DNA from: Candidatus Omnitrophota bacterium
GTDB lineage: Bacteria; Omnitrophota; Gorgyraeia; Gygaellales; Profunditerraquicolaceae
Assembly (NCBI GenBank): GCA_041650835.1
Contig: JBAZKL010000001.1
Coordinates: 171,931 to 235,930, forward strand
Reading direction: 5' to 3'
Length of the DNA stretch: 64,000 bases
In this document: one piece after another, positions 1 through 64,000 of the stretch
Position numbering within the stretch: the stretch's first letter is position 1
Layout: each line of letters opens with the position of its first letter
The notes under the pieces: generated by a model
Seen by the model: only the letters and a program-made list of their open reading frames with translations
Database searches by the model: none
Told to the model about the DNA's origin: nothing
Made by a program: the position numbers and the translations under genes

Positions 1-188
1 TTTCATTCATATAAGACGCCGGCTCCTTGATCAACCTTCCGGAACCAAGATATTTCTGGGGCATGGGGAAATATAAAGCTTCGAGAGTGTCCCTCTGCGC
101 TTCAAGAAGATCTAATGTTTTTGCGTTATAATTATACCCTATTGAAAATTTCATTGATTATGACCGGCGTTTGAACATTAATTATCCG

Positions 189-2225
189 CTATCTGACCCT
201 CTTTAATAAATCCACGGCTTTCCCGCTCTTGTCAAACCTAAGCACATAGCAGGGAACCTCCCGCGCTATTCTTTCCGCCACAGACAATGTCTTTTCCCAC
301 CAGTCAACAGTAACCAGAGGCTTGACTAAACACTCCAGAATTTTTTTAATTCTTTCTTTCCTGTCTTCCAAAGGTATAAGCCGATTTTCATCCGCTTTCT
401 CCAAGAACATGATCGCTCTTAACGCGGCTGAATTTGGCGATATATCCGGCACATCTCCATGGCTCCAGGTCCCGTAAATCTTAAAACCTTCGGGTTTTCT
501 TCTTATGATCATCCGGTCATCACAGAGTATTTCAGCCTTTCCCTTGAACATGGCAGCCATAGTGGATTTTCCCGCTTCGGAATGGCCGGCAAAAAGCAGG
601 CCTTTACCGTTGAAATTCACCCCGCTGGAATGCAAATAACATCCCTGCCTATCAGCTAAAACGCGCGCGATAAGCATCTGGTCCGAAGGGAACATAGTCA
701 GAGAATGTAAATTCCCCTGTAAGAACAATTCTTCCGTATCATTGTAAATTCTGCCGCGGCTGTGGTCAGCGTTAAATGACGCGACACGATGCAGCCCTTT
801 ATCCTCTGGCGCCGAAGGAATTCCCAAATATATCCACGAACCGTTATTTTTATATATTGCCCAGGGGGGCCTACGGTAAAACTCTTTGCCAAGGTCTTTA
901 TCGGCCAGGTCCGGCAGAAAAAAGTGCTGCCAAATAGAAATAGTATCTTCTCCCGGGCCATCTACTTCAAAAAGCTTGAATTTAGGGTGGAATGTATTAT
1001 TTTTGATCGGCAGATCAGATTCAACCCGCACGGTAATATCAGCGATTTTAAAGTAACGGCGGTGGAGTTTATGCCATTTTTCCCTGAACTTCCGGTTTTC
1101 TTTGGCAACGGAGCAAAGATATTCAACCTTATGGTTAAAATCCCGGGACTCAAGATACCCATAAACCGGGCAGAAACGGCAATCTTTACGCAGATCGCAA
1201 GAGCCGCAATTCTTCTTATATTCTTCTGTAATCTTAACTTTAGCTGCCAAAGAAGGGATAAATTTATCCCAACAATCCTTAAAACTGCCCTTTATTAAAT
1301 TGTAACGAAGATCAGGGTGCTTGATAAAACTGCAGAAGGTCATTTGCCCATAAGGATCAATGTGAAAATCACGCCTTAAATTTATGCAGGAGCTCAATAA
1401 CCGGCCATTTTCACTTATCATACGGCATTCGGGATCTTCCCCGTTCATCCGGTCATCATAAAACAAATCCGGTTTATCCAACTCAACGACTTTTTCAGGC
1501 GGCAGCCTCTGCCGCGTTATTTCTTTATTCCTTTCGGCATCACCGCAGGCAGACAGAAATAACCAGGCAGCGCCTATTCTATAATACTTACTGACGCGCC
1601 GGGACAACTTAACCATATCCTGAAACTGATGGTAATTATCCTTCATCGGGATTATCTGAACTATAAAACCAGCGCCGGCTTCTTTTAAGTATCGCAACCC
1701 ACGCATAGTCGCCTCAAAAGAGCCCGGGGTACGGGTTATATGATCGTGAATTTGAGCGCTTGCCCCGTAAAGCGCGACCATTTTTACCCCTTTTTTCGCC
1801 AGAAGCTTTGCTATTTTAGGAGTGATCAAAGTACCATTGGTATTTATGGAATAAGAATTGAACCTGCGGGTAAGATAATCAAAGATTTCAGGGAAATCCG
1901 GTCGCAGCAAGGGCTCACCGCCGGAGATAGACCACCTGCGGCAGCCCATTCTCCGCGCTTCATTCACAATTTCCTTAATTTGCGCTACGGCAAGTTCTTC
2001 TTTCTTTTGAGGTGAATTTACGGGGACTCTTAACCAACAATGGCGGCAATTATTATTACAACGGTAGGTAAGATCGATTTTGCCTTCTAAGGGCAAACGG
2101 GTAAACTTGTTTACTTTTATTTCTTGTGAATACTCCTGCGCCATAGTTATAGTTATACGCGGTAACCTAAGAAAATCCAATTCAAAAGCAGCCCAAGAAC
2201 CAAAGATCAAAAGAACGACCTGCAT
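189..2225 (-). CDS. Radical SAM/SPASM enzyme fused to a C-terminal HprK-like P-loop kinase domain
   Basis: N-terminal CxxxCxxC (CNNNCRHC) in TYRCNNNCRHCW. Mid-protein SPASM pattern CSFIKHPDLRYNLIKGSFKDCW ... CGSCDLRKDCRFC. C-terminal GKGLLFAGHSEAGKSTMAAMF...ILCDDRMIIRR closely matches the HPr kinase/phosphorylase C-terminal P-loop (LhhG.SG.GKS...haDD). The true start may be the internal Met (MAQEY, ~2144). Confidence 0.7.
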   Translation of the reverse strand: MQVVLLIFGSWAAFELDFLRLPRITITMAQEYSQEIKVNKFTRLPLEGKIDLTYRCNNNCRHCWLRVPVNSPQKKEELAVAQIKEIVNEARRMGCRRWSISGGEPLLRPDFPEIFDYLTRRFNSYSINTNGTLITPKIAKLLAKKGVKMVALYGASAQIHDHITRTPGSFEATMRGLRYLKEAGAGFIVQIIPMKDNYHQFQDMVKLSRRVSKYYRIGAAWLFLSACGDAERNKEITRQRLPPEKVVELDKPDLFYDDRMNGEDPECRMISENGRLLSSCINLRRDFHIDPYGQMTFCSFIKHPDLRYNLIKGSFKDCWDKFIPSLAAKVKITEEYKKNCGSCDLRKDCRFCPVYGYLESRDFNHKVEYLCSVAKENRKFREKWHKLHRRYFKIADITVRVESDLPIKNNTFHPKFKLFEVDGPGEDTISIWQHFFLPDLADKDLGKEFYRRPPWAIYKNNGSWIYLGIPSAPEDKGLHRVASFNADHSRGRIYNDTEELFLQGNLHSLTMFPSDQMLIARVLADRQGCYLHSSGVNFNGKGLLFAGHSEAGKSTMAAMFKGKAEILCDDRMIIRRKPEGFKIYGTWSHGDVPDISPNSAALRAIMFLEKADENRLIPLEDRKERIKKILECLVKPLVTVDWWEKTLSVAERIAREVPCYVLRFDKSGKAVDLLKRVR

Positions 2226-2440
2226 CCATCGTGTATTGAACCGGACCCGCCGATGCTGTATCCTTTACGCGGCCCTCTCCCTCCTGAGAACCCTGCTTTG
2301 TAAATTTAGATTGGAACTCGGGTACGAATATTATGGCAGATTGGTTCTATGCTACAATACAAACTGACAAAAGTCAAAATAATTCAGTTGCGCCGACAGT
2401 ATCCCCTCATAATAACCGCGGGCCCGCATGACGAACAGGC

Positions 2441-3760
2441 TCAATGATCCCATTTCCTTGATACCTTGTTCAACAAGTAACAAAACGAGGCCCAATGCGC
2501 CAGGCTGACCAGCGGATCACGCAAGAAAAACTTGAAATAATTATCGCATTCAACTCTCCGGCGCCTTGAAAAATAAATATCATAATAATGCTTAAGCATT
2601 GCTGAAACCGGGGGCAGCTTTCTGGTTTTCTTACCGGACAACAACTTTTCTTTTAAAAAAGCCTCCCCCCGAAGGAACAGGTAGAAAATAAATATACATA
2701 TATCGCGCGCCGGCCATACGAAAACAACCTCCCCCTTATCGGTTGATACCGGCAAAGCTACCGCCTTATTTTCGAAAAGAGACAGCGAGATCAGCGGGCC
2801 GTTCACCCCTTCCCTTACTTCCGACCAGGTCCCTTCGCTGATACGCACATTAACCTCCATCACTTTGTGCATGCCATCCCGCGCGTCAACTTTAAGCTGA
2901 ACATGGCCATAGCCGATAAATTGCTCACTCGCGAACAGCGAAACGATCTTGTTAAAATACGCAGGAAGGTTTTTCTTTATCAGCAGCAATCCAAAGTTTT
3001 GATGGATGGTCATTTCCGGCCTTTGACAAACCGCGCATGAACCCAGGAACAAAGTTCCATCCCGCCTCATGTAAACACGCGCGTACGCAATGGTATCGCC
3101 GGGGATATACTCCTGCACCACGAACTCATGAGCGCGCGCCTTGTTCTTTTGCCTCCAAGCCTCCCAATCCCCTCTGTCCTTAATAAAGCATATCCCCCGC
3201 GAGGCGCTTGCGAAACGCGGTTTGACCACAGCCACCGGGGAGGTGCTTCCCGTTTCCGGAAAACGCAGTTTATCCGCATCTTCAACAAGAAAGGTTTCCG
3301 GGCACCGAAGCCCTTGCTCCCGCGCCAGCCGTATTATGGTAAACTTATCCGCCATGCGTTTCAATACGGGATAATCGTTAACGGGGATGAAAACACCTTG
3401 TTCCTCGAATACTTTTTTGTATTTTGCCAGAATAAACACTTCCTCATCTCCGGAAGGGTATATAAGATTTACGCGCTCGCGCCGGCAAATATTTAAGATA
3501 TCATCTATGTATTCTTTTTCTGCGGCAACACAAGAACTTTCGTTCAAAGTGGTCACGCATCCGGCAGGTGATTTGCCGGTTTTTATTCTATACGTTTTAG
3601 CTATTAATCGCGAGTGTGAGGAAAACGAGAACACCCCGGGAACTATCCCATTCCCCTTGACGGTAACGATGATCCTCTCACACTGGTCAAAGAGCGCGCG
3701 GATAATGTCATATGACTGCGGCGTGCCCGGATCGGTAATTAACAGCCTCCAACGTTTCAT
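2441..3760 (-). CDS. ATP-grasp domain protein (carboxylate-amine/thiol ligase family)
   Basis: Pre-ATP-grasp N-domain (MKRWRLLITDPG...) and ATP-grasp-like central region (AVVKPRFASASRGICFIKDRGDWEAW...EFVVQEYIPGD). 4-nt overlap with the downstream gene. Confidence 0.5.
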   Translation of the reverse strand: MKRWRLLITDPGTPQSYDIIRALFDQCERIIVTVKGNGIVPGVFSFSSHSRLIAKTYRIKTGKSPAGCVTTLNESSCVAAEKEYIDDILNICRRERVNLIYPSGDEEVFILAKYKKVFEEQGVFIPVNDYPVLKRMADKFTIIRLAREQGLRCPETFLVEDADKLRFPETGSTSPVAVVKPRFASASRGICFIKDRGDWEAWRQKNKARAHEFVVQEYIPGDTIAYARVYMRRDGTLFLGSCAVCQRPEMTIHQNFGLLLIKKNLPAYFNKIVSLFASEQFIGYGHVQLKVDARDGMHKVMEVNVRISEGTWSEVREGVNGPLISLSLFENKAVALPVSTDKGEVVFVWPARDICIFIFYLFLRGEAFLKEKLLSGKKTRKLPPVSAMLKHYYDIYFSRRRRVECDNYFKFFLRDPLVSLAHWASFCYLLNKVSRKWDH

Positions 3761-4791
3761 GGCCGCTTTCCTTCTTTCTTCAACGGCTCACCCGGGAGCT
3801 CACAGAGATAAGCAATGATCCCCGGGAGAACCAACACCCAGTACTGCGAAAGCTGAAATTTGGGCAGGCCGACCAAAAAGAATATCAACCACAGGGAAAA
3901 CCACTTGATCACCGCGCCAAGACCTGCCGCCCCCTGCCGGACCTTTTCGAACAGGTAAAACAAAAAGGTGACACACGCGGACAAATAGCACAGCGTTACC
4001 ACGGCCGCCGCCCGCGCGCCCATGACCGGCAAAAGCAGATAATAAACATTCGGACTGCGAAACATCCAGGGGCTATAGAAATGCGCGGCCACCATGGATC
4101 CGCTCACCCTTGGCCCGAACAGAGCCTGCGTAAATTCCCGCGGGCCGGTAATGAAAAACGGCAAGAAGATCAAAACAATTGTCCCGGTAAAACACCAAAA
4201 ACTCTTTTTATCAACGCGCCAGAAATAAACCGAAGAAATCAACGCGAGAGGAAAATAAAACTGTTTTACCGACACAGCGCATGCCAGCGCGACCGCTGCC
4301 GCCGCAGGCAGCTTATAGCGCTCATGCAACAAAAGCGCAAGGATTATCCCGCCGGCGGCAACAATATCGTTGGATGCCGTAAACCCGGAAGTTATTTCCC
4401 GCGTGAACGGATTGAGCAAAAAAACAGCCGCAAGGAACATTCCCCAGCGCTCATCCCTGGCGCAGGCCAGCAGGCCGAACGCGGTGAACAGCGCGAAAAT
4501 AAAATTCAGCCAGCGGATATCCGCCCAACTCGCCAACAGGCTATAGCCCAATGCTCCTGCGGGTGGATAACTGTAATGCAGTGAATAAGCCGAATCGGCG
4601 GTCTTAATGATAAACGGCGACGAATAAGGATTCATCCCCTTGATTATCTTGAGCGACGCCAAGCGGTTTATTTCGTATATGTCGCTGGTATGGCCGATCG
4701 GAAATTGCCGGATATTTGCGTGAGTCAGTCCGGCGAACACTGCCACGAACGCTATTGCGATAAGCCATTTTACTAAAGCCTGCTCTTTCAC
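3757..4791 (-). CDS. Polytopic integral membrane protein (possible GT-C-like glycosyltransferase or polymerase; function unknown)
   Basis: About 10 predicted TM helices across the whole length with no soluble domain. Operonic between the ATP-grasp gene and a hypothetical gene. Confidence 0.35.
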   Translation of the reverse strand: MKEQALVKWLIAIAFVAVFAGLTHANIRQFPIGHTSDIYEINRLASLKIIKGMNPYSSPFIIKTADSAYSLHYSYPPAGALGYSLLASWADIRWLNFIFALFTAFGLLACARDERWGMFLAAVFLLNPFTREITSGFTASNDIVAAGGIILALLLHERYKLPAAAAVALACAVSVKQFYFPLALISSVYFWRVDKKSFWCFTGTIVLIFLPFFITGPREFTQALFGPRVSGSMVAAHFYSPWMFRSPNVYYLLLPVMGARAAAVVTLCYLSACVTFLFYLFEKVRQGAAGLGAVIKWFSLWLIFFLVGLPKFQLSQYWVLVLPGIIAYLCELPGEPLKKEGKRP

Positions 4792-4792
4792 G

Positions 4793-6040
4793 TCACTCCT
4801 TTACCTGGTAAATAAAATAAAACGGCCGATTATAACGGATGAGGGCCGCGCCATTCTCTGTCCTGCTGCGGTTTACCAGTAACGCAACATACATGCGCTG
4901 CGGGAACAGATCATAGGCAGAAAGATCGAACGCTCCCTGGCGGTTCGAGGGGATCCGGGCAAGGACCGGCCGGTCCGGCAGAAGAAAGTCTTTCCCGGCG
5001 GAATATAACTCAAGGGCGGTTTCTTCTCCTTCATCCATTCGCCAATCACGATCCATGACCGATTCGCCTCCGTCATAGGCCAAGGTATGCCCAAGCGGCG
5101 CGCGCGCGGGCGGAACAGGAATATTCACCACCATCTCCCCGCTGCCGTGAGACGCTTCCCAACTGATCCGGACATCCGGGATATTTACCGCCGGGATACT
5201 TTCCAAAAGAAGCGTTCGGGAAAAATTCTGTTCGCGTTCATCCCAATCCAGCGTAAAGGGTTGCGAGAAAAACGCCCCTTGCTTCACGCTCATTTTCTTT
5301 AGCTGCCGCAGCGTCACCGCTTCAAGGCGCAAGAAAACACTTTTGCCCGCCTCCAAAAATACCGCATGAACATCCGGACCGAAAGCATCATATGTCCGGG
5401 GGTGATATTCGAACATCCTGCTGGTCGCGCGGTCGCCGAGATACTTCGAAAACGCGGTGATCCTGAACACGCAGGAAGGGACCTGTTCAGGCACGAGAAA
5501 CCGCGGCCCGCACAGGTACGGGCTGGAATATATTATTTCCCCTTCCCGGTTAAAAAAATCCACCGTGTAGAATAACGCCGTCGCGCCGCCAGGCCATTCC
5601 AATAAACCACCCCGCTGTTCCACTTGTCCCACCGCGGAAACGAACAATCTGCGGGAACGCTCAACTGCCACTTCTTTCTTAAAAACAACCCCGTCCTCAA
5701 AGCAGACCTCCACATACAAATGCCGGGGCAGCGAATCATACGCGAGGCTCCCCTGAAACAGCGTTGTCCGCGGGATGTAACCGGAGCGCTCGCCGGTAAG
5801 CGGACCTATAACCTGTCCGGCTTCGTTCTTCAGCACTGCCCGCGTAATGCCGAGCTTATACGCCGGCTTCACCAGTACCACGAGGCGCTTGCCGGCATCA
5901 GCAAATACATGCAGCGCAGGCTTAACCAATATGATCCTTGGAGAAGGATCAAAAAAATACAAACGGATCCCTATAAAAAAAATGAAAAGGAATATAGCTG
6001 TATATTTAAGCGCAGGCTTCATTTTAATCATGCCGAGCAA
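4793..6040 (-). CDS. Membrane-anchored hypothetical protein (single N-terminal TM, large extracytoplasmic domain)
   Basis: N-terminal hydrophobic helix (AIFLFIFFIGIRLYFF), no recognisable motifs, tightly packed in the operon. Confidence 0.4.
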   Translation of the reverse strand: MLGMIKMKPALKYTAIFLFIFFIGIRLYFFDPSPRIILVKPALHVFADAGKRLVVLVKPAYKLGITRAVLKNEAGQVIGPLTGERSGYIPRTTLFQGSLAYDSLPRHLYVEVCFEDGVVFKKEVAVERSRRLFVSAVGQVEQRGGLLEWPGGATALFYTVDFFNREGEIIYSSPYLCGPRFLVPEQVPSCVFRITAFSKYLGDRATSRMFEYHPRTYDAFGPDVHAVFLEAGKSVFLRLEAVTLRQLKKMSVKQGAFFSQPFTLDWDEREQNFSRTLLLESIPAVNIPDVRISWEASHGSGEMVVNIPVPPARAPLGHTLAYDGGESVMDRDWRMDEGEETALELYSAGKDFLLPDRPVLARIPSNRQGAFDLSAYDLFPQRMYVALLVNRSRTENGAALIRYNRPFYFIYQVKE

Positions 6041-7470
6041 GCCGTCCTATAAACAAATTTTAATTTCTCACCGAGAGGAAAACGCGATATTCTCAAGGCC
6101 AAAACATATATTACGCCGGCAACGGACATCTTCAGCAAAAAATAGCCCATCGTTACCGGAAAGACCGCATTCATCCCGAGCAGGCACAGGACCATGACGG
6201 TCGAAGCGGCAATCACCGGCCATACATTCCGCAGATATATCTTTGCGGACACGCCGATCAGGCGGTTGGTTGCCGTAATGATCACCGGAAAATAGATCAG
6301 CTCCGCGAGCGTGACCGCCGCGGCTATACCGGCAATGCCGTAACGCCGGCCGATGAGAATTGCGCTGCAACTGACCAGGCAATAAAAGACCCCCCAGCGC
6401 CAGGTAAGGTCCGGCCTTCCCTTGGCATAAAAGATCGCCCTGATTATACCTCTGCGCAGCGTTTGCAGCAAGCCGTTCACGCAGAGTATCCGCAGCGCGT
6501 CTGCCGCGTTAAGCCATTTCCCGCCGAACAAGAACAAGATAACGTCTGTTGCGTTGACACAAACCGCCAGATGCAAGGGAACGCTCAATAAAGCCATGCC
6601 CTGGATGACTTTTAAATAAAACTCACCGAACAACGCGTTTTCATCGCGCATCCTGCTCAACGCCGGAAATAATACCCGGTAAAACACCGGCGCGGCCTGG
6701 TAGTAAAAATAATTGGAAACCGAATAGGCAAAATAATAGTAACCCATCGCCGCAACACCCAGGAATTTACTGATGATCAGAAAATCAAGATTAGCGCCGA
6801 TATAATTAAGGATCTCCGCGCCGAAAACATTTTTCCCGAAGCGGAGCATTTCTTTCAGCCTCCCGGCTTCAAAGCCAAGGGCCGGTTTCCACTCACTCGC
6901 CCGCCAGCTTAATAAACAGAGTACCGCGCTCTTGAGTACCAGCGCCCACACCAGGCTCCAAACGTTGCGAGTAAGAAACGCGATGCCCCCCCCGGCTACT
7001 CCATAGACGATCACCCCTGCCACCTGGGGGATCACGAGCCGTTTATAAGCCAGCTTTCTGCTTATGACCGCTTCGAAAATAGAGGTCAACGAATCGAAAA
7101 CAAAAGTGACGGAAAGCACCCTTAAGATCGCAGTCAACGGAGGATTGTGGAAGAAGCCCGCGATAAACGGGGCAACGATCACGGTGATCAAAGCCGCTAC
7201 CGTCGCGCTCGCCAGGTAAGAAGAAAAAGCGGTAACAAGATGCCGCTCATCCGTATCATCATTCTGAACCAGCGCTTCCGGTAAACCGAATCCCTGCAGC
7301 AGGACCTGGATACATTTAATATAGATATACGCGGTCGTGATCGTCCCGAAATGCTCCGGCAGCAATAACCGGGCAAGGATAATTGCCGAGACAAACTGTA
7401 TCACCTGGGAAATGATTTGCCCCAGGCTTACCCAGGTGAATCCCTGGGCGACTTTTTGCCGCATATTCAC
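6028..7470 (-). CDS. wzx: Wzx-type oligosaccharide flippase (MOP/polysaccharide biosynthesis protein family)
   Basis: 480 aa, ~12-14 TM helices. N-terminus MNMRQKVAQGFTWVSLGQIISQVIQFVSAIILARLL is typical of Wzx/RfbX. Confidence 0.75.
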   Translation of the reverse strand: MNMRQKVAQGFTWVSLGQIISQVIQFVSAIILARLLLPEHFGTITTAYIYIKCIQVLLQGFGLPEALVQNDDTDERHLVTAFSSYLASATVAALITVIVAPFIAGFFHNPPLTAILRVLSVTFVFDSLTSIFEAVISRKLAYKRLVIPQVAGVIVYGVAGGGIAFLTRNVWSLVWALVLKSAVLCLLSWRASEWKPALGFEAGRLKEMLRFGKNVFGAEILNYIGANLDFLIISKFLGVAAMGYYYFAYSVSNYFYYQAAPVFYRVLFPALSRMRDENALFGEFYLKVIQGMALLSVPLHLAVCVNATDVILFLFGGKWLNAADALRILCVNGLLQTLRRGIIRAIFYAKGRPDLTWRWGVFYCLVSCSAILIGRRYGIAGIAAAVTLAELIYFPVIITATNRLIGVSAKIYLRNVWPVIAASTVMVLCLLGMNAVFPVTMGYFLLKMSVAGVIYVLALRISRFPLGEKLKFVYRTACSA

Positions 7471-7519
7471 GATCGATCACCCCGCACGGTTTTAGCTTCA
7501 ACCAAAATTCATAGTATCC

Positions 7520-8506
7520 CTAATCCAGCAATCGAAGCAAAGAAACACACGACGCACAAATCTTTTCATCGCAGCGGCCCTGCCGCCGGAAACCAGTCCC
7601 CGGGAAACTCCCCGCGTCAAGATCATCCTTATGAACATCGCCTGCCGGCGGAAAATTACGGCAGCGATAGGCTTCGCCGTCCGCGTTCACAAATAACGAA
7701 CGCGCAGGAACAAAGCAACGGCCATCCACGCGCCCCGTTTCCAGGTAACGGATCAATCTTTGCGTCACCAAGCCGTTCCCCAGGGGATTGCGCCTGACGC
7801 TGCGCAGCGCTTGCCGTATCGCGCGCTTCTGCTCAGGGCTGAAAACAAAAGTACCGTTCTTTGAATTTTCTTCAAAATGCAGTGCATTGGTATATGACTT
7901 ATTATTTTCAACTATTTTAAAAACAAAACGCATACGCTTTTGCCGGAAATAGGCGGCAGCGCGTTCAATATCATCGTAGTTCCAGGGAGTAATGACAAAC
8001 TTCGCCTGTAAACCGGCCCAAGGGAATTTTTGTTGTATCAGAGCGATCGAATGTTGCGTTTGTCGCAACGCGCCCGGGGTCCGCGTCAAGCGGTCATGCG
8101 ATTGCAGCCCGTGAATGCTTAATTCCAGGACCAGACGCCGGTCGATCTTTATCCCCGTTAAAAAGTCACCTATCTCGCCGGTAAGCGTGCCGTTTGAAGA
8201 TATGAGCAGCGTCGATTTAGGAAACAATGACCGGGCATGAGAATAGAGCGAGCTCAGGTCCTTTCGCAAAAAAGGCTCGCCGCCGGTAAAGGTGATGTGT
8301 CGCGTTTTTTCGAGTGAGGGATGCTTGAGTACCCGCGTAACGGCATCACTTGATAGCTCATCACTACATTCGCCGTTTCTTTCCCATATATCGCACATGC
8401 GGCACTTCAAATTACACGCAGTGGTCAACGCAAGAGTAACCGAGGTAATTTCCAACCGGCCAAGATATGCGAGCAGGCAATTTTTAATCCGTTTCAATGT
8501 CTCCAT
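7520..8506 (-). CDS. Radical SAM protein with C-terminal SPASM/twitch-like Cys cluster
   Basis: CNLKCRMC near the N-terminus, GGEPFLRKD glycine-rich SAM motif, C-terminal CFVPARSLFVNADGEAYRC...CDEKICASC. Confidence 0.75.
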   Translation of the reverse strand: METLKRIKNCLLAYLGRLEITSVTLALTTACNLKCRMCDIWERNGECSDELSSDAVTRVLKHPSLEKTRHITFTGGEPFLRKDLSSLYSHARSLFPKSTLLISSNGTLTGEIGDFLTGIKIDRRLVLELSIHGLQSHDRLTRTPGALRQTQHSIALIQQKFPWAGLQAKFVITPWNYDDIERAAAYFRQKRMRFVFKIVENNKSYTNALHFEENSKNGTFVFSPEQKRAIRQALRSVRRNPLGNGLVTQRLIRYLETGRVDGRCFVPARSLFVNADGEAYRCRNFPPAGDVHKDDLDAGSFPGTGFRRQGRCDEKICASCVSLLRLLD

Positions 8507-8518
8507 ATTTTACGTCTT

Positions 8519-9577
8519 TCAACAGTCCGCGCGGGCACCGCAAAACCAGCTCCGTGGATTGCAGGCCTTCCTCATAACCCTTTGAAATACCGCTTCGTCT
8601 TGATAGTCGAAATATATCCGGGAAGCTATCCCGCTAAAAGCAAGCTCCGCGGCGCGCATCAACTTCCAGTACTTGCCTCCCTCAAAACAGTTATTGCGCA
8701 CGATCGCGCGGATATTCTCGTGCTTTTCCACGAACCGGCAGAATGCCCCCGTTTCAGCCGCCGTTTCCCGGCAGACGATAAAGATCAATTCCGTGATCTT
8801 ATCTTTTGGCCCCAGAAGCATCGTGATATTACGCATCACCCGTTCAAAATTATCCGCCCCCGTAACGGCACGATATGTTTGCCGGCTCATCCCGTAGAGA
8901 GAAACGGTAACGCCAATACCGCTTGAGATCCGGCCGAAGGTATCTAATAATATCCCGTTAGTAAGAATATGCAGCCTTTTCTCCGGGTAATGAGCGATCA
9001 CCCATTCAATGAATTCCCGCGTAACCGGCGCAAAAAGCGGTTCCCCTCCGGAAACAATGATATCCCGGGCCGCGGGTACCAGATCCTCCTTTATCTCTTT
9101 CATCAGCTCCTCGGATAACTGAGCGCATTGGCGGCGCCGGCGCATCCCGGACTGATAGCAAAAAGAACAATTATTGTTACAGGTAAAAGAAGGAACAACC
9201 ACGAGCATCGGCGGCGCGTAGTCAAGCTGAACCACTTTGTTCTTAAGAGCGTGCTTAACCGGATCATGGGCGGTGAAAGGGAAAAACGGGTCACGGCAAC
9301 AGTTCGCCCCGCGGCAAAAATCCCACGAACCACGGGAGATCATTGTCCTCTGAAACCGGAACTGCTTTGCATTCCAGGCTTCCCTGACCCCTTTTTTAAC
9401 GACCACCCGGTTCCCCGGGATAAACACATTGCTGAAACACGTGCTCAGTTGGGCTGCGCCCTGCTCCGCGGGAGAGATCTCTAACCGGTAATAGCCGCGG
9501 TGGCAGCGATACGGCTTTGTTTCGCCGGTATTTCCCCGAAAGATTGTCCGCGACACCAGTTGGAAATCCTTTATCAT
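8519..9577 (-). CDS. Radical SAM protein with ~125-aa Cys-rich N-terminal domain (paralog A)
   Basis: CNNNCSFC at ~aa 133, GGEP motif (VSGGEPLFAP). N-domain has C..YY...SP...STC...WNA..F..QR...G.W..C..G.C..PFF, which is conserved in the adjacent paralog. Confidence 0.7.
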   Translation of the reverse strand: MIKDFQLVSRTIFRGNTGETKPYRCHRGYYRLEISPAEQGAAQLSTCFSNVFIPGNRVVVKKGVREAWNAKQFRFQRTMISRGSWDFCRGANCCRDPFFPFTAHDPVKHALKNKVVQLDYAPPMLVVVPSFTCNNNCSFCYQSGMRRRRQCAQLSEELMKEIKEDLVPAARDIIVSGGEPLFAPVTREFIEWVIAHYPEKRLHILTNGILLDTFGRISSGIGVTVSLYGMSRQTYRAVTGADNFERVMRNITMLLGPKDKITELIFIVCRETAAETGAFCRFVEKHENIRAIVRNNCFEGGKYWKLMRAAELAFSGIASRIYFDYQDEAVFQRVMRKACNPRSWFCGARADC

Positions 9578-10695
9578 TCTGATCGGCCCTTTTGGGTAAC
9601 CTTAAGCGTTGGGTAAAAATACCGCGTGGTATAATACGGATCATACAACTTCTGTAACAACTTATCAGAAAAGGTTTCCCGGCAGTAACTGAATTTCAAA
9701 CGGGATGAAATACGGGCAAAGCGTGTTTCAAGTGAGCGCATCAAACCTTTGAATTTATTGCCGTCGGCGGAATTATTCCTTACGACGCCTTTCAAACGCC
9801 CCTCCGATTCGATGAATTGGCAAAATTGCATCGCCTCTGCCGCCGTAGTTCTCGAAACGATGAACGTCAAGTTTAAATTCTCACAGCCACAGGCAAGAAG
9901 TTGCGTAATAGCCCCCCAGGCGGCGTCAAAATAACCGGTCCCCGTTGTGTTCTTATATGTCTGCCGGCACATCCCGTAGAGAGAGATCACCGGGAATATA
10001 TTCGGACGGAGGACCTTCTCAATGCCAAATGCCTGCAAAAGCGTACCATTGGTAAGTATGGTGAGCTTTTTTTCCGGGAAATCCGTTATCATCCAGCGGA
10101 TAAGCTTCTGCGCGCACGCGGAGAAAAAAGGCTCGCCTCCGGAAACAACTATTTCCTGCGCTGACGGAACGACTTCTTCCCTCAGTTCTTTGAGGATGCC
10201 TTCGGAGAGCTGATAACAGCTGCCTCTATGGCCTTCTTTCCCATTATAGCAGAAAAAACAATTATTATTGCAAGCCAGAGACGGGATAATGTAAACTTTT
10301 TTGGCAAAATAACCCAGCTTTGTTCCACCGGTAAGGATGGCCTTGCCCACATCGGGATTATCGCCGATAAATTCTTTTTCCTGGAAAAAAGGATTAAAAA
10401 AACAATCTCCCGCTTTCCAGCAATAACTCCAATCGCCCTTACGCGTCAATGCCCTCTGGACCTGAAATTCCCGGGCGTTCCACGACGCGCAGATCCCGGC
10501 AGATACGATCCTGCGGTTCTTCGTCAGAAAAGCATTCTTGCAGCAGGTCGAAACCATCACCCGCCGCTCATCAACGGGAGACACCCACAGCGTATAATAG
10601 CAGGAATAACAATGCTTCAAATTCCCCATATCATTACTTAAACTCCCCATGCGATCAATAACAGTATTGTTATGATCATTCTTTCCCGTAAACAC
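9574..10695 (-). CDS. Radical SAM protein with Cys-rich N-terminal domain (paralog B, tandem duplicate)
   Basis: CNNNCFFC, VSGGEPFFSA. Colinear similarity to 8519..9577 throughout (ILTNG.LL..FG, SLYGM.RQTY, VRNN). 4-nt overlap with paralog A. Confidence 0.7.
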   Translation of the reverse strand: MFTGKNDHNNTVIDRMGSLSNDMGNLKHCYSCYYTLWVSPVDERRVMVSTCCKNAFLTKNRRIVSAGICASWNAREFQVQRALTRKGDWSYCWKAGDCFFNPFFQEKEFIGDNPDVGKAILTGGTKLGYFAKKVYIIPSLACNNNCFFCYNGKEGHRGSCYQLSEGILKELREEVVPSAQEIVVSGGEPFFSACAQKLIRWMITDFPEKKLTILTNGTLLQAFGIEKVLRPNIFPVISLYGMCRQTYKNTTGTGYFDAAWGAITQLLACGCENLNLTFIVSRTTAAEAMQFCQFIESEGRLKGVVRNNSADGNKFKGLMRSLETRFARISSRLKFSYCRETFSDKLLQKLYDPYYTTRYFYPTLKVTQKGRSE

Positions 10696-12112
10696 ATGCC
10701 GTTGAATATCCCTGTTTGAATCCTTTAAGCGGTTTCCAGCCGTATTTATCGATATATCGCTTCAGGTCCCGGGAATTATCCGACTGAGGCGAATAAACGA
10801 TTATATCCAGATCGTCATTATTGACCCGAAACCACGCATTCACCGCGTCAAGTGAGGGCTTATCAAAGAGTTCCCGCACGATAAGCGGCTTTTTCACATA
10901 CCCCAGTTCCGGATAACGTAAGGCCGAGGTTAACGGCCAGGACGCCGCGATGATCGCGCGCGGATAATTCCGCTCGACAAACCGCGCTGCCGCGGCGTGG
11001 ACATTCACGCAAGCTACATAGGACATATTCCGTTCCAGGCGGGCACCGCTGCCGAATGGTTCTTGCTCTTTCAACGGGAAAAAGCAAGATACCAGCAGGA
11101 AAACGACCGCGCCGGCCGCCAGCACGCGTCCGCCGTGCCGGGGAACGCCTTCTATGAGCATGACCGAGGCGGTAATAGCCAAGAAGGGATACAGCGGCAG
11201 CCAGTAACGGGGTATATTGATCTCGTATATGCTATAGAATAAGAACGATCCCGCGAGAAACGTCGCGCTCAGCAGGAGAAAACGAAGAGGATTGTCCTCC
11301 AACGGCTTTCGCGGCGAACGGATGGACCTCATGAGCAAAAAAACCATCGTTACCTGCGCCAACGGGCTGTCCGCAATGAACATTCCAGCCGTACGCGTCA
11401 ATACCCGCAGGTCCATTCCTGAAAGCGGGCGGACATGCCCGATATAGAACTCCCAAACCGCCTGCGTTATCCATAACGGCTTCAGGCAAACAAGCAAAAC
11501 GATGATCACCATGGTAAAGGAAAAAAAGATCCCATAGTATCTTTTACGCTGCTGCCGGTCGATCATCGCTAAGAGCGCCAATGCCAGGGCTATCATAACA
11601 GCGCCCAACACTCCGTTCTCCTTTGAAGCGGCTGCGGCTGTCAATGCGGCGATAAAAAGCCCCTTATTGCCGCTCATGAGCGCGTAAACCGTCAAAACCA
11701 TAAACAACGTCACGAGCATTTCGGGCAGCACCAGAACGCTTTGCGCGTAAAACAAAGGAGCGCACGCGAGTAATACCAGCGCGTAGACAGCGGTGTCCCT
11801 GGTAAAAAGAAGTGCCGCGAGTTTGTAGGTATAGAACAACGTTGCCGCCGCGCAGAGCATACTGAACAAATGGAAAAACGATATTGACATACCGAATATA
11901 CCGGCAATGCTTTTGAGTATAAAATGAAAAAGTGTTTTTCTTTCCGGAAAAGACTGCGCGGCAGCACCGACATAGGCAAGCTCATCCCAGTGCGGCAAAA
12001 CGTTTAATACAGGAACCTTGCTCAGAATGAATATCCCCAGGATATAGAATACCCCGGACGGATAAGTATCGCCGCCATTTTTGTCTTTGCTGGAATTATT
12101 CCGCGAACCCAT
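10676..12112 (-). CDS. GT-C fold membrane glycosyltransferase (GT39/GT83, PMT/ArnT-like)
   Basis: Polytopic N-terminal half with a first-loop DE motif (PHWDELAYV) and a C-terminal soluble domain. Start re-set to ATG at 12110..12112 (MGSRNN...), because the track ORF (to 12454) overlaps the upstream gene that stops at 12114. Confidence 0.6.
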   Translation of the reverse strand: MGSRNNSSKDKNGGDTYPSGVFYILGIFILSKVPVLNVLPHWDELAYVGAAAQSFPERKTLFHFILKSIAGIFGMSISFFHLFSMLCAAATLFYTYKLAALLFTRDTAVYALVLLACAPLFYAQSVLVLPEMLVTLFMVLTVYALMSGNKGLFIAALTAAAASKENGVLGAVMIALALALLAMIDRQQRKRYYGIFFSFTMVIIVLLVCLKPLWITQAVWEFYIGHVRPLSGMDLRVLTRTAGMFIADSPLAQVTMVFLLMRSIRSPRKPLEDNPLRFLLLSATFLAGSFLFYSIYEINIPRYWLPLYPFLAITASVMLIEGVPRHGGRVLAAGAVVFLLVSCFFPLKEQEPFGSGARLERNMSYVACVNVHAAAARFVERNYPRAIIAASWPLTSALRYPELGYVKKPLIVRELFDKPSLDAVNAWFRVNNDDLDIIVYSPQSDNSRDLKRYIDKYGWKPLKGFKQGYSTACVYGKE

Positions 12113-12113
12113 A

Positions 12114-13400
12114 TTATTTTGTAAAATAGATCCTTTTTGACTGCGCAACGGCGACAATATTGCCTTTGCCGGCCGCGGTCCGGTTAAACGCCCAGATCTC
12201 CGCGCATAATCTTTCCCCTGCTGCCCCGACTCCGTCAAGCTCCATCCTGGAACTGAGGGTTGAACGCCTGGCTGCCAGAAAAAGCAGCCCCCTGCTGTTT
12301 TCACGATAAACGTCAACTCTGTATTCTGAAGCTCCGGATACCGGCTGCCATACCACGCGTTGCTCCTGTCCGTCATACCTGATCCCCTGCGCAGGCAAAA
12401 TATCATGCCTTGCCCCGATGAAAACCCTTTCTTCCTGAACACGTAAAGAAGCATCCCGTATCGTCAGCGTATACTCACCCGGCGACAGCGCCTGCATGAG
12501 CTGCACCCTGAATACCGAAAGCATCGTATTAAAGGCTGCCTCCCAACGCCTGCCCCGCGCGTCCTTTATAAAAACCGACCTGACCGAGCCCGGATTATTT
12601 ATCGCCGCGTCAAAAAACATTGTTTTTTTAGTGCCTTCAAGAAAGTCGCAGCTGGTTACCGGTTTGATACGCCACGAAAATATATCCGCCTCCCCCCCCG
12701 TGAACGTAAAAGAATATTCTCCCGACAGGGCGGAATTTGCCGCGAGATAATATTCGCTTTTTTCCCGCGACTGCGTCAACATCGTATCAAAGCCTCTGAG
12801 CCTTACAAAATATTTTTGCCCTTCTTTAAACCTGCGTTGATCAAGGAACAAGACGCACTCGTCAGACTCTCTCACCGGACAGTACATCTGCCGGTATACC
12901 GGCCTTCCGCGGTAGTCATAGAATTGCAGGGAGTAACTCACCACACTTTCATCATTCTTCCAAAGAATATATCCATTCCTGAAATCAAGGCGCTCCGGTA
13001 AAACAATGCTGCGATACTGCCAATAGATACTTTCCCGCTGTACTTCGCCGTTTCGGTACTTAAGGGCCAATTCATATTTCCCGGGGCCCATCGGGAGCCC
13101 CGGAGTTCCCCGGGAACGATACCTGTTTTTAAACCCGGGAACCGAAGTAAAATCGCCTGCCGTAAGTTTTACCGGCGCGCTTACTGAAGGAGGGACCAAA
13201 ACGATCGAGGTTATTTCCGGAAGTTTTCTCACCGAAGAAAAAATAACATGAACAGAGCTCTTACCGTTGTTTTGTTCCGAAAGAAGAGAGAAATCCAGCC
13301 GATGATGCGTCCCGGCGGGACTCCCCGACAAAAACGCCCATGCAGCGCTGGTGAACAGCGCGGCGGACAGAAAACCATACGCCAAAACATTCCTTTTCAT
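12114..13400 (-). CDS. Secreted hypothetical protein (signal peptide)
   Basis: N-terminal MKRNVLAYGFLSAALFTSAAWAF signal peptide, no recognisable catalytic motifs, stop abuts the start of the GT-C gene. Confidence 0.5.
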   Translation of the reverse strand: MKRNVLAYGFLSAALFTSAAWAFLSGSPAGTHHRLDFSLLSEQNNGKSSVHVIFSSVRKLPEITSIVLVPPSVSAPVKLTAGDFTSVPGFKNRYRSRGTPGLPMGPGKYELALKYRNGEVQRESIYWQYRSIVLPERLDFRNGYILWKNDESVVSYSLQFYDYRGRPVYRQMYCPVRESDECVLFLDQRRFKEGQKYFVRLRGFDTMLTQSREKSEYYLAANSALSGEYSFTFTGGEADIFSWRIKPVTSCDFLEGTKKTMFFDAAINNPGSVRSVFIKDARGRRWEAAFNTMLSVFRVQLMQALSPGEYTLTIRDASLRVQEERVFIGARHDILPAQGIRYDGQEQRVVWQPVSGASEYRVDVYRENSRGLLFLAARRSTLSSRMELDGVGAAGERLCAEIWAFNRTAAGKGNIVAVAQSKRIYFTK

Positions 13401-13412
13401 CGCCGGATATAC

Positions 13413-14336
13413 TCAGCTATAATTCGCATACGTGCTTGCGCGCCGCAGTTTGTGCAAAACAAACCCGCACAATAAGCCTGACCGATACCAAAACGCGATC
13501 GCGATTAAAAATCCCGCGGCTAAAAAACGCCGGACCCCTTCTGCCTTTACCCGCTTGAGGACCGCCACCCACCAACAACGTGTTCCATTCCGGGAACCTT
13601 TGACCTTTCCGTTCTTAATGACCGAGTAAGCCTTGCCTAACCCCTGAAGCCACGACCCGTAGAGGTACGCGGACACGCTTCTTTTCGAAGGGACGTGCTC
13701 TGTGGAAAGTTCAGCCAGGAAATACAGCTTCCCGCCGCGTTGAAGGATCCGGTCATTCAACTCCGTCTCCGCGCTGCCATACCGGATAGTTTCATCAAAA
13801 CAACCGCAGTTTTGTAATGTTTCTTTCCTGTACGCGCTCCCGCCGCCGAGAAGGGCGATTGTCCGGTTATCTTGGGTGATATTTTGCTCAAGATAAAAAT
13901 TATCCAATTCATTGCGGCATACCGCGTACAAATCATCGTTATTCTTTCGCAGATACCCGCCGCCGACAGCCATCGCGTCTTTAAACCGTTGGAAAGCGGC
14001 ATAGGCCCGTACCAGCCAAAGATCGTCCGGCAACAGGCAATCATCATCCAGGAAACACAGTATTTTACCCTTTGCCGTCCCTATCCCCGCGTTGCGCGCG
14101 GCATTGGCTCCCGGAGACAAAGCGATAATATGTTGAACGAAAAGGCTTTCTTCCTTTTTTCGGGTGAGCCATTCTTTTGTTTCTGTATCCCGCTGGTCCA
14201 CGGCAATGATAATTTCATGCTCCACGGTTTCACTTACAGCCTGTTGCCGCAAAACAGACCCCAAACATTGCCTAAGCGCAGCCAGCCTGTTGCAGGTAGG
14301 TATAATGATCGATATGGAGGCTCGCGGACCGTTCAT
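13413..14336 (-). CDS. Family 2 glycosyltransferase
   Basis: ISIIIPTCNRLAALRQCLGSVLRQ N-terminal GT-A motif and DDD (FLDDDCLLP). Confidence 0.8.
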   Translation of the reverse strand: MNGPRASISIIIPTCNRLAALRQCLGSVLRQQAVSETVEHEIIIAVDQRDTETKEWLTRKKEESLFVQHIIALSPGANAARNAGIGTAKGKILCFLDDDCLLPDDLWLVRAYAAFQRFKDAMAVGGGYLRKNNDDLYAVCRNELDNFYLEQNITQDNRTIALLGGGSAYRKETLQNCGCFDETIRYGSAETELNDRILQRGGKLYFLAELSTEHVPSKRSVSAYLYGSWLQGLGKAYSVIKNGKVKGSRNGTRCWWVAVLKRVKAEGVRRFLAAGFLIAIAFWYRSGLLCGFVLHKLRRASTYANYS

Positions 14337-14366
14337 AAGGTTGATATTCCTGAAATCTTTTCCACA

Positions 14367-15437
14367 CTACAATTTATTGCTGTTCTTCCGGAAAAAAGGG
14401 TCATCGGCGAATCTGTCCCCCGTCGTATTAAACGCAACCGCGCGGCAGCCGTAAAAATGGCTATGCTTACCCTGCGCTCCGTTATATATATAGCCCCGGA
14501 TCTTTCTCACCTTTGCCGAAGACATAATTTCACTGAGGCTACGGCGCCGGGCATCGCCAAGGGTTTCCGCGAGATAGCCGCACATCTGGACTTTCCCGTC
14601 GCTGCCGACACAACAGCCGGTCTTAACAACCGAACACCCGAGCGCGGCGATCGGATAGGTATGCTCAGGGTCCCAGGAAAACCCGAATTCCTCGTCGATA
14701 AACCGCAGACGGATAAAAAGATCACGCAGTTTTTCAGGAGAAACCCTCAAGCCGTTAAAATATCTCTCGTTTTGATTCCGCGGCGGGACAAGTACTTGGA
14801 AATAGGGAATGATATTTCTGCGCCGGAACTCACCCCACATCTGCGGGATTTCAGCGTAATTACTCCGGCAGATCACCGTGTGGATAGACAGCCGGGACGG
14901 CTTTTTGGTAAAACCCGCTTGTTCAAGACAGCGCAGCCCCCGCAAGATTTTCCCTGAAGATCCTTTTACGCCGGTAAGCGAATCCTGAATACGCGGATCA
15001 AAACTGTTTAATTTACAGACGATCGTCACGTCAAGGCCATAGAGCACCTCAGCGGCGCGCTCATCGATCAGCGTATTATTGGTAAACACAACCACATTCA
15101 ACCCCAGGGAATTGGCATCCCGGATAAGCGCATAAATATCTTTGCCGGTCCGGTCATCCCTGTACATAAAGGGCTCTCCTTCCCCGATGATCGACAGGGA
15201 ACGAAGCCCCATTTCCGCGGCTTGAGACATAATCCGCGCAAAGCGCCCATACCCCAGCGCGCTACGGCTCCTTTGGCTGTAACAATACCGGCACTTCAAA
15301 TTACAGCCTACCGGTAATTTCAGGCTTAAACTTAAAAGCCGGTTCTTATCAATAGCTTCGCTGATCTGGCGCGCGGAAAAACTGCGGCTCAGCCGCGGCG
15401 GAGCATGCAATCTCTTTTTGTTACGCTCAGCACACAT
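14367..15437 (-). CDS. Radical SAM/SPASM domain protein
   Basis: CNLKCRYCY, IIGEGEPFMY, C-terminal SPASM (CCVGSDGKVQMCGYL...LGDARRRSLSEIM...C). Confidence 0.8.
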   Translation of the reverse strand: MCAERNKKRLHAPPRLSRSFSARQISEAIDKNRLLSLSLKLPVGCNLKCRYCYSQRSRSALGYGRFARIMSQAAEMGLRSLSIIGEGEPFMYRDDRTGKDIYALIRDANSLGLNVVVFTNNTLIDERAAEVLYGLDVTIVCKLNSFDPRIQDSLTGVKGSSGKILRGLRCLEQAGFTKKPSRLSIHTVICRSNYAEIPQMWGEFRRRNIIPYFQVLVPPRNQNERYFNGLRVSPEKLRDLFIRLRFIDEEFGFSWDPEHTYPIAALGCSVVKTGCCVGSDGKVQMCGYLAETLGDARRRSLSEIMSSAKVRKIRGYIYNGAQGKHSHFYGCRAVAFNTTGDRFADDPFFRKNSNKL

Positions 15438-17076
15438 ACGTATCCCTATTCAACGGCACTTCAAGGACATTTGTTACTTGCGCGGACAAAGCCTTACGCA
15501 AGGCCTTTCGAAATTCATCTTCGCCGGATACCCGGCACCCCACAGCGCCATTGGCCTGTGCCAAGCGCACAAAATCAACCTTCCCAAAATCAGTGATCGC
15601 AGGATTATGTCCCCCTAATCCCTTTTTTTGATAATGGCGGATAAGCCCGACTGAATTGTCGCAAAAAACGACACAAACCACCGGCAGCTTGTTTCGCACG
15701 CTTGTTTCCAATTCCGGGCTGCTCAAATGAAATCCCGCGTCCCCGCACACCGCGACGACGTTTCTTTCCGGACAAGCCCTTTTCGCCCCAAGAGCTGCCG
15801 GCAGGCCAAAACCCATGCTTCCCAAACCGTTCGAACAAAAGAAAGACTTCGGCTTTTTTGCTTCATAGTAAAGCGACACGTATTGTTTGTGTAAACCGAC
15901 ATCGGATATCAGGATATCCTGCGCTGAAAGTTCCTCATTAAGGACATTGACGATCGCAAATGGCGTAAGGCCGGAACGCTTCCCAAAAGTATCTTCCCGG
16001 TATTCCAACAGCTCTTTTTTAAGTTTTGCTGTTATTTTCAGGTCCCGCGGGGCCTCCCAGGATTTTCCGGTCAACCTCTCAGAGAACGTGCGATACGCCA
16101 TGCTGATATGCGCGTCCACGGGAATAAAGGCAAAGCTATCTTCCACGATCGAATTGATCGCGCACACTTTTTTCTCGCGGCCGAAGCGCCATAATTCCGG
16201 GGTTATCCCTTCAACCATATCGAAACCCGCAAGCAGGATACAATCGGTATCTTCGAATATTTTCTTTAATGTCCCGGGGATAAAACAATCCAGATACTTA
16301 CTGACGGTCCCCAGATAATACGGTGATTCTGGGGGGATCACTCCTTTTCCGCCATAAGTGGTAACAACCGGTATCCGCAAACGCCGCAACAGCTTTTGCA
16401 GCTGCGTTACTTCTGCCGCGCTCCTCACCGCGCTGCCTACGATACAGATCGGATCTTTGCTTTGCCTGATCAGCGTCAACAGATCCTTAATACCGGAAAA
16501 GCCGGCGGGGCGGGTATATACGCGGCTGTCTTTTCCTGCTAGAGCGATACCACCATCAGGCAACGGCCGGAACCCGGTTTTTGCCCTGAAAATATCCAGG
16601 GGAATACTTAAAAAACACGGGCCCGGGATCCCCGATTCAGCGATCGTCGCGGCCCTGAGAATTTCAAGCTGCAGCTCGGAAACAGAGCTTACTTCTTTAG
16701 CGTATTTCGTGATCGGACGCATCAAAGCAACCTGATCCACATACTGATGCGTGGAGGGATGGATCGACAACGATTCCACCTGAGCGGAAATTGCCAGCAT
16801 CGGGGCACGGTCTAAATACGCCGATGCGATACCGGTTGCCAAATTAGTTGCTCCCGGTCCGAACGTCGAATAACAGACTCCGATTTTACCGGTCAACCTT
16901 CCTTGTATATCAGCCATGAATGCCGCCGAGCGCTCATCGCGCGTGAGCATGAACTCCACGCCTTTAACCTCGTTAAACGCGATGGCCTCGGCTTCCCTGC
17001 CCACAATACCGAAGATATGCTTTGTTCCGCGGCTTTTGAGCGTCCGCAATAAGATGTGCGCGCCGGTAAGCATCAT
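15427..17076 (-). CDS. Thiamine-pyrophosphate enzyme, acetolactate-synthase-large-subunit-like (possible YerE-like sugar-branching enzyme)
   Basis: N-terminal TPP-Pyr domain GVCYSTFGPGATNLATGIASAYLDRAPMLAI, central and C-terminal TPP-binding domains (GLGSMGFGLPAALGA), 549 aa. Confidence 0.8.
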   Translation of the reverse strand: MMLTGAHILLRTLKSRGTKHIFGIVGREAEAIAFNEVKGVEFMLTRDERSAAFMADIQGRLTGKIGVCYSTFGPGATNLATGIASAYLDRAPMLAISAQVESLSIHPSTHQYVDQVALMRPITKYAKEVSSVSELQLEILRAATIAESGIPGPCFLSIPLDIFRAKTGFRPLPDGGIALAGKDSRVYTRPAGFSGIKDLLTLIRQSKDPICIVGSAVRSAAEVTQLQKLLRRLRIPVVTTYGGKGVIPPESPYYLGTVSKYLDCFIPGTLKKIFEDTDCILLAGFDMVEGITPELWRFGREKKVCAINSIVEDSFAFIPVDAHISMAYRTFSERLTGKSWEAPRDLKITAKLKKELLEYREDTFGKRSGLTPFAIVNVLNEELSAQDILISDVGLHKQYVSLYYEAKKPKSFFCSNGLGSMGFGLPAALGAKRACPERNVVAVCGDAGFHLSSPELETSVRNKLPVVCVVFCDNSVGLIRHYQKKGLGGHNPAITDFGKVDFVRLAQANGAVGCRVSGEDEFRKALRKALSAQVTNVLEVPLNRDTYVC

Positions 17077-17082
17077 ATACAG

Positions 17083-18009
17083 TTATTCCTGTAAGCGATT
17101 TTGATGTACAATTTTCCCCCCCAGCCACTCGCCCCTGACGATCTGGCCGAAATACCGGAAAAACCCGGGCAGATATGCCGGCGACCGCGCGCAGCGGAAA
17201 AAAACCGGAATAAGCCGCGGGCATAATAGGTTTAAAAAACTGAAACGGAATAAGAGCTTCCCCCACAAGCCAAAAACGGTATATCCTCCCTTGAGAAATC
17301 CCAACGCGTACCTGCGCTGATCCCGAACAAAACACGCCCAACCGGGATCGCCGCTCCATTTATGATGGATGACCCTGGCGGCAGGAGCGAACATGATAAC
17401 TTTTCCCCCGCGGACCAATTCGTCATTAAACAAACTGTCTTCAAACCCCAGCCCCTTATATGCTTCCGGAAATCCATGGCCCTCTATTTCTTTCGCCCTA
17501 TACGCGCTGTTGCAACCCGGAATGTTTTTTATCCTGCGCACCGCGCCCGCGGGAAACCAGGAAGAAAACTCAATGATATATGAAGCCCGGGATAACGCCG
17601 AGCCGCCCGCGTTCACGACACTGCCGCCGACGGCTGCCGCCTGCGGATAGCTGCGAAACACCTCCATAATTATCGAGAGCCAGTTAGCTTCCGGCCGGCA
17701 ATCATCATCCAGGAACACGATGATATCACCGCGGGCCATTTCCCTGCCCCGGTTACGCGCCGCGGCAACTCCACGATTCTCCGGGTTACGCACGGCCTGA
17801 AGCCGCTTTCCGCAGCGGCGCAACAGACTTTCTACCTCAGCGGCCGTAGCATCATCGGAGGCGTCATCCACGATAATGACCTCAAACCCATCCTGCGGAT
17901 AGTCAAGCCGAAGCACGCTCTCCACGCATTCGCGCAAACTCCCGGCGCGATTATACGTAGGGATCACGATGCTTACGTACGGCATACTCCGTTTAAGTCC
18001 TGCGCGCAT
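17083..18009 (-). CDS. Family 2 glycosyltransferase
   Basis: VSIVIPTYNRAGSLRECVESVLRL...IIVDDASDD. The track ORF runs to 18249 but overlaps the aminotransferase gene, so start placed at the internal Met (MRAGLK, 18009; alternative 17985). Confidence 0.7.
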   Translation of the reverse strand: MRAGLKRSMPYVSIVIPTYNRAGSLRECVESVLRLDYPQDGFEVIIVDDASDDATAAEVESLLRRCGKRLQAVRNPENRGVAAARNRGREMARGDIIVFLDDDCRPEANWLSIIMEVFRSYPQAAAVGGSVVNAGGSALSRASYIIEFSSWFPAGAVRRIKNIPGCNSAYRAKEIEGHGFPEAYKGLGFEDSLFNDELVRGGKVIMFAPAARVIHHKWSGDPGWACFVRDQRRYALGFLKGGYTVFGLWGKLLFRFSFLNLLCPRLIPVFFRCARSPAYLPGFFRYFGQIVRGEWLGGKIVHQNRLQE

Positions 18010-19243
18010 AATAGTGCCTGATTTCACGAGCGACTCTTTCAGCGTCTTTTTCCGGTAGCGTATGGGAGATCGGCAGCGAAATAATTTCTCCGCACCCCTG
18101 TTCGCAAGACGGAAAATCTCCCTCCCGGTACCCAAGATGACGGCATTCATTACGCAAATGAAGCGGTATCTTACAAAAAACCCTGGACTGGATCCCCTTA
18201 CCCGAAAGATGCTCCAGGAGCTCATCCCGCCTTTGGACCCGCAGCACATAGTTCCAATATACCTGCTCCCGGGTTTTCTCCGTCTGAATAACTGTGATTT
18301 GAGAAATACCTTCTAACAACGAATCATAGCATTGCGCGATCGTCCTGCGCTTGGCGACGATCTCGCGAAAATGAAGCAGCTTTACTTTTAAGAACGGGAT
18401 ATGCGCCGGGTCCAGGCAGCATGGAGAGCGATGGCTTTTCAAGATCCCGGAGCTATTGTGGACCGGCTGCCGCATTTCTCTGGCTTTTTGAGCAAGCAGC
18501 GGGTCGGATGTTACCAACATACCGCCGTCACCTAAGCCGCTGATAAATTTTGACGGATGAAAGCTAAAACACCCGGCGTTGCCGAATGAACCGACCTTGG
18601 CGCCGTTTATTGCCGCGCCCTGCGCCTGGCAGGCATCTTCGACCAGCGCTAAACGGTATTTCCGGGCAAGCGCGACGATCGCTTCGAGCGCGCACGGCCT
18701 GCCATAGGCGTGTACCGGCAGGAGCGCTTTTGTGCGCGGATTGATCTTTTCTTCGATCTTGTCCGGATCGATACTAAAATCATCGCCCGTGTCCACAAAA
18801 ACGGGGACCGCGCCGGCATCCATGATCGCCAGCACCGTGGCAATATAGGTGTGCGGGGTGGTGATCACTTCATCACCCGGGCCGATACCCAGGCCCAGTA
18901 AGCTGTAAGCCAGCGCCGCGGTGCCGGAAGCAAGCCCGACCGCCTCGGATACCCCGCAAAAATCAGCGTAAAGACGCTCGAATTCGCGCGTATAGAGCTC
19001 AATATCAAAATCGTTGCGCGCCCGTAATAGTTTATTCAATTCCCCGGTTATCTCTTCCAGATAAAGAGCGTTCTCCCCGGCATAATCGGAATAGGGAATA
19101 TCGTAGGTCGTCTGGACAAAAGAAACCGCCTTTAAGGTGATATCCCGCAGGAGACGCGCCCTCCGGAACCTGCCGCCACGCAGGCAGTTCCGAATGACCC
19201 GCCACGCGCTTCTTGCGGCACCCAATCCTGATATCATTTCCAC
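17993..19243 (-). CDS. DegT/DnrJ/EryC1/StrS-family PLP-dependent sugar aminotransferase
   Basis: SFHPSKFISGLGDGGMLVTSD active-site Lys region and the DxxQAxGA motif. Confidence 0.85.
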   Translation of the reverse strand: MEMISGLGAARSAWRVIRNCLRGGRFRRARLLRDITLKAVSFVQTTYDIPYSDYAGENALYLEEITGELNKLLRARNDFDIELYTREFERLYADFCGVSEAVGLASGTAALAYSLLGLGIGPGDEVITTPHTYIATVLAIMDAGAVPVFVDTGDDFSIDPDKIEEKINPRTKALLPVHAYGRPCALEAIVALARKYRLALVEDACQAQGAAINGAKVGSFGNAGCFSFHPSKFISGLGDGGMLVTSDPLLAQKAREMRQPVHNSSGILKSHRSPCCLDPAHIPFLKVKLLHFREIVAKRRTIAQCYDSLLEGISQITVIQTEKTREQVYWNYVLRVQRRDELLEHLSGKGIQSRVFCKIPLHLRNECRHLGYREGDFPSCEQGCGEIISLPISHTLPEKDAERVAREIRHYYARRT

Positions 19244-19248
19244 CTCTT

Positions 19249-20727
19249 CTATTGCGCGTATCCGATACTTTTCAATCTTTCTTTCATTTCACGGCTCAAG
19301 TCCGGCGCAGCTGCGGATGATGAGGGTAGGCGCCGGTAAGATCTTTTGTCCCGCTCAAACCCGTCCAATACTTTTTTAAGCTCCAGGAAGATCGCCTGCT
19401 GTGGCGCGGCCAATACGGGATCATTGAGCAGGTTATGAGCCTCCCCGGGGTCTTTGATCAGATCATACAATTCATAATCATTTTTGTAATAATCCCCCAC
19501 CTTAGAACGGAACCCCTGGCTTGCGTTTATCGCTTCCCGGCCAACATGGATCAATTTCCATTCCCGAGTACGCACGCTCAAAAGGCCGTCCTCCACATTA
19601 CTGAAGGCGTAGGAATAACTGCGGACGCTTTCTTCCGGAACGCTCTCCCACATACTTTTTCCTTCCATCTGCCGGGAATAACCGCGTATGCCGGCCATCT
19701 CCATTATCGTCGGCATCAGGTCAAGCAATCGCAGCTGACGGTCCGCAGGCGGATGATTCTTTAAACGGCGAGGGTCCCGGATGATCATCGGGACCTTAAG
19801 CGCGGTATCATAAAGCGTGAGCCCGTGCACAAAATAATCTTCATGCTCCCCCAATCCTTCTCCATGGTCGGACATGATTATAACGATCGTCTTACGGTAC
19901 AGGCCCAGCCGCTTGAGCTCAGCGACCAGTCGCCCCACCTGATCATCAGCCACGCGGATCTTTCCGTCATATTTTGCGCGATAGTAATCCACGTCGTCAA
20001 TGTTGTTTTCCACGACATATGTCGGAATACCGCCAAAATTTCCCGACTCCCCCGGCAAGCCGAGATCGATGATCGGCCTGCGCTCACCGGTTTTGAACAG
20101 CCCCTCGCGGTAAAATTCATCGCTATAGGGCAATGATGGATGATACGGCCCGTGGGGGGCCATGTAATACAGCCAGAGGAAAAAACTTTCATTTTTATGG
20201 TCATCGATCCATTCAAGCGCCCTGTCAGTCGCTCTCGCCGGATAAAGGTCTTCGAGCTCCATATACGAATCAAAACCCCGGGTGATCCCTTTCATTCTTC
20301 TTATGCTGTAGGGATGATTATTGATAAACGCGGTATGATATCCGTTATGCCTCAGCACGCGCGGAAAAGATATGATATCCGGATCGAAATACAAGACGTG
20401 CGTGCGGCCTACGACCCGGCGATGCACAAACGGGTAACGGGAGGTCAAGAACGACGGGACTGAACTCAGCGTATCCGGCCCCTGCGCGATCACCGGCTCA
20501 AACACCACTCCTTCTCTCGCCAGAAGGTCGATATTCGGGGATGTATTCCGGGAATAACCGTAACAGCCCAGATGGTCCGGCCGAAGCGCATCGAGGGTGA
20601 TCAAAACGATATTCGGTTTTTCTCCCGGGGTAGCGCGATAGCGCCAAAATAATAAGCCGGAGATAACCACCCCGCAGGCCAAAAAGAGCAACGCCGTTCT
20701 TTTACGTTTATCAGATATCATGACCAC
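19249..20727 (-). CDS. Sulfatase-like hydrolase/transferase (alkaline phosphatase superfamily), membrane-anchored
   Basis: N-terminal TM, then PNIVLITLDALRPDHLGCYG...TPNIDLLAREGVVFE. The formylglycine motif position reads LSSVPSF (S-x-P-x-F rather than C/S-x-P-x-R). Confidence 0.6.
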   Translation of the reverse strand: MVMISDKRKRTALLFLACGVVISGLLFWRYRATPGEKPNIVLITLDALRPDHLGCYGYSRNTSPNIDLLAREGVVFEPVIAQGPDTLSSVPSFLTSRYPFVHRRVVGRTHVLYFDPDIISFPRVLRHNGYHTAFINNHPYSIRRMKGITRGFDSYMELEDLYPARATDRALEWIDDHKNESFFLWLYYMAPHGPYHPSLPYSDEFYREGLFKTGERRPIIDLGLPGESGNFGGIPTYVVENNIDDVDYYRAKYDGKIRVADDQVGRLVAELKRLGLYRKTIVIIMSDHGEGLGEHEDYFVHGLTLYDTALKVPMIIRDPRRLKNHPPADRQLRLLDLMPTIMEMAGIRGYSRQMEGKSMWESVPEESVRSYSYAFSNVEDGLLSVRTREWKLIHVGREAINASQGFRSKVGDYYKNDYELYDLIKDPGEAHNLLNDPVLAAPQQAIFLELKKVLDGFERDKRSYRRLPSSSAAAPDLSREMKERLKSIGYAQ

Positions 20728-20749
20728 CCATTTACTTTTTTCGAATACG

Positions 20750-21817
20750 TCACAGCGCTTCTTGCGCGTAGTCCCTCTTTCGGCCGAAGTCGGAAGATTG
20801 ACACGATGCCAACACGCTTTTCCACCGCAGCGCCTCGAATAAGAACCCGGCGCCGTAGGCTAGATGTATCGTAGGAAAAAGCACAAGAAATACCCAGAAC
20901 AAGGAGCGATGTTGCGTTTCAATCGCTTTTTTCGCTGCATTAAAGAGACAAACCGTCAGATAAGCGTATCCCGGCAACAAATACCCCGGCCAGTGCCCTA
21001 CCAGGAGCGCGCCAAGATAAACCAGGAACATCGCCGGGATGCAATAAAGCAGATTATCCACGCGGAAACGGCATTTTGCAGCCTGGCATCTTCCCCTGCC
21101 GTAGGTAAAGATCTGCCGGCAGAATTCGGTGTAATTCTTGCGCCTTTCATGATAAACGGCCAATCCCGGAATATATACCGCCCTATAACCAGCGCACATT
21201 AATTCCTGAAGCAATAAGTTTTCTTCGGCGCAAATGATCGAATCGTTGAAGCAGATGTTGCTTTTCTCGAAAACCCGCATCCGGAACGCGAGGTTGCAAA
21301 GGATAAGCATCCGTTCATCGGCAGCAGACGGTTCCCCGCAGCGAGTATACCGCCGGCTCATCCATAACGTCCCGAAAAATGAACCCAGCACCGCGCCCTG
21401 GGCGACCTGGAACAGGTTACTTCCCGGCGGGGTCAGATTCGGCCCGCCGATTATATCCGCCCCAGGATAATTCTCCATACTTTCCAGCATCACCGAGCAT
21501 GTGTCGCCGGAAACAATCACGTCGTCATCCAGAAAATAAACCAATTCCGTCCGCACATGCCTCAGCAGGATATTACGCGCCTGGCCTTTTCTCGCTTTTT
21601 TTGCCTTCAGGAATTCAATGTTTTCGTATCGCGCGTGGTAGCGGGTGAGGATACTTTCAGTCGAGGGGCTCTCTCCGTTCAGGAGGATGAGTACGGCAAT
21701 TTCCCTGAAGCGTCGGCAATGCACGAGGCTTTCGAGAAACCGCTCCAAACTACCGTCCCGATCGCACGTTACTGTTACAATGGTCGCTTTCCTCATTTTT
21801 ATTATGCCGGCCGGCAA
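20750..21817 (-). CDS. Family 2 glycosyltransferase with C-terminal TM helices
   Basis: TIVTVTCDRDGSLERFLESL, YFLDDDVIV (DxD), hydrophobic C-terminus. Confidence 0.7.
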   Translation of the reverse strand: MPAGIIKMRKATIVTVTCDRDGSLERFLESLVHCRRFREIAVLILLNGESPSTESILTRYHARYENIEFLKAKKARKGQARNILLRHVRTELVYFLDDDVIVSGDTCSVMLESMENYPGADIIGGPNLTPPGSNLFQVAQGAVLGSFFGTLWMSRRYTRCGEPSAADERMLILCNLAFRMRVFEKSNICFNDSIICAEENLLLQELMCAGYRAVYIPGLAVYHERRKNYTEFCRQIFTYGRGRCQAAKCRFRVDNLLYCIPAMFLVYLGALLVGHWPGYLLPGYAYLTVCLFNAAKKAIETQHRSLFWVFLVLFPTIHLAYGAGFLFEALRWKSVLASCQSSDFGRKRDYAQEAL

Positions 21818-21972
21818 TCAGTATTTCCCAATTTGAGTTGTGGAGACGGAAATTTATACCGTACCCCACAGATACGATCATTAACAGGATTATCTTATCA
21901 TCTATCATACTGGACAACAAGACAAAAATCCGAGGAAAGCGTCTTGTTGAGCGCTGTCGCGAGAGGTAAGCC

Positions 21973-23616
21973 TTAACGGCATTGGAACAATTCAACTTCA
22001 AGGCCTCCGGCCTTACGGGCGTCTATCCTGGTAAACATATCCGCGAGCCGCGCGCGCACCTGTACCGCGTTTTCTTTAGGCTTCCACCCCTCATCAACGA
22101 TAGAGGATGCCAGCCATATCCTTTTCCACTCTCCCGGCTCAATGCCCAGGGCCTGAACCGTTGCTCCGGGCTTTGATTTTACGATATAAAGCGAAGTATC
22201 GCTTTCTTCAAAAGGACAAACAATCTCCCGCTGCTTCAACAACCAGATGATCACCCTGCTATAACGGGGAACAAAGAGCAGATACCGGCGGAAATTCCCT
22301 TCCGCCGGGGGTGGGGAGGGGAAATATCTTTTAAGAAGCACCTCGGATTCCTCGCAGGTAGCGGCAACAATATCGCCGTCCTGAAAATTATTCTTAATAT
22401 ATTCGATCGCCGGGGCATAATTCCTTTTGCTGCGCGTTCCCAGGTGATACTGAAAATATTTCTGTGACGTGGGCATAGTACCGGCGTAATGATCGGCTAA
22501 GGAGCTCACCAGCATCATCGCGGCCGCCGCCATTAAAGTGATCCGCAGAACACGGGAATTGGCCTGCGTCAATGCCAGCGCGACGAATATATACAACGAA
22601 AAGGCTACCGGCATCAATGCGCGGTCAAGGTAGACGGGGACCAGGCAATACGATACGGCATACGCGGCGGCGACCGGAACAATAAGAAAAGCGCTCAACA
22701 GCGCCAAGGCTTTCCGGTCGCTTCTCAGCGCAAACATCCCGTAGAGCGCCAGGGCGATAACCGCCGCCCCATAAACAAGATAGCGCTGTGGTGAATTATT
22801 ATATCCAATGATAACGTTGGTCAAGGTGATCAACGGCGCCTGCGGCGCAGGAAGGTTGATCCACCAAAAACAGTGTAGTGCCGAGGATATATCCCGCCCC
22901 ACAACAACGGCCATCAAAAACGCGGGAACAGCTATGCAGAAAGTCGATACTACCCAGGCCCCGGCAGCCGTTCGGCCCTGCTTACTCCACAGCGATACTA
23001 CTGAAGCCGCGATCAGGAATATGAACATATAATTCGTGTAAAACGCGGCGATCCCTGATAACGTGCAAACAATCCAATGAACATTTCTGCGGGTACGCAG
23101 TGCCCGGACATAATAATACGCCCAGAGCAGGCTTAAGAGCGTGCTCAAGGCGTACCCGCGCGCTTCCTGCGCGTACCAGACCTGCATCGGGCTCAACAGG
23201 AATAACGCCATTGCCGCCAGGCTTACCCTCCGGTCCAGGAAGAGCCGGGTAAATTTATACATCAGCGCGCCGGCAGCCACATTGAGTATCACCGAAAGGA
23301 CGCGTAAAGCATACGCGCTATCACCGAAAAGAAAAGTCCAGGGAAAGATCAGAAGGTAATACAGCGGCGAGTGCCGGTCGGCCGCGAAAGAGCGCGCCAT
23401 AAACTCCGGGATGGACTCCGCTGCCCAGCCTGCCATGGCAACAAGATTTTGATAGCTCCATCCGAAGGTAATAACTTCATCATACCAAAGATCGTACTTA
23501 CCGAGCTGATATAAACGCAGCGCTATAGCCGCCGCAAGCAGAATAAGAAACCACAACGCCTCTACCCTTGACGGCAAACTCCGTATCTTCCGGAATATAT
23601 CCTTAATTGTATCCAA
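21973..23616 (-). CDS. GT-C fold membrane glycosyltransferase (GT39/PMT_2-like)
   Basis: About 11 TM helices, first-loop DLWYDEVITFGW (DE motif), C-terminal ~170-aa soluble domain. Confidence 0.55.
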   Translation of the reverse strand: MDTIKDIFRKIRSLPSRVEALWFLILLAAAIALRLYQLGKYDLWYDEVITFGWSYQNLVAMAGWAAESIPEFMARSFAADRHSPLYYLLIFPWTFLFGDSAYALRVLSVILNVAAGALMYKFTRLFLDRRVSLAAMALFLLSPMQVWYAQEARGYALSTLLSLLWAYYYVRALRTRRNVHWIVCTLSGIAAFYTNYMFIFLIAASVVSLWSKQGRTAAGAWVVSTFCIAVPAFLMAVVVGRDISSALHCFWWINLPAPQAPLITLTNVIIGYNNSPQRYLVYGAAVIALALYGMFALRSDRKALALLSAFLIVPVAAAYAVSYCLVPVYLDRALMPVAFSLYIFVALALTQANSRVLRITLMAAAAMMLVSSLADHYAGTMPTSQKYFQYHLGTRSKRNYAPAIEYIKNNFQDGDIVAATCEESEVLLKRYFPSPPPAEGNFRRYLLFVPRYSRVIIWLLKQREIVCPFEESDTSLYIVKSKPGATVQALGIEPGEWKRIWLASSIVDEGWKPKENAVQVRARLADMFTRIDARKAGGLEVELFQCR

Positions 23617-23703
23617 CCTTCTTACCCCCTATGCCCCGCTCGTCGTACCCGCGCCCTCACGCATGTTCCCGGGATTACCCCCGGTCATTCAATAGCCACT
23701 TTT

Positions 23704-24834
23704 TTAACCTGTTCTTTTACGAAATCCCCATGAACTCAACGTAACAATCGATATCCCGATCATCAAAAGCGCCAGCATGTGGGGCCAAAGCACATCAAAA
23801 CCGCTGCCTTTTAAGAATATCCCCCTGATAATAACCAAATAATATCTCAGCGGATTAACTAACGTAGCAATACGCACTATTTGAGGCATATGAGCGATCG
23901 GGAAGATGAATCCGGACAACAGCGTCATCGGCTGTGCCACCATGAACATGGACATAAGCGCTTCTTGCTGAGTATTAGCCCGCGCGGAAATAAGCAGCCC
24001 CAGCCCTAACGTATTTATCATAAAAAGGCAGGAACCGGCAAGCAGCAACAGAAAACTCCCGCGGACAGGGACCTTAAGCAAGAAGATGGCTACAGCGGTA
24101 ATAATAAAGATATCGATAATGCCCACAATGGCAAAAGGAATGAGTTTCCCCAGAATAAGTTCGAAAGGCCGGATAGGACTCACTATTAACTGTTCAATAG
24201 TACCTATCTCCTTTTCTTTAACAATTGCCATTGCCGTCAAAAGCAGCGTGACCAGCATGACGATCATGCCTATGACCCCCGGGATATAATAATTGCGCGA
24301 CTCTAAGTTTTCATTGAACCAGCTGCGGCTTTGCAGTTCTACGCGAGGGATATCGCGGGCGCCATTTAACTGTACCTGCAACCTCGAGCCTTCGATCGTA
24401 GATGAATACCGTCCGACTATTTGGGTCGCGTAGCGTAAAATGCTCATTGCGGTATTTGAATCAGTCCCATCGACAATAAGCTGCACATACGCGGTCCGCG
24501 CGGAATGTAAATCCCGGGAAAAACCGCGGTTAATGCGAATTACGGTACTGACCAGGGTTTTATCCACAAGATCATTTTGCTCGGCATCTTTTGATATATA
24601 AAACTTCGGCAAAAAGTATTTAGTAGAAGTAAAACTATCGATCAATTCGCGGCTTTCTTTGGTATTGTCGAGATCGTAAACAGCAGTCGGGATTTTCTTA
24701 ACATCGGTTGAAACCGCGAAGCTCATAATGACCAACTGGATGACCGGGGTCACGAACATCACCATCCGCATTTTGGGGTCGCGCAGGGCTTGAACGAACT
24801 CTTTAATGATTATGGTCTTTATGCGTTCCCACAT
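23704..24834 (-). CDS. ABC-2 family transporter permease (YbhR/YbhS-like)
   Basis: N-terminal cytoplasmic segment, large periplasmic loop, 5 C-terminal TM helices. Paralogous to the adjacent gene. Confidence 0.75.
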   Translation of the reverse strand: MWERIKTIIIKEFVQALRDPKMRMVMFVTPVIQLVIMSFAVSTDVKKIPTAVYDLDNTKESRELIDSFTSTKYFLPKFYISKDAEQNDLVDKTLVSTVIRINRGFSRDLHSARTAYVQLIVDGTDSNTAMSILRYATQIVGRYSSTIEGSRLQVQLNGARDIPRVELQSRSWFNENLESRNYYIPGVIGMIVMLVTLLLTAMAIVKEKEIGTIEQLIVSPIRPFELILGKLIPFAIVGIIDIFIITAVAIFLLKVPVRGSFLLLLAGSCLFMINTLGLGLLISARANTQQEALMSMFMVAQPMTLLSGFIFPIAHMPQIVRIATLVNPLRYYLVIIRGIFLKGSGFDVLWPHMLALLMIGISIVTLSSWGFRKRTG

Positions 24835-25995
24835 TTATGCTACTCTTTTCTTAAATTTAGCATTTGTCAAGACGATCATCGCCAAAGCAAAGATCAGTAA
24901 AAATAAAGCCTGGGGCCATAGAACATCGAACCCCGCTCCTTTTAGGTATATACCCTTCAATATGGTAACAAAATGCCGGGCGGGGATAATATACGTGAGC
25001 AACTCTATCGGCTTTGGCATATTGATAATAGGGAACGCGAAACCGGAAAGCAAAAATGCCGGAAGGAAAGTAGTAATAAAGGAGATCTGGCTTGCCATAA
25101 ACTGATTTTTAGTTACTACTGAAATAAAGATCCCCCAGCACGATATTCCAGTCAGGAAAATCGCGGATAAAACAAAAAACTCCGCGATATTGCCGCGAAA
25201 AGGCACATGAAAAACAAATTGCCCCATAGTCACCGCGATCAGGATATCAACCACGCCGATCACAAAATAAGGGATAAATTTTCCGACGAGGAGTTCTTCT
25301 GATTTAACCGGAGTGGAGATAAGCTGCTCCATAGTGCCCCTCTCCCATTCTCTTGCCACGGTCAATGAGGTAAGGAGCGCGCAGACGATCATCATGATCA
25401 CCCCTATGAGCCCCGGAATTATGAAATTCTTGCTCAGCAGCGTTTCGTTGAACCAAACCCGGGGGCGCAATTCAACCGCATCAGTATAACGGGCGCCCTT
25501 ACGGCTCAACGCGTCGCCGGCAAGTGTCCTGTTAAACGCGCCGACTACCCCCTCAACATAGCCTAAACCGATGGAAGCGGTATTAGAATCGCTTCCATCG
25601 ACGATCAATTGCACCGGCGCTCTCTGTCCGGCCCCGAGTGAATGCGAAAAATCCTTTGGGATGACCAGGGCCATAAGGGCATTATTCCTGTTGATCTGCT
25701 CATCGATCTGGCCATATGTATCAGCGTAAGCTACTATTTTAAAATAACGCGAATTTTTAAAATTCAGGATAAGATCCCGGGAAACCGAACTATGGTCCTG
25801 GTCACGGATCATCAAGGGAACGTTGTCGACGTCCAGGGTAAGGGCGTATCCGAATAAAACAAGCATCATGACCGGTATAGCTATAGCCATCCACAAGCTC
25901 CGGTAATCACGAAAAACCTGGATGAATTCTTTCCTGATCAAAGCTTTAATTCTTTGGGGATTCATGAAAGCCATTTCCTCTATCGTGGGTTTCAA
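24835..25995 (-). CDS. ABC-2 family transporter permease (YbhS/YbhR-like)
   Basis: Same architecture as 23704..24834, directly adjacent (1-nt gap). Confidence 0.75.
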   Translation of the reverse strand: MKPTIEEMAFMNPQRIKALIRKEFIQVFRDYRSLWMAIAIPVMMLVLFGYALTLDVDNVPLMIRDQDHSSVSRDLILNFKNSRYFKIVAYADTYGQIDEQINRNNALMALVIPKDFSHSLGAGQRAPVQLIVDGSDSNTASIGLGYVEGVVGAFNRTLAGDALSRKGARYTDAVELRPRVWFNETLLSKNFIIPGLIGVIMMIVCALLTSLTVAREWERGTMEQLISTPVKSEELLVGKFIPYFVIGVVDILIAVTMGQFVFHVPFRGNIAEFFVLSAIFLTGISCWGIFISVVTKNQFMASQISFITTFLPAFLLSGFAFPIINMPKPIELLTYIIPARHFVTILKGIYLKGAGFDVLWPQALFLLIFALAMIVLTNAKFKKRVA

Positions 25996-26917
25996 TCAGC
26001 GAAACAAATACGTCTTCCAGTGTCGGCGGTATCTTCTTAAGCGCGTACTCTTTGATCTTTGATCTCCGGAATAATTCTTTAACTGCGATTATGGAACCTT
26101 CCGCATCCGCGCTGATGGCGTGGATCACCGAACCAAAAAGCGCGGTATCTTTTATTTGCGCGACGCCTTTAAGCTTATCCAGCCACGTTTCAGGTTGAGC
26201 TACCAGGACCTGTAAAACTTCCTCCCTCATAAAATTTGTTTTTAATTCCACCGGAGTGCCTGCGGCAATAATATCGCCTTTATAAATAAGGGCGATGCGG
26301 TCGCAATTCTCAGCTTCGTCCATATAGTGCGTGGTTACAAACACCGTAACGCCGTTTTTCGCCATCGTTTTAATAAGGTCCCAGAACCGTTTCCGGGAGA
26401 TCGGGTCAGTTCCCGAAGTAGGCTCATCTAAAAACAAGATCCGCGGCTCATGGATGATCGCGCAGCCCAAAGCAAGCCGCTGCTTCCAGCCTCCGGACAA
26501 TGTTTGCGTAAGGTGAATACGAAGCTCATCCAACCCGGCCATTTTTAATACCCAATCCTTGCGCTCTTGCCTTTTAGCTTTGGGTATCCGGTAAATACCG
26601 GAATAAAAATTTATATTCTCTTCAACCGTAAGGTCGTTGTAGAGAGAAAATTTTTGCGACATATACCCGATCGTCTGCTTGATAAAATCCTGCTGGCGAA
26701 TAATGTCGTATCCACCGACATGCCCCTCCCCGGAGGTCGGAGAGATTATGCCGCAGAGCATTCTGATAGTGGTAGATTTTCCCGCGCCGTTAGGCCCGAG
26801 AAATCCGAATATTTCTCCTCTTCTTACCGAGAAGCTGATCTTATTGACAGCGACAAAACTACCGTACTTTTTCTCGATAGCTTCGACTTCAACCGCGTTT
26901 TGGTCATTGATGGTCAT
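25946..26917 (-). CDS. ABC transporter ATP-binding protein (second YbhF-like half)
   Basis: Walker A GPNGAGKST, signature LSGGWKQRL, Walker B ILFLDEPTSG, plus a C-terminal extension. Confidence 0.85.
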   Translation of the reverse strand: MTINDQNAVEVEAIEKKYGSFVAVNKISFSVRRGEIFGFLGPNGAGKSTTIRMLCGIISPTSGEGHVGGYDIIRQQDFIKQTIGYMSQKFSLYNDLTVEENINFYSGIYRIPKAKRQERKDWVLKMAGLDELRIHLTQTLSGGWKQRLALGCAIIHEPRILFLDEPTSGTDPISRKRFWDLIKTMAKNGVTVFVTTHYMDEAENCDRIALIYKGDIIAAGTPVELKTNFMREEVLQVLVAQPETWLDKLKGVAQIKDTALFGSVIHAISADAEGSIIAVKELFRRSKIKEYALKKIPPTLEDVFVSLIETHDRGNGFHESPKN

Positions 26918-27635
26918 ATTTATTTATGGTTGAAATAAACGCCCCTTCAAGGGTTTGCGCGGAAAATTCTTTTTTGATCGCGTACGGGGATTCGCAGCGA
27001 AGCAGCTTCCCTTTATGCATAAGGCCTATGCGCTTACACCGTTCCGCTTCATCCAGATAAGCGGTCGAAAAGAATATCGTTACTTTCTCTTTTAACAGTT
27101 CGTAGAGGATGTTCCAAAAGTCCCTGCGGGATACCGGGTCTACCCCGTTTGTCGGCTCATCGAGGAAAAGGATCTTAGGCGTATGGATAAGCGCGCAGGC
27201 AAGGCCTAACTTTTGCTTCATCCCCCCGGACAGGTTACCGGCGAGCCTGTTTTGGAAAGGAAGCAGACGCGTAAAATCCAACAGCCGTTTTATTCGCGCG
27301 GGCCGCTGGCTTAAAGGCGTCATATAAACATCGGCATAAAAATTAATGTTCTCCATGACCGTAAGGTCTTCATACAGCCCAAAACGCTGCGGCATATACG
27401 CGATCATTTCTTTAAGCTTCTCGGAATCCTTTACGATATGGCACCCCGCGACCCACGCTTCACCGGAAGAAGGCTCAAGTATCCCCGTCAAGAGCCGCAT
27501 GACAGTGCTTTTACCGGCGCCGTCAGGGCCCACCAGGCCGAAGATCTCGCCCTCCGCGACATCGAGATCGAGATCGTCAACCGCGCGAGTCTTACCAAAG
27601 TCTCTGCGTAAACTGATCGTCTTTATAATTGACAT
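26904..27635 (-). CDS. ABC transporter ATP-binding protein (first YbhF-like half)
   Basis: GPDGAGKST, LSGGMKQKL, ILFLDEPTNGVD. Confidence 0.85.
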   Translation of the reverse strand: MSIIKTISLRRDFGKTRAVDDLDLDVAEGEIFGLVGPDGAGKSTVMRLLTGILEPSSGEAWVAGCHIVKDSEKLKEMIAYMPQRFGLYEDLTVMENINFYADVYMTPLSQRPARIKRLLDFTRLLPFQNRLAGNLSGGMKQKLGLACALIHTPKILFLDEPTNGVDPVSRRDFWNILYELLKEKVTIFFSTAYLDEAERCKRIGLMHKGKLLRCESPYAIKKEFSAQTLEGAFISTINKYDHQ

Positions 27636-27636
27636 A

Positions 27637-28473
27637 CTATTGTGCCGTTATAAAAGCGTCTGCCGGCATGCCCGGCTTAAGTTCAAGATCCGCGTTGTCA
27701 ACCGCGATCTTGATCCTATACACCAGTTTTACCCGTTCCTCTTTGGTCTGGATCTGTTTAGGCGTGAATTCTGCTTCCTGCGAAATAAATGAGATCCGGC
27801 CTTTGTAGGTTTTACCCGGATAGGTATCGGTCCTGATACCGGCATCCTGATTCAATTTAACTTTCCCCAGGTCCGTTTCATTAACATACGCGGTAAGCCA
27901 GATATTTTTCAGGTCAGCAACCGTAAAAATAGTCGCTCCCTCCGGGACAACTTCTCCCGCTTCTGCGCTTTTGGTAAGGATAAAGCCGTCAATGGGCGAA
28001 GTTAATTCCGCGAAGCCAAGCCGCGTAACCGCCAGCTCCAGCGTTGCGCGCAGGGCATCAAGATTTGCTTGCGCGCTATCGGCATTCGTTTTAGCGGCAT
28101 CCCGCTTTTGAGCGGAGATCGCGCCTGCCTGAAAAAGATTTTCCGACCTGCCATAATCGTCTTTAGCCCTTTCATAAATAAATTCAGCGGACCTCAAAGA
28201 CGCTTCCGCCTCATTTCTGATTTTCTCAAGTTCATCGATCTCAAGCCTTGCGACCGCCGCGCCCGCCTTGACCATTTCACCTTCATCGGTTAAGAGCTCC
28301 CTGATCTTGCCTGGGGCCCTAAAGGCAAGGCGAACGCCAGTTGTTTCAATATTCCCGGAAACATCGAGTGTTTTATGATTTAAATCTTTTCCCCTCCCTG
28401 CGTACCATACCGAGACACTCGCGATCAAAGCTATCGCTACAACAGGTATAATAATCCTAATTGGTTTTTTCAT
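27637..28473 (-). CDS. HlyD-family membrane fusion protein (YbhG-like)
   Basis: N-terminal TM, coiled-coil region, beta-barrel/lipoyl-like segments. Directly upstream of the ABC ATPases. Confidence 0.8.
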   Translation of the reverse strand: MKKPIRIIIPVVAIALIASVSVWYAGRGKDLNHKTLDVSGNIETTGVRLAFRAPGKIRELLTDEGEMVKAGAAVARLEIDELEKIRNEAEASLRSAEFIYERAKDDYGRSENLFQAGAISAQKRDAAKTNADSAQANLDALRATLELAVTRLGFAELTSPIDGFILTKSAEAGEVVPEGATIFTVADLKNIWLTAYVNETDLGKVKLNQDAGIRTDTYPGKTYKGRISFISQEAEFTPKQIQTKEERVKLVYRIKIAVDNADLELKPGMPADAFITAQ

Positions 28474-29821
28474 TACGGGCCTCCCTTATGAAACTTTGCC
28501 CCATGGTCCGGTCCAAATAAATCTCCGCCATGAGATAATCGTAAATGCCTTCCGACAAGTTTTTCTCAACCTGGCTTAATGAAACCTGCGCGTCCATAAC
28601 ATCCAGGTTAGTCCCCTCGCCGTTATCATATCTGACTCCGGCGATCTTCAAAGCTTCCCTGGCTTCCTCTATGCCGTCTTTTTGCGAATCAATAACAGAC
28701 CGCGCTTTTTGCAGCTCAAGACAGGCCTTCCTGATATCCACCGCGACCTTATCCCCCAGATCCTCTTTTTGTAATTTTGCCTGCGCGTAACGCGCCTTAG
28801 CCTCGTCGACTTTTGCCTTCGTTGAAAACCCGTCGAAAATAGGGATACGCACGCTGACCCCCGCCTGCCAATTACTATGCCGGCTGTTAATCATGTCCCC
28901 GGTATCGTTGGACCTGTACTGGGACCCAAGTTGAAGATTTATCTGCGGCTTACTGCCTGCCTTAGCCATTTCTATCGACCATTTATTTATATCGACGCCC
29001 AGAGCCATGAGCGTCATTTCAGGTTGCTCCAGGTATGCGAGCTTCAAGAATTCGCTTTCTTTAATTTCTATCGGGCTATATATAAACCGGTCTTTTAACC
29101 TGATCGGATCCTGCATTTTAAGGCCGAGGAATCTTTTTAATTCCGCCTCGATCAGATCTACGGCATTCTTTGCCTTGATGAGCTCCGGACCCAGCCTTGA
29201 AACCTGCACGCTGGACTGTAAACGGTCAAAACGGGAAGCGCTGCCCTGCTCATATTTATTCTTCACATTTTCAAAATGAGACCTGGCCTGATCAAGAAGA
29301 TTTTGCGCGATCCTGAGGGTTTCATGAGCCAAAAGCAGCCCGTAATAAAGCCTTTTTACTTCAAATTCAGCATCAAGTTTACGCGCGCGCAGGGTTTCCT
29401 TCTGAATTCTCAATTTAACCTGTTTTTGCTGAAGATTAACGGTATTGGCTCCTCCGTTGTATATAGCCTGCTCCAATTCCAGCCCCACTTTATTATCATT
29501 ACGGTACCCTGAATGAATACCCGGGTCTTTTTTTGTGTTTTGCGTTTGAGGCAGGCTCAAAACGCTGTCAACATGTTCATAGCCGGCATTCGCGCTTAAT
29601 TTTGGCAGGAATTCGCTTCGCGCCCCCAGGAGAGCTGCTTGCGCCGCGCTGATTTCCTGCTCTTCCATCTGAATATCCAAATTATTCTTAAAAGCGGCCC
29701 TTATTGCCTCCTCCAGGGAAAGGTTATACACGGTTGACATTTCTTCCCCCGCGGCAAAACAACAGGAAATACCGCAAATGCAAACTAAAAAGATAACGAA
29801 TAAACTATTGGTTTTTTTCAT
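28457..29821 (-). CDS. TolC-family outer membrane efflux protein
   Basis: Signal peptide, two repeats of long alpha-helical/coiled-coil segments, ~450 aa. Confidence 0.75.
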   Translation of the reverse strand: MKKTNSLFVIFLVCICGISCCFAAGEEMSTVYNLSLEEAIRAAFKNNLDIQMEEQEISAAQAALLGARSEFLPKLSANAGYEHVDSVLSLPQTQNTKKDPGIHSGYRNDNKVGLELEQAIYNGGANTVNLQQKQVKLRIQKETLRARKLDAEFEVKRLYYGLLLAHETLRIAQNLLDQARSHFENVKNKYEQGSASRFDRLQSSVQVSRLGPELIKAKNAVDLIEAELKRFLGLKMQDPIRLKDRFIYSPIEIKESEFLKLAYLEQPEMTLMALGVDINKWSIEMAKAGSKPQINLQLGSQYRSNDTGDMINSRHSNWQAGVSVRIPIFDGFSTKAKVDEAKARYAQAKLQKEDLGDKVAVDIRKACLELQKARSVIDSQKDGIEEAREALKIAGVRYDNGEGTNLDVMDAQVSLSQVEKNLSEGIYDYLMAEIYLDRTMGQSFIREARNEKTN

Positions 29822-29825
29822 GGCG

Positions 29826-30419
29826 TTAAGATCTTGTCCTCATGATCGATTTAAAAATAATTTCTTTCACTGTATCCCTTATTTCATCCGCCGTGTTATC
29901 TTTCACTCCGAAATGCAGTTTGATGATATTGAATTGCATCATCCCCAGAAGGCTCGAAGCTATAATATTCGAACTTACCGATTGGAACTCTGCCGAATGG
30001 ATGCCTTGAATGACAATATGCTCAATGATCCGCTGGTAAGGCAAAATGATAGTTTTAAGCACGTAAGGAAAAGGGACTATCGCGTCCCCTGACTTACCGA
30101 ACAGGATCTGAAAAATATGGACCTTACCCGTGAAATACCGGAAATGGAAATCTATCAGCCTTTCAAGCTTATCCCCGGCAGACTTCGCTTCATTGATCTC
30201 ACTCTTTAACCGGCCCAGGAACTCTTCGGCGTTTTCCTTAATAACCGCCAGAAAAAGTTCATGCTTACCGGAAAAATAATGATAGATGATCCCCTCGGAA
30301 CAATCCGCTTCCCGGGCAATTTCCCTGGTCGTCGCTTGAGTAAACCCCGATCGCGCCGCGATGGTGATCGCGGCTTCGATGATCCTCTTGCGCGTATCGA
30401 TCATTACAGCTTCCTGCAT
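29826..30419 (-). CDS. TetR/AcrR-family transcriptional regulator
   Basis: TRKRIIEAAITIAARSGFTQATTREIAREADCSEGIIYHYF HTH. Start set to ATG 30417..30419, preceded by AGGGGG. The track ORF begins at a GTG inside the operator palindrome. Confidence 0.8.
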   Translation of the reverse strand: MQEAVMIDTRKRIIEAAITIAARSGFTQATTREIAREADCSEGIIYHYFSGKHELFLAVIKENAEEFLGRLKSEINEAKSAGDKLERLIDFHFRYFTGKVHIFQILFGKSGDAIVPFPYVLKTIILPYQRIIEHIVIQGIHSAEFQSVSSNIIASSLLGMMQFNIIKLHFGVKDNTADEIRDTVKEIIFKSIMRTRS

Positions 30420-30430
30420 AGCACCCCCTA

Positions 30431-30450
30431 TTGAGTGAGCACTCACTCAA
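30431..30450. promoter_or_regulatory. Perfect 9-2-9 inverted repeat TTGAGTGAG-CA-CTCACTCAA; candidate TetR operator
   Basis: Read directly from the sequence. Lies ~12 nt upstream of the tetR ATG (30419) at the head of the efflux operon. Confidence 0.45.
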
Positions 30451-30519
30451 TATGAGTTTAACATAAAAACCCGCGGACCGTCAATCTTTTTTCCGGATAA
30501 TTTCCGCGGGCTTAAACTA

Positions 30520-31572
30520 TTACTGTTTTAAGTTACGGTCTTCATTAATGGCGCGGATCAACTCAAAAAGCCGCCCGTAATCGCGCAGGTTAAACTTCAT
30601 CACCAGTCGGGGAAGATCAGGGTACTCTGACTTTTCAAGCTCTTCTTTCAAAGCAGAAGCTGCTGTGATCTCACCCTCGCTCAAGATATCCTTGAATTCG
30701 AGGTTGATCGCCCTTAAGGCCTCCCCGGAAAGCGGCCTGTTCAATCGTAACACCGTAAGGCCGGACACATAACGCAAAGAATGATATACTCTATAAAAGT
30801 TCTCTATATACTTAACCGCCTCATCGGCGCTACGGGCTACCTTGAAAAGATTAAGGTCATGTTTATTAATATAACCGTTCTTGATTAATTGCTCTTTTAC
30901 AAAACTGATCCAGCTTGCCCAATAGGTAGAGCCCTCAGGCTCCATGAGAACCACCGGGCGGGGGCGTGATTTACCGGTTTGGATCAGAGTGAGCGCTTCA
31001 AAGCCTTCATCATTGGTGCCGAAGCCTCCGGGAAAAAGCGTTGTGGCATCGGTTTCTTTGATAAAGATAAGCTTGCGGGTGAAGAAATATTTATAGTTGA
31101 TCAACCGTTCTTTTTCGTCAAGATAAGGATTCGGCTTTTGCTCAAAAGGAAGGCGGATATTCAAGGCGAAATCCTTTCCCGCGCCGGCCCCTTTATTACC
31201 CGCCTCCATGACCCCGGGCCCGCCGCCGGTTACCACCATATAGCCTTTTTTAGTGATCTTTCCCGCGAACTCTTCTGACATTTTATATTCTGCCGAATCC
31301 TTCCCCGACCTCGCAGAACCGAAGATGATCGCTTTTTTAACGTTTCTATAGGGAGCGAATATCTTGAAGGAATAACGTAATTCTTTCAGGCAATTATTTA
31401 TCAGCTTGAGGTCGCCGATATCATGAGACTCCATTCCCAGCTTAACACAGGTGGTAAGTATCTCCCGCATCAGAGATTCCGTGCCTGCGCAAGAACAAAG
31501 CTTAATAAGTTTACCGATTGCATCATCGGCGTCCTTATCGAAAACCTTATATTCCTTTGACATTTTTATCAT
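30520..31572 (-). CDS. LOG-family protein (PpnN/YgdH-like nucleotide 5'-monophosphate nucleosidase)
   Basis: IFGSARSGK...MVVTGGGPGVMEAGNKGA and FPGGFGTNDEGFEALTLIQTGK LOG motifs, plus long C-terminal extension as in PpnN. Confidence 0.75.
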   Translation of the reverse strand: MIKMSKEYKVFDKDADDAIGKLIKLCSCAGTESLMREILTTCVKLGMESHDIGDLKLINNCLKELRYSFKIFAPYRNVKKAIIFGSARSGKDSAEYKMSEEFAGKITKKGYMVVTGGGPGVMEAGNKGAGAGKDFALNIRLPFEQKPNPYLDEKERLINYKYFFTRKLIFIKETDATTLFPGGFGTNDEGFEALTLIQTGKSRPRPVVLMEPEGSTYWASWISFVKEQLIKNGYINKHDLNLFKVARSADEAVKYIENFYRVYHSLRYVSGLTVLRLNRPLSGEALRAINLEFKDILSEGEITAASALKEELEKSEYPDLPRLVMKFNLRDYGRLFELIRAINEDRNLKQ

Positions 31573-31598
31573 AGTATCCTCTAATATTTTAACTCCAT

Positions 31599-32126
31599 CT
31601 AAATCTTTTTCTTTTCAAACAAACTAAAGCACGCTATAAAGATCATGCTCAACACGATAATAACAATCCAATGATTCACGCCTAACCCGTCTGCCAGGGA
31701 TATTTTTCCCCAGTCCTTCCAGGTAAGCACTGTCTGCTTAAAGAAAGGGAATAACTCCGCGAATACGCCGGCTCCCGCGATCATCCCCATAATTGCCCAT
31801 ATCGCATGCCAACGTCCTTCCGCGACCGCGCCGACAGAAGTGCCGGGACAGAATCCCATGACCGACCAACCTAACCCAAAAAGCATCCCCCCGATTACCG
31901 TTGCCCCTAAATTCATTGTTTTATGCTTAAGCTCAATAACCCCAAGATCATTAAGCAAATAAATCCCCGCCATTCCGACAATGATCGCCGAAAGCATGAA
32001 CTTAAGGATTGTCATATCTTTAAGCAGCAACGCGCCGATTTGCTTTTCGAAGCGCAGCACACGTCCTTTTTGCAATAAGAAACCAAAGATTACGCCTGTT
32101 ATAAGACCAACCATCTGCTCGTTCAT
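31599..32126 (-). CDS. YeeE/YedE-family membrane protein (sulfur-compound transporter half)
   Basis: About 4 TM helices with GxxxGxxMGFCPG-like motif (MGFCPGTSVG), adjacent to its partner half. Confidence 0.6.
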   Translation of the reverse strand: MNEQMVGLITGVIFGFLLQKGRVLRFEKQIGALLLKDMTILKFMLSAIIVGMAGIYLLNDLGVIELKHKTMNLGATVIGGMLFGLGWSVMGFCPGTSVGAVAEGRWHAIWAIMGMIAGAGVFAELFPFFKQTVLTWKDWGKISLADGLGVNHWIVIIVLSMIFIACFSLFEKKKI

Positions 32127-32665
32127 GACCGGCCTCCTTTATATATAAATCGGCTCGCGACAATGCCTGTTAGAAAGAAGAAGATCACCGCCACCAATCC
32201 GCTCACTGATAACTGCATCATTCCGCTTAAACCATGGCCGCTCGGGCACCCATCCGCTAAACGAGCACCGATCATCGCGATAATACCCCCTACAAAAGCG
32301 CCTATAGCTCTTTTACTTACTGAAGGGCCAAAACGTTTTAGCCATATTGGCGGGACTGCCTCGGACTTAAAGCTTCGGTCGGCAACTGAAGAGATCAAAG
32401 CTCCCAGAAAGATCCCGGCCACCAGCATGAATTGCCAATCGATCTTAACCTTCTCTTTAGCGAAATATTCATTTTGAGCGACATGTTCCGGGGAAAAAAC
32501 CCTCTCAATCAATCCTGCCACCCTCACAAATGTAGTTGAAGCGCCCAGGTAATTCGGCTTGTTAATTAATTTGGTAGTCACCAACACCGAAGCCACCGCC
32601 AACAGGCCGACAAGCGCGCCTGCCAAGTACGGGTTCCAACCGCCATCCCCTGTTTTTATTTTCAT
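32123..32665 (-). CDS. YeeE/YedE-family membrane protein (partner half)
   Basis: TM protein with ADGCPSGHGLSGM motif, 4-nt overlap with the second half. Confidence 0.6.
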   Translation of the reverse strand: MKIKTGDGGWNPYLAGALVGLLAVASVLVTTKLINKPNYLGASTTFVRVAGLIERVFSPEHVAQNEYFAKEKVKIDWQFMLVAGIFLGALISSVADRSFKSEAVPPIWLKRFGPSVSKRAIGAFVGGIIAMIGARLADGCPSGHGLSGMMQLSVSGLVAVIFFFLTGIVASRFIYKGGRS

Positions 32666-32758
32666 GCTCCCCTCCTTTTTACCAGGCTTTCTTTTTTTAA
32701 ACCCTGAAATTATAAGACATTACGCTTAATTATAAACTGACTTGGAAAGAAATGACTG

Positions 32759-33961
32759 TCACCGCTTTTCACCCTCACCGAGCCCGGGAGGAGATTTCCT
32801 CCAAGGATATCCTTCTGAAGCTTCCTTAAAGCCCAGATCAAAGAGTGCCTGCATTTCAACGGGATCAAAAAATTCCTTTGCATTCGATACATGGGTTGCG
32901 GGGATATAAGCAAGATTAAAATCCCCCCTGCCGCCGTCTTTAGCAAATACATAGAGCTGGTAAAGATCCCCGATACTTTGAGCATTGATCATGGTATCGA
33001 CCGCGCGCTCGGCGATCGCGGAAAGCTTATCGCGGACTTCTTTATAAAACGGGTCAACATATCCGTTTCTTATCACATAGATCGTATATTTAGTCCGGGA
33101 GGCATCGCGCCCCTTCTCCTGGAAAGCCTTGTCAAACCCCTGTAAAACATCATAAAGAAAAAACACCTGCCTGGTTACTCCTCCGTCAACGTGCATCTCA
33201 TCATAGGTCTTATCATCAACTTCTACTTTTAAATAAACAGGAGGAAAAGCGATCGGCATTGAGGCGGATGCCAATATGATCTTACGGAACAATTTCAAGG
33301 CTAAATCATCTCCTAAAGAGGCGATCTTTCCCATATCCCAGACCACAAGCCGCTGCGCGTCCAGGTTAGTAGTTCCCACATAAAGCCGCCGGCCTTTGTT
33401 ATATTCTACAGCTATCTTTTTCAGCAATTCAGCGTCAAAATACCGCCCGATCAAACGCTCCAGCGGGCGCATATTCGCGAAGGAATTAGTAAAGGGGATA
33501 TGTATGCGCGCGATATGCTTCGTTGAATATTTAGTATAGAATTCCTTCAAAGTAGCATCGTATTTGCTTCCCAGGAAAGCGATCGGCGCGATGATCGCTC
33601 CCGTACTTATGCCGGTAACCACCTTAAATACCGGGCGCCTCCCGGACTGCGACCAGCCGTTAAGTAATCCGGCCCCATACGCTCCGTTAGCCGCGCCCCC
33701 GGAAACAGCAAGTACGTTATAAGTCCGGTCGTCATTAAAACTAACGCCGGAAGGGCTAACTTTCTCTTCCTGCGCGAATAACTTAATCAGGTCTTTTTTA
33801 AAATAATCGCTCGGGCTCCCGCTGAACGCCCTGATATCCCGCATACCGAAAACTCGCGCGTCGCTTAACAGCTCCGGAGGGACAGCATGCCTGAGACTAG
33901 CGCAACCGGAAAGAATAAACACAAAAACACTGAATGAGCAGATCCGCTTTACTATTTCCAC
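32759..33961 (-). CDS. Patatin-like phospholipase, lipoprotein
   Basis: Lipobox ILSGC. Oxyanion GGAANGAYGAG, GISTG (GxSxG) nucleophile elbow, DGG in the C-terminal half. Confidence 0.8.
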   Translation of the reverse strand: MEIVKRICSFSVFVFILSGCASLRHAVPPELLSDARVFGMRDIRAFSGSPSDYFKKDLIKLFAQEEKVSPSGVSFNDDRTYNVLAVSGGAANGAYGAGLLNGWSQSGRRPVFKVVTGISTGAIIAPIAFLGSKYDATLKEFYTKYSTKHIARIHIPFTNSFANMRPLERLIGRYFDAELLKKIAVEYNKGRRLYVGTTNLDAQRLVVWDMGKIASLGDDLALKLFRKIILASASMPIAFPPVYLKVEVDDKTYDEMHVDGGVTRQVFFLYDVLQGFDKAFQEKGRDASRTKYTIYVIRNGYVDPFYKEVRDKLSAIAERAVDTMINAQSIGDLYQLYVFAKDGGRGDFNLAYIPATHVSNAKEFFDPVEMQALFDLGFKEASEGYPWRKSPPGLGEGEKR

Positions 33962-34061
33962 TTGGAATTAACTCCTGAGGTTTTAGTTTTACCGCGACTG
34001 AACAAGATATACGTATAATTATATCATGACAAGAACAGCATGGCGCACATCAGCTTCAATT

Positions 34062-35150
34062 TCAACTCTTATGCCCTGAGGTGATGGCCTTAATTTGCTC
34101 TGTTCTTCGCGCTTTTTCTTTTGCGTCAAAAACATCTTTCATACCGTAGGCCTTTGTTCCTTTATGCCGGTTAAAGATATTAATAGTGAATTTATCGAAA
34201 TAGTGCAATATAGATATGGTTTTCTGAAAATCATCAGCTGTTTCTGTCGGAAAACAGTAAATTATGTCCGTTTCAATAAGTATCCCCGGGGAAAGCCTCC
34301 TTAATTCCTTTACCATCTTTTTGATATCTTCAACAGTGTATTTCCTGTTCATATCTTTGAGCACTTTGTTGCTGCCTGACTGGATAGCCAAGAATAAATA
34401 AATAATTTTTTTTGTTTTAAAGTACTTCCTCAACTCATCAAAATACTTAAGGAAATTGCCGGGCTCAAAACCGAAAACACTCAGGGTAAATTCTTTTTTT
34501 TCTTTGAATAGAGCGGCAAACAAATCAACGACGCTCATACCTATATCTTTACCATACAACGACACATCGGTCCCCAATATTGAGAAATTGCGGAACCCTT
34601 TCTTTATCCCGTTTCGGAACTCTTTTTTGACTATCGAGAAATCCCGGCTTTTCACGGCAGGAAAGATCTTATTTTTTATACAATACGAGCATTTATTATT
34701 ACACCCTAATGAAACCAGGATATTATATATTTTTTCCTTATTTGTTCCTTTTTCCGATCCAGGGCCAAAAACATTCGCGGAAATCTGTTCAAGGGGGACC
34801 TTGGGTTTAAAAAGATCGTCAAACAAACCCGCATTAAGCGGGCTATAGTAACTCGTAGTTTTGCTTAAAACAGACAGATTTTTCTCCAGGAAACATCCGG
34901 TTATGATGATCTTTTTATCCGGGTATTGCTTTTCATAAGACTTTATCACTTCCAAAGCTAAAACGATCTTTCTTTCGAAATTGCTGCATACAACAACAAT
35001 AATTATATCTGCCTCCGGAAGAGGCGTCATCTTTACCTGATTCCGCTTAAAATATCCAACTAATTGCGCAGCGAATAGATCAGTAAAAATACAGGTATTC
35101 TCTTTAATATGTATAAATACCTTCAATGGGTGTTTTTTTTCTGTTTTCAT
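34062..35150 (-). CDS. Radical SAM protein with B12-binding/MTTase-like N-terminal domain (no TRAM domain)
   Basis: CNNKCSYC; N-domain has three spaced Cys (NTCIF, VVVCSNFERK, IITGCFLE) as in MiaB/RimO-type N-domains. The gene is strongly AT-rich (~30% GC in sampled 60-mers versus ~50% in flanking genes). Confidence 0.55.
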   Translation of the reverse strand: MKTEKKHPLKVFIHIKENTCIFTDLFAAQLVGYFKRNQVKMTPLPEADIIIVVVCSNFERKIVLALEVIKSYEKQYPDKKIIITGCFLEKNLSVLSKTTSYYSPLNAGLFDDLFKPKVPLEQISANVFGPGSEKGTNKEKIYNILVSLGCNNKCSYCIKNKIFPAVKSRDFSIVKKEFRNGIKKGFRNFSILGTDVSLYGKDIGMSVVDLFAALFKEKKEFTLSVFGFEPGNFLKYFDELRKYFKTKKIIYLFLAIQSGSNKVLKDMNRKYTVEDIKKMVKELRRLSPGILIETDIIYCFPTETADDFQKTISILHYFDKFTINIFNRHKGTKAYGMKDVFDAKEKARRTEQIKAITSGHKS

Positions 35151-35242
35151 TTTATTCTATTTCCATGGAACACGCCAGCCGGTCGCGCGGGAATTTACTT
35201 AAATGCCTGTCCCCAAAAGTGACTGTCACCGTTCTTCCGTTC

Positions 35243-35869
35243 TTATTTTATCTCCAGAGACTTCACAAAAGCGGCATGAACATGCGACATACAGAAAGAA
35301 AGCGGCTCTTTTTTACCGTTACGCGTTATCGCGGCGTGCTTATAAAGGACTCCGGAAAACGAGACCGTATCCCCTGCTTTTATTTTCATTACGGTTGCTT
35401 TAACGCCGTCTACGGTCGGCAATATGCCAATACCAAACTTGGTGACGTTCAAATATTGGAAATCCCTGCTTGTCTGATTGACCCTCGCCCAGGCTTTTTT
35501 ATCCCGCGCGTTGAACTCAGGTACGCCCGCGCTTAATTCCCTGATCGCGCGTAACGCTCTTTTATCGTTCGCGGGAACGATATTAATAGTCCTCACAAAC
35601 GCATCTTCAGGAGCTGGTTTGTGCTCCGAAGTAAAGCTCAAAGAATCGGTATCAACGACCACGTACCGTTTCTTGTTCAGGACCGCTTTCCTCTTAAGGG
35701 TATAGGTATAAGCGCCGCGGCTGACTTTTAAGGTCCTTTTATACGCCTTGAGCGTAAATATCGACGGTATATCATCAAGTTTGATGATCTCACCCGATGG
35801 GCTCTGACAGCCGGAAACCCCCAGAGAAAAAACAATTATTGCTGCTATAATCGTTATCTGCCGCGCCAT
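35243..35869 (-). CDS. Hypothetical lipoprotein
   Basis: Signal peptide plus lipobox VSGC; no recognisable domains. Confidence 0.5.
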   Translation of the reverse strand: MARQITIIAAIIVFSLGVSGCQSPSGEIIKLDDIPSIFTLKAYKRTLKVSRGAYTYTLKRKAVLNKKRYVVVDTDSLSFTSEHKPAPEDAFVRTINIVPANDKRALRAIRELSAGVPEFNARDKKAWARVNQTSRDFQYLNVTKFGIGILPTVDGVKATVMKIKAGDTVSFSGVLYKHAAITRNGKKEPLSFCMSHVHAAFVKSLEIK

Positions 35870-35966
35870 AACTCTCCGATAAAGAACACATCTAATTAAT
35901 TAACATGATAGTATATATAATTATATCACGGTAAGAAAAGTATGGAACAACTCTTTACGAAGGTTG

Positions 35967-36010
35967 GATTCCCGCTTATAGCTAATGAAGAGAACGGGAA
36001 TGACAAAAAA
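35967..36010. repeat. Repeat R1 copy a (upstream of lipoprotein gene 35243..35869)
   Basis: GGATTCCCGCTTATAGCTAATGAAGAGAACGGGAATGACAAAA, ~88% identical to 36829..36872. Followed by a second shared block AAGTCAAAAGG after a ~70-nt insertion. Confidence 0.6.
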
Positions 36011-36186
36011 AAGAATGGTAATGAAGAATAGCAGGAACGATACCCTTTCATGCCATCCCCGCGAAAACGGGGGTGACATGAAAAGTCAAAAGGAAAAATT
36101 TAACCCCAATAACACGAGAGGTCACTTATACGCTTTCTTTAAGCCTGCGATTGGGGTGATTTTCTGCATATCTATCCCTTCTTTCA

Positions 36187-36717
36187 TTATGAGCCGCCTG
36201 AATTTTTCATCTTGGAGAAGAAATTTTTGGCTTCCTCATCTATCTGCTGAGCGGTGAGATCCCGCGTATGAGTAGCGACCGACCAGGTATGTCCAAAGGG
36301 GTCCCGTAACTGCCCGACCCTATCCCCCCAAAACATCTCCTGCACCGGCATGATCTGGGTAGCGCCGGCCTTGAGCGCCCGGCTGAAAACTTCATCGGCA
36401 TTTTCTACATAGAGGTAAAAACTGGCGGTGTTCCCTTTCAATATAGACGGAGAAACGGAACAATTTTGCTCATGACCGGGATGAGGGTCACAATCATCGG
36501 CCAACATAAAGATAGAATCCCCGATCTTCAGTTCCGCGTGCATAAGCTTACCTCCCGGCTTATCCATGCGGCTTAATTCCTGGGCGGCAAAAGCGCTCTT
36601 GTAGAATCTTATCGCCTGCGCGCCGCCGCTGACCACCAGATGAGGTGTAAGTGTATGATACCCTTCAGGTATTGGTTTTAAATCTTGAGCCATATTTTCC
36701 TCCTTTGTTAAGACCAA
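36187..36717 (-). CDS. VOC-family protein (glyoxalase/bleomycin resistance/PhnB-like)
   Basis: Two betaalphabetabetabeta modules; HAELKIGDSIFMLAD and later H/E metal ligands typical of PhnB-like VOC proteins. Confidence 0.7.
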   Translation of the reverse strand: MVLTKEENMAQDLKPIPEGYHTLTPHLVVSGGAQAIRFYKSAFAAQELSRMDKPGGKLMHAELKIGDSIFMLADDCDPHPGHEQNCSVSPSILKGNTASFYLYVENADEVFSRALKAGATQIMPVQEMFWGDRVGQLRDPFGHTWSVATHTRDLTAQQIDEEAKNFFSKMKNSGGS

Positions 36718-36828
36718 TAGGTCCCTTGCCCTCTTTACTTATTTATATCACTATTAAGAACATTAACAATTGGCTATTTCCACGGATTATTGACTTTTTT
36801 CCACTCCAACGGGATTACGTCAAGGATT

Positions 36829-36872
36829 TGATCCCCGCTTATAGATCATTAAGAGACCGGGAATGACAAAAC
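36829..36872. repeat. Repeat R1 copy b (upstream of VOC gene 36187..36717)
   Basis: TGATCCCCGCTTATAGATCATTAAGAGACCGGGAATGACAAAA. Confidence 0.6.
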
Positions 36873-36914
36873 AAGTCAAAAGCCAAAAGGAAAAAGACCG
36901 CCTGCTTTGACTTG

Positions 36915-36949
36915 AAAAAAAACCTCTCTACCGCTTGACGATAGAGAGG
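36915..36949 (-). terminator. Intrinsic terminator (8-bp perfect stem CCTCTCTA/TAGAGAGG, 11-nt loop, T8 tract) after gene 36997..37800
   Basis: Minus strand reads CCTCTCTATCGTCAAGCGGTAGAGAGG TTTTTTTT. Confidence 0.6.
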
Positions 36950-36996
36950 TTATTAAAATAATTTAAATGTCCCTTAATTTTTGCGCGGGCCGCTAT

Positions 36997-37800
36997 TTAT
37001 TTTATTCCTAAGATCTGGATTTCTCCGCCTTCAGTTTTAGAAAAATCAATTTCTTTGACCAGTGGAGCGCCTCCGCCAAAATCAAAGCTCAAAAAGAGGG
37101 TATATTTACCCTGGGGCATTTTGGGAGGGATCTCCGTCTTAAAAACAGCCTTTTCTCCTGAAGGAAGATAAACCCCCTGCAGCGTTCCTCTACTTAAAAC
37201 AACGCCTTTTTCATCAATTACATGGAAAGTCGGATTAGAAACCAGCAAAACATTACCGATGTTGGTAATATTTCCTTGAATAGCGCCCTTAACAAAAGAC
37301 GCGCCATCTATTGTCGCTTTCTTTATTTTATCGCCTGTCTCTAAAAATAATGTATAGCCCCAACTTATGGCTAAACTCACACTGGCTTTATCATCGACCT
37401 GACCTGAGGCGGTTTTCTCGAAATAAATCGTCCCGTAATAACTCCCCTTTACTGCCTCCGGCACATTTATAATGTAGTCCACTGCCAGCTTGCCAAACGC
37501 GGGGATATTGAACGACTCAGGCGAAACCTTGATCCACGTGTTGATAGAATAAGGAGTCGACCCTGCGGGTAGAATTTCTTTTTTTCCGTCAAATGGCCGG
37601 ACAAACTTGATATCTTTCAAATATGTCTTCAAAAAGAGGATTTTGTCGGAAGTGTTTCTAAGAGTAATTGTCCCTTTAACAGCCTGCCCAGGCGCAATAT
37701 CCACTCTCTCACTGTATTTATCCAAAGCTAACTGCGCGAACGCAGGACAATTCCAACTTGCCGATAAGACTAATGCTAAAGAAATGATATATTTCTTCAT
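36997..37800 (-). CDS. Secreted hypothetical protein, two Ig-like repeats (possible periplasmic pilus-chaperone-like fold)
   Basis: Signal peptide MKKYIISLALVLSASWNCPAFA. Two internally similar beta-rich halves (…GTITLRNTS… / …GNITNIGNV…). Confidence 0.4.
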   Translation of the reverse strand: MKKYIISLALVLSASWNCPAFAQLALDKYSERVDIAPGQAVKGTITLRNTSDKILFLKTYLKDIKFVRPFDGKKEILPAGSTPYSINTWIKVSPESFNIPAFGKLAVDYIINVPEAVKGSYYGTIYFEKTASGQVDDKASVSLAISWGYTLFLETGDKIKKATIDGASFVKGAIQGNITNIGNVLLVSNPTFHVIDEKGVVLSRGTLQGVYLPSGEKAVFKTEIPPKMPQGKYTLFLSFDFGGGAPLVKEIDFSKTEGGEIQILGIK

Positions 37801-37883
37801 TAAGATTTTCTCCTGTTTTCCCGTTAATTTGCCTCAAATAATAAAGGAGGCAGGATCTTTTCTGCCTCCCTTATCAAAATATT

Positions 37884-38525
37884 CTAACCTATTCTTATTG
37901 TTAACGTCCCGGAATAAGTCCCCGCGGGAGTATTGTAGCTGAAAATATGCTTAGCGGCTTCAACGGGGTCGGTAAACCCAAAGAGAGCCGGGTCGGTGAT
38001 AATGCCCACATATATCCTCACCCAATGCCCATCATAAGACGCCTCTGAATTTACAGCGCCCGGGGTGCCGGCATTTATTAATTGCGTGGCAAAAGTCTCT
38101 TCAGTACTTTCGGTCGCGCTTTTCCAAGTCATTAACTTATAGGTAGCCCCGACTCTATCTCCCAACCCCAATGACCCATGATCAGACCACTCTACAGCTA
38201 TTCCCGGGAAAACAGGCTTACCTCCCCCGCTGATCCCGATATCGACAGCGTAGTACCTATTATCTCTCGGCGCGAAAACACCTAATTTTTTGCCGCTTAT
38301 GTCCGATATTTCCGCCAACTCACCGAAAGTCATTGTATTTACTTGTCCTATTGTGGTCCAGTCGTCAGGGCCGCTTGGCGATACATATAGAATACCTGTA
38401 ATCGTCGCCCCATACGAACCCGTCGGAATTGTCGCTGAGACTTCGACCGTTTGTCCGAATACCCGGGGATAAATACCTAAACCTATGCCTGCCAAAGCCA
38501 GTAATATTACAAAAACTTTTTTCAT
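37884..38525 (-). CDS. Secreted hypothetical protein
   Basis: Start set to MKKVFVILLALAGIGL, preceded by AAGGAGGG; beta-rich, Gly/Thr-rich. Confidence 0.45.
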   Translation of the reverse strand: MKKVFVILLALAGIGLGIYPRVFGQTVEVSATIPTGSYGATITGILYVSPSGPDDWTTIGQVNTMTFGELAEISDISGKKLGVFAPRDNRYYAVDIGISGGGKPVFPGIAVEWSDHGSLGLGDRVGATYKLMTWKSATESTEETFATQLINAGTPGAVNSEASYDGHWVRIYVGIITDPALFGFTDPVEAAKHIFSYNTPAGTYSGTLTIRIG

Positions 38526-38729
38526 TTTGCCCTCCTTAATTTTAACCGGTACTTTATAAATATGCTGAATTTGAAACATCCTTTCTCCGTTTTTTCGCTA
38601 AAACCCAGTTCCTCGGGAACCGATATAACTATATGATATCATATTTTATTACAAAAAAACTATATTTGTCTATTACCTGACACCTTTATTTATTGACTTT
38701 CTTCCACCTAATAGGGACCGGCCTATTAA

Positions 38730-39551
38730 TTACCCCTTTCTTCCTGAAAACAACGACAGCCCTGCGGATATGATCAACGCCAAACCAAAACAGGTAACCA
38801 CAGAGGCTCCGGTAGGTAAATCGCATTTGGCTGAAAAAAACAAACCAAAAACGCTTACTAAAAATCCTATTATCCAACCCAGAACGAGCCTTTTGAATAT
38901 ACCCTTTGTTAAAAGCATCGCGCAGGTTGCGGGAACAACAAGGTAGCTAAAAACTAAAAGCACACCGGCAATCTTTACTGAACTGGTAACTACAAAACCA
39001 AAGGTGATATAAAAAAGGAAGTCCCAAAGCACGACTTTAACCCCTTGCCTTCTGGCCTCCCCTGCATCTTGTGATATAAGAAAGAATCTCCGGCGAAAGA
39101 CAAAATGAAAAACCCCCACAGCTGAATAAATCAGCAGGATCTTTATAACCTCATGCCAATTGACATAGAGTATACTTCCCACGAGCATAGCCTGCAGCGC
39201 TTCATGGCCATGGGGCGCGCGGTCTAAAATCAAGATCGCCGCTGCGGAAAAAACCGCATAGGCTATTCCAATGATCGCCTCCTGCGGAACAACTTTTTCA
39301 CGGAAACGGCCTAAAGCAAATATCCCCGCCCCAACAAAGGTAAAAAACAGAGAAAAAATATAAGCCTGAATACTGGCAAGCTCATATCCAAAGTACAAGG
39401 CTAAAGTAGCTCCAAAGGCAGCGATCTGAGCCAAAGCTAGATCAACGAATATCACTCCCCTGGTGACGATATGCAGCCCTAAATAACAATGTATTCCTGT
39501 AAGGATTAAGCAGACTGCGAACGGCGCAGCCATCAAAATTAACATTTCCAT
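38730..39551 (-). CDS. Metal ABC transporter permease (ZnuB/MntB/TroC-like, ABC-3 family)
   Basis: 273 aa, 8-9 TM helices, directly downstream of the ZnuA-like gene. Confidence 0.7.
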   Translation of the reverse strand: MEMLILMAAPFAVCLILTGIHCYLGLHIVTRGVIFVDLALAQIAAFGATLALYFGYELASIQAYIFSLFFTFVGAGIFALGRFREKVVPQEAIIGIAYAVFSAAAILILDRAPHGHEALQAMLVGSILYVNWHEVIKILLIYSAVGVFHFVFRRRFFLISQDAGEARRQGVKVVLWDFLFYITFGFVVTSSVKIAGVLLVFSYLVVPATCAMLLTKGIFKRLVLGWIIGFLVSVFGLFFSAKCDLPTGASVVTCFGLALIISAGLSLFSGRKG

Positions 39552-39569
39552 GATTTCCGCTCTCCTCTT

Positions 39570-40484
39570 TTATGGGCGAAGGCCTTGCACAAGATTATCT
39601 ATGATTGTATCCATAAGGCTGAAATAATCTTGCGCCTCTTTTGTGCCGCCGACAGAATTCGGCACTACTGCTACTTTAACGCCTGCCCGCTCCGCAACAA
39701 ACCGCGCCGGCTTCTCATCGTAAAAAACCTCCATCAGGATCACCTTAACATTCTGCTGCTTAATGGTCTCAATAATCTTTCTCAAATGTTCCGGTGAAGG
39801 CGGTATACCCGGCTTAGGCTCAAGCTCACAGGCAATTTCCAGGCCGAACCTGTTAAAGAAATACGGCCAGCTACGGTGATAAATAGCGATCTTCTCTCCT
39901 TCAAACGGCGCCATTTTTGTCTTCCACCCAATCAGTTTCTCATCTATTTTATGGTTGAAATCAGAAAGGTTCTTATTAAAATATGCTTCATCTTCCGGAC
40001 GAAGCTCACCCAGGCGCTCCGCGATATTAAAAGCTATTATTTTAACGTTCAAGGGGTCAAGCCAATAATGCGGATTCCCCATAGGATGCACATCGCCCAT
40101 TGAACGGTCTATCTTGGTTGTCGTGGGGACTTCCAATAAAAGCGCTCCTTCTGATACATCAAGATGCCCAAGCTCACCGATCCTTATCTTTTGATTTCGG
40201 GAGCCGTCAATGATCGGTTCTTCATAGCCGATCTCCAGCTCTAAGCCGACACGGACAAAAAGATCGGCTTTCTTTGCCTTTATCATAAAAGACGGCTTTG
40301 CTTCCACGAAATGCGGGTCCTGGCAACCCATTGCCAGACTATCTACCTTGACTTTGTCTGCGCCGATAAATTCAGCTACAGATTTAAGATCAGCGGTTGT
40401 TGTAAGTATATTGATCTTGTCTTGAGCGAAGGAATACGAAGCTGACCCCGCCAATAAAACTAAAATAAAGAATATCTTTTTCAT
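39570..40484 (-). CDS. Metal ABC transporter substrate-binding protein (ZnuA/TroA-like)
   Basis: Signal peptide, metal-binding His residues, NPHYWLDP motif characteristic of TroA-family binding proteins. Confidence 0.75.
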   Translation of the reverse strand: MKKIFFILVLLAGSASYSFAQDKINILTTTADLKSVAEFIGADKVKVDSLAMGCQDPHFVEAKPSFMIKAKKADLFVRVGLELEIGYEEPIIDGSRNQKIRIGELGHLDVSEGALLLEVPTTTKIDRSMGDVHPMGNPHYWLDPLNVKIIAFNIAERLGELRPEDEAYFNKNLSDFNHKIDEKLIGWKTKMAPFEGEKIAIYHRSWPYFFNRFGLEIACELEPKPGIPPSPEHLRKIIETIKQQNVKVILMEVFYDEKPARFVAERAGVKVAVVPNSVGGTKEAQDYFSLMDTIIDNLVQGLRP

Positions 40485-40502
40485 TTTATTTCCTCCCAAG
40501 AA

Positions 40503-41771
40503 TTAATATTCGTGTTTTCTATGCGGCCCTAAACCAAAATTACATTGCAGCCAGACCTCATTGCTATCCTTACCATAATCCCGGTCCGTATGCTTAAATT
40601 GCAATCGCCAGAAACAATATTCACTCTGTGCGAAAGTAAATCCTCCTGAGAAAGCATTATCGCGCCTATCAGAATAATCCGGGAATTCCGAAAGATCATA
40701 TCTGCCGAAAACCGAACAGCGTTTTGCAAATTGATATTGCAATGAAGAATACATGCCCCAGGAATCAATTTGTTTCGGGCCTGAGCCTTCTTCAGCGATC
40801 ACGTTATCTTTTTGGCTGAAGAATGCCTCATTTTGGAAAACAAGAGACCTGTATAAACCTTCTTTTAAAGGTTTCCATTTATAGGTAAGGTCTATTCCTT
40901 CAAGAGTGGTCCTGTTTTTTCCATGGCCGTCATCATTAGGCCCCGTTGCTAAACTCCCTCCCAGCTCCAAGGTTGATACGTCATTGATATCAAAAAAACT
41001 TTTTAAGTGTGACACATAAACCATATTTCTGCCCTGGTTTCCGGCGAAACTGGCAGCATTGCGGTTATTCATAGCCTCCAATGAAAATTCCATATACTTA
41101 TCCCATGGATTAGGGATCAAGTAGTTTACTGAAACTCCCGGAAGGCTCATTCCCTCTTCACCAAAATAGTTGGCGAGGACATTGGGATAATCGACCCAGG
41201 GAAGTGAATGCAGGTGAAGCCTGTTTATCTTGCCGAAATTAGCTTTAAACTTTCCTATTTTGCCCTGTAGATCCTCAACAGGCAGATTGAGCAACGTCAA
41301 ATATCCTTCGCATAGTCCCACATGCCATTCTTCGCCTTCCGGCTCAACATGCAAAAATAGATCCGCCCTCGAGTAAGGGTCAACCGGGGCAGAAAAAGCC
41401 AATTCCGCCTGGCGCATCTTAAACTGGTCATATTGCTCATCGTCTTTTTTATCCGTACCATGATACGTAAGATCACCGATAACGCTTATATCGGGATTAA
41501 AGCTTTGAAAATACCTCCCTACTCTTGACTGCGAAGGCGGGACAACCTGAGCCGCATTGCCAGAAGCCGGCGTATTCTGCGGCAAGACCTGTTCAACTTT
41601 AGACTCAAGCTGATCGATCTTTCTTTTATAACGAGCCCTCATTTCTTCAAACTGTGATTTCAACAACTTTATCTCTTCTTTTAGATCATCCACTTCTCGA
41701 GGATCTGTTTCCGCGTATAAACAGGTAACCGCAAAAAACATGATCATAAAAAACACTAATATTCTTTTCAT
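40503..41771 (-). CDS. Putative outer-membrane beta-barrel (porin-like) with N-terminal coiled coil
   Basis: Signal peptide, ~40-aa coiled coil (DLKEEIKLLKSQFEEMRARYKRKIDQLESKVEQV), then alternating amphipathic beta-strand pattern rich in aromatics. Immediately upstream of znuA-like gene (3-nt gap). Confidence 0.4.
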   Translation of the reverse strand: MKRILVFFMIMFFAVTCLYAETDPREVDDLKEEIKLLKSQFEEMRARYKRKIDQLESKVEQVLPQNTPASGNAAQVVPPSQSRVGRYFQSFNPDISVIGDLTYHGTDKKDDEQYDQFKMRQAELAFSAPVDPYSRADLFLHVEPEGEEWHVGLCEGYLTLLNLPVEDLQGKIGKFKANFGKINRLHLHSLPWVDYPNVLANYFGEEGMSLPGVSVNYLIPNPWDKYMEFSLEAMNNRNAASFAGNQGRNMVYVSHLKSFFDINDVSTLELGGSLATGPNDDGHGKNRTTLEGIDLTYKWKPLKEGLYRSLVFQNEAFFSQKDNVIAEEGSGPKQIDSWGMYSSLQYQFAKRCSVFGRYDLSEFPDYSDRRDNAFSGGFTFAQSEYCFWRLQFKHTDRDYGKDSNEVWLQCNFGLGPHRKHEY

Positions 41772-41821
41772 AATTATGCACCTCCGCAGGACCGGTAATT
41801 AATGTATAAACGACGGCGATT

Positions 41822-42145
41822 TTATAAGAGGCGCAAAGAAGGCGGAGAGCGAAGGTATTGGATCATACAGCACGGTTTGGAGAAAAGAGCGGGGATATTG
41901 TCATAAAAGAACGCCTGAGGTTTTTTTAATAAAGATCCGAGGCAGACAAGAACACATAAGAACACAACGGTATTAATTATCGACACCCACGAACAGACAG
42001 GACAATCGGCATGGAAATCCCGATCGCCGTGATTATGAAAGAATTCCGCTCCTACGGAAAAAAAGGTAAAAAGGAGGACAAGGAAACAACAAATAGCTTT
42101 AAAACTTACATTCTTATTCATACGCATAAAATTAATGATACCCAT
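41822..42145 (-). CDS. Small membrane protein with His/Cys motif (HNHGDRDFHADCPVC)
   Basis: Two TM helices flanking a potential metal-binding H/C cluster. Weak gene call. Confidence 0.25.
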   Translation of the reverse strand: MGIINFMRMNKNVSFKAICCFLVLLFTFFSVGAEFFHNHGDRDFHADCPVCSWVSIINTVVFLCVLVCLGSLLKKPQAFFYDNIPALFSKPCCMIQYLRSPPSLRLL

Positions 42146-42221
42146 GAAACGGTTTAATCAAGACAAGCGGAACTCACGCGCCGCGGCCTATGCACACCCC
42201 TCATCAACAAGCCCCATTCAT

Positions 42222-42944
42222 TCATAACTCTATGCTATCCCCCTCAACCGCTTTTATACAACGGCCGCCAAACTCATGACGCATCATTTTTTCGGCCCGC
42301 GTACCGGTGCAATGCATCGGGACGATCTTAGAAATACCGGCATCCTTAAGCTCCCGGATAATATTCATATTCACTTCATCCGGATTATCCTTTAAATGAA
42401 ACCCTCCCAGGACAGAATAAACCTTCTCTTTCTGGAATTGCTTTTGAACGGTATGAATAATATTAATAATTCCCGGATGAGCGCAGCCCGTAACTATGGT
42501 CAGGTTGTTTAAAGACTTAATAACCAGCGCCTGCTCGAAGATCCTGCGGTCAGCGCACGAAGCAAATATTTGCCCGCTGGAAAACATATCTTTATTAATC
42601 TCTGTCAGCGGCTCTACCTCAACGAGGCGCGCGCCAAAAGAGGCTATCCTGTCTTTTAATTCCTGTTTGAACCTCGGGCAAATATAAACAGTGATATCGG
42701 GCCGGTTTTGCAGCAAATACCATAACCCCGCGATATGGTCCCAATCGTCATGCGACAACACGATGTTCTTGATCTTTGCCGTATCAACACCGAATTTCCT
42801 AATATTATTCAGCAATATCCCCGGATCGCCGAAGGTATCAAAAAGCAGGTCATCACCGATGAGGAAAGAAACGCCCCAATGATGGATCAAACGTTCGAAT
42901 TTACTTGAGCCTGTAGCTAAAATCCTGATTTTCATATTCTTCAC
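42222..42944 (-). CDS. MBL-fold metallo-hydrolase
   Basis: HxHxDH-type motif (LSHDDWDHIAG) and downstream His/Asp ligands. Confidence 0.75.
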   Translation of the reverse strand: MKNMKIRILATGSSKFERLIHHWGVSFLIGDDLLFDTFGDPGILLNNIRKFGVDTAKIKNIVLSHDDWDHIAGLWYLLQNRPDITVYICPRFKQELKDRIASFGARLVEVEPLTEINKDMFSSGQIFASCADRRIFEQALVIKSLNNLTIVTGCAHPGIINIIHTVQKQFQKEKVYSVLGGFHLKDNPDEVNMNIIRELKDAGISKIVPMHCTGTRAEKMMRHEFGGRCIKAVEGDSIEL

Positions 42945-43034
42945 GAGCTATTTTACGCGGCACAACACATAAACGCTGCTTCCATCAATGCGCCGGCGGG
43001 AAGACTGGTCGGCGATAAGGCCCGCATTGACCTT

Positions 43035-43442
43035 TTACTTCTTGAATAGATAATCCGCTATCGCGCGATAAAGCGCGCTGACTGAAAGTATCGAACAGTG
43101 CAGATGATCATCGGGTAAACCCTTAAGTTTCTTGATCACTTCTCCCGCGGAAATAGAAAGCGCCTCTTTTACGGTTTTACCCCCTGCCAGCTTCGCCGCC
43201 ATGGCCGCGCAGGCCCTTGTAGCATGGCAACCTTCGGTATAATATTTAATTTCGGCGATCAAGTCATTTTCGATCACCAGATAAAACTCCATCGCGTCCC
43301 CGCATGGCCCCTTTACATGCGAAAAGCCCACCGGATCATTCATCCTTCCAAAATATCTTTGATTATTAATAAGGTCGATTACCTCCTGCGGATATTCAGC
43401 AAGCCCTTCCTGCCTGTTATTCATCATCGCAATCCCTCCCAA
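43035..43442 (-). CDS. NifU/IscU-like Fe-S cluster scaffold protein
   Basis: GPCGDAMEF..., YTEGCHATRAC..., HCSILSVSALYRAIADY match the three conserved Cys regions of IscU/NifU N-domain. Confidence 0.7.
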   Translation of the reverse strand: MGGIAMMNNRQEGLAEYPQEVIDLINNQRYFGRMNDPVGFSHVKGPCGDAMEFYLVIENDLIAEIKYYTEGCHATRACAAMAAKLAGGKTVKEALSISAGEVIKKLKGLPDDHLHCSILSVSALYRAIADYLFKK

Positions 43443-44272
43443 ATATTTTTCACTTCATCTGCCGCCGCACACGCCGCGTATTCGACAATGGTCTTACCTT
43501 CTACAAGCGCCTCCACGACCGTCTTATCAAAGGGAATCCTGCCTATGACCGGAATGCCTATCTCCCGGCAAAACGCCTCAATTTTTTCTGTGACGGCCGT
43601 ATTCAGGTCGTATTTATTCACTACCAGCTTGACCGGGATATTAAAATGCCTGGCTACATCCATAACGCGCCCGGCATCATGCAGGCCGGACAGTGTCGGC
43701 TCAGTCACGATTAAAGCGCAATCAACGCCCGACAGCGACGCGATAACCGGGCACCCTATACCAGGAGGGCCGTCAATGATCACGTATTCGAAACACTTCT
43801 TTTCCGACAATTCTTTGGCGATCTGCCTGATCTTCGCCACAAGCTTGCCGGAATTCTCCTCGGCTATCCCCAATTTAGCATGAACAAACGGGCCGTAACG
43901 AGTATCGGAAATAAACCACTCACCTGCCACGTTCTCTTCCATCCGGATGGCCCCATACGGACACACATGGCTGCAGAGAGCGCACCCTTCGCAGGAAAAA
44001 CGCTCAACCGCAAAATCATCACGTATAGCCCCAAATCTGCATACAAAGATGCATTTACCGCATTTCTTACAAAGTTCCTTATCAATAACCGCGGCTTGCC
44101 CGCTTCTAAACTCATGGCGTTCTTTTACCGTAGGATGCAACAAAAGATGCAGGTCCGCCGCGTCCACGTCGCAGTCAACCATGACTTTATTTTTAGCCAA
44201 AGCGGCAAGCGCCCCCGCAACCACAGTCTTGCCTGTGCCGCCTTTTCCGCTAATGACGACTATTTGCTTCAT
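43424..44272 (-). CDS. MinD/ParA-superfamily P-loop ATPase with 2x[4Fe-4S] ferredoxin insert
   Basis: Deviant Walker A SGKGGTGKT; CKKCGKCIFVC and CEGCALCSHVCPYGA ferredoxin motifs. Confidence 0.75.
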   Translation of the reverse strand: MKQIVVISGKGGTGKTVVAGALAALAKNKVMVDCDVDAADLHLLLHPTVKERHEFRSGQAAVIDKELCKKCGKCIFVCRFGAIRDDFAVERFSCEGCALCSHVCPYGAIRMEENVAGEWFISDTRYGPFVHAKLGIAEENSGKLVAKIRQIAKELSEKKCFEYVIIDGPPGIGCPVIASLSGVDCALIVTEPTLSGLHDAGRVMDVARHFNIPVKLVVNKYDLNTAVTEKIEAFCREIGIPVIGRIPFDKTVVEALVEGKTIVEYAACAAADEVKNIWEGLR

Positions 44273-45119
44273 TCTTTATTCCACGAATATTGATATATAA
44301 ATTAATAAATTTATCCTGATAAGAAGCGTTCTTTTCCACGATAGGTATACCCTCAGAACAACTTACTGCTATTTCTCTGCTAAAAGGGAGCTTCATTAAA
44401 ATAGGGATACGCTCTGCCCTGCAATAATCCTCCACCTTGCCGTCTCCGATATCAGAGCGATTAACAACCACACCAAATGATATCTGTAATTTTCGTAATA
44501 CCTCTACAGCCAAAATCAGATCATTTAAACCGAATGGCGTTGGCTCTGTCACTAATACGCAGTAGTCGCTCCCCTTAACTGCCGTGATAACCGGACACGA
44601 AGTCCCGGGAGGAGCGTCAATAATCACCGTCCTTGTAGGATTTACATAACTTTTCACCTGCCGGATCAAAGGCGGAGACATTGCCTCCCCTATATTAAGG
44701 CGGCCATGAATAAACTGCATATTGCCTTTCGATCCGATCTCTATTGTTCCGATCTCTTTATTAACTTCTTTTATTGCCCCTTGAGGACAAAGCAAACTAC
44801 ACGCCCCGCATCCATGACAGAGATGCGGAAAGATCAAAACACTCCCCTTGTGAGCGTTATTACCCGGTAGCACTGCGATAGCATGGTACGCGCATACCTG
44901 CCGGCACTTACCGCAATACGTGCACTTGTCCTCATCATCCTCCGGCACCGGAATAAACGCCTTCACTTCATCATTTATGCGTGGCTTAATAAACAAGTGC
45001 GCGTTCGGCTCCTCTACGTCGCAATCAAGAAGCTGGATATTCTTAAGCGACAAGGCCAAATTAACCGCGATCGTCGTTTTTCCTGTCCCGCCTTTTCCGC
45101 TGGCGATTGAAATGATCAT
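44250..45119 (-). CDS. MinD/ParA-superfamily P-loop ATPase with 2x[4Fe-4S] ferredoxin insert (paralog)
   Basis: ASGKGGTGKTT; CTYCGKCRQVC and CHGCGACSLLCPQGA. Confidence 0.75.
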   Translation of the reverse strand: MIISIASGKGGTGKTTIAVNLALSLKNIQLLDCDVEEPNAHLFIKPRINDEVKAFIPVPEDDEDKCTYCGKCRQVCAYHAIAVLPGNNAHKGSVLIFPHLCHGCGACSLLCPQGAIKEVNKEIGTIEIGSKGNMQFIHGRLNIGEAMSPPLIRQVKSYVNPTRTVIIDAPPGTSCPVITAVKGSDYCVLVTEPTPFGLNDLILAVEVLRKLQISFGVVVNRSDIGDGKVEDYCRAERIPILMKLPFSREIAVSCSEGIPIVEKNASYQDKFINLYINIRGIKNEANSRH

Positions 45120-45748
45120 ATTAATTCCTGCCTCACCGGCAGGCAGGGATGGTATGCAATTAAGACGTCTTGAAATTTACTGCTTGCTTTATTAACCCTA
45201 AAGCCCTTGCCTGCTAAATACTCCTCTATATCGGATAACGTGGTTTTGCCGACCTCATGCTTATTGCCTTCGCTGGCATGGATTTTATCCATAAGCGCCA
45301 AGCCATCTTTGGTAAAATCGCTTAGGATCAGCTTGCCTTTAAAAGAAAGCACGCGCAACAACTCATCGATCACCTTATAAGGATTGATCAAATGATGCAG
45401 GGTATTGACCGAGAAGACAGCGTCAAAAACTCTATCCTGGAAGCTTAAGGTTTCTCCGTTTTCAATACGAAAATCAACCTGCCTGTCTAAGCCGAAATAC
45501 CTGAGGTTGAGTTTCGCGAAAGCCTGCTCGGTTTCCGAGATATCAAAGGTGATAAAACTGTAGCCGGCCTTTGCCAACTCGAGCGCAAAGTGGCCCTTCC
45601 CGGTCCCGGCTTCAAGGATATCGCCGTAAAGAGGCCGGGCCTTCTCTAAAATAAAAGCCCGCTCTTTATCGACATCATAACCAAGACTGCTATATAATGC
45701 CTTACGCTCTAAATAGCGTTTATGATTTGTTAAAAGCGCTTCTTCCAA
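45116..45748 (-). CDS. Class I SAM-dependent methyltransferase
   Basis: Motif I ILEAGTGKGHFALELAK, motif post-I DISE, 210 aa. Confidence 0.7.
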   Translation of the reverse strand: MEEALLTNHKRYLERKALYSSLGYDVDKERAFILEKARPLYGDILEAGTGKGHFALELAKAGYSFITFDISETEQAFAKLNLRYFGLDRQVDFRIENGETLSFQDRVFDAVFSVNTLHHLINPYKVIDELLRVLSFKGKLILSDFTKDGLALMDKIHASEGNKHEVGKTTLSDIEEYLAGKGFRVNKASSKFQDVLIAYHPCLPVRQELI

Positions 45749-45753
45749 AACGG

Positions 45754-46122
45754 CTATTTTCCCATCCCGAACTTAGAGCCGACACTCGGCCTTTCGGTCA
45801 TCTTTAACTTCCCGCTCTTATAAGTATCAACGGCCTCTTTTACCGTACCGGATACATTGGTATAGATCTGGATACCCGCCTTATCCAGGATCTCAAAGGC
45901 ATTAGGCCCGACATTACCGGTAAGCACTACCTTTGCGTCTTTAGAGCTTACCATCTGGGCTGATTGGATCCCCGCGCCTCCCTGGAACTGCGCGTTAGCA
46001 TTCTCCTGCGCTTCAAACTTACCGGTGTCCGTGTCAAAAAAGATAAAATTCCGGCACCTGCCGAAACGGGGATCTACCGTAGAATCCGGATTTTTCCCTT
46101 CCGAGGTAATACATATCTTCAT
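45754..46122 (-). CDS. NifX/NafY/NifB-C-terminal-like (dinitrogenase FeMo-cofactor-binding family) protein
   Basis: MKICITSEG...VDPRFGRCRNFIFFD pattern and ~120 aa length typical of this family. Confidence 0.65.
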   Translation of the reverse strand: MKICITSEGKNPDSTVDPRFGRCRNFIFFDTDTGKFEAQENANAQFQGGAGIQSAQMVSSKDAKVVLTGNVGPNAFEILDKAGIQIYTNVSGTVKEAVDTYKSGKLKMTERPSVGSKFGMGK

Positions 46123-46137
46123 TTTGGGCCTTTCTTC

Positions 46138-46518
46138 TTAATGACAACTACCGCCGCCGTGGCCGTGATCCTTGCACGCATCAAGACCGCCCAAGGCGTT
46201 ATTCATAAGATCATCAAGCGCTTTTTGCACATTGCCCGCATATCCAAACACTGCAACCCCGGCTTGAGCAAATTTCTGCTGAGCCCCCATTCCCATACCG
46301 CCGGCAATAACATGGGTGATTTTATGCTTTAATATCTCATCAACTGCAACGCATCCTCCACCGCCATGCACTGCGGTATTCGGCAGAATGCGCGTATGAA
46401 TAATCTTTTTCTTATCTTTATCAACATCGGCCAATAAGAAATACCTGCACTGCCCAAAATGCGCGCAGACATTACCGTCTACTCCATTTTCATCTTCCAA
46501 TACGACTCCCACCCTCAT
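46138..46518 (-). CDS. NifX/NafY-like cofactor-binding family protein (second copy)
   Basis: MRVGVVLED...HFGQCRYFLLADVD, Gly-rich C-terminus. Confidence 0.65.
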   Translation of the reverse strand: MRVGVVLEDENGVDGNVCAHFGQCRYFLLADVDKDKKKIIHTRILPNTAVHGGGGCVAVDEILKHKITHVIAGGMGMGAQQKFAQAGVAVFGYAGNVQKALDDLMNNALGGLDACKDHGHGGGSCH

Positions 46519-46551
46519 CTTTAAACCCTCCCTTTTCTGTAGAAACTGCAG

Positions 46552-46803
46552 TTATTTTTTATCGGACCCCTGCCGGCCTTGAGCGAAACCAAAAGGCATT
46601 CCCTTTTGTCCCCTCATCCAGCCGGGAAGCCCTGTGGCATAGAAACAATTACGTCGTCCTCTGCCGCCTCTTATCCCAACAGCCCCTTTTCCGGATTGCA
46701 TTCCAACCCCGTCAACGGGCATAGCGCAATAACCCCTTCCGCCGCCCGTCATTGCACCTTGACCTCCCGGTCCTGTTCCGTCAAAACCTGGCATCGTTAC
46801 CAC
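46552..46803 (-). CDS. DUF5320-like Gly-rich small protein
   Basis: MPGFDGTGPGGQGAMTGGGRGYC... matches the DUF5320 pattern (MPxxDGTGPxGxGPMTGRGxGYC) that commonly sits beside NifX-like/MinD-Fd genes. Confidence 0.55.
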   Translation of the reverse strand: MVTMPGFDGTGPGGQGAMTGGGRGYCAMPVDGVGMQSGKGAVGIRGGRGRRNCFYATGLPGWMRGQKGMPFGFAQGRQGSDKK

Positions 46804-46858
46804 CTTCCCTTCTCTTAATGAAAATCATTTTCATTAAAATACAAAAAAAATAAAACCC

Positions 46859-47332
46859 TTAGTTTTTTCCCTCACATTGTTCACATATACCGTAAAACTG
46901 TATCAGGTGATTAGTGATCTTAAACTTGTATTTCTGCCCCAATCCCTTCTCTGTTTGATTAAGCAGCTCGACTTCATCATCAATAAAGTCAGTGTAATCG
47001 ATGACCTTATTGCATTGCGTGCACACCAGGTGGTGATGATGATGCGCTCCCTTGGGGCCTTCGGCAAACTCATAGCGCGCCCTGCCATCGCCAAAATCAA
47101 GCTTATATACCATACCCAGGTTCGATAATACATCCAGCGTCCGGTAAACGGTAGTCAAACCTACCCCGGGGAACTTTGGATGGACCTTCATATAAATATC
47201 TTCGGCGCTCAGATGGCCTTCTTCCTTGGATAAAATATCAAGGATCGCCTCGCGGCCCAACGTAAGCCTATACCCGCAATCCCTGAACTTCCCATGCCAC
47301 CAGCCCTGCCCCTTACATTCACCTCTATGCAT
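46859..47332 (-). CDS. fur: Fur-family metalloregulator
   Basis: DNA-binding N-domain (…SAEDIY…TVYRTLDVL), C-terminal HHHHLVCTQC...CEQC metal sites. Start set at the second Met (47330..47332), because the promoter -10 lies at 47367..47372. Confidence 0.75.
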   Translation of the reverse strand: MHRGECKGQGWWHGKFRDCGYRLTLGREAILDILSKEEGHLSAEDIYMKVHPKFPGVGLTTVYRTLDVLSNLGMVYKLDFGDGRARYEFAEGPKGAHHHHHLVCTQCNKVIDYTDFIDDEVELLNQTEKGLGQKYKFKITNHLIQFYGICEQCEGKN

Positions 47333-47350
47333 GTAACGCCCCTTATTGGA

Positions 47351-47369
47351 AATGATTACCATTATTAAT
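47351..47369. promoter_or_regulatory. Fur-box-like palindrome (minus-strand reading TAATAATGGTAATCATT)
   Basis: 14 of 15 match to core of GATAATGATAATCATTATC. Sits immediately downstream of, and overlapping, the -10 of the fur promoter. Confidence 0.5.
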
Positions 47370-47395
47370 ATACATCACCGGACTGTTTTTGTCAA
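47367..47395 (-). promoter_or_regulatory. Sigma70-type promoter of fur: TTGACA-N17-TATATT
   Basis: Minus strand: TTGACA (47390..47395), 17-nt spacer, TATATT (47367..47372). About 35 nt upstream of the fur ATG at 47332. Confidence 0.5.
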
Positions 47396-47415
47396 TCTTT
47401 TTTATTCCAAGACAT

Positions 47416-47457
47416 CCCCTCACGTAAGCATTTGTAAATTCCTTCGCCTCCTGGACT
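47416..47457. repeat. Repeat R2 copy a (between cgs stop and fur promoter)
   Basis: CCCCTCACGTAAGCATTTGTAAATTCCTTCGCCTCCTGGACT, ~80% identical to 56600..56640, with a 22-nt identical core AAATTCCTTCGCCTCCTG. Confidence 0.6.
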
Positions 47458-47525
47458 GGATTTAACGGTAGATAGATATCAAAAGCCCACCTAAAAGAGA
47501 TAGACATCAGGCTTGTTTTCTATGT

Positions 47526-50500
47526 TCATCCGATCTTCACTTCCACTGAATGCTCTACCCGATCATCAATGAGCTGTACCGCCATTTCCTTCTGCGCGAC
47601 ACCATCCACCTCAATAGACGTCAAACGGCCTGACGGTCCCAAACACACAAATGTAATGTGATAAAAAGTCTCCCTGTATCGGTAATGCAGCTTCCAAGAA
47701 GTCCAGCCCGCGGGAAGACACGGCTCGAAATAGATCCTGTCCACTTTCAACCGAATCCCCAGTAAATACTTCACGATAAGCTGATACATCCAACCGGCGG
47801 ATCCGGTGTACCATGTCCATCCACCGCGTCCGGTGAGGCCGGCAGAGGCATACACATCCGCCGCCATCACGAACGGCTCCACCTTGTAAACAGCGCACTT
47901 ATCCGCAGTATCGCAATGACGCACCGGGTTGATCATATCGAACAACTCCCAGGCCCGTTTTTTATCACCCAATACCGCGAACGCGATCGCCGCCCAGATC
48001 GCAGCATGCGTGTACTGTCCCCCGTTCTCCCTCACTCCGGGGACATAGCCTTTGATGTATCCCGGGTTAGGAAAAGCCTTATCAAAAGGAGGATCGAACA
48101 ATCTCACGAGCGCGTGCTTCCTGTCGACAAGCTGCCGGTCCACCTGCTCCATGGCCTTTCGGGCTCTGTCCCCCTGAGCCGCGCCCGAAAGAACCGCCCA
48201 GGATTGCGGGATCGAATCGATCCGGCATTCGCTGTTCAAGGAAGAACCCAAAGGTTCCCCATTGTCAAAATAGGCCCGGCGATACCATTGCCCGTCCCAG
48301 CCATACTTTTCAATATTCTTGGAAAGCTTCTCTGACTCCTCAACACAGAATTCCGAAAAAACCTTATCCTCACGCTGAGCTGCCAGGGCCGCCATCGACT
48401 TAAGGACATCGAAAAGAAAAAAAGCAAGCCAAACGCTTTCGCCTTTTCCTTCGCGCCCGACCAGATTCATCCCGTCATTCCAGTCACCGCTTCCCATAAG
48501 AGGAAGGCCATGAACGCCGAACTGCAAACCTCTTTTCACGCTTAAAACACAATGTTCATAAAGTGTCCCGGTACGAGCGGAGATTCTCGGCATATCGTAG
48601 TAAGATTCTTCTCCCTGCTTGACCAGGGGCCCTTCCAGGAACCCAGCAATTTCATCAAGGATCCCTGTATCCCCGATATTTTCGACATACAGGCAGGTCA
48701 CCAACGGAAGCCATAAATAATCATCCGAACACAGACTACGGACCCCCCGGCCGGAAGGCGGATGCCACCAGTGCTGCACATCTCCCTCCACAAACTGGCG
48801 CGCGGCAAAGCTCAGCAATTGTTCCCGGACCATTTCCGGCTTCGAATGGAGGAGCGCCATCACATCCTGGAGCTGGTCCCGGAAGCCGAAAGCCCCGCCG
48901 GATTGATAAAAACCGCTTCGGCCCATGAGGCGTGAGCTTATGAGCTGATATTGCAGCCATCCGTTGACGAGAAAATTGATCGAGGCATCGGAGGTTTCCA
49001 CATACACAACGCCCAGGGTACGTTTCCAGTATTCCCACACCCTTTCAAGCTCCTGACGTGCCGCCTCGACACCGCCAAAACGCCGGACGAGGTCCCGCGC
49101 CTCGTCCATCGTTCTCCCGGATCCAAAAGTAAAAACTATCTCTTTCTGCTGACCATCCTCTATTTCAAACTTCACCTGCGTGGCAACGCACGGATCAATC
49201 CCCGCGCCCACTTTTCCGGAAAGCCTATCCCTTCGCATCACGGAAGGCGATCGCATAGTGCCGTTCCTTCCGATAAATTCGATCCGGTCCCCGGTCACGA
49301 ATCGCGCCGGTTCGCTCACATCCAAAAAAACAGCGCGGGCAGGGAATTCCTTGTTATAAGGATTACGGGCGAACAGGGCGCCGCTTTTAGGGTCGACCTC
49401 GGTAAGGATATGCATGTGGTATTTATCCCGAGAAGGCCCCATGACCAGCTCATAGTACGACGTCACGGACAGGCGCCTGCGGCGGCCGGAAATATTCCTG
49501 ATCTTCAGGGCAGAGAATTTGACTCGGTCCTCCAGGGAAACGAATACCGTTAACTCCGAAACAATCCCGTTTTCGACATGCTCAAAAACGCTGTACCCGA
49601 ATCCATGGCGCGAGGTGTAACCGGCCTCGCCCCGAGCGGGTAGCGGGGTCGGTGACCAAAATCTCCCGCTCTCCTCATCGCGAATATAGAGCGCCTCTCC
49701 CGAAGCGTCCGTAACAGGATCGTTCTTCCAAGGCGTTAAACGAAATTCATGCGCGTTCTCGCTCCAGGTAAAAGCGCTGCCGCTTTCGGAAACCACCGTG
49801 CCGAAATGCCGGTTCGCCAACACATTTACCCACGGAGCGGGAGTGGTCTTCGAGCGCGAGGTCATGATCACATATTCCCGACCATCCCCGGTAAACCCTC
49901 CCAAGCCATTAAAGTAAACCAGATGAGAGCGCTCTGCGGGATCCCGGGGCTCTTCTTCCGGATCATCTTTCCTGGTGGGAACAAATGGAAGAAAATGCGC
50001 CTTGGGCTGTGTCATATCCGTCAACTGCTCCGTCAGCGTACCCCCGCGGTCAGAAATAATGATCCGCGCGGCCGTTTGCATGAGGATCCGGTCCTCATCC
50101 GACATCTGATCGGCGCGCCTTAAAAAAATACCTCCGTTACGGCCGGCTTGTTCCTTGGTATTGGCAACGATCAACCCGCTGATCCTCTCACCCAGACTAT
50201 CACGATAAATAGAACTATCTTCATTCCATATAAGAAGATCGACCGCCAGTCCTTTCATCTGCCAATAGGCATGGGCTTGCACCATCTGCACGACGAGATC
50301 GATATTGTCCTGATTTTCGATGCGGACGAGGACGATCGGGAGGTCCCCCGAAATACTGTATCCCCAAAGATCGGGCTGGCCCCGGTTATTCCGCCGCAAA
50401 ATACTCGCGCTCGCCCGCCAGGCGGGATTGGCGTACACAATAGCGCTGGTCAGACGGCCGTAGAGCTGAGCGGCCGCCTCCGTCGCATTGATCTGTTGCA

Positions 50501-53500
50501 AAACAACCTGCCCGTGGGTCCACGCCAGGTTAAAAACGCGATCAGCCAGATTCCGGTCCCTGTATTTTTCCATGAGCGCCTGCGCGGCTTCCCGGCTCTC
50601 GCATATTCCGGTTACATAATCGATCACCGCCGATTCATCCGGCTCCAGTTCGATACGGCTGCGTATGGAAACGATTGGATCGAGCACAGAACCTTCGCTG
50701 TCCGAAAGACGTCCGCTCTCCATCATCGCCGCGGGATCAGCCACCGTGCGGCCTCGCCCGATGAATTTGCCGCGGTCAGTTTCATAGGAGGCGCCCTCGA
50801 CCGCATTCCCGTGAACGGCCATCAGATGCAGCATCAAGGGAAACGCTTCTTTGTCGGAGCGCGGCCGCCTCCGGCAAAGGATCGCCTGATGGGACCTGAT
50901 AATTTCGGTCTGGACGAACAGATTACTGAATGTCCGGTGGGCCTGGTCGCTTGCCGGATCATTCAAAACGACTTCCGCGTAACTGGTAATTTCTATGATA
51001 CGCCTATTGCGGGACTGGTTGGTGATCGTCACCCGGCGAAGCTCGATATCATCTTCCGGAGAAACCGCGATCTCGGTATGCGTCTCGATCTGATGGTCCC
51101 TGCGTTTAAATTCTACCCACGCCTGGGAAAACAAGGCTTCATAATACTTAGGGGTTTTTTGTGCCGGCTGATACGCCGAAGACCAGAACTTGCCGGACTC
51201 CGCGTCCCTGAGATAAATAAATGTCCCGTCATTATCCAACGCCGAATCCTCGCGCCAGCGCGTCACGGCGATATTTTGCCAGCGGCTGTACCCGCCTCCG
51301 GCGTTGCTGACCATCACATGGTAGCGGCCGTTGGAAAGCGGATGGACCTCCGGCACCGGAGTTTGAGGGGTTGTGAACACCCTCAAAAGGGTTTCCCTGT
51401 CCCCGAATTTCCTAAGCATTCCGGTTACTTCGAAATCGTAGAGGAAAGGCTCGATGGTGGGAACCCGCTCTTGAAGAAGAAGTTCGGCTGATTTAAACAT
51501 CGGCTCGGCAAGAAAACGTCTTTGCATAGGCCGGTCCAGAAGCACGCAGGCCAGAGATAACAAACTCATACCCTGATGATGCGCCATAAAAGATTTAACG
51601 ATCGCCCGGGTTTCATCCGGAGCAAGGCGCGCGGGCGTGTAATCAATCGCTTCATAGAAGCCATAGAGCCCTCCGGCTCCTTCATCGAATAAGCGTTCGA
51701 GATTTTCGCAAGCCTTCTCCGGCGCCACCATCAAAGCCAGCATCGAAGCATAGGGAGCCACGACAAGATCCTCGGCGAGGCCACGCTTGAAACCCATGTT
51801 CGGAATTCCGAACGACTGATACTGATACACCTTGGTCGCGTCGACCTTATTGTAACCGGACTCTGAGATCCCCCAGGGAATATTGTTCTCGGCCGCATAG
51901 CGGATCTGGCCGCTGACCGCGGCCTTGCAGGTCTCATCCAGCAGGCTCCCCGCATAGGTCGGCATCACCAGGAGCGGCATGAGATACTCAAACATCGACC
52001 CACCCCAGGAAACCAAAACAGGATCTCCTTCGCATTTTGCGATCATCCTGCCGAGCTTGAACCAATGATCCTGGGGCATTCTCCCCTGGGCGATGGCGAC
52101 AAAACTGCAAAACCTGGCCTCGGAGGCCAAAAGGTCATAACAACCCCGCTCCATCTTGTGCTCGCTGACATTGTATCCGATGGAAAGAAGATGGGTATTT
52201 TTATCATAGAGGAATTCATATTCTATACCGGAGATCTCGTTACAGCGCAGCACGATATAATCGATGGCTTTGATCCTTTCGGTGGAACGTGTCCCGGCAT
52301 TCTTGATCGTGTCACGAAGCTTCAAAAACCATTCGCGGACCTTTTTCGACTCATCATCTATGACAGGCATGGCCCTCAGGATCTCCTCGATAAGCGGGAC
52401 CAGCTTCTGCTCAAGCCTCGCTACTTCCCCAAGTATGGGGATCTCGTCCAAATACCGCAAAGCCTCCCTAAGCTGAACAAGCCGTTCCTGCTGATGTTCA
52501 TCCCCCCCATCCCACATCCCCGGTATTTCCGGCGCGAGCAAGATCCAGGGAGCGATAAAAGACATATCCTCCAGAAAGTCGTAATACTGCCGCTCGAAGG
52601 CGCGGGCCCATTTTTTGCTTTGCTCAGAATGCTTATGGTCCAGACCCGTTAAAACCTTTGCAATATCCGTGGAAAGTTGGCGTAAAAACGTATAGATCTC
52701 CGAAAGACGCGCGGGGGACAACGCGCACTTTTCCTGAAATTGCTTGATCTTTTCGGGAAATTGCGCCAGGGATCCGGCGACATCACCCTTGCAGCTTTTC
52801 TCAAGCTCGGCCACACTTTGACGCAGTATCTCCAGGGTATCTCTCAGCCCGTCAAATATCTTCGCGGAGACGATCTTCTGAAGGTTCAATTCCGCAAGCC
52901 CCGAACGCAGGACCAGCAAATGGCCAACCAAGTTCCCGCTATCCACCGATGAGATATACAGAGGCGTCAGGGGCTTAAGCGTCTGGGTGTCGTACCAATT
53001 GTAAAAATGCCCCCTGAATCTTTCCATAAGATTCAGAGTATCAAATGTTTTTTCTGTCCTGTTAAACATCATCCCCATGGAAATATATCCGAAATCATAG
53101 GCGGTCAAATTTGCAAGAAGCGACAGGCCGATATTCGTCGGCGAAGTCCTATGGGCCAGAACGCTGACAGGCTCTTCCTGAAAATTGTCAGGCGGCAGCC
53201 AATGGTCATTCTCGGTAACAAAATTCTCAAAGAACGCCCAGGTCATCCGGGCAAGCTTCCTTAAGAAAAGTACCTGCGACTGGGAAAGCATGATCTTCCG
53301 GGGAGAGGAAGGCTGACTGATCATATACGCCGCCGCGGGAGAAACGAACCACAGGCTTAAAAAGATCAAAGCCAATCCGTCGAAGCGCGGGAATAGCCCC
53401 GAAAAAAGAACCATCAGCACAACGGCGGCAACCGGCGTAAACCACATGCTCCTGTAGTAGCCTGAAATATGGGTCGATGAGGAAACTTCCGATTCAAGGG

Positions 53501-56315
53501 AAGTATTCCAATTCAACAAACGTTTCCTTGACACTGACATTCTCCACAACGTCCGCGCGATCGCGTCCAGGCAATAAAAAGCCTCGTGCAGCAAAAAAAC
53601 AAACGAGAAGAAAAACCGGAGCGTGTTCTTCTTAAGCGAGGATAACACCAATTCAAAATGGGCCTTGAAGGTCAAGTGCTCCGATTTCCTCACCGCCTCC
53701 GCTAAAGACATCGGCACAAGGGGAAAACCAAGCAGAGCGATGACGAAAGCCGACCATATCCAAGAGGGCTGATAAAACATCCAACCTGATAAAAGCAGTA
53801 TCACTGTCGATAAAGGAACGAGGCTGCGCCTCAAGTTATCGGCGATCTTCCATTGGGACAGCCAGGAGATCGGATTCTTGACTTTTGAGCCATTGGCCCC
53901 GGGTACCGAAGAGAACAGCCAGGGGGAGATCTGCCAGTCCCCGCAAACCCAGCGATGCCTGCGCCTTGAGTCATTAAGATACCCCGGAGGATACCCCTCG
54001 TAAAATTGGATATCGGTCACAAGCCCTGACCGGGCGTAACATCCTTCCAAAAGATCATGGCTCAGTATACGATTTTCCGGAAAACGGCCTTCCATGGACC
54101 GTTCGAAGGCAGCCACATCATAAAGCCCTTTCCCGATAAAAGACCCCTCGAAGAAAAAATCCTGGTACACATCGGAGACCGCTTTGGTATAAGGATCAAT
54201 CCCGGTATCGCCTCCGAAGATCCTCACGAACAAAGAAGGATTTTCTCCCGGATAGCTGGATTCTACCCTGGGCTGGAGGATCCCGTAGCCGGAAATAACA
54301 CGTTGTTTTTTTTCATCATAAACCGGCCGGTTAAGGGGATGCGCGATGACCCCCACCAGATCCCGGGCCGCGTTGCGGGACATCCGGGTATCCGCGTCCA
54401 GCGTAATGACATATTTGACCTCATGAAGCCTCTGGAGATTGCCGATAATCACGCTAAAACGGCCCTCGCCTTTTCCGCGAAGGAAAGCGTTCAGATCACC
54501 CAGCTTACCCCGCTTGCGTTCGTACCCCATCCACACCTTTTCTCTTTCATTCCATAGGCGGGGCCTGTGGAAAAGAGAGAAAACTTGATCTTTCTGCCGC
54601 CGGTATTTGTAATTCAACTGCTCGATCCCGTTTATGACCTGCGCCAGAAGCGCTTCATCCTCCGCCATCGTCTCCTGTTGCGCATCGCAAAAATCCGTCA
54701 AAAGCGCGAAATCCGTATTCGCGTCAATATTCGCCAAATACCGGACCTCCAATCCTTCCAGAAGCGAGTCAATTGTCCGCGCGTCTCTGATCATACAGGG
54801 AACCACGGCCAGTGTATGAGCATAGGCGGGAATTCCTTCTGAAAAGTCCATCCGGGGAAGATTTTGGGGCCGCACGAGCATCATGGAAAACCAATTCACC
54901 AGCGAAACTGCCGTCTGGCTTGACGTAAGCATAAGCGATACCCCGAATAAAACAAGCCACGGCCGGCTCAAGATCACCGCCGGCCGCAACCAATACAAAA
55001 CGCCGATGGTAAAAACAAGAGTCACAAAAACAATAGAACCGAAAAATAAAAAAGACGACCAATAAGTTTTTTTTGCCTGCAGATACTGGCTCAGTGGCAA
55101 ACGCAGGCCCAATTCGCGGCAAAAAAACGCCAATCCCCGGTCGAGAAGGTAAAAACCTACATGCGCCGTGACGTGAGCGGGGCCTTTTTCCGTTTTCGCT
55201 TTCTTCGCCAGCAGGATGGCGCGCGCCGCAACCTCTTCCTCCGAGATCCTGCTTCTCAAGGAAAGTTTCTCAATGACATGCCGGTAGCGGTCGCGGGTGG
55301 CGAAAGACATCAGGGGATAATCCCCCGAGGGATCCTGACCTAAAACTTTTTCCATAAAGCTCAGGGCTTCGACAAAATCATGCCAATCGGTACCCCCCAG
55401 AAGACGCAGGCTCCCGATCGTATTCGCGATCGAAACCTGGTCAGCCGCCTGTTTCTGGCCGGTCGCCCGGATCATCCTATCAAGGGTCTCCCCTTGCTCC
55501 GAAAGCTTCTTTTCCAGCCAGGTAAAAGGAAGATTAAGCGCCTGACTCTGGCTATGCAAACGCCGGGTGAATTCCGCGACAAAAACATCGGAAAGCGGAG
55601 GGTTACTCCTGGACATCGCCGCTATTTCAAAGATCACCCCGTCGGAATCTTTGGCTGAGACCTCCAGGATCCGCGTCGCCCAATAATTCGCCTTATCTCT
55701 TTCTGTTTGCGCTACGATCAACCGGGAGGAAACGCGCCTTAAATTCTCAATAAGCGCGAGCCTTAACATGATAGGAATAGCCCAGAGTTCGCCGAGCTTC
55801 AAGTGGCTGACGCTTTGATAGGCAGTGACAAACTCCGTAAGCCCCTGGTTATCCAGCCGTCCGTCGCCGTGAGAAACAAGTTCCATGGCAAGCTCATACA
55901 CGCGAGGATAACCGACAAACGGCCCCGAAGAAAGATGGGGTAATTCACGAATGTAATTCTCCGGAAGATATTTCTGGGCGAGCCGTATCTGCTCCTCAAT
56001 AAGGTAATAGTTATCCAGAAGCCATTCTCCGGCAGGGGAGATCTTTCGTTTGGATTTACCGGTCACATTAAGGAGTTCATGGACCTCGGCAAGGACCTTT
56101 TCATTCTGCTTCAGCCGCAGCAATAGCCTGTTGCGTCCCTTTTTGTAGCTGACCAGGCGGCCATGGGCCAGGCTTTTTGCGTGCGCCTTGAACTGCTCAA
56201 TGTTAAAAAGCTCGGCGCGCAGAGGCTGTTCCTCGGCAATCCTGTTCCTATCCAGAAAATCGCCAAGACGCATTTTAAAAGGCAGCATATAGTCTTGAAA
56301 AGGCTTCTGCGGCAA
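47526..56315 (-). CDS. cgs: Cyclic beta-1,2-glucan synthase (Cgs/NdvB/ChvB-like; GT84 glycosyltransferase + GH94 phosphorylase domains)
   Basis: 2929 aa. N-terminal region, then TM segments, a GT domain (LDADT, ILQPRV), more TM helices, and a C-terminal GH94 cellobiose-phosphorylase-like catalytic domain (FGFRDQLQDVMALL…WYTGSAGW). Size and order match Cgs/NdvB (~2830-2870 aa). Confidence 0.85.
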   Translation of the reverse strand: MPQKPFQDYMLPFKMRLGDFLDRNRIAEEQPLRAELFNIEQFKAHAKSLAHGRLVSYKKGRNRLLLRLKQNEKVLAEVHELLNVTGKSKRKISPAGEWLLDNYYLIEEQIRLAQKYLPENYIRELPHLSSGPFVGYPRVYELAMELVSHGDGRLDNQGLTEFVTAYQSVSHLKLGELWAIPIMLRLALIENLRRVSSRLIVAQTERDKANYWATRILEVSAKDSDGVIFEIAAMSRSNPPLSDVFVAEFTRRLHSQSQALNLPFTWLEKKLSEQGETLDRMIRATGQKQAADQVSIANTIGSLRLLGGTDWHDFVEALSFMEKVLGQDPSGDYPLMSFATRDRYRHVIEKLSLRSRISEEEVAARAILLAKKAKTEKGPAHVTAHVGFYLLDRGLAFFCRELGLRLPLSQYLQAKKTYWSSFLFFGSIVFVTLVFTIGVLYWLRPAVILSRPWLVLFGVSLMLTSSQTAVSLVNWFSMMLVRPQNLPRMDFSEGIPAYAHTLAVVPCMIRDARTIDSLLEGLEVRYLANIDANTDFALLTDFCDAQQETMAEDEALLAQVINGIEQLNYKYRRQKDQVFSLFHRPRLWNEREKVWMGYERKRGKLGDLNAFLRGKGEGRFSVIIGNLQRLHEVKYVITLDADTRMSRNAARDLVGVIAHPLNRPVYDEKKQRVISGYGILQPRVESSYPGENPSLFVRIFGGDTGIDPYTKAVSDVYQDFFFEGSFIGKGLYDVAAFERSMEGRFPENRILSHDLLEGCYARSGLVTDIQFYEGYPPGYLNDSRRRHRWVCGDWQISPWLFSSVPGANGSKVKNPISWLSQWKIADNLRRSLVPLSTVILLLSGWMFYQPSWIWSAFVIALLGFPLVPMSLAEAVRKSEHLTFKAHFELVLSSLKKNTLRFFFSFVFLLHEAFYCLDAIARTLWRMSVSRKRLLNWNTSLESEVSSSTHISGYYRSMWFTPVAAVVLMVLFSGLFPRFDGLALIFLSLWFVSPAAAYMISQPSSPRKIMLSQSQVLFLRKLARMTWAFFENFVTENDHWLPPDNFQEEPVSVLAHRTSPTNIGLSLLANLTAYDFGYISMGMMFNRTEKTFDTLNLMERFRGHFYNWYDTQTLKPLTPLYISSVDSGNLVGHLLVLRSGLAELNLQKIVSAKIFDGLRDTLEILRQSVAELEKSCKGDVAGSLAQFPEKIKQFQEKCALSPARLSEIYTFLRQLSTDIAKVLTGLDHKHSEQSKKWARAFERQYYDFLEDMSFIAPWILLAPEIPGMWDGGDEHQQERLVQLREALRYLDEIPILGEVARLEQKLVPLIEEILRAMPVIDDESKKVREWFLKLRDTIKNAGTRSTERIKAIDYIVLRCNEISGIEYEFLYDKNTHLLSIGYNVSEHKMERGCYDLLASEARFCSFVAIAQGRMPQDHWFKLGRMIAKCEGDPVLVSWGGSMFEYLMPLLVMPTYAGSLLDETCKAAVSGQIRYAAENNIPWGISESGYNKVDATKVYQYQSFGIPNMGFKRGLAEDLVVAPYASMLALMVAPEKACENLERLFDEGAGGLYGFYEAIDYTPARLAPDETRAIVKSFMAHHQGMSLLSLACVLLDRPMQRRFLAEPMFKSAELLLQERVPTIEPFLYDFEVTGMLRKFGDRETLLRVFTTPQTPVPEVHPLSNGRYHVMVSNAGGGYSRWQNIAVTRWREDSALDNDGTFIYLRDAESGKFWSSAYQPAQKTPKYYEALFSQAWVEFKRRDHQIETHTEIAVSPEDDIELRRVTITNQSRNRRIIEITSYAEVVLNDPASDQAHRTFSNLFVQTEIIRSHQAILCRRRPRSDKEAFPLMLHLMAVHGNAVEGASYETDRGKFIGRGRTVADPAAMMESGRLSDSEGSVLDPIVSIRSRIELEPDESAVIDYVTGICESREAAQALMEKYRDRNLADRVFNLAWTHGQVVLQQINATEAAAQLYGRLTSAIVYANPAWRASASILRRNNRGQPDLWGYSISGDLPIVLVRIENQDNIDLVVQMVQAHAYWQMKGLAVDLLIWNEDSSIYRDSLGERISGLIVANTKEQAGRNGGIFLRRADQMSDEDRILMQTAARIIISDRGGTLTEQLTDMTQPKAHFLPFVPTRKDDPEEEPRDPAERSHLVYFNGLGGFTGDGREYVIMTSRSKTTPAPWVNVLANRHFGTVVSESGSAFTWSENAHEFRLTPWKNDPVTDASGEALYIRDEESGRFWSPTPLPARGEAGYTSRHGFGYSVFEHVENGIVSELTVFVSLEDRVKFSALKIRNISGRRRRLSVTSYYELVMGPSRDKYHMHILTEVDPKSGALFARNPYNKEFPARAVFLDVSEPARFVTGDRIEFIGRNGTMRSPSVMRRDRLSGKVGAGIDPCVATQVKFEIEDGQQKEIVFTFGSGRTMDEARDLVRRFGGVEAARQELERVWEYWKRTLGVVYVETSDASINFLVNGWLQYQLISSRLMGRSGFYQSGGAFGFRDQLQDVMALLHSKPEMVREQLLSFAARQFVEGDVQHWWHPPSGRGVRSLCSDDYLWLPLVTCLYVENIGDTGILDEIAGFLEGPLVKQGEESYYDMPRISARTGTLYEHCVLSVKRGLQFGVHGLPLMGSGDWNDGMNLVGREGKGESVWLAFFLFDVLKSMAALAAQREDKVFSEFCVEESEKLSKNIEKYGWDGQWYRRAYFDNGEPLGSSLNSECRIDSIPQSWAVLSGAAQGDRARKAMEQVDRQLVDRKHALVRLFDPPFDKAFPNPGYIKGYVPGVRENGGQYTHAAIWAAIAFAVLGDKKRAWELFDMINPVRHCDTADKCAVYKVEPFVMAADVYASAGLTGRGGWTWYTGSAGWMYQLIVKYLLGIRLKVDRIYFEPCLPAGWTSWKLHYRYRETFYHITFVCLGPSGRLTSIEVDGVAQKEMAVQLIDDRVEHSVEVKIG

Positions 56316-56599
56316 AGCGGGCTCCTGTTCCTATTCGGTAAGCGAGACGTTGGAAAGATAAAATTTTTAGGATGATGAATGCTTCAAAGATTATTATACA
56401 CCTCAAAGCGAAATTTCTGCTATACAAAATCTCCGAGCTGATCTTATATACCGGCCCCCTCACTCTTACGAACATCGCTACTTCAAAAGGCCCATAACCG
56501 CTGGCGCGACCATAGACCTCCCTTGGTTATATTATACCAAAAGAGTTACCTAATTACTGAGCATTAACAATGCTTCTCATCCTAAGCAGTCTATATTTG

Positions 56600-56640
56600 C
56601 CCCTCGCCTAAACACTTGCAAATTCCTTCGCCTCCTGACT
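56600..56640. repeat. Repeat R2 copy b (far upstream of cgs start, just after the stop of 56653..57591)
   Basis: CCCCTCGCCTAAACACTTGCAAATTCCTTCGCCTCCTGACT. Confidence 0.6.
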
Positions 56641-56652
56641 AAGTCAGTCGGC

Positions 56653-57591
56653 CTATCGTAACGTCAGTTTATCAAGTATCTGATACAAAACCCCTCCTGC
56701 GACGTCAAGTTTGGGGAACATATATTTGCGCGCGGAAATCGTAATTTCAGTCTTATTGTCTACGCCTTTCCTGAATATAAGCGCCACCATCGCTCCATGA
56801 ATATTGGCTTTGATCACTCCATCTGACGCAAGATCTTTAGTGATTTTACCCATACGCTTTACCACCTCGAGACTTACTTTATAGACATGTTCAAAACCGG
56901 CATCGACGGTTTGCTGCACATAATCTTTACCTATAAATGTCGCTGCTACGGCAACCGGCAGCACCGCTACACCCGTTAACAGAGCAGCGCCGTAGATCTT
57001 GGCGTTCTTTATTGCGGCAGCCTTCATAGGTTCTGCAAGCACAAGCAAAGCCAACTGTTGAGCAGAGGGAACACCCTTATAACTTTTATGCCTATTAACA
57101 TCATAGACTCGCACACCGGGTTGGGTGCCGGCCGTGTAGTCCTTGTAAACAATCTTGCCGATGCTTAAGGTGAGGAGATCGATTTGCATAGGAGTAGACG
57201 GAGAAGACTTTGATTCTTTCGCTATCTTTAATGAATCCACATTGAGTTTGCCTTCAGTATTTTTTGTAAGCCCCATCTCTTTTAATTCGATCTCCACAAG
57301 TAAAAAATGACGCTTCTGCTTAAATAAGGTCGCTCGATCATATATGACTTTTATTTTAGGACAAGATACCAGTATGCCTTCAGGGAAGCCTCCGGGATTA
57401 TACATTTTAAATCCGGATATGTGTATAGTTGAGCTTAAAAGATTCAATGAGAAACCGTCCATATGTACCGGTGCTCCTGTGATGCGCGAGGCGGCCGTTG
57501 TTACCACGGATTTAATGATCAGATTTTTAAAAATTGAGATACACGCCAAAGAAATGAACACTATCACGAGCACTATAAGAAATTTCTTCAT
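56653..57591 (-). CDS. Membrane-anchored hypothetical protein
   Basis: N-terminal TM (LIVLVIVFISLACISIF), beta-rich periplasmic portion; family not recognised. Confidence 0.4.
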   Translation of the reverse strand: MKKFLIVLVIVFISLACISIFKNLIIKSVVTTAASRITGAPVHMDGFSLNLLSSTIHISGFKMYNPGGFPEGILVSCPKIKVIYDRATLFKQKRHFLLVEIELKEMGLTKNTEGKLNVDSLKIAKESKSSPSTPMQIDLLTLSIGKIVYKDYTAGTQPGVRVYDVNRHKSYKGVPSAQQLALLVLAEPMKAAAIKNAKIYGAALLTGVAVLPVAVAATFIGKDYVQQTVDAGFEHVYKVSLEVVKRMGKITKDLASDGVIKANIHGAMVALIFRKGVDNKTEITISARKYMFPKLDVAGGVLYQILDKLTLR

Positions 57592-57752
57592 AGGAGCCTC
57601 CCCATCACGCTCATTCTGCCTTCACGAGAACCCTTCTTGATTCCGAGCTAAACCTAAAAACCCAACTACTCAGGCGGCCGATCAAGCGATCAGACGCCAG
57701 AGTGCCTTGCCAGTAGGTGCGCCCGCATCATTCATTTCCTGATTTACGCCCT

Positions 57753-58214
57753 TTATTTCGTGTTTAAAGCAATACGCGTATTTTGTATTCCCGGTAAAAC
57801 TTCGGCAAAACGCACCATCATCTCATCAAGAGACGTTAATTTTGAGATTTGCACGTCATCCTGGTTGAGCTTTACCGAATATCCTGTTTCTTCTTTGATG
57901 ATACTCTCAATAGTTGCATTGGTACAATGCTTAGGATCAAACTTTACCTGTTTTAGATCTTTAGGGCCCAGGAAACTGTGAGCTGTACCCGGCAGGTAAA
58001 TCGTCCCATTAGAAAAATCTACAGCGTACGCGATGATACCCGGAATTATAAAAAACAATAAACCAATTCCGTCTAACACCGCGACCCCTGCGTCGATCCT
58101 GCCTGCTTTTTGCCCTCTGCGTTCAGGATACATAAGGGTCCCGCAGCCTGCCAACTGGATGATCAAAACTGCACCCACTAACACATACAACGATTTCAAC
58201 AGCTTTTTAACCAT
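57753..58214 (-). CDS. Lipoprotein, YceK/YidQ (DUF1375)-like
   Basis: Lipobox LAGC followed by GTLMYPERRG… and a hydrophobic DGIGLLFFIIPGIIAYAVDF segment resembling YceK. Confidence 0.4.
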   Translation of the reverse strand: MVKKLLKSLYVLVGAVLIIQLAGCGTLMYPERRGQKAGRIDAGVAVLDGIGLLFFIIPGIIAYAVDFSNGTIYLPGTAHSFLGPKDLKQVKFDPKHCTNATIESIIKEETGYSVKLNQDDVQISKLTSLDEMMVRFAEVLPGIQNTRIALNTK

Positions 58215-58392
58215 ACTTCCACCTCTTATTAATTAGAGTAATTTTATTAAAAATCTCCGCGCTCGGCAATGGGCTAATTCCTTTCTTCAGACTCACACAC
58301 CATTTCTGCGCTGCCTTGACCACTTTGGATTTTAATATGCGGTTCTTGTTCCGGTGGCGGTGTTGGAGTAGCGCACCCCATTGTTCTCTTAC

Positions 58393-58770
58393 CTAAAATA
58401 TCCATCCTATCAAACCGCCAACGAGCCTAAAGGGCAAAGCAATAACCCAGCCAACCGCATGCAAGGTAGCCCCTAAGACACTCTGATGCCCGGCTTTCGC
58501 CTCAGTACTTGTAACAGTAGTCGTCTCCTCACTTTTCTGAGTAACCAAATTATTTTGTTGATCATTCGAAGTGGCCACGCTCGCGGTTTTCATAAGATAT
58601 CCCTTATTACCCTCATTGGCGGGATACGTTTCTGTTGTTTTTGTTGTCGTTGTTTTCGTTGTCTTATGAGAACTAGCACACCCGACACCCATAGCAACAA
58701 CAATAAAGAATGCGAGGTATATACAAACACTGCTCTTATTTACCGATATTTTCAATATGCCCTCCTGCAT
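58393..58770 (-). CDS. Putative small lipoprotein with Thr/Lys-rich linker and C-terminal amphipathic/hydrophobic tail
   Basis: Possible lipobox AMGVGC, KTTKTTTTKTTET low-complexity run. Its 5' end overlaps the entericidin-like ORF in another frame, so the start is uncertain. Confidence 0.3.
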   Translation of the reverse strand: MQEGILKISVNKSSVCIYLAFFIVVAMGVGCASSHKTTKTTTTKTTETYPANEGNKGYLMKTASVATSNDQQNNLVTQKSEETTTVTSTEAKAGHQSVLGATLHAVGWVIALPFRLVGGLIGWIF

Positions 58771-58867
58771 TCTTTAGATCTGTTCCCGCGCCTCTGGCCG
58801 CGTTACATCCTGCAAGTGAAGCCATTACTATCACGGCTAACAAGCTCAATAAAGCAAGTTTTCTCAT
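58736..58867 (-). CDS. Entericidin (EcnA/EcnB)-like 43-aa lipoprotein, not in the supplied ORF track
   Basis: Minus-strand ATG at 58865..58867 preceded by AGGAGA. MRKLALLSLLAVIVMASLAGCNAARGAGTDLKNAGGHIENIGK* has a lipobox LAGC followed by the CN..RG.G.D....GG.I entericidin signature. Confidence 0.5.
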   Translation of the reverse strand: MRKLALLSLLAVIVMASLAGCNAARGAGTDLKNAGGHIENIGK

Positions 58868-58893
58868 ATCGTTCTCCTTTCGTAGAAAGCGGA

Positions 58894-58921
58894 CACCTTG
58901 GCCATCCGATAGGCCAAGGTG
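58894..58921. terminator. 10-bp perfect hairpin CACCTTGGCC-N8-GGCCAAGGTG between BON gene and entericidin-like gene
   Basis: Read from the sequence. U-rich flank is much stronger on the plus strand (TTTGTCTGAGTTATTTTTT) than on the minus strand (TCCGCTTTCTAC). Confidence 0.4.
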
Positions 58922-58989
58922 TTTGTCTGAGTTATTTTTTCTATAAATGCTCCTTAAACACGACCTTGACTCCCCTCATTAGCTATCTA

Positions 58990-59745
58990 TCAACCGGTAG
59001 TCATGTTATTGATCACCTGTGTTACGCCATGCACACTACCTGCTACCTGAGTGGCCATATCTTTCGCTGCCCCACTCGTAGCGTTCCCCGTTAACGTAAC
59101 CACGCCGTTGGTTGTCGTAACCCCGGTTTTAAACGCGCTGGTTGAGTGATGCGTCAAGAATGCCATCTTAACCTGAGCGGTGATGGATGCGTCATCGATT
59201 TTCTCACCCAAGGTCATTTTTGATTCGCTTGGGATTTGCGCTATAGTCATTTCATTCTTTACATCTTTAACGCCTTTAATGTCTGCGGCGTATTGACCTG
59301 CCAGATCCTTTTGAGCCTGGTTTCCGGCTTCGCCTTTCAAAGTTACGATCCCATCATTTACAAAAACCTGAGTTCTGATACCGCTAACATTTCGATTGTA
59401 AAGAAGCGAATATTTTACCTGAATACTGATCCATCCATCAGAATTCTCAGCCAGACGCTCACCTTTGAGTTCCAATTGATTGTCTACGCTTTTGACTCCG
59501 GGCAGGCTCGCCACGGTCTCGTACGCCAATGATTTGCTGGCTTCCTCGGCGACAGTTCCCGTCAAAGTAACAACGCCTTCCTGGGACTGGATTTTAATAT
59601 TATCGCTCTTGAGATAGGTTTTGAACACGTAAGACTGCTTAGCCGATGATTCGATACGTGAATCCATTTCGGAAGCGCATGCCCATACGCTCGTAAACAA
59701 CACAAGAGCCATTACAACAAGTACTTTCATATAATTTTGCTTCAT
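58990..59745 (-). CDS. BON-domain periplasmic protein (OsmY-like, three BON repeats)
   Basis: Signal peptide; three repeats of …VVTLTGTV…A…A…GV..V.N.L…. Confidence 0.75.
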   Translation of the reverse strand: MKQNYMKVLVVMALVLFTSVWACASEMDSRIESSAKQSYVFKTYLKSDNIKIQSQEGVVTLTGTVAEEASKSLAYETVASLPGVKSVDNQLELKGERLAENSDGWISIQVKYSLLYNRNVSGIRTQVFVNDGIVTLKGEAGNQAQKDLAGQYAADIKGVKDVKNEMTIAQIPSESKMTLGEKIDDASITAQVKMAFLTHHSTSAFKTGVTTTNGVVTLTGNATSGAAKDMATQVAGSVHGVTQVINNMTTG

Positions 59746-59820
59746 AATATACCTTCCTTTATTTTTTATTCCTCTGCGGATAGAACCATCTATCCGCTTC
59801 TCTTAAACACAAAATTGCTC

Positions 59821-60090
59821 CTATACTGCCACTTGCCTTACAACCAAGCGCGTCAGTCCCACCAAAACTAATGCTCCCGCGAGTGCCACTAAGAATGCGC
59901 CTATCGAACTGCTGGTATAGAGCCCCATTCCTCTGGCAATCCATCCGCCAAGCATAGCTCCCACGATCCCGACCACTATGTCTCCGATGATCCCAAACCC
60001 CCGGCCTCTAATGATCAGCCCCGCTAACCACCCGATTACCCCACCGATAAAGAGAAACCACACCCAATATGTAACAGTACTATTTTCCAT
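59821..60090 (-). CDS. GlsB/YeaQ/YmgE-family stress membrane protein
   Basis: 89 aa; GWLAGLIIRGRGFGIIGDIVVGIVGAMLGGW signature. Confidence 0.7.
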   Translation of the reverse strand: MENSTVTYWVWFLFIGGVIGWLAGLIIRGRGFGIIGDIVVGIVGAMLGGWIARGMGLYTSSSIGAFLVALAGALVLVGLTRLVVRQVAV

Positions 60091-60286
60091 ATTTTCACCC
60101 TCCTTTTTATGTTATCCGTTACCGTGTTACAGTCGCATGCCTCCTTCCACCATAAATACACACCGGTTCAAATCCAGATATTTTTGCCATTGAGGCACAT
60201 TTTACTCCCTTGAATGTAAATTTGTTTCTTTGACTTGACATTTGAGCGCCCATCCTTACGCTGTACCATTTCTCGCTTCTGATACC

Positions 60287-60314
60287 ATTATAGGAAGGGC
60301 AAGAATAAAATCAA
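60287..60314 (-). promoter_or_regulatory. Sigma70-type promoter TTGATT-N16-TATAAT upstream of the yeaQ-like gene
   Basis: Minus strand: TTGATT (60309..60314), 16-nt spacer, TATAAT (60287..60292). The -35 is embedded in repeat R3. Confidence 0.4.
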
Positions 60315-60332
60315 TTGTACGCGGGTATACGC
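60308..60332. repeat. Repeat R3 copy a (abuts stop of pqiC-like gene; contains -35 of the yeaQ-like promoter)
   Basis: AAATCAATTGTACGCGGGTATACGCC. Confidence 0.6.
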
Positions 60333-60971
60333 CTACTCGTTTGTTTTAGGATGCGCATCAAGCGTTGCCAGTTCCTCTGATATCTGACTGCTTAATGACG
60401 CGCAAACCGCGCTGAGCGTTTTGGCTAAACCGGAGTAATCCTGCGGAATGATCGGCTGCCGGAATTCCGCTCTTTTCATGATCAGAGTTTTCGAATTTTC
60501 GGTATCGATCACCAGCCATTGAGCAGCAAAAAACATGCCCTCATCAAATTCGCTATCCAATTCAACAATTTCTACGACCACCTGGTATTTGACCGGGACA
60601 GATGAATTCCAGGGATATAAGGAAAACTTTGCATCCGGGAGCATGACGGTGAGATATTCTCGGATCAGGCGCGCCACCCCAAGGTCAAGAGATTCCCCCC
60701 AACGGTCGAATTGAGCAAAGGTAATCATCTTTTCTTTGCTCTGGGTCACCATTTGCGGCCTATCCAGGTATTCCGGGATTTTAACCGGCCCAACGCCAAT
60801 AAACACATCAGAAGCAATATTTATTTTTTTACTGACCTTGTTTTCATTTACGGCAGAAAGCAGGTAAAACCGCGGCGCCGGGCTTTTTTGTACCGATATG
60901 CAACCGCTCAAGACCAAAACAACACACGCCACGCTAATAACCATACAGGAATCAACCAAAATTTGTCTCAT
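60333..60971 (-). CDS. ABC-transport auxiliary lipoprotein (PqiC/YmbA-like)
   Basis: Lipobox LSGC, ~210 aa, immediately downstream of the MCE gene (1-nt gap), the canonical pqiC position. Confidence 0.6.
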   Translation of the reverse strand: MRQILVDSCMVISVACVVLVLSGCISVQKSPAPRFYLLSAVNENKVSKKINIASDVFIGVGPVKIPEYLDRPQMVTQSKEKMITFAQFDRWGESLDLGVARLIREYLTVMLPDAKFSLYPWNSSVPVKYQVVVEIVELDSEFDEGMFFAAQWLVIDTENSKTLIMKRAEFRQPIIPQDYSGLAKTLSAVCASLSSQISEELATLDAHPKTNE

Positions 60972-60972
60972 C

Positions 60973-61707
60973 TTATTCCCCCTTAATAACAGGTTTTCCT
61001 TTTAAGATCGCTTCAGGATGCTGCTCAAGATATTCAGTAAGCAAGCGGATCGATCGCATTGCCTGTTTGGTCTCCTGAAGGGTATTACGCATCTCGTAAA
61101 GGCTTCTTTCTAAGTCGTTGGAATTGACCAATCGATCAATCCCTTTGGCGGTAGCAGCGAGGTTCTTCGAGATCTCTTTAATGGGTATTTCATTCATAAG
61201 CTCAAAAATATCGGGTGAGATAGGAAGCGTGGGCAGCTCCGGATATTGATTCAGGATGCCGCGGAACGCTACAGGCTTATCCGGATAAAAGTCAAATGAG
61301 ATCATAAGCTGGCCGGTCAAAAAACTCTGAACTTCGAGCTTCCCCCGCAAACCAAGCTCGATCATCTTCTTGGGGCCGTCTTTTTCCCCAAAGCTCGGGG
61401 CACCCTTAATACGGCCCTCTTCGATCTCGACAATAACAGGAAGCATGATAGTCCCGGCTTTTGAGTCATAGATCAGGCTGATATCTTTAATTATTCCTAT
61501 ACTGACACCCCTGAACATTACCGGTGCCCCTACTGAAAGGCCTTTAACGGAACCATCAAAATACAGGACAAATTTATTAGTCCGCTTAAAAAGCACCCCC
61601 GAACCAAAAACCGCTATTCCTATTATTAACAATACTAAGGCCCCTACGACAAATAAACCGATCACTGTTTTGTTTACTTTTCTACTCATGTGTTTGCTCC
61701 TGGCCAT
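60973..61707 (-). CDS. MCE-family protein (MlaD-like)
   Basis: N-terminal TM (VIGLFVVGALVLLIIGIAVF), then an MCE domain (…GLSVGAPVMFRGVSIGIIKDISL…). Confidence 0.75.
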   Translation of the reverse strand: MARSKHMSRKVNKTVIGLFVVGALVLLIIGIAVFGSGVLFKRTNKFVLYFDGSVKGLSVGAPVMFRGVSIGIIKDISLIYDSKAGTIMLPVIVEIEEGRIKGAPSFGEKDGPKKMIELGLRGKLEVQSFLTGQLMISFDFYPDKPVAFRGILNQYPELPTLPISPDIFELMNEIPIKEISKNLAATAKGIDRLVNSNDLERSLYEMRNTLQETKQAMRSIRLLTEYLEQHPEAILKGKPVIKGE

Positions 61708-62461
61708 CTGCCGCTCTGGTTAAAAACTGGATGACTCTGGGGTCCTTAGAATTATCCAACAAGGACCGGGGGTTGCCCGTGGCGATCATCGTCTTACTTG
61801 CTGCGTCAAGAAACACGGAATTATTACCCACGGCAAAAATACTGGCGAGTTCATGCGTTATTACGACTATGGTAGCTTTTAACCCGTCTCTTAACTCAAG
61901 GATCAGGTCATCAAGCTTGCGCGCGTGTATCGGGTCAAGCCCGGCCGAAGGTTCATCAAAGAAAATAATACCCGGATCAAGGGCGATTGCCCGCGCAAGA
62001 CTGGCACGTTTGCGCATCCCGCCGCTTATTCCCGAAGGAAAATAATCCCCGAATCCGTCCAATCCCACGAGTGAAAGTTTTAATGTTACTATTTCCTGTA
62101 TCTGCCGGCCGGATAACTTTGTATACATCCGTAAAGGAAGCGCGACATTTTCCCCCACCGTCAAAGAGCTCCACAACGCTCCGCCTTGAAAAAGGACCCC
62201 AAACCCCCGCATAAGAGCGTGCTGGGCTGTTTCATCTTCATCCCAATAGCTCTTTCCGTCGTATAAGACCTTGCCCTGAGACGGCGCCTTAAGGCCGATC
62301 AAACTCTTAAGCAACGTGCTCTTGCCGCAACCATTGACCCCCATGACAATAAAAACGTCGCCTTTATTCACACTGAAATTAAGATTGCGCAGCACCGGGG
62401 AATCGTTATACCCCAGATCAAGGTCCCGCACCTCAAGAACCGGCTGAATGTTTTGGCCCAT
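61682..62461 (-). CDS. ABC transporter ATP-binding protein (MlaF-like)
   Basis: GVNGCGKSTLLK, SGGMRKRASLARA, IIFFDEPSAGLDP. Confidence 0.85.
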   Translation of the reverse strand: MGQNIQPVLEVRDLDLGYNDSPVLRNLNFSVNKGDVFIVMGVNGCGKSTLLKSLIGLKAPSQGKVLYDGKSYWDEDETAQHALMRGFGVLFQGGALWSSLTVGENVALPLRMYTKLSGRQIQEIVTLKLSLVGLDGFGDYFPSGISGGMRKRASLARAIALDPGIIFFDEPSAGLDPIHARKLDDLILELRDGLKATIVVITHELASIFAVGNNSVFLDAASKTMIATGNPRSLLDNSKDPRVIQFLTRAADGQEQTHE

Positions 62462-62464
62462 GCG

Positions 62465-63592
62465 TTATACTCCCAATATCTGGCAAATAAATGTGATCGC
62501 CGCAGTCGCAATTACAATTCCGGTTATCCCGGTAACAACGGCCGAAGTAGTTGCGAATCCCACACCGGCGGCGTTTCTTTCGCACTTAATACCGCGCAGG
62601 CAACCCGCGACTGCAATGATCACACCGAACACCAAACTATGAATTAACCCGATCCACACGTAACTAAGCTTTACCGCGGCTTGCGTATGGTTCAAATATT
62701 CTATCCCATTAAGATGAAGCATCCCCGCGCTGATCACAAAACCGCCTACTATGCCCATAAGGTCCGCGTAAATAACCAGGACCGGCATCATAAGTACTAC
62801 TGCCAGAAGGCGCGGCATGACCAAAAACTCGACAGGGGAAATCCCTAATGTTTTAAGCGCGTCGATCTCCTCGCTTGTCTGCATCATCCCCAGCTCAGCC
62901 GCAAAAGATGCTCCGACGCGGCCGGACATAATAATACCCGTCATTACCGCCGACAATACGCGCACCATGGCGATCCCCACTATATCGGCAATAAAGATCT
63001 GGGCCCCGAACATCTTAAGCTGGATCGAGCCGACAAAAGCAAGGATCATGCCTACTAATAAACTTATCAAAGAAACAAGCAGAAACGAATCGACTCCGCA
63101 TCTTTTTACGAGAAGGTAAAAATCATCCCGGCGAAAATACGCTTTACCGGTAAGCAGGCGGCCGAAAGAAACAGCGATATCCCCTAAAAACTCAAGCTCA
63201 GAGCTCAAGCTTTCGCTGATTTGCAAAGCTTTTGCCCCGGCCCGCTCAAGGAACGGCTCGCGCGCTTTTTGAGCGGTAACTCCCTTAACACGCACCTTTA
63301 AGGCCAGCACAAGCAGTTTCTGCGCTTCTTGCGGCAAGCCTTCACGAGCGACTTGAATATTCCTTTGTTCACACTCCTTGACCAGCTTCAACAAAAAAGC
63401 AATAAGCCCACTGTCCCACTGTAACTCTTCTGAAACAGTAAAATTGACCTGCGCGATATCCGGATGGCTAACCAGTTGCGAGGCAACCTCAAGCACCGGC
63501 ACAACGCCCGCGGAAATCCGCCAATCTTTGCTTAACGCGATAAGGAGTGTCTTAGGTTTTGAATAATCGAGGGAAAGCTTTTCCTGAATCAT
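62465..63592 (-). CDS. MlaE-like ABC permease fused to an N-terminal STAS (MlaB-like) domain
   Basis: C-terminal ~260 aa with 5-6 TM helices typical of MlaE/YrbE. N-terminal ~110 aa soluble domain with STAS-like alternating beta/alpha pattern. Confidence 0.7.
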   Translation of the reverse strand: MIQEKLSLDYSKPKTLLIALSKDWRISAGVVPVLEVASQLVSHPDIAQVNFTVSEELQWDSGLIAFLLKLVKECEQRNIQVAREGLPQEAQKLLVLALKVRVKGVTAQKAREPFLERAGAKALQISESLSSELEFLGDIAVSFGRLLTGKAYFRRDDFYLLVKRCGVDSFLLVSLISLLVGMILAFVGSIQLKMFGAQIFIADIVGIAMVRVLSAVMTGIIMSGRVGASFAAELGMMQTSEEIDALKTLGISPVEFLVMPRLLAVVLMMPVLVIYADLMGIVGGFVISAGMLHLNGIEYLNHTQAAVKLSYVWIGLIHSLVFGVIIAVAGCLRGIKCERNAAGVGFATTSAVVTGITGIVIATAAITFICQILGV

Positions 63593-63597
63593 AGGAT

Positions 63598-63626
63598 ATT
63601 ATTGCAAGATACAGGAATTAAATCAA
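63598..63626 (-). promoter_or_regulatory. Possible promoter TTGATT-N17-AATAAT upstream of the mla operon (would give a leaderless or near-leaderless mlaE)
   Basis: Same -35/upstream sequence as the yeaQ-like promoter. The -10 lies only 5 nt from the ATG. Confidence 0.3.
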
Positions 63627-63646
63627 TTGTACGCAGGTATAACCGC
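63620..63646. repeat. Repeat R3 copy b (between response-regulator stop and mlaE start)
   Basis: AAATCAATTGTACGCAGGTATAACCGC. Confidence 0.6.
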
Positions 63647-63665
63647 TGATTTTATCGAGGGATAA

Positions 63666-64000
63666 TTACTTCGGGGGCGGGATAATGCCCGCTTTTTGCG
63701 CTAAATGGATAAGCTCGGTAACGGTTCTGGCTTGCATCTTTTGCATGACCCGGCCGCGGTGAACTTTTATCGTCTGAAGGACAGTTCCCCGCTTAAAGGC
63801 AATTTGTTTGCTCAGCATCCCACTGGCGACTAAACGGAAGACTTCAAGTTCTTTAGGGGAGAGTAACTTAATATTTCGCCAGATTTTTGCCGTTTCATTT
63901 TGTTTCTTAATGATGGCTTTGCTTTTCGCGATCGCAAGCGCAATGGCATCCAGAAGCTTTGACGCGGTAAAAGGCTTAAGAAAGAAATCTATGGCTCCGG
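63666..64000 (-). CDS. Response regulator, LuxR/FixJ-type HTH output domain (C-terminal part; 5' end beyond window)
   Basis: Manual minus-strand translation gives …FLKPFTASKLLDAIALAI…LSPKELEVFRLVASGMLSKQIAFKRGTVLQTIKVHRGRVMQKMQARTVTELIHLA…: receiver-domain end plus LuxR HTH. Stop at 63666..63668. Confidence 0.6.
   Translation of the reverse strand, partial: GAIDFFLKPFTASKLLDAIALAIAKSKAIIKKQNETAKIWRNIKLLSPKELEVFRLVASGMLSKQIAFKRGTVLQTIKVHRGRVMQKMQARTVTELIHLAQKAGIIPPPK

Follow-up and report, generated by a model that had tools for sequence, protein, structure and literature searches.

An AT-rich methylthiotransferase-like radical SAM gene without a TRAM domain in a variable locus of an uncultured Omnitrophota bacterium

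The most AT-rich gene in a 64-kb stretch of DNA (hereafter the window) from an uncultured Omnitrophota bacterium related to Ca. Velamenicoccus encodes a radical SAM protein that, as judged from its sequence and predicted structure, is a two-domain enzyme of the methylthiotransferase (MTTase) fold minus the TRAM domain. We prefer, at about even confidence, to see in it a functional, lineage-specific accessory gene, laterally gained before two sister populations split and acting on a substrate that is probably not tRNA. Its origin is explained most economically by a lateral gain into a flexible locus. The initial annotation of this DNA had proposed a recent horizontal acquisition. Acquisition as such stays plausible, given the restricted distribution of the gene and its rearranged locus, while its recency and a distant low-GC donor are not supported. 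The features discussed are the following, in window positions.

32759-33961, minus strand: patatin-like phospholipase gene with a lipoprotein signal (Pfam Patatin, 1e-21), the downstream neighbour and synteny anchor
34014-34043, minus strand: extended -10 promoter TGATATAAT of the patatin gene, one arm of a 30-nt direct repeat
34062-35150, minus strand: radical SAM gene, an ORF of 362 aa (NCBI MFA5117396.1, 'radical SAM protein', Candidatus Omnitrophota MAG)
34680-34703, minus strand: CNNKCSYC, the CxxxCxxC radical SAM cluster motif (C150/C154/C157), by direct reading of the sequence
34891-35093, minus strand: codons of C20/C55/C86, the auxiliary [4Fe-4S] positions of MTTases, from a 61-sequence alignment
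35151-35242, minus strand: 92-nt spacer from the lipoprotein gene to the radical SAM gene, with module M1 at 35195-35230
35243-35869, minus strand: gene of a predicted 208-aa lipoprotein of no Pfam family, the upstream neighbour, which lies elsewhere in the related locus L004
35916-35954, minus strand: second copy of the TGATATAAT-type promoter, a repeat before the 208-aa lipoprotein gene

Pfam recognises Radical_SAM (PF04055, 6e-22) in the protein and, weakly, UPF0004 (PF00919, 23 bits against a cutoff of 27). The MiaB/RimO model TIGR00089 scores 181.3 bits (cutoff 251) and aligns over positions 19-360 of its 429. The equivalogs MtaB (143 bits against 357), MiaB (134 against 355) and RimO (120 against 357) are likewise below cutoff, and the top score among subfamily-specific NCBIfam models goes to e-MtaB, the archaeal/eukaryotic ms2t6A type (TIGR01578, 163 bits against 315). 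The protein is thus under every NCBIfam cutoff. In the 61-sequence alignment C55, C86, C150, C154 and C157 never vary and C20 is kept in at least 90% of the sequences, so that, by sequence, both cysteine triads, that of the auxiliary cluster and that of the radical SAM cluster, are intact. Neither TRAM model (PF01938, PF18693) has a match in the protein, and as just 100 nt separate its stop codon from the next gene there is no split TRAM ORF. An AlphaFold2 model (pLDDT 89.6), whose last element is a helix at residues 343-359, finds its best fold matches in MtaB, MiaB and RimO (TM 0.72-0.79), with MtaB on top.

The protein therefore resembles the MiaB/MtaB/e-MtaB-CDKAL1/RimO family (TIGR00089; 7MJV, 4JC0, model 9A6D) in its UPF0004-type N-terminal domain with the cysteine triad and in its central radical SAM domain with CxxxCxxC. 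It differs in having no C-terminal TRAM domain and in lying under all family and equivalog cutoffs, and its identity to the solved members is 21-22%. The initial annotation had read CNNKCSYC, an MTTase-like N-terminal domain and a missing TRAM domain from the letters, and the Pfam and NCBIfam profiles, the alignment and the AlphaFold2 model all agree with that description. Its alternative label, a B12-type radical SAM enzyme, has to be dropped: PF02310 gives no match at E <= 1 and the MTTase cysteine triad is present. The HMM assignment is accordingly on the MiaB-like side, although under the cutoff, with the B12-related models TIGR04013/04014 reaching 57-60 bits against 181 and covering the radical SAM core (residues 139-316) only. 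B12-binding radical SAM enzymes (MgmA/QCMT 9CCB, TsrM, OxsB) share a flavodoxin-like N-terminal domain followed by a radical SAM barrel, but the structural similarity is lower (TM 0.55-0.59) and the N-terminal domain of the window protein bears the MTTase triad.

Among about 15 billion proteins there is a single close homologue, P0002 (87% amino acid identity), on which a word-indexed search and an exhaustive HMMER scan of 1.84 billion representatives agree. The next best homologues share 34-38% identity with the window protein, on contigs whose GC content is 43-74%; the contigs of the highest-scoring relatives are at 43%, 70% and 74%. A scan of metagenome contigs for further orthologs returned just one relative, at 28% identity. 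In phages and plasmids the best tblastn identities were under 30%, and an origin from either was rejected. The absence of TRAM is the rule among the closer relatives: all 30 of the 30 that score 150-200 bits extend less than 35 aa past the aligned core, with no TRAM-sized C-terminus, while lower-scoring relatives mostly carry a TRAM-sized tail. This TRAM-less clade is well populated (248 representative clusters at E <= 1e-30), and several of its members are fused to extra radical SAM, B12 or SPASM domains.

The genomic surroundings of these relatives suggest a biosynthetic rather than a housekeeping role for the nearest ones. P0003 (locus L002), P0139 (L038) and P0140 (L039) each sit in a cluster of 4-8 radical SAM genes, and L039 holds three paralogs of the TRAM-less gene, P0140 and two more. 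These proteins share the two-domain architecture and align end to end with the window protein at 35-38% identity; P0139 has the same length, 362 aa. Peptidase_U32 is present in two of the clusters (L002 and L039), and in such clusters the radical SAM genes often have Peptidase_U32, glycosyltransferases or HxsD as companions and are sometimes fused to another radical SAM domain. P0005 (L034) is longer, at 426 aa, and 29% identical end to end; its two-domain architecture is the same, and its cluster too is rich in radical SAM genes. Both P0005 and P0013 have glycosyltransferase or flippase genes around them. More distant relatives (27-34% identity) occur on archaeal or CPR-like low-GC contigs in housekeeping neighbourhoods, and some of these TRAM-less proteins adjoin tRNA synthetase, TGT or RtcB genes.

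Unlike its cluster-borne relatives, the window gene stands alone, some 10 kb away from the glycan island of its own genome. That island (0.2-23.6 kb) is rich in radical SAM genes and holds the other five of the window, at 189-2225, 7520-8506, 8519-9577, 9574-10695 and 14367-15437; locating them confirms that the gene studied here is the sixth and lies outside the island, as initially annotated. It is no recent paralog of those five, the best BLASTP E-value among them being just 0.001. Beside it there is neither a partner radical SAM gene nor an obvious substrate gene. The N- or C-terminal parts of P0137, P0138 and P0140, taken as possible Rosetta-stone links, have no specific counterpart in the window, nor do the partner radical SAM proteins of L002. 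A defence function was also considered, on a generic PADLOC match (PDC-M51A, 25 bits). It was rejected because that match is weak and because the neighbouring patatin has a lipoprotein signal and is conserved phylum-wide.

If the fold and its ligands are a guide, the protein would carry out radical sulfur insertion. The C150/C154/C157 cluster would cleave SAM to a 5'-deoxyadenosyl radical, which would abstract hydrogen from the substrate, and the auxiliary [4Fe-4S] cluster at C20/C55/C86 would carry the sulfur or methylthio group to be inserted. tRNA A37 and ribosomal protein S12 are the sole known MTTase substrates, and the characterised MTTases are all three-domain enzymes (PMC10702137). For the window protein we infer instead a biosynthetic intermediate (glycan, lipid or peptide), probably not tRNA, because TRAM is absent and because radical SAM genes abound in the clusters of the nearest clade.

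This assignment has to be weighed against a minimal, TRAM-independent methylthiotransferase for tRNA (or for rRNA or a ribosomal protein), that is, a divergent e-MtaB or MtaB. We consider that alternative unlikely. It is consistent with the leading subfamily-specific score of TIGR01578, with MtaB as the best fold match, with the tRNA-related neighbours of some TRAM-less relatives and with the published view that substrate recognition engages all three MTTase domains and not TRAM alone (PMC10702137). The protein is also very basic (pI 9.56, net charge +24), which makes an RNA substrate possible; as evidence for RNA binding, however, high pI was set aside as uninformative, the window median being 9.0 and most relatives being basic at any GC (two close ones, P0141 and P0142, are acidic, pI 5.7-5.9). 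On the other hand, the equivalog scores of 120-163 bits are far from cutoffs of 315-357, and the closest clade is associated with clusters and tandem paralogs. A housekeeping tRNA modifier would also not be limited to two sister genomes, to which this gene, unlike housekeeping MTTases, is confined. The missing TRAM domain, a dN/dS above that of most neighbours and the AT-richness of the gene could alternatively be signs of a canonical MTTase that is truncated and decaying, an incipient pseudogene. This idea is largely refuted and we hold it very improbable: dN/dS is 0.22, well under 1; the ortholog is equally long and stops at the same position; none of the six cluster cysteines has been lost and the fold is predicted with confidence; and a TRAM-less architecture is normal in the clade. 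We therefore keep to the functional accessory enzyme.

The compositional anomaly that drew attention to the gene is real. Its GC content is 36.4%, against 48.6% for the window, the lowest of the 50 ORFs of at least 150 aa that, over these 64 kb of genome, served as background (z about -3.5). The sliding-window check led to the same result, with no 1089-nt window below 34062-35150 and 0.06% of them as low or lower. GC1, GC2 and GC3 each rank first for lowness among the 50 long ORFs, with z scores of -4.0 for GC1, -2.3 for GC3 and +4.2 for FYMINK. The initial annotation had put 60-mers of the gene at 27-33% GC against about 50% in the genes on either side. The direction of this contrast holds and the figures do not, the 60-mers lying between 25 and 47% and averaging 36%, and the flanking genes being at 47-48%. 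A two-change-point fit places a low-GC block at 33910-35169 (36.2% against 45.6%, LLR 18.7), which corresponds to the radical SAM ORF together with the naturally AT-rich beginning of the next gene, its promoter and signal-peptide start. The 92-nt spacer upstream has 49% GC and the 100 nt downstream 37%.

Most of this AT-richness comes from a protein rich in K, I, F and N and not from codon choice. Lys makes up 14% of the residues, Ile 9%, Phe 8% and Asn 5%; FYMINK residues amount to 42% against a window mean of 28%, and GARP to 0.16. When codons were re-drawn from the window codon table for the gene's own amino acid sequence, the expected GC3 was 0.51 against an observed 0.41 (z -3.9). This synonymous shift ranks 4th of 50 and is common to the genes at 189, 36997, 37884, 38730, 40503 and 56653. 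Arithmetic on the composition and the re-drawn codons assigns about 70% of the 12-point GC deficit to amino acid composition and about 30% to codon choice. The codon usage fits Omnitrophota loci of 41-43% GC best (L031, L011, L008 and L004), with Ca. Velamenicoccus archaeovorus LiM as the best single fit; the fit to the gene's own window is poorer, and backgrounds of 29-35% GC and of about 70% GC are far worse. Homologues elsewhere follow the GC of their host contigs (32.7 and 34.6%, 28.9 and 28.9%, 70.0 and 70.4%, gene and contig respectively), and therefore the family is not intrinsically AT-rich. The Shine-Dalgarno sequence of the gene is weak, which we discarded as a marker of foreignness, being uninformative when many window genes have one equally weak.

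The only close homologue, P0002, is encoded on L001, a metagenome contig of 11.9 kb, where its gene likewise stands between the lipoprotein and patatin genes. It has 37.0% GC among neighbours of 44-49%. The two copies share 90.7% nucleotide identity (87-91% for the neighbouring genes) and differ by a dS of 0.27, within the 0.23-0.45 of those neighbours. Consequently, the gain predates the split between the window and L001, and the acquisition cannot be called recent. The closest-homologue check thus leads to a sister contig with the same low GC and not to a distant low-GC lineage. Relative to L001, dN/dS is 0.22 for the radical SAM gene and 0.33 for the lipoprotein gene, against 0.07-0.13 for patatin, LDcluster4 and glyoxalase; the radical SAM gene is thus under purifying selection.

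Beyond this pair, a scan with the patatin protein of species-representative genomes gave 26 Omnitrophota loci, and in none of the 25 other loci, L004 included, does a radical SAM homologue lie within 10 kb of patatin. Eighteen of these 25 usable loci have at least 3.8 kb upstream. Loss in other lineages is possible, as inspection covered only the +-10 kb around patatin. The order of genes varies among the window, L001 and L004. In the window it is promoter, lipoprotein, radical SAM, promoter, patatin, two sulfur-transport genes and LDcluster4; in L004 it is promoter, patatin, ankyrin gene, promoter, lipoprotein and LDcluster4. L004 differs from the window by a dS of 0.29 for the lipoprotein gene, 0.46 for LDcluster4 and 0.75 for patatin, so that it is as close as L001 for two of the three shared genes and not for patatin. 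Since this closeness differs by gene, the genomes are mosaic.

No integrase or transposase is encoded among the 50 window ORFs of at least 150 aa, in accordance with the initial annotation, and no tRNA gene was found. A structured RNA, terminator or tRNA at the borders of the gene was rejected, there being no Rfam match and no tRNA there; the 92-nt spacer has no strong promoter, terminator or stable fold (fold z +0.3). The absence of repeats, also claimed at the outset, needs qualification. A 30-nt direct repeat (34014-34043 and 35916-35945) does flank the lipoprotein and radical SAM genes. We reject it as an insertion scar, because it is a conserved extended -10 promoter that precedes both the patatin and the lipoprotein genes in three genomes (window, L001 and L004) and that matches twice in the window where no match is expected. 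The promoter of the lipoprotein gene probably drives the radical SAM gene as well. L001 has a 139-nt direct repeat on either side of its radical SAM gene, with copies 91% identical to each other; both copies are absent from the window.

The 139-nt element is a composite of the intergenic modules M1, M2 and M3 and folds into three hairpins (z -3.1). The modules follow most genes of the locus in the three relatives and are essentially absent from the other loci compared. M1 in the spacer of the window matches over 36 of 36 nt and is followed by about 8 nt resembling the start of the M2 hairpin, and upstream blastn synteny between the window and L004 stops at 35192, just past M1. The borders thus fit recombination at REP-like elements, without proving it. 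The locus is built of units of promoter, gene and REP-like element. Most likely the gene entered this rearrangement-prone place by lateral transfer before the two sister populations diverged, and it was afterwards retained under purifying selection. Neither a donor nor an integrase, a transposase, a tRNA or a phage or plasmid relative was found. As its silent sites are like those of Omnitrophota of 41-43% GC, the donor may have been Omnitrophota-like or the gene may have resided in the phylum for long.

How does this origin compare with others? If the gene had come recently from a remote and very AT-rich lineage, for example from co-habiting DPANN archaea or CPR bacteria, this would agree with a GC content 12 points under that of the window, with a weak Shine-Dalgarno sequence, with the 27-34% identical relatives in archaeal and CPR-like low-GC contigs and with a FYMINK of 0.42 and a GARP of 0.16, which match homologues on contigs of 29-35% GC (FYMINK 0.43 in P0013 and 0.40 in P0012). 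Such a transfer is nevertheless quite unlikely. GC3 is 0.41 and not 0.19-0.31 as in those low-GC backgrounds, the codon-usage likelihood is much worse for loci of 29-35% GC than for Omnitrophota loci, the top-scoring relatives belong to contigs that are not of low GC, and the same composition was already present before the split from L001. These observations speak against the low-GC distant donor implied at first. The opposite view takes the gene as native and vertically inherited, its composition the result of relaxed constraint and AT-biased mutation and its patchiness the result of loss or relocation. Its Omnitrophota-like codon usage, its identical locus and neighbour-like dS in two genomes, a dN/dS 2-3 times that of the housekeeping neighbours and the lack of mobility genes among the 50 window ORFs speak for this view. 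Yet it looks improbable to us, with no homologue beside patatin in any of the 25 other species loci, nothing above 38% identity beyond P0002 in the databases searched and family members elsewhere at the GC of their hosts. Moreover, the lipoprotein gene next to it evolves just as fast and is of normal composition (FYMINK 0.31). An earlier lateral gain is, for these reasons, the origin that we retain.

The Lawrence-Ochman framework describes genomic islands and ameliorated horizontally acquired genes. The gene resembles both in its atypical composition, its patchy distribution and its variable locus. It differs from them in that there is no integrase, tRNA or IS element, in that a single gene is affected and in that its silent sites are host-like while codon positions 1 and 2 are aberrant.

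It is tempting to go further and to propose that the gene belongs to a large TRAM-less MTTase-like clade whose enzymes add sulfur or methylthio groups to substrates that are neither RNA nor ribosomal, and that the Omnitrophota copy is a single cassette captured between recombining REP-like hairpins. We put this forward as a speculation more likely to be wrong than right. If it were true, candidate substrates would be the glycan, lipid or peptide intermediates of radical-SAM-rich clusters, and the REP-like hairpins would be recombination sites shuffling the promoter-gene units of the locus.

In summary, the locus illustrates on a small scale the flux of accessory genes among Omnitrophota populations that are very close to each other. 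It also carries a general caution, that a marked GC dip can stem mainly from amino acid composition and alone neither proves a recent transfer nor identifies a donor. The TRAM-less clade also points to a substrate class of radical sulfur insertion that has yet to be explored, since its members closest to this gene occur in clusters dense in radical SAM genes. The finding is not a surprise in itself and serves as a modest pointer to an uncharacterised clade of MTTase-like enzymes.

The relatedness of window 30520-36717 to two counterparts is a mosaic that differs from gene to gene. These are L001, an 11.9-kb sister metagenome contig with an ortholog of the radical SAM gene at the same locus, and L004, a related Omnitrophota locus that shares the patatin, lipoprotein and LDcluster4 genes and has no radical SAM gene beside the patatin gene. 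For the patatin gene, dS was 0.33 between the window and L001, against 0.75 between the window and L004. For the lipoprotein and LDcluster4 genes, L001 and L004 were the closest pair. The genes filling the gaps also differ: the window has two Sulf_transp genes there, L004 has an ankyrin gene, and L001 has 420-aa and TPR genes.

Repeats were found in L001 and in the window. In L001, a 139-nt direct repeat lies on both sides of the orthologous radical SAM gene (5576-5718 and 6958-7097), its copies being 91% identical, with three predicted hairpins (z -3.1). Pieces of it also follow other L001 genes (4684-4710, 9803-9831 and 10746-10766), and it is not present in the window. The window has two intergenic direct repeats of its own:

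35964-36011 and 36827-36874: 48-nt repeat, copies 85% identical
36063-36098 and 36853-36888: 36-nt repeat, copies 75% identical

Their copies lie upstream of the lipoprotein and glyoxalase genes; both repeats contain the hairpin TTCCCG...CGGGAATGACA and look REP-like. In addition, window 32645-32665 matches 35369-35389 at 20/21 nt, pairing the sequence around the start codon of one sulfur-transport gene (MKIKTGD) with the interior of the lipoprotein gene (MKIKAGD); this match could be a trace of recombination or be due to chance.

Several GenBank MAG contigs that carry patatin genes (L005, L010, L011, L019, L022 and L025) have records titled 'uncultured Planctomycetales bacterium'. As their patatin genes are 60-85% identical to Omnitrophota ones, judging by sequence these labels are probably wrong.

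Two of the loci holding near TRAM-less relatives of the MTTase-like enzyme contain radical SAM clusters of 70-74% GC:

L039, 8001-16771: radical SAM cluster
L002, 6484-21269: radical SAM cluster

Both comprise 6-8 radical SAM genes together with Peptidase_U32. Three tandem paralogs of the TRAM-less enzyme are found in L039, and HxsD and asparagine-synthase-like genes in the L002 cluster.

Elsewhere in the window, several further genes were recorded:

189-23616: five radical SAM genes; also three or four GT2 genes, two PMT_2-like genes, a flippase, a DegT aminotransferase, a TPP enzyme and a sulfatase
43424-45119 (-): two adjoining MinD/ParA-type P-loop NTPase genes with inserted 4Fe-4S ferredoxin domains
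47526-56315 (-): 2929-aa ORF encoding a glucoamylase-like domain in addition to the supersandwich and catalytic domains of GH94

The first of these regions is a polysaccharide-type island, in which two of the radical SAM genes are tandem paralogs (8519-9577 and 9574-10695, 40% identical). The NTPase pair adjoins genes for a SAM methyltransferase and a Fur-family regulator. The 2929-aa GH94 ORF resembles a cyclic beta-1,2-glucan synthase/phosphorylase.

Per-gene GC3 and codon-table comparison distinguished two modes of codon usage among window genes. GC3 is 0.55-0.63 in the glycan island, rich in radical SAM genes, and in the giant GH94 gene, while a second set (36997-41771 and 56653-59745) has a GC3 of 0.42-0.47, similar to that of related Omnitrophota genomes (41-45% GC). 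It may be the island, with its higher GC, that is the compositionally foreign portion of the window.

Follow-up and report, generated by a model that had tools for sequence, protein, structure and literature searches.

An orange-protein-type gene cluster of Omnitrophota, probably under its own Fur-family repressor

The window, i.e. the whole 64-kb stretch of DNA analysed, carries on its minus strand a module (47362 to 42222) encoding, in order, a Fur-family regulator, a DUF5320 protein, two NifX-like proteins, a SAM methyltransferase, two MinD-ferredoxin ATPases, an IscU/NifU-like scaffold and an MBL-fold protein (Table 1). Pfam searches reproduced all nine domain assignments of the initial annotation. 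The genes are co-directional, as that annotation had noted, but this is no evidence for an operon, since all sizeable ORFs of the window lie on the minus strand and co-directionality alone is uninformative. Instead, operon status is argued by tight spacing together with conservation in relatives with different flanks. We found gaps of 64 bp (fur-DUF5320), 33 bp (DUF5320-NifXa), 15 bp (NifXa-NifXb) and 5 bp (NifXb-methyltransferase), then overlaps of 4 bp (methyltransferase/MinD-Fd1), 23 bp (MinD-Fd1/MinD-Fd2) and 19 bp (MinD-Fd2/IscU-like), with 90-99 bp before the MBL gene; Omnitrophota relatives keep the module between different flanks. The ATG starts listed for fur, which yields a protein as long as its relatives, and for DUF5320 are the more likely ones.

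Table 1. Genes and putative control elements of the module
Feature	Position	Strand	Remarks
Sigma-70-like fur promoter, TTGACA-17-TATATT	47367..47395	-	Best of region, 11/12 matches; consensus match only
Putative operator 1, Fur-box-like inverted repeat TGGTAATCATTTCCA	47347..47361	.	Between -10 element and fur ribosome-binding site; 3 mismatches to TGAAAATNATTTTCA
Fur-family regulator, 157 aa	46859..47332	-	ATG 47332; ORF open from 47362; PF01475, 3e-32
Putative operator 2, 23-bp palindrome TTAATGAAAATGATTTTCATTAA	46815..46837	.	15-bp core 46819-46833; ends 25 bp upstream of DUF5320 start
DUF5320 small protein, 80 aa	46552..46794	-	ATG 46794; PF17253, 4.9e-07, 31.3 bits (cutoff 27), profile positions 1-62 of 99
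NifXa, Cys/His NifX-like ('Di-Nase'), Orp5-like	46138..46518	-	PF02579 (Nitro_FeMo-Co), 3.8e-19
NifXb, orange-protein (Orp8/ORP)-type NifX-like carrier	45754..46122	-	Nitro_FeMo-Co, 1.7e-25
Class I SAM-dependent methyltransferase	45116..45748	-	Methyltransf_11, 6.9e-19; all NCBIfam matches far under cutoffs
MinD-Fd1, MinD/Mrp-type ATPase	44250..45119	-	Pfam CbiA/ParA + Fer4; deviant Walker A GKGGTGKT
MinD-Fd2, second ATPase paralogue	43424..44272	-	Pfam CbiA/ParA + Fer4; 37% identical to MinD-Fd1
IscU/NifU-N-type scaffold	43035..43442	-	NifU_N, 7.5e-24; TIGR03419, 100.6 bits (cutoff 187.9)
Small MBL-fold protein, 240 aa	42222..42944	-	Lactamase_B, 1.7e-06

The insert of MinD-Fd1 is a ferredoxin domain with two CxxCxxCxxxC motifs. 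The AF2 model of this protein (pLDDT 90) has archaeal MinD, FleN/FlhG, Mrp-type HypB and ApbC as its nearest solved folds; neither PDB matches nor fold comparison returned a solved structure with an inserted two-cluster ferredoxin domain. A deviant Walker A, MinD-like fold and a putative role in metal-centre delivery link the ATPases to the Mrp/NBP35/ApbC carriers and Mrp-type HypB, but the window proteins lack the Mrp CxxC motif and have the inserted ferredoxin domain.

For NifXb, the best PDB match is the Desulfovibrio gigas orange protein (ORP; 2WFB, E 4.7e-20, residues 2-112). With ORP and proteins close to it, NifXb shares 41-45% identity; it prefers them over the other paralogue as best hit, and also matches MTH1175 (8.8e-18). 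NifXa carries an HFGxC motif (H20, C24) plus C115, and its orthologues retain these residues in 29/29, 26/29 and 29/29 cases, respectively; with the second NifX-like protein encoded in ORP loci L086 and L088, it shares 32-34% identity. The earlier label of NifX/NafY-like proteins thus did not hold, as the two are of ORP type and Orp5 type rather than NifX/NafY proper. PF02579, with its non-covalent binding of complex metal-sulfur clusters, is common to them, NifX/NafY and the NifB C-terminal domain; however, PDB matches of the NifX-like proteins were ORP, TM1290, MTH1175 and PH0822, with NafY not among them, and nifB, nifEN and nifHDK were absent from the scanned window ORFs and the relatives' modules. 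None of the window ORFs scanned with Pfam was a nif, hydrogenase or CODH gene, as the initial annotation had noted for nitrogenase.

The two proteins nearest to 2WFB (74% and 68% identical) are encoded in the order ORP - MinDFd - MinDFd - NifX(HFGHC). L086 and L088, loci of close D. gigas ORP relatives, served as the pairing reference, and Orp3, Orp4, Orp8 and Orp5 of D. vulgaris Hildenborough were likened by published description. By BLASTP, we found a clear one-to-one best-hit pairing of the four window core proteins with these loci: MinD-Fd1 is 44-45% identical to the first ATPase paralogue and 32-33% to the second, and MinD-Fd2 is 48-52% identical to the second. By its architecture, the four-gene core is the counterpart of the Desulfovibrio Orp3/Orp4, Orp8 and Orp5-like proteins.

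We profiled the families across 82 non-redundant loci of anaerobic bacteria and archaea, in which the core recurs. The ATPase genes are adjacent in 78/82 loci and a NifX-like gene is present in 75/82, surrounded by a variable shell of Mrp-like genes (41/82), small Gly/Arg proteins (40/82), NifU-like genes (34/82) and MBL genes (14/82, in several phyla including a Methanocellaceae archaeon). The conserved unit of metal-sulfur-cluster proteins proposed earlier was therefore borne out. The methyltransferase occurs in 10/82 loci, mainly Omnitrophota, and is a lineage-restricted addition to the module. The MBL protein matches 7DCK (1.6e-30), TM1679 (3H3E, 2.6e-28) and 2P4Z (4.6e-25), whose depositors' names are function-neutral. 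Read from its translation, the IscU-like protein has the ligand set C47, D49, C72, H115 and C116. The window holds no Mrp-like gene and the module no cysteine desulfurase, both of which count against the reading preferred below; relative L004 has an Mrp-like gene, and L050 and L061 have an Mrp+NifX fusion, the MrpORP architecture.

The gene set, described initially as having no experimentally assigned function, does have an experimental history. Published work on the D. vulgaris ORP complex covers its co-purification and Fe-S content, the part of MrpORP in its maturation, and redox control through sigma54/OrpR (PMC6345978, PMC8359166, PMC3897727); Orp3, Orp4 and Orp8 co-purify, and MrpORP passes Fe-S clusters to them (PMC6345978). 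As for physiology, a part in cell division has been put forward for Desulfovibrio (PMC3897727, PMC6345978), which counts against the preferred reading. The initial annotation had named the discovery of this set in a characterised system as what would overturn it, and we found half of this, in that the ORP system is known and partly characterised.

The D. vulgaris cluster (orp5-orp4-orp3 and orp7-orp8-orp9, DVU2103-DVU2109) and the window module share a pair of neighbouring MinD-type ATPase paralogues, each bearing two [4Fe-4S] ferredoxin motifs (Orp3/Orp4). They also have in common a NifX-like protein of orange-protein type (Orp8), a NifX-like Fe-S protein with Cys and His residues, and a distribution restricted to anaerobes but spread over bacteria and archaea. 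In contrast to Desulfovibrio, which has two divergent operons controlled by sigma54, OrpR and IHF, the window has one operon with a sigma-70-like promoter and Fur operators, lacks MrpORP, and adds the IscU-like scaffold, DUF5320, the methyltransferase and the MBL-fold protein.

Since a putative part in septum positioning has been ascribed to ORP proteins, with MrpORP at a cell pole and a reported MinD-like C-terminal amphipathic helix in Orp3/Orp4 (PMC3897727, PMC6345978), the ATPases could be spatial regulators, and the metal-cluster proteins could gate division by sensing redox state or iron. That MinD, FleN/FlhG and ParA-type proteins rank among the solved folds nearest to MinD-Fd1 is consistent with such a device. 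However, Mrp-type HypB and ApbC, which deliver metals or clusters, are equally close in fold, the partners that recur across loci belong to Fe-S biogenesis (Mrp-like, IscU-like and NifX-like proteins), and neither MinC/MinE nor division genes lie beside the module among the scanned window ORFs or in the relatives' gene tables. Hence, we consider a positioning role very unlikely.

The similarity of NifXb to ORP also raises the possibility that the module sequesters or builds Mo/W-Cu-S species, be it to detoxify them or to supply a cofactor. A role in molybdoenzyme synthesis has been suggested for the Archaeoglobus fulgidus homologues (PMC3949148). On isolation, the orange protein contains a non-covalently bound [S2MoS2CuS2MoS2] cluster, and proteins with this Mo-Cu cluster are homologues of Orp8 (PMC6345978, which cites Bursakov 2004 and Carepo 2014). 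The regulator here is Fur-like, not ModE- or CsoR-like, and genes for molybdate/tungstate transport, molybdopterin or copper were absent from the scanned window ORFs and the relatives' modules. Whether the Mo-Cu cluster matters physiologically has itself been questioned in the field, and we hold thiometallate handling to be highly improbable.

DUF5320 has an N-terminal MPGFDGTGP motif, does not extend into the coiled-coil C-terminus of the Pfam model, and contains 25 Gly, 7 Arg, 4 Lys and 7 aromatic residues in 80 aa (pI 10.6); its relatives are strongly W/G/R-rich. This composition recalls IssA (PF2025), the thioferrate iron-sulfur storage protein of Pyrococcus furiosus, which likewise combines the NifX-like domain (IPR003731/PF02579), a link to iron status and a Gly-rich, cationic, aromatic disordered segment. 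Specifically, IssA has a Gly/Arg/aromatic tail with a predicted pI of 10.7, and MTH1175, matched by NifXb, served as the model for its domain (PMC5524996). Hence, the ORP-type NifX-like carrier and DUF5320 could jointly hold polymeric anionic Fe-S species such as thioferrate, with the ATPases and the IscU-like protein loading or releasing it by iron status. L011 and L063 carry natural fusions of the NifX-like domain to a Gly/Arg and zinc-ribbon tail, and the small Gly/Arg proteins that accompany the core in nearly half of the loci fit as well. However, the IssA tail belongs to the same polypeptide, whereas the candidate tail here is a separate protein, alike in composition only and with a single Trp; the ten long top DUF5320 matches checked are tandem DUF5320 repeats without a NifX fusion, and nearly all of the 483 cluster representatives of the family stand alone. 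In addition, IssA is made only at abundant iron, together with sulfide, as a store normally fills (PMC5524996), and operators at or after the promoter suggest low-iron expression here. Storage is therefore an unlikely function; at the same time, this opposite regulatory sign within one domain family counts against the preferred reading.

The regulator encoded directly upstream best matches Fur in the PDB (9IRE, 115 bits; PerR 84; Zur 62/31), and its recognition helix, TVYRTL, has Arg where PerR has Asn. Its HHHHH-LVC-x2-C region aligns with HHHDH-LIC-x2-C of EcFur, and both CxxC pairs are present. It belongs to a Fur subfamily that is linked to ORP loci and bears the N-terminal extension MHRGECKGQGWWHGKFRDCGYR, whose conserved WWHGKFRGCGY is absent from EcFur and BsPerR. 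Module-linked Fur proteins, the window's among them, are 48-94% identical across five phyla and ~33% identical to EcFur/BsPerR. Locus L001 encodes a second Fur-family protein (27% identical).

Both putative operators are Fur-type 7-1-7 inverted repeats, and the palindrome TGAAAATNATTTTCA is kept at fur's own promoter in most Fur-linked loci. The pre-fur box keeps its position with 0-2 mismatches in L004, L006, L008, L009, L012, L024, L027 and L074, and has 3 mismatches in L011 and L014; such boxes occur in Omnitrophota, Puniceicoccaceae and Eubacteriales loci, those outside Omnitrophota being partly weak, which speaks against the preferred reading. We infer that operator 1 serves fur autoregulation. 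A Fur-box search upstream of position 46803, suggested in the initial annotation, led to operator 2, whose core TGAAAATGATTTTCA is the sole perfect TGAAAATNATTTTCA match in 64 kb (0/100 shuffles give any); the parallel search upstream of the MBL gene at 42944 found no box. Operator 2 keeps its position with 0-3 mismatches in L001, L004, L008, L009 and L024, all Omnitrophota. This limited conservation, and the failure to detect a promoter before DUF5320, again weigh against the preferred reading; operator 2 may act on an internal promoter or as a roadblock. The earlier proposal of a Fur-family regulator directly upstream was upheld, and its putative operators are conserved. Repression rather than activation is suggested only by where the operators lie, a further point against the preferred reading. 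The half-site TGAAAAT is one base off the Bacillus Fur half-site TGATAAT. Fuangthong and Helmann reportedly found in 2003 that a G separates Fur boxes from PerR boxes, and TGAAAAT retains that G.

Since the regulator falls below every NCBIfam Fur equivalog cutoff (140 vs 220) and has an unusual N-terminal extension, its effector could be other than Fe(II). Through this Cys-bearing Gly/Arg/Trp segment, it might respond to redox, peroxide, another metal or the module's Fe-S cargo, as a functional analogue of OrpR; in Desulfovibrio, an Fe-S-bearing activator makes the orp operons responsive to redox potential (PMC8359166), and the restriction of boxes to the fur-module region within 64 kb is compatible with a dedicated local regulator. 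The EcFur-like His-rich region, the CxxC pairs, the Fur-type recognition-helix Arg and the near-Bacillus half-site with its discriminating G all argue against this, and the Fur-family gene beside a catalase in L001 is the likelier PerR. We therefore regard a non-iron effector as rather unlikely and iron control, as initially proposed, as plausible.

Fe-S biogenesis operons under Fur are known: E. coli sufABCDSE, with a scaffold and a P-loop/ABC-type ATPase, is turned on when Fur-Fe(II) repression is lost in iron starvation. This is a functional analogy, with sequence relationship limited to Fur and the U-type scaffold fold; unlike suf, the module lacks a cysteine desulfurase and its ATPases are MinD-type with ferredoxin inserts. 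With sufficient Fe(II), a Fur dimer would occupy both operators and keep fur and the module off, and a drop in iron would derepress the operon, in parallel to suf. The IscU-like protein would then build Fe-S clusters, and an ATPase heterodimer, through ATP-driven dimerisation and electrons passed via its ferredoxin domains, would load metal-sulfur clusters on the NifX-like carriers or unload them; the cationic DUF5320 peptide could aid in retaining anionic cluster species.

We infer both the function of the module and its regulatory sign. Probably, the region is an Omnitrophota version of the ORP gene cluster known from anaerobes, with a Fur-family repressor dedicated to it, and would assemble and traffic Fe-S/metal-sulfur clusters, with derepression when iron is low. 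The gene set itself is already known; what is new is its regulator, a putative Fur-type repressor of its own where Desulfovibrio has a redox-sensing activator.

Between 47362 and 42222 we found nine closely spaced ORFs in succession, and both their Pfam assignments and their coordinates and spacing bear out the nine-gene inventory of the initial annotation. Going from DUF5320 towards the NifU-like gene, successive genes are first separated by 33, 15 and 5 bp and then overlap by 4, 23 and 19 bp; 64 bp separate fur from the DUF5320 gene, and the gap ahead of the MBL gene is 90-99 bp. Since the minus strand carries all sizeable ORFs in the 64-kb window, co-directionality is uninformative here and operon status must rest on spacing and conservation. 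The observation of a module is real and non-random.

Module genes, regulatory sites and neighbouring features in the window, with the matches found
Feature	Coordinates	Strand	Match
Fur	47362/47332..46859	-	PF01475, 3e-32 (Pfam)
DUF5320 protein	46794..46552	-	PF17253, 31.3 bits (Pfam)
NifXa (Cys/His-bearing)	46518..46138	-	PF02579, 3.8e-19 (Pfam)
NifXb (orange-protein type)	46122..45754	-	PF02579, 1.7e-25 (Pfam)
SAM methyltransferase	45748..45116	-	Methyltransf_11, 6.9e-19 (Pfam)
MinD-Fd1	45119..44250	-	CbiA/ParA + Fer4 (Pfam)
MinD-Fd2	44272..43424	-	CbiA/ParA + Fer4 (Pfam)
NifU_N protein	43442..43035	-	NifU_N, 7.5e-24 (Pfam)
MBL-fold protein	42944..42222	-	Lactamase_B, 1.7e-06 (Pfam)
Best promoter-like site	47395..47367
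Operator 1	47347-47361
Operator 2	46819-46833
N-terminal extension of Fur	47332..47261
Synthase-like gene upstream of fur	47526..56315	-	GH94 + GT2
Sub-threshold DUF748 match	56653..57591		37.7 bits, cutoff 50
Genes downstream of the MBL gene	38730..42145	-
Polysaccharide/glycan cluster	189..15437	-
Radical SAM genes	189-2225, 7520-8506, 8519-9577, 9574-10695, 14367-15437		last with SPASM domain

Both NifX-like proteins and both ATPases match the NCBIfam family MrpORP, and these matches lead to the orange protein (ORP) system of Desulfovibrio. The best solved-structure match of NifXb is the D. gigas orange protein (2WFB; E 4.7e-20, residues 2-112, near full length). The closest relatives of 2WFB (74% and 68% identity) lie in the loci L086 and L088, both with the order ORP - MinD-Fd - MinD-Fd - NifX(HFGHC) - Zn-ribbon. 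By BLASTP, the four core proteins of the window pair one-to-one with proteins of these two loci: MinD-Fd1 is 44-45% and MinD-Fd2 48-52% identical to its counterpart, against 32-33% to the other paralogue in both cases, NifXb is 41-45% identical to the ORP, and NifXa is 32-34% identical to the second NifX-like protein, with no hit to the other paralogue reported for either carrier. Hence, the gene set, which was first taken to have no experimentally assigned function, is a variant of the known, partly characterised ORP system.

The two carriers differ in their ligands. A conserved ligand set is absent among NifXb-type proteins, as expected for a non-covalent cluster carrier. A reading in which the module handles Mo/W-Cu thiometallates we hold to be highly improbable. 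NifXa carries an HFGxC motif and C115, with H20 kept in 29/29, C24 in 26/29 and C115 in 29/29 orthologues; these residues agree with the motif CXHFGHCE...CDH reported for the Fe-S-binding Di-Nase domain of MrpORP (PMC6345978). The former label 'NifX/NafY-like' has to be dropped: the PDB matches of the NifX-like proteins are ORP, TM1290, MTH1175 and PH0822, with NafY not among them, and we rejected a nitrogenase-related reading on the missing nif context and the ORP-type best matches. No nif genes (nifB, nifEN or nifHDK) occur among the scanned window ORFs or in the relatives' gene tables, in agreement with the earlier statement that nitrogenase genes are lacking.

The window shares with the ORP cluster a pair of adjacent paralogous MinD-type ATPases with two CxxCxxCxxxC [4Fe-4S] motifs each (Orp3/Orp4), a single-domain NifX-like protein of Orp8/ORP type (NifXb) and a second NifX-like ('Di-Nase') protein with Cys/His Fe-S ligands (NifXa). 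In Desulfovibrio, the paralogous ATPases Orp3 and Orp4 each have two [4Fe-4S] motifs, Orp8 co-purifies with both, and MrpORP transfers Fe-S clusters to Orp3, Orp4 and Orp8 (PMC6345978). In contrast, MrpORP is missing here: we found no Mrp-like gene in the 64-kb window, and the module scores 37-60 bits against the MrpORP profile NF041136 (a fusion of Mrp/NBP35 ATPase and Di-Nase), whose cutoff is 450. Relatives have a separate Mrp-like gene (L004) or the fused MrpORP architecture (L050, L061). Control differs as well, since expression of the orp operons depends on sigma54, IHF and OrpR, an enhancer-binding activator that senses redox state (PMC8359166, PMC3897727), whereas the window has Fur in that place and no enhancer-binding protein gene adjoining the module. 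A role of ORP in cell division has been proposed, its function not being settled (PMC8359166, PMC3897727).

We consider it probable that the module is an ORP-type operon for the handling of Fe-S or metal-sulfur clusters, kept off by its dedicated Fur when iron suffices and released from repression when iron is low. Such derepression would be analogous to that of the Fur-controlled suf operon of E. coli; we infer both the effector and the sign of regulation. The earlier functional guess, assembly or trafficking of a metal/Fe-S cofactor under iron control without nitrogenase, was therefore reasonable as to function, and what changes is that the set belongs to a known system.

Both ATPases with a ferredoxin insert, MinD-Fd1 and MinD-Fd2, have the deviant Walker A GKGGTGKT with its signature lysine, DCD, PPGxxCP and eight ferredoxin cysteines; the ATPase motifs and the eight cysteines are invariant across both paralogues. 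Outside the ferredoxin insert, C33 of DCD and C175 of PPGxxCP, right after Walker B, are also invariant in both and, judged from sequence, could be ligands of a subunit-bridging cluster. The AlphaFold2 model of MinD-Fd1 (pLDDT 90, pTM 0.84) has archaeal MinD, FleN/FlhG, ParA/Soj, Mrp-type HypB and ApbC as its nearest solved folds in the Foldseek top 50; structure searches found no solved structure with a ferredoxin insert. A MinD-like positioning role, as distinct from cluster handling, we regard as very unlikely. A NifH-like ATP-dependent reductase was considered because of weak NCBIfam matches of MinD-Fd2 to NifH, BchL and CfbC and the conserved Cys after Walker B; NifH is absent from the Foldseek top 50 of MinD-Fd1, and this reading is kept as a lead only. 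In the ORP-type model, the two ATPases would dimerise ATP-dependently as other MinD/Mrp proteins do, most likely as a heterodimer, and their ferredoxin domains would supply or remove electrons; the direction of cluster flow is, like the heterodimer, something we infer.

MinD-Fd1 is fully identical to a protein from a Candidatus Omnitrophota MAG and has many 73-89% identical relatives within Omnitrophota, and relatives with unrelated flanks keep the order Fur - DUF5320 - NifX - NifX - (small Cys-rich protein) - methyltransferase - MinD-Fd - MinD-Fd - (NifU-like) - (Mrp-like) - MBL - (rubrerythrin) - DsrE. An ATPase scan with one genome per species gave 80 loci, the identity being 50-73% even across phyla and domains; they come from bacteria (Omnitrophota, Chloroflexota, Desulfobacterota, Bacillota, Ignavibacteria, Acidobacteriota), archaea (Bathyarchaeia, Methanocellaceae, ANME-1, Altiarchaeota) and further groups. 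We mapped the window proteins onto all loci by phmmer, which left 82 non-redundant loci, and found the adjacent ATPase pair in 78/82, a NifX-like gene in 75, a Mrp-like gene in 41, small Gly/Arg-rich proteins in 40, NifU-like in 34, MBL in 14, Fur in 14 (about 12 in the tally of regulators) and the methyltransferase in 10. The architecture is a fixed core of ATPase pair and NifX-like carriers, with a variable shell and lineage-specific additions. Regulators near the cluster are of three kinds: the ORP-linked Fur, DUF134 proteins (about 20 loci, mostly Chloroflexota, Ignavibacteria and archaea) and sigma54 enhancer-binding proteins (about 12 loci, mostly Desulfobacterota).

The window Fur most likely starts at ATG 47332, with the ribosome-binding site AAGGGG upstream, giving a protein of 157 aa, the length seen in relatives. 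In the PDB, Bacillus-type Fur 9IRE scores highest (115 bits), against 84 for PerR and 62 and 31 for Zur; among NCBIfam models, Bacillus-type Fur is top (NF051892, 140 bits), followed by PerR (91) and Zur (41), and the curated Fur equivalog threshold of 220 bits is not reached. Two CxxC pairs, as in the structural Zn site of Fur, and a His-rich region of the metal-sensing kind (HHHHH-LVCTQC, ICEQC) align with motifs of E. coli Fur and Bacillus-type Fur. In the recognition helix, the window Fur has TVYRTL where B. subtilis PerR has TVYNNL, and an Arg there goes with Fur boxes, an Asn with PerR boxes. Several of these results place the regulator with Fur, not with PerR or Zur. A signal other than iron has a modest chance of being what this Fur senses, and it is not exclusive of the ORP-type model. 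A Zur, prompted by ZnuA and ABC-3 genes downstream, was rejected on the far higher Fur scores, on the lack of a box before those genes and on their not being kept beside the module in relatives.

The window Fur shares 48-94% identity with the module-linked Fur proteins of Omnitrophota and of one MAG each from Syntrophaceae, Clostridia, Eubacteriales and Puniceicoccaceae. Its identity is about 33% to E. coli Fur and B. subtilis PerR, and 27-33% to further Fur paralogues encoded close to the cluster (in L025, L038, L052, L073 and, linked to catalase, in L001). Hence, a distinct Fur subfamily accompanies the cluster. Its members (seen in the window and in L001, L004, L006, L008, L009, L012, L014, L011, L027 and L074) have an N-terminal extension, MPRGxCxGQGWWHGKFRGCGYR, which is Gly/Arg/Trp-rich with 1-2 Cys and is not in E. 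coli Fur or B. subtilis PerR; its 'MPRG..G' start resembles the N-termini of DUF5320 (MPGFDGTGP) and of a small zinc-ribbon family (MPRGDGTGP). In the Omnitrophota locus L001, a catalase gene and another Fur-family gene, which shares 27% identity with the first one, come after the module (10830-12689); these two look like a PerR-catalase pair beside an anaerobe-type Fe-S module.

A Fur-type 7-1-7 operator, TGAAAATNATTTTCA, is kept in relatives. In the window its sole perfect match is operator 2 (TGAAAATGATTTTCA), which lies inside a 23-bp perfect palindrome (46815-46837) and ends 25 bp upstream of the DUF5320 start; no shuffle yielded a perfect match. This is the Fur box anticipated beside the regulator; the one anticipated upstream of the MBL gene was searched for and not found. 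Operator 1, a weaker copy, has the -10 of the best promoter-like site on one side and the ribosome-binding site of fur on the other. With 0-2 mismatches, a box occurs before fur at the orthologous position in L004, L006, L008, L009, L012, L024, L027 and L074, and between fur and the next gene in L001, L004, L008 and L009. The window background rate is 0.68 sites with up to 2 mismatches per 64 kb; by our own arithmetic, far fewer than one chance site is expected in the short boxed regions. In a comparison with the B. subtilis Fur, PerR and Zur boxes, the operator half-site is one base off the B. subtilis Fur half-site TGATAAT. A wider Fur regulon within the window was rejected, as just weak sites with 2-3 mismatches lie at unrelated places.

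In the shell, the NifU-like protein has the full U-type ligand set (C47, D49, C72, H115, C116, read from the translation); it scores below the TIGR03419 and TIGR01999 cutoffs and is therefore not an equivalog. No cysteine desulfurase is encoded beside it: by Pfam, the nine genes of the module include no class V aminotransferase, and the sole aminotransferase of DegT type in the window is part of the sugar cluster. The MBL protein matches 7DCK, TM1679 and 2P4Z, structural-genomics proteins whose deposited names assign no specific function, and the methyltransferase has no informative NCBIfam match. The literature on DUF5320, COG1149/COG1433 and Fur-linked NifX-like genes yielded nothing relevant.

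The DUF5320 protein is Gly/Arg-rich (80 aa, pI 10.6) and belongs to a small, essentially stand-alone family with 483 cluster representatives in 1.84 billion. Members of the zinc-ribbon family (about 55-80 aa) begin with MPRGDGTGP and carry a segment rich in Gly and Arg as well as six cysteines in the motif CxCPxCG...PC...CPxCG; their N-terminus scores 26.1 bits against the DUF5320 Pfam model, just under the cutoff of 27. The family is absent from the window and adjoins MinD-Fd1 in 35/82 loci (L004 at 7155-7364, L010, L012, L015-L018, L021-L023, L025, L028, L030-L032, L036-L039, L043-L046 and others). In L011 and L063, a NifX-like domain carries the zinc-ribbon/Gly-Arg tail in the same chain, and such natural fusions link the small proteins functionally to NifX-like carriers. 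In L086, a 112-aa protein made largely of GQGRGQG repeats (7414-7752) and a DUF134 protein with a Cys/Arg-rich tail end (6942-7355) adjoin the close relative of the D. gigas orange protein. Thus, Gly/Arg-rich small proteins recur around ORP clusters in different sequence families.

The fused architecture of L011 and L063 recalls IssA, the thioferrate-storing protein of Pyrococcus furiosus, in which a NifX-like domain bears a cationic Gly/aromatic tail (PMC5524996). However, the same-chain tail is missing in the window, where NifXb ends ~13 residues past its domain and NifXa in a short Cys/His tail; an IssA-like tail is present in trans here (DUF5320) or fused in other taxa (L011, L063). Homology of DUF5320 to the IssA tail was rejected, since the 483 representatives are mostly stand-alone and the ten longer ones checked are tandem DUF5320; the likeness is one of composition only. 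Storage of polymeric Fe-S by the module we judge unlikely. A broader and rather improbable reading makes the module, jointly with a cargo-sensing Fur, a bacterial system that stores and releases inorganic iron-sulfur in response to iron, the counterpart of ferritin in an anaerobe. In this reading, a polymeric, anionic form of Fe-S would be held jointly by the carrier of ORP type and the free, cationic DUF5320 peptide and would be loaded or dissolved by the two ATPases with their ferredoxin domains; besides Fe(II), the dedicated Fur would also sense this cargo via its Gly/Arg/Trp/Cys extension.

Nothing nearby suggests a host pathway in the Pfam scan of window ORFs. Upstream of fur lies a 2929-aa gene like cyclic beta-1,2-glucan synthases. 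A DUF748 gene lies a short distance upstream of fur in L004 and L005, with one small 68-aa gene between, and in the window the weak DUF748 match lies beyond the synthase; the synthase may therefore be an insertion. Among the genes downstream of the MBL gene, one encodes a 107-aa membrane protein with a HNHGDRDFHADCPVC motif; the product of another, 422 aa long, starts with a signal-peptide-like segment, finds no match in Pfam and may be a porin; two others, for an ABC-3 permease and a ZnuA-like binding protein, have no ABC ATPase next to them. No Fur box precedes any of these downstream genes, and none of them is kept beside the module in relatives. Elsewhere the window encodes Mla proteins and an ABC-2/HlyD/OEP exporter, besides genes for polysaccharide synthesis that include several radical SAM enzymes. 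Radical SAM enzymes are unusually many in the glycan cluster, among GT2 glycosyltransferases, PMT_2 proteins, a flippase, a TPP enzyme, the DegT aminotransferase and a sulfatase.

The ORP complex, studied since 2011 and with its function still unsettled, is spread over anaerobic bacteria and archaea. Two new points are the most useful here: a Fur subfamily is linked to ORP clusters across phyla, and small proteins of the DUF5320 type are attached to NifX-like carriers, by which DUF5320 and the related zinc-ribbon small Gly/Arg-rich family gain a genomic home. If the ferritin-counterpart reading were true, the ORP complex would have a function, and thioferrate-type storage would extend from Thermococcales to many anaerobic phyla. 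The Fur subfamily travels with the ORP cluster, and with conserved operators, in at least five phyla, its place being taken elsewhere by a sigma54 redox sensor or a DUF134 protein. This points to a system whose output matters for iron economy, a testable clue that would favour Fe-S cluster supply or mobilisation rather than cell division.

Follow-up and report, generated by a model that had tools for sequence, protein, structure and literature searches.

An 8.8-kb gene encoding a cyclic β-1,2-glucan synthase-like protein (cgs) in a Candidatus Omnitrophota contig is bracketed by two copies of R2, a rare, lineage-restricted intergenic module of approximately 56 nt composed of a palindrome hairpin, a purine-rich core of 18 invariant nt and a second hairpin. 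The copy upstream of cgs (copy B) sits exactly where collinearity with related genomes stops, and the downstream copy (copy A), which is incomplete, lies at the opposite end of this lineage-specific segment. The two copies are best explained, tentatively, as the junctions of a repeat-flanked insertion of cgs; a regulatory or promoter-proximal module is nearly as likely, and neither reading is proven. The analysed stretch of 64,000 nucleotides is referred to as the window, and the coordinates of its features are collected in Table 1.

Gene context and the two R2 copies

All features of the region lie on the minus strand, where the order is a DUF748/AsmA-like gene, copy B, a 285-nt leader, cgs, a terminator, copy A, the fur promoter and fur. 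The cgs product matches the Pfam families GH94 supersandwich (1.5e-171), GH94 catalytic (5.5e-122) and Glycoamylase, with a GT2 match below the cutoff (21.9 bits vs 27). The -10 box of the fur promoter is directly followed by AATAATGGTAATCATTTCC, which we take to be a Fur-box-like sequence by the classical 19-bp consensus; the mechanical ORF start of fur (47362) falls inside it. An extended -10-like TGgTATAAT, read by eye in the cgs leader some 100 nt past the core of copy B, is an alternative candidate for the cgs promoter, and was not called by the promoter scan, which requires a -35 box.

Table 1. Coordinates of R2 and neighbouring features in the window.
Feature	Position	Strand	Remarks
fur	46859..47332	-	called gene, 157 aa; Pfam FUR 3e-32
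fur promoter	47367..47395	-	TTGACA-17-TATATT, 11/12 consensus; -35 hexamer 47395-47390; 20 nt downstream of copy A
R2 copy A	47416..47457	-	partial, central segment S of about 38 nt only; between cgs terminator and fur promoter
18-nt core, copy A	47436..47453	-	AAATTCCTTCGCCTCCTG, as in copy B
terminator-like hairpin and T run	47485..47505	-	downstream of cgs, just ahead of copy A
cgs	47526..56315	-	called gene, 2929 aa, cyclic β-1,2-glucan synthase-like; segment between the R2 copies; stop 47526-47528, start TTG at 56315
extended -10-like TGgTATAAT	56531..56539	-	in cgs leader
hairpin H2	56596..56622	-	TTTGC-N17-GCAAA; from fold
R2 copy B	56597..56652	-	full-length, about 56 nt; first base directly after the TAG of the DUF748 gene
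18-nt core, copy B	56620..56637	-	AAATTCCTTCGCCTCCTG; minus strand CAGGAGGCGAAGGAATTT
hairpin H1	56630..56652	-	GCC-GA-CTGAC-TTA-GTCAG-GA-GGC; in copies B and C, absent from A
DUF748/AsmA-like gene	56653..57591	-	312 aa; stop TAG at 56655-56653
D1 pair	60300-60329 and 63612-63641		flanks Mla operon

A repeat search aligned copies A and B as a direct repeat (47416-47453 vs 56600-56637) with 87% identity over 38 nt (33/38), and the bases ACT match as well after a 1-nt indel. In a self-BLAST of the whole window, the pair was the third-best non-self match (E = 4.5e-5), so that the likeness of A and B is more than chance. The five A/B substitutions all lie outside the 18-nt core (p about 0.03), which is identical in A, B and a third copy, C, from another genome.

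These measurements bear out most of what the sequence-only reading had described. Both of its repeat sequences are present where it placed them: copy A lies 68 nt past the cgs stop (given as ~70 nt) with the fur -35 box 20 nt beyond it, and copy B is located the predicted 285 nt from the TTG start at 56315. The claim that copy B directly follows the stop codon of the preceding gene is also borne out, homology to the third copy starting at 56652, next to the TAG. The identical core, however, had been overestimated at 22 nt; uninterrupted identity extends over 18 nt, and 22 is reached only by ignoring a T/C mismatch at the fourth of these positions. The repeat of ~41 nt is real, but the unit at copy B is longer, running from 56652 to 56597 with the earlier interval (56600-56640) inside it.

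Anatomy of R2

The full-length copies B and C share one architecture, in which hairpin H1 with a 13-bp perfect palindrome is followed by the purine tract and a second hairpin, H2. The palindrome (CTGACTTAGTCAG, 56635-56647, inside H1) is unique in the window, and neither its half-sites nor the purine tract recur in the window beyond chance, apart from A and B. H2 overlaps a weak promoter-like arrangement (7/12) of TTGCAA (56621-56616) and AAATAT (56598-56593) separated by 17 nt. Compared with shuffled sequences, copies B and C fold better (z = -3.3 and -3.4, respectively), and copy A folds no better (z = +1.1). Copy A is devoid of the left half of the palindrome and of the closing stem of H2, and the left arm GCCGACTGACTT, found in B and C, is also absent from it. 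Both H1 and H2 were rejected as intrinsic terminators, having no T run; the cgs terminator lies upstream of copy A, outside the repeat.

The two ends of the full-length element in B and C (GCCGAC... vs ...GCAAATAT) do not form inverted repeats. Target-site duplications were not found either, and the flanks of B and C have nothing in common. Copies B and C possibly share a few right-flank bases as well (CAA-ATAT). Between A and B, flank similarity is absent downstream (p = 0.45) and marginal upstream (p = 0.04).

A third copy and the distribution of R2

Copy C was found in a 7-kb locus of another Omnitrophota MAG (L020:553-608) and is 94.6% identical to copy B over 56 nt. This locus matched copy B with E = 1.6e-18 and copy A with E = 1.2e-7 (91.7% over 36 nt for the latter); nhmmer returned E values of 2e-19 for copy B and 9e-14 for copy A, and cmsearch scored copy B at 95.8 bits. 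The pairwise differences amount to three substitutions between B and C, four and an indel between A and C, and five and an indel between A and B. The three copies are therefore about equidistant, which argues against a fresh duplication of A and B.

The surroundings of copy C are not homologous to those of copy B. It lies 75 nt past a tRNA-His gene, at the edge of a restriction-modification island comprising a LexA-like gene, a Dam methylase, a PD-(D/E)XK nuclease, a second methylase and a kinase. Downstream of copy C there is no protein-coding gene, but a terminator followed by a convergent gene. This second plus-strand terminator (645-675 of the locus) is present even though the tRNA-His gene has a terminator of its own.

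Beyond A, B and C, the searches yielded no further copy. The 18-mer matched at 61 places in the GTDB representative genomes (185,579 species); flank comparison attributed 60 of these to chance, leaving the copy C locus as the only homologous one. All eight matches of a 20-mer scan of JGI metagenomes were due to chance. Neither nhmmer nor the covariance model detected an additional R2 copy in the 205 kb of DNA from the window and its relatives, and viral scans and distant BLAST searches against phages and plasmids gave no R2 match. The motif is thus very low-copy, with two occurrences in 64 kb, which is not the behaviour of a generic dispersed repeat, the outcome that the sequence-only reading had named as its own refutation.

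Synteny of the DUF748 gene and cgs in relatives

The DUF748 gene was located in seven loci of relatives (77-87% protein identity) representing five distinct arrangements. In all seven, including the closest relative available (87% protein identity), it is followed by other genes, with no cgs, R2 or fur. Two of these loci (L071 and L083) have the same order of a DUF748 and a GtrA-like gene, which makes the cgs arrangement the derived one. The C-terminus of the DUF748 protein reads ...LDKLTLR* in the window vs ...LDKL(Q)* in relatives, and this rewritten end puts the limit of shared ancestry, and with it the putative junction, 12 nt before copy B. A conserved element past the DUF748 gene of relatives (AATAGTGCTTATTGA...GAGGCAAATGTCTATAG) was considered as a homologue of copy B and rejected as not significant (best p 0.04-0.07, 18 tests). 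Neither a single-copy empty site nor a DUF748-fur adjacency was found among the relatives' DUF748 and cgs-downstream loci examined.

Homologues of cgs, searched with the C-terminal 830 aa of the protein, were identified on three Omnitrophota contigs (80-86% identity) with three different downstream neighbours, none of them fur. The GC content of cgs is higher than that of its immediate neighbours (0.531 vs 0.43-0.47), as is that of a homologue compared with its flanks (L078, 0.50 vs 0.35-0.40). Its GC3 of 0.618 is within the range of the window (mean 0.530, sd 0.058), and its best homologue is as similar as that of the neighbouring gene (86% and 87%, respectively). Hence, a recent foreign origin of cgs is not indicated. 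Pfam domains of integrases, transposases or other recombinases are absent from the sizeable ORFs of the 64-kb window, and no recombinase was found among the called genes within about 10 kb on either side of the segment.

Origin and possible roles of R2

As junctions of an insertion, copies B and A would mark the place where the cgs transcription unit (leader, gene and terminator) entered the interval between the DUF748 gene and fur by recombination at a site of the R2 type. This exchange may have been site-specific or a short-homology Campbell-type crossover inside the identical 18-nt core, which would act as the crossover or protein-recognition segment. Such recombination would have brought cgs to its present place and left direct repeats at both junctions, as in a recombinase-less cargo segment flanked by att sites, and the same repeats could still loop cgs out. 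Consistent with this, the stretch bounded by the repeats, which begins directly behind the stop codon of the upstream gene and ends between the terminator of cgs and the promoter of fur, holds exactly one transcription unit. A core free of substitutions is what would be expected if a crossover or recognition segment had kept its sequence between diverged arms, and the presence of the left arm in B but not in A is as expected for two insertion junctions. The few right-flank bases that B and C may have in common (CAA-ATAT) would argue against a strict attL. The ancient insertion proposed by the sequence-only reading is supported in part: the synteny break, the variable context of cgs, its GC content and the position of copy C at a tRNA-linked island border speak for it indirectly. 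The decisive signs, an empty site in the relatives examined and an integrase or transposase in the 64-kb window, were not found, and the GC3 of cgs and the lack of matches in viral, phage and plasmid collections also count against an insertion.

Flanking alone does not imply insertion, since in the same window the D1 pair flanks the Mla operon as a shared promoter module, which is conserved in relatives (L071, 2720-2786 and 7609-7676; L083, 5051-5096). With this precedent, R2 could also be a promoter-proximal or cis-regulatory module that successive transcription units have in common, a reading almost as probable as insertion. The palindrome and purine core would then bind proteins ahead of a weak sigma-70-like promoter (TTGCAA-17-AAWATT). 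Copy B would drive or regulate cgs through a leader of ~270 nt and copy C would drive a ~65-nt RNA ending at the terminator, and copy A would be dead as a promoter but might still bind the factor upstream of the fur promoter. The same orientation of A and B, each upstream of a transcription unit, agrees with such a role, and likewise with the possible activator site upstream of fur and cgs that the sequence-only reading gave as its other explanation. The spacing in B and C agrees as well, exactly 17 nt separating TTGCAA from an AT-rich hexamer whose second base is A and whose sixth is T. The second terminator after copy C implies a small independent transcription unit, and the 18-nt core is unchanged even in copy A. 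Nevertheless, a consensus scan (threshold at least 9/12, spacing 16-18 nt) calls no promoter in B or C; by eye, they score 7/12 and 8/12, and copy A has no -10 box at all. Conservation peaks upstream and in the "spacer" rather than in the hexamers, the core has no obvious dyad, copy A lacks the palindrome, and copy C has a terminator and a convergent gene in place of a protein-coding gene downstream. Furthermore, R2 was not found in the 205 kb of related DNA in which D1 was, the core is at about -84 relative to the fur promoter vs about -104 to the extended -10 of the cgs leader, and no functional link between cgs and fur is evident. Other promoter classes were rejected: a sigma-54 promoter (AGGCGA...TTGCA) has a spacing of 11 nt in B and C where 10 is needed, and TTTAC for TTGC in copy A, and for sigma-28 and ECF promoters the spacing or sequence is unfit (by eye).

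The remaining explanations have lower probabilities. Copies A and B are unlikely to be independent insertions or relics of a small non-autonomous selfish element (MITE-, REP- or PATE-like) that flank cgs by coincidence, the element bearing a hairpin and favouring sites just past gene ends or terminators. Its hairpin and palindrome anatomy, the 95% interspecies identity in unrelated contexts and the patchy distribution among relatives agree with this view; so does the location of all three copies just 3' of a co-oriented gene, with A and C 20-33 nt after a terminator. However, a selfish element would have to be reconciled with two copies in 64 kb, one exact-core copy in another genome and none elsewhere in the GTDB representatives or JGI metagenomes, as well as with the lack of terminal inverted repeats, target-site duplications and a nearby transposase. 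Two random intergenic placements would be adjacent with a probability that we infer to be about 4-5%, given roughly 40-55 gaps. It is decidedly improbable that R2 is a transcribed structured RNA, whose two hairpins and exposed GGA/SD-like purine tract would act in the 3' UTR of the gene before it or in the 5' leader of the gene after it, for example as a protein- or ribosome-binding decoy. The same two hairpins in B and C (z about -3.3), tandem G·A mismatches in H1 with G-C pairs on both sides and two AGGA motifs 9 nt apart in the purine tract are compatible with it, and a 3-bp inner stem would survive two of the substitutions unique to A (G to A, C to T), changing from GUG/CGC to AUG/CGU. This inner stem is broken in B, though, copy A does not fold (z = +1.1), the three sequences provide no usable covariation, and Rfam gave no match at gathering score over the window or with E up to 10 around A, B and C. 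Nor does R2 contain a conserved small ORF, since the candidate frames diverge or have no start: in minus-strand mini-ORFs initiated at ATT or TTG, conservation stops at the repeat end, and on the plus strand a shared TAA closes frames of only 6-24 codons. Resemblance to attC sites, SRP RNA or group II intron domain V was rejected by eye on spacing or sequence. Finally, chance similarity, or a neutral remnant of a local duplication that has no role today, is highly improbable and already disfavoured. The short, partial copy A and the weak likeness between the upstream flanks (p about 0.04) point that way, but against it are the self-BLAST value (E = 4.5e-5) and the independent matches in a third genome (E = 1e-7 and 1e-18). 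With five substitutions between A and B vs three between B and C and four between A and C, A and B are not the closest pair, and an 18-nt core that stays intact across species is not what a neutral relic should show.

If copies A and B are insertion junctions, a very large envelope-polysaccharide gene would be a movable and excisable unit in an uncultured, possibly host-associated phylum, and the 56-nt site would offer a way to find further units of this kind together with their recombinase. An extended version of this reading, which we consider quite unlikely, is that R2 represents an undescribed Omnitrophota recombination site of ~56 nt, at which an unlinked recombinase acting in trans moves recombinase-less single-gene cargo and seeds tRNA-adjacent defence islands, possibly with an outward promoter. 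If R2 is regulatory, it would provide a first cis-element that ties the control of cgs to that of fur in Omnitrophota, with a candidate small RNA locus in addition. Three R2 copies constitute a lead and not a system, and until more come to light their practical value is limited either way.

Comparison with known systems

The Correia (CREE), REP/BIME, ERIC and RUP/BOX elements occur in tens to hundreds of copies per genome, mostly with terminal inverted repeats. R2 is likewise a short structured intergenic element that could alter transcription of its neighbours or serve recombination; unlike these families, it has two copies per 64 kb and no terminal inverted repeats or target-site duplication, and is nearly absent from public data. 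Like the D1 promoter module, it occurs as direct repeats of 30-60 nt in successive gaps between co-oriented genes, with a -35-like hexamer and upstream sequence. In contrast to R2, which was not found in relatives, has weak -10 candidates and includes one copy with no gene downstream, D1 is conserved in relatives at orthologous positions, and its -10 boxes are good.

In the biology of integrative conjugative and mobilizable elements (ICE/IME), CIMEs are cis-mobilizable elements that are flanked by att sites and have no integrase. R2 differs from attL/attR pairs in that no cognate integrase, parent element or empty site was found, its cargo is a single housekeeping-like gene of 8.8 kb, and it is not part of a tRNA gene. 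It resembles attL/attR and CIMEs in that its direct repeats are imperfect, tens of bp long and identical in the core, and flank cargo that is absent or located elsewhere in relatives; the segment carries no recombinase, and one R2 copy (C), which lies beside a tRNA gene, borders a variable island.

The R2 repeat and its third copy

Copies A and B of R2, the direct repeat that a sequence-only reading had placed on either side of the cyclic β-1,2-glucan synthase-like gene cgs, were found in place and align directly over 33 of 38 positions, with ACT matching too after a 1-nt indel. When the 64-kb window was compared with itself by BLAST, the pair ranked third among the non-self matches (E = 4.5e-5), and the repeat is confirmed. 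Its unbroken identity is shorter than the 22-nt core proposed, extending over 18 nt (AAATTCCTTCGCCTCCTG). Since all genes around R2 lie on the minus strand, it is to be read as AGTC(C)AGGAGGCGAAGGAATTTRCAARTGYTTASGYGAGGGG. On this strand the order is the DUF748 (AsmA-like) gene, copy B, a 285-nt leader, cgs, a terminator-like hairpin, copy A, a 20-nt spacer, the fur promoter and fur. The window belongs to an 868-kb contig from a Candidatus Omnitrophota MAG.

A third copy, C, was found in a locus (L020) from a different Omnitrophota MAG (JBAZTA010000002.1), sharing 94.6% identity with window 56652-56597 over 56 nt and 91.7% with copy A over 36 nt; the rest of this 7-kb locus showed no other resemblance to the window. 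The match to B indicates an R2 unit of ~56 nt, whose first base in B directly follows the stop codon of the DUF748 gene. B and C are built of the same parts, hairpin H1, a purine tract and hairpin H2, and their folds beat shuffles (z ~ -3.3), whereas copy A comprises the central 38 nt only and has no fold (z = +1.1). Within these 38 nt, B and C differ by three substitutions, A and C by four plus an indel, and A and B by five plus an indel. The copies are thus roughly equidistant, and A and B did not arise by recent duplication one from the other. None of the substitutions between A and B lies in the 18-nt core (p ~0.03).

Positions and composition of features (window coordinates)
Feature	Position	Strand	Description
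R2 copy A	47416-47457		
R2 copy B	56597-56652		
DUF748/AsmA-like gene	56653-57591	minus	
cgs	47526-56315	minus	2929 aa, GH94/glycoamylase domains
Terminator-like hairpin	47505-47485	minus	between cgs and A
fur promoter	past A after 20 nt of spacer	minus	TTGACA-17-TATATT
H1	in B and C		GCC-GA-CTGAC-TTA-GTCAG-GA-GGC, with perfect 13-bp palindrome inside
Purine tract	in B and C		GGAGGCGAAGGAA
H2	in B and C		TTTGC-N17-GCAAA
D1	60300-60329 and 63612-63641	minus	30-nt direct repeat TATACCYGCGTACAATTGATTTWATTCYTG flanking Mla operon
D3	35955-36011 and 36815-36874		flanks glyoxalase-family gene 36187-36717

An 18-mer scan of one genome per GTDB species, which like any exact-word scan misses diverged homologues (those of D1 in relatives escaped its exact 15-mer), gave 61 matches; 60 of them share nothing past the 18-mer, and the remaining one is L020. 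No further copies were detected in the window, L020 and ~140 kb of related Omnitrophota DNA using nhmmer and a covariance model from B and C. Eight matches to a 20-mer in JGI metagenomes were all chance, none was found in viral contigs, phages or plasmids, and Rfam gave no match at any threshold. Because these searches revealed no copy beyond L020, R2 does not behave as a generic dispersed repeat, the pattern that the sequence-only reading had held to speak against its proposals. R2 is a genuine family of structured intergenic repeats, rare and known from three members.

Genomic context of the three copies

The DUF748 gene is present in seven loci from relatives (77-87% protein identity) in five distinct arrangements. 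Its upstream neighbourhood is partly kept in closer relatives (Mla operon in L071, BON in L079), and downstream lie GtrA-like (two loci), MS channel (two loci), YdbH-like or TPR/GDSL genes, the last arrangement coming from two near-identical contigs. None of the seven loci contains cgs, fur or the R2 motif. The protein ends in LDKL(Q) in relatives versus LDKLTLR here, indicating that shared ancestry ends 12 nt before B. Just 3' of the relatives' gene lies a conserved element, AATAGTGCTTATTGAGCCTYGCGCTT..GAGGCAAATGTCTATAG (L074:~11185-11235, L075:~3240-3290, L081:~9790-9840, partly L071:10945-10960), kept despite the differing next gene. Its hairpin shows structure-preserving changes between L074 and L075 (C-G to U.G, G.U to G-C, C/C mismatch to C-G); the element may be a small RNA or regulatory element, and it does not resemble R2 significantly.

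Homologues of the cgs C-terminus (80-86% identity) occur in three Omnitrophota contigs, followed by CBS, DUF134 or HSP20 genes, and neither fur nor the R2 motif is found in these contigs. In all three, cgs is cut off by the contig start, perhaps because strains vary at this gene or because it is hard to assemble. The GC content of cgs is 0.53 versus 0.43-0.47 in its immediate neighbours, no outlier for the window; in L078 (cgs at 21-3761) it is 0.50 versus 0.35-0.40, so that cgs exceeds its direct flanks in GC content in both of these Omnitrophota genomes.

Copy C lies 75 nt past tRNA-His, beyond the terminator of this gene (~488-520), and is followed by a small 7-bp hairpin, a strong plus-strand 13-bp terminator with a T run (645-675) and a convergent gene, then by genes for a LexA-like repressor, Dam methylase, PD-(D/E)XK nuclease, second methylase and kinase. 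These surroundings form a variable island next to a tRNA gene, and the additional terminator implies a small independent transcription unit starting at or in C. With tRNA-His terminated separately, the hairpin and terminator at L020:615-683 are a candidate small RNA unit of ~65 nt (or ~140 nt).

In the region 5' of fur (window 47332-47395), a Fur-box-like sequence, AATAATGGTAATCATTTCC, lies directly past the -10 box of the promoter and matches the classical consensus at 15 of 19 positions by eye, which suggests autoregulation. The first in-frame fur ATG (47362) is inside this box; the called start is 47332. The cgs leader (56316-56600) contains two TATAAT boxes, an extended -10 (TGgTATAAT, 56539-56531) and GTGTATAAT near 56400, and an 11-codon mini-ORF following AAGGGAGG. 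This unusually long 5' region is possibly regulatory.

Other repeats of the window

The top intergenic repeat pairs besides R2, namely D1 and D3, likewise enclose one transcription unit each. D1 carries a -35-like TTGATT, then TATAAT or AATAAT at 16-17 nt, and has positional homologues in two related Omnitrophota genomes, L071 (2720-2786, 7609-7676) and L083 (5051-5096). It looks like a conserved promoter module, the promoter or operator of an envelope-stress gene set, which a GerE-type response regulator adjoins. D3 is the best non-self repeat of the window (57-60 nt, 83%, E = 2.5e-8); it contains a hairpin, ATTCCCG-N22-CGGGAAT, and a similar one, CACCCCCG...CGGGGATG, lies at ~36050-36080. 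Several further direct repeats (8873-8902/9955-9984 and 8268-8289/10124-10145) are due to three radical-SAM/SPASM-type paralogues of 328, 352 and 373 aa, which lie in tandem at 7520-10695 inside a polysaccharide-biosynthesis region.

Origin and function of R2

Tentatively, B and A may be the junctions of a cgs insertion, as the sequence-only reading had offered. This would explain why the pair encloses exactly one transcription unit, why synteny breaks off at B, why cgs changes its place from relative to relative, why the left arm is present in B and missing from A, why the core is identical although the arms have diverged, and why C lies at an island border. Against it count the absence of a recombinase domain from any sizeable ORF of the window, the lack of an empty site in the relatives' loci examined, and cgs itself, which does not look recently foreign. 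As D1 illustrates, shared promoter modules in this co-oriented, gene-dense genome can likewise flank a unit as direct repeats, and insertion is therefore not ranked much above regulation.

That R2 is a regulatory or promoter module, in line with the activator site proposed earlier, is possible if doubtful: where A and B lie and how they are oriented, the weak TTGCAA-17-AAWATT pattern shared by B and C, an orphan terminator past C, the unchanged core in A and the D1 precedent all fit, but the hexamers are poor, C has no gene downstream and R2 is absent from relatives. On these data, insertion junctions and regulatory modules are almost equally likely. Independent insertions of a selfish mini-element at A and B are improbable, a structured RNA is still less to be expected, and similarity by chance or as a neutral relic is very unlikely. 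R2 thus adds to a type of feature already known, being either an att-like junction repeat or a portable promoter module, and does not open a new category.
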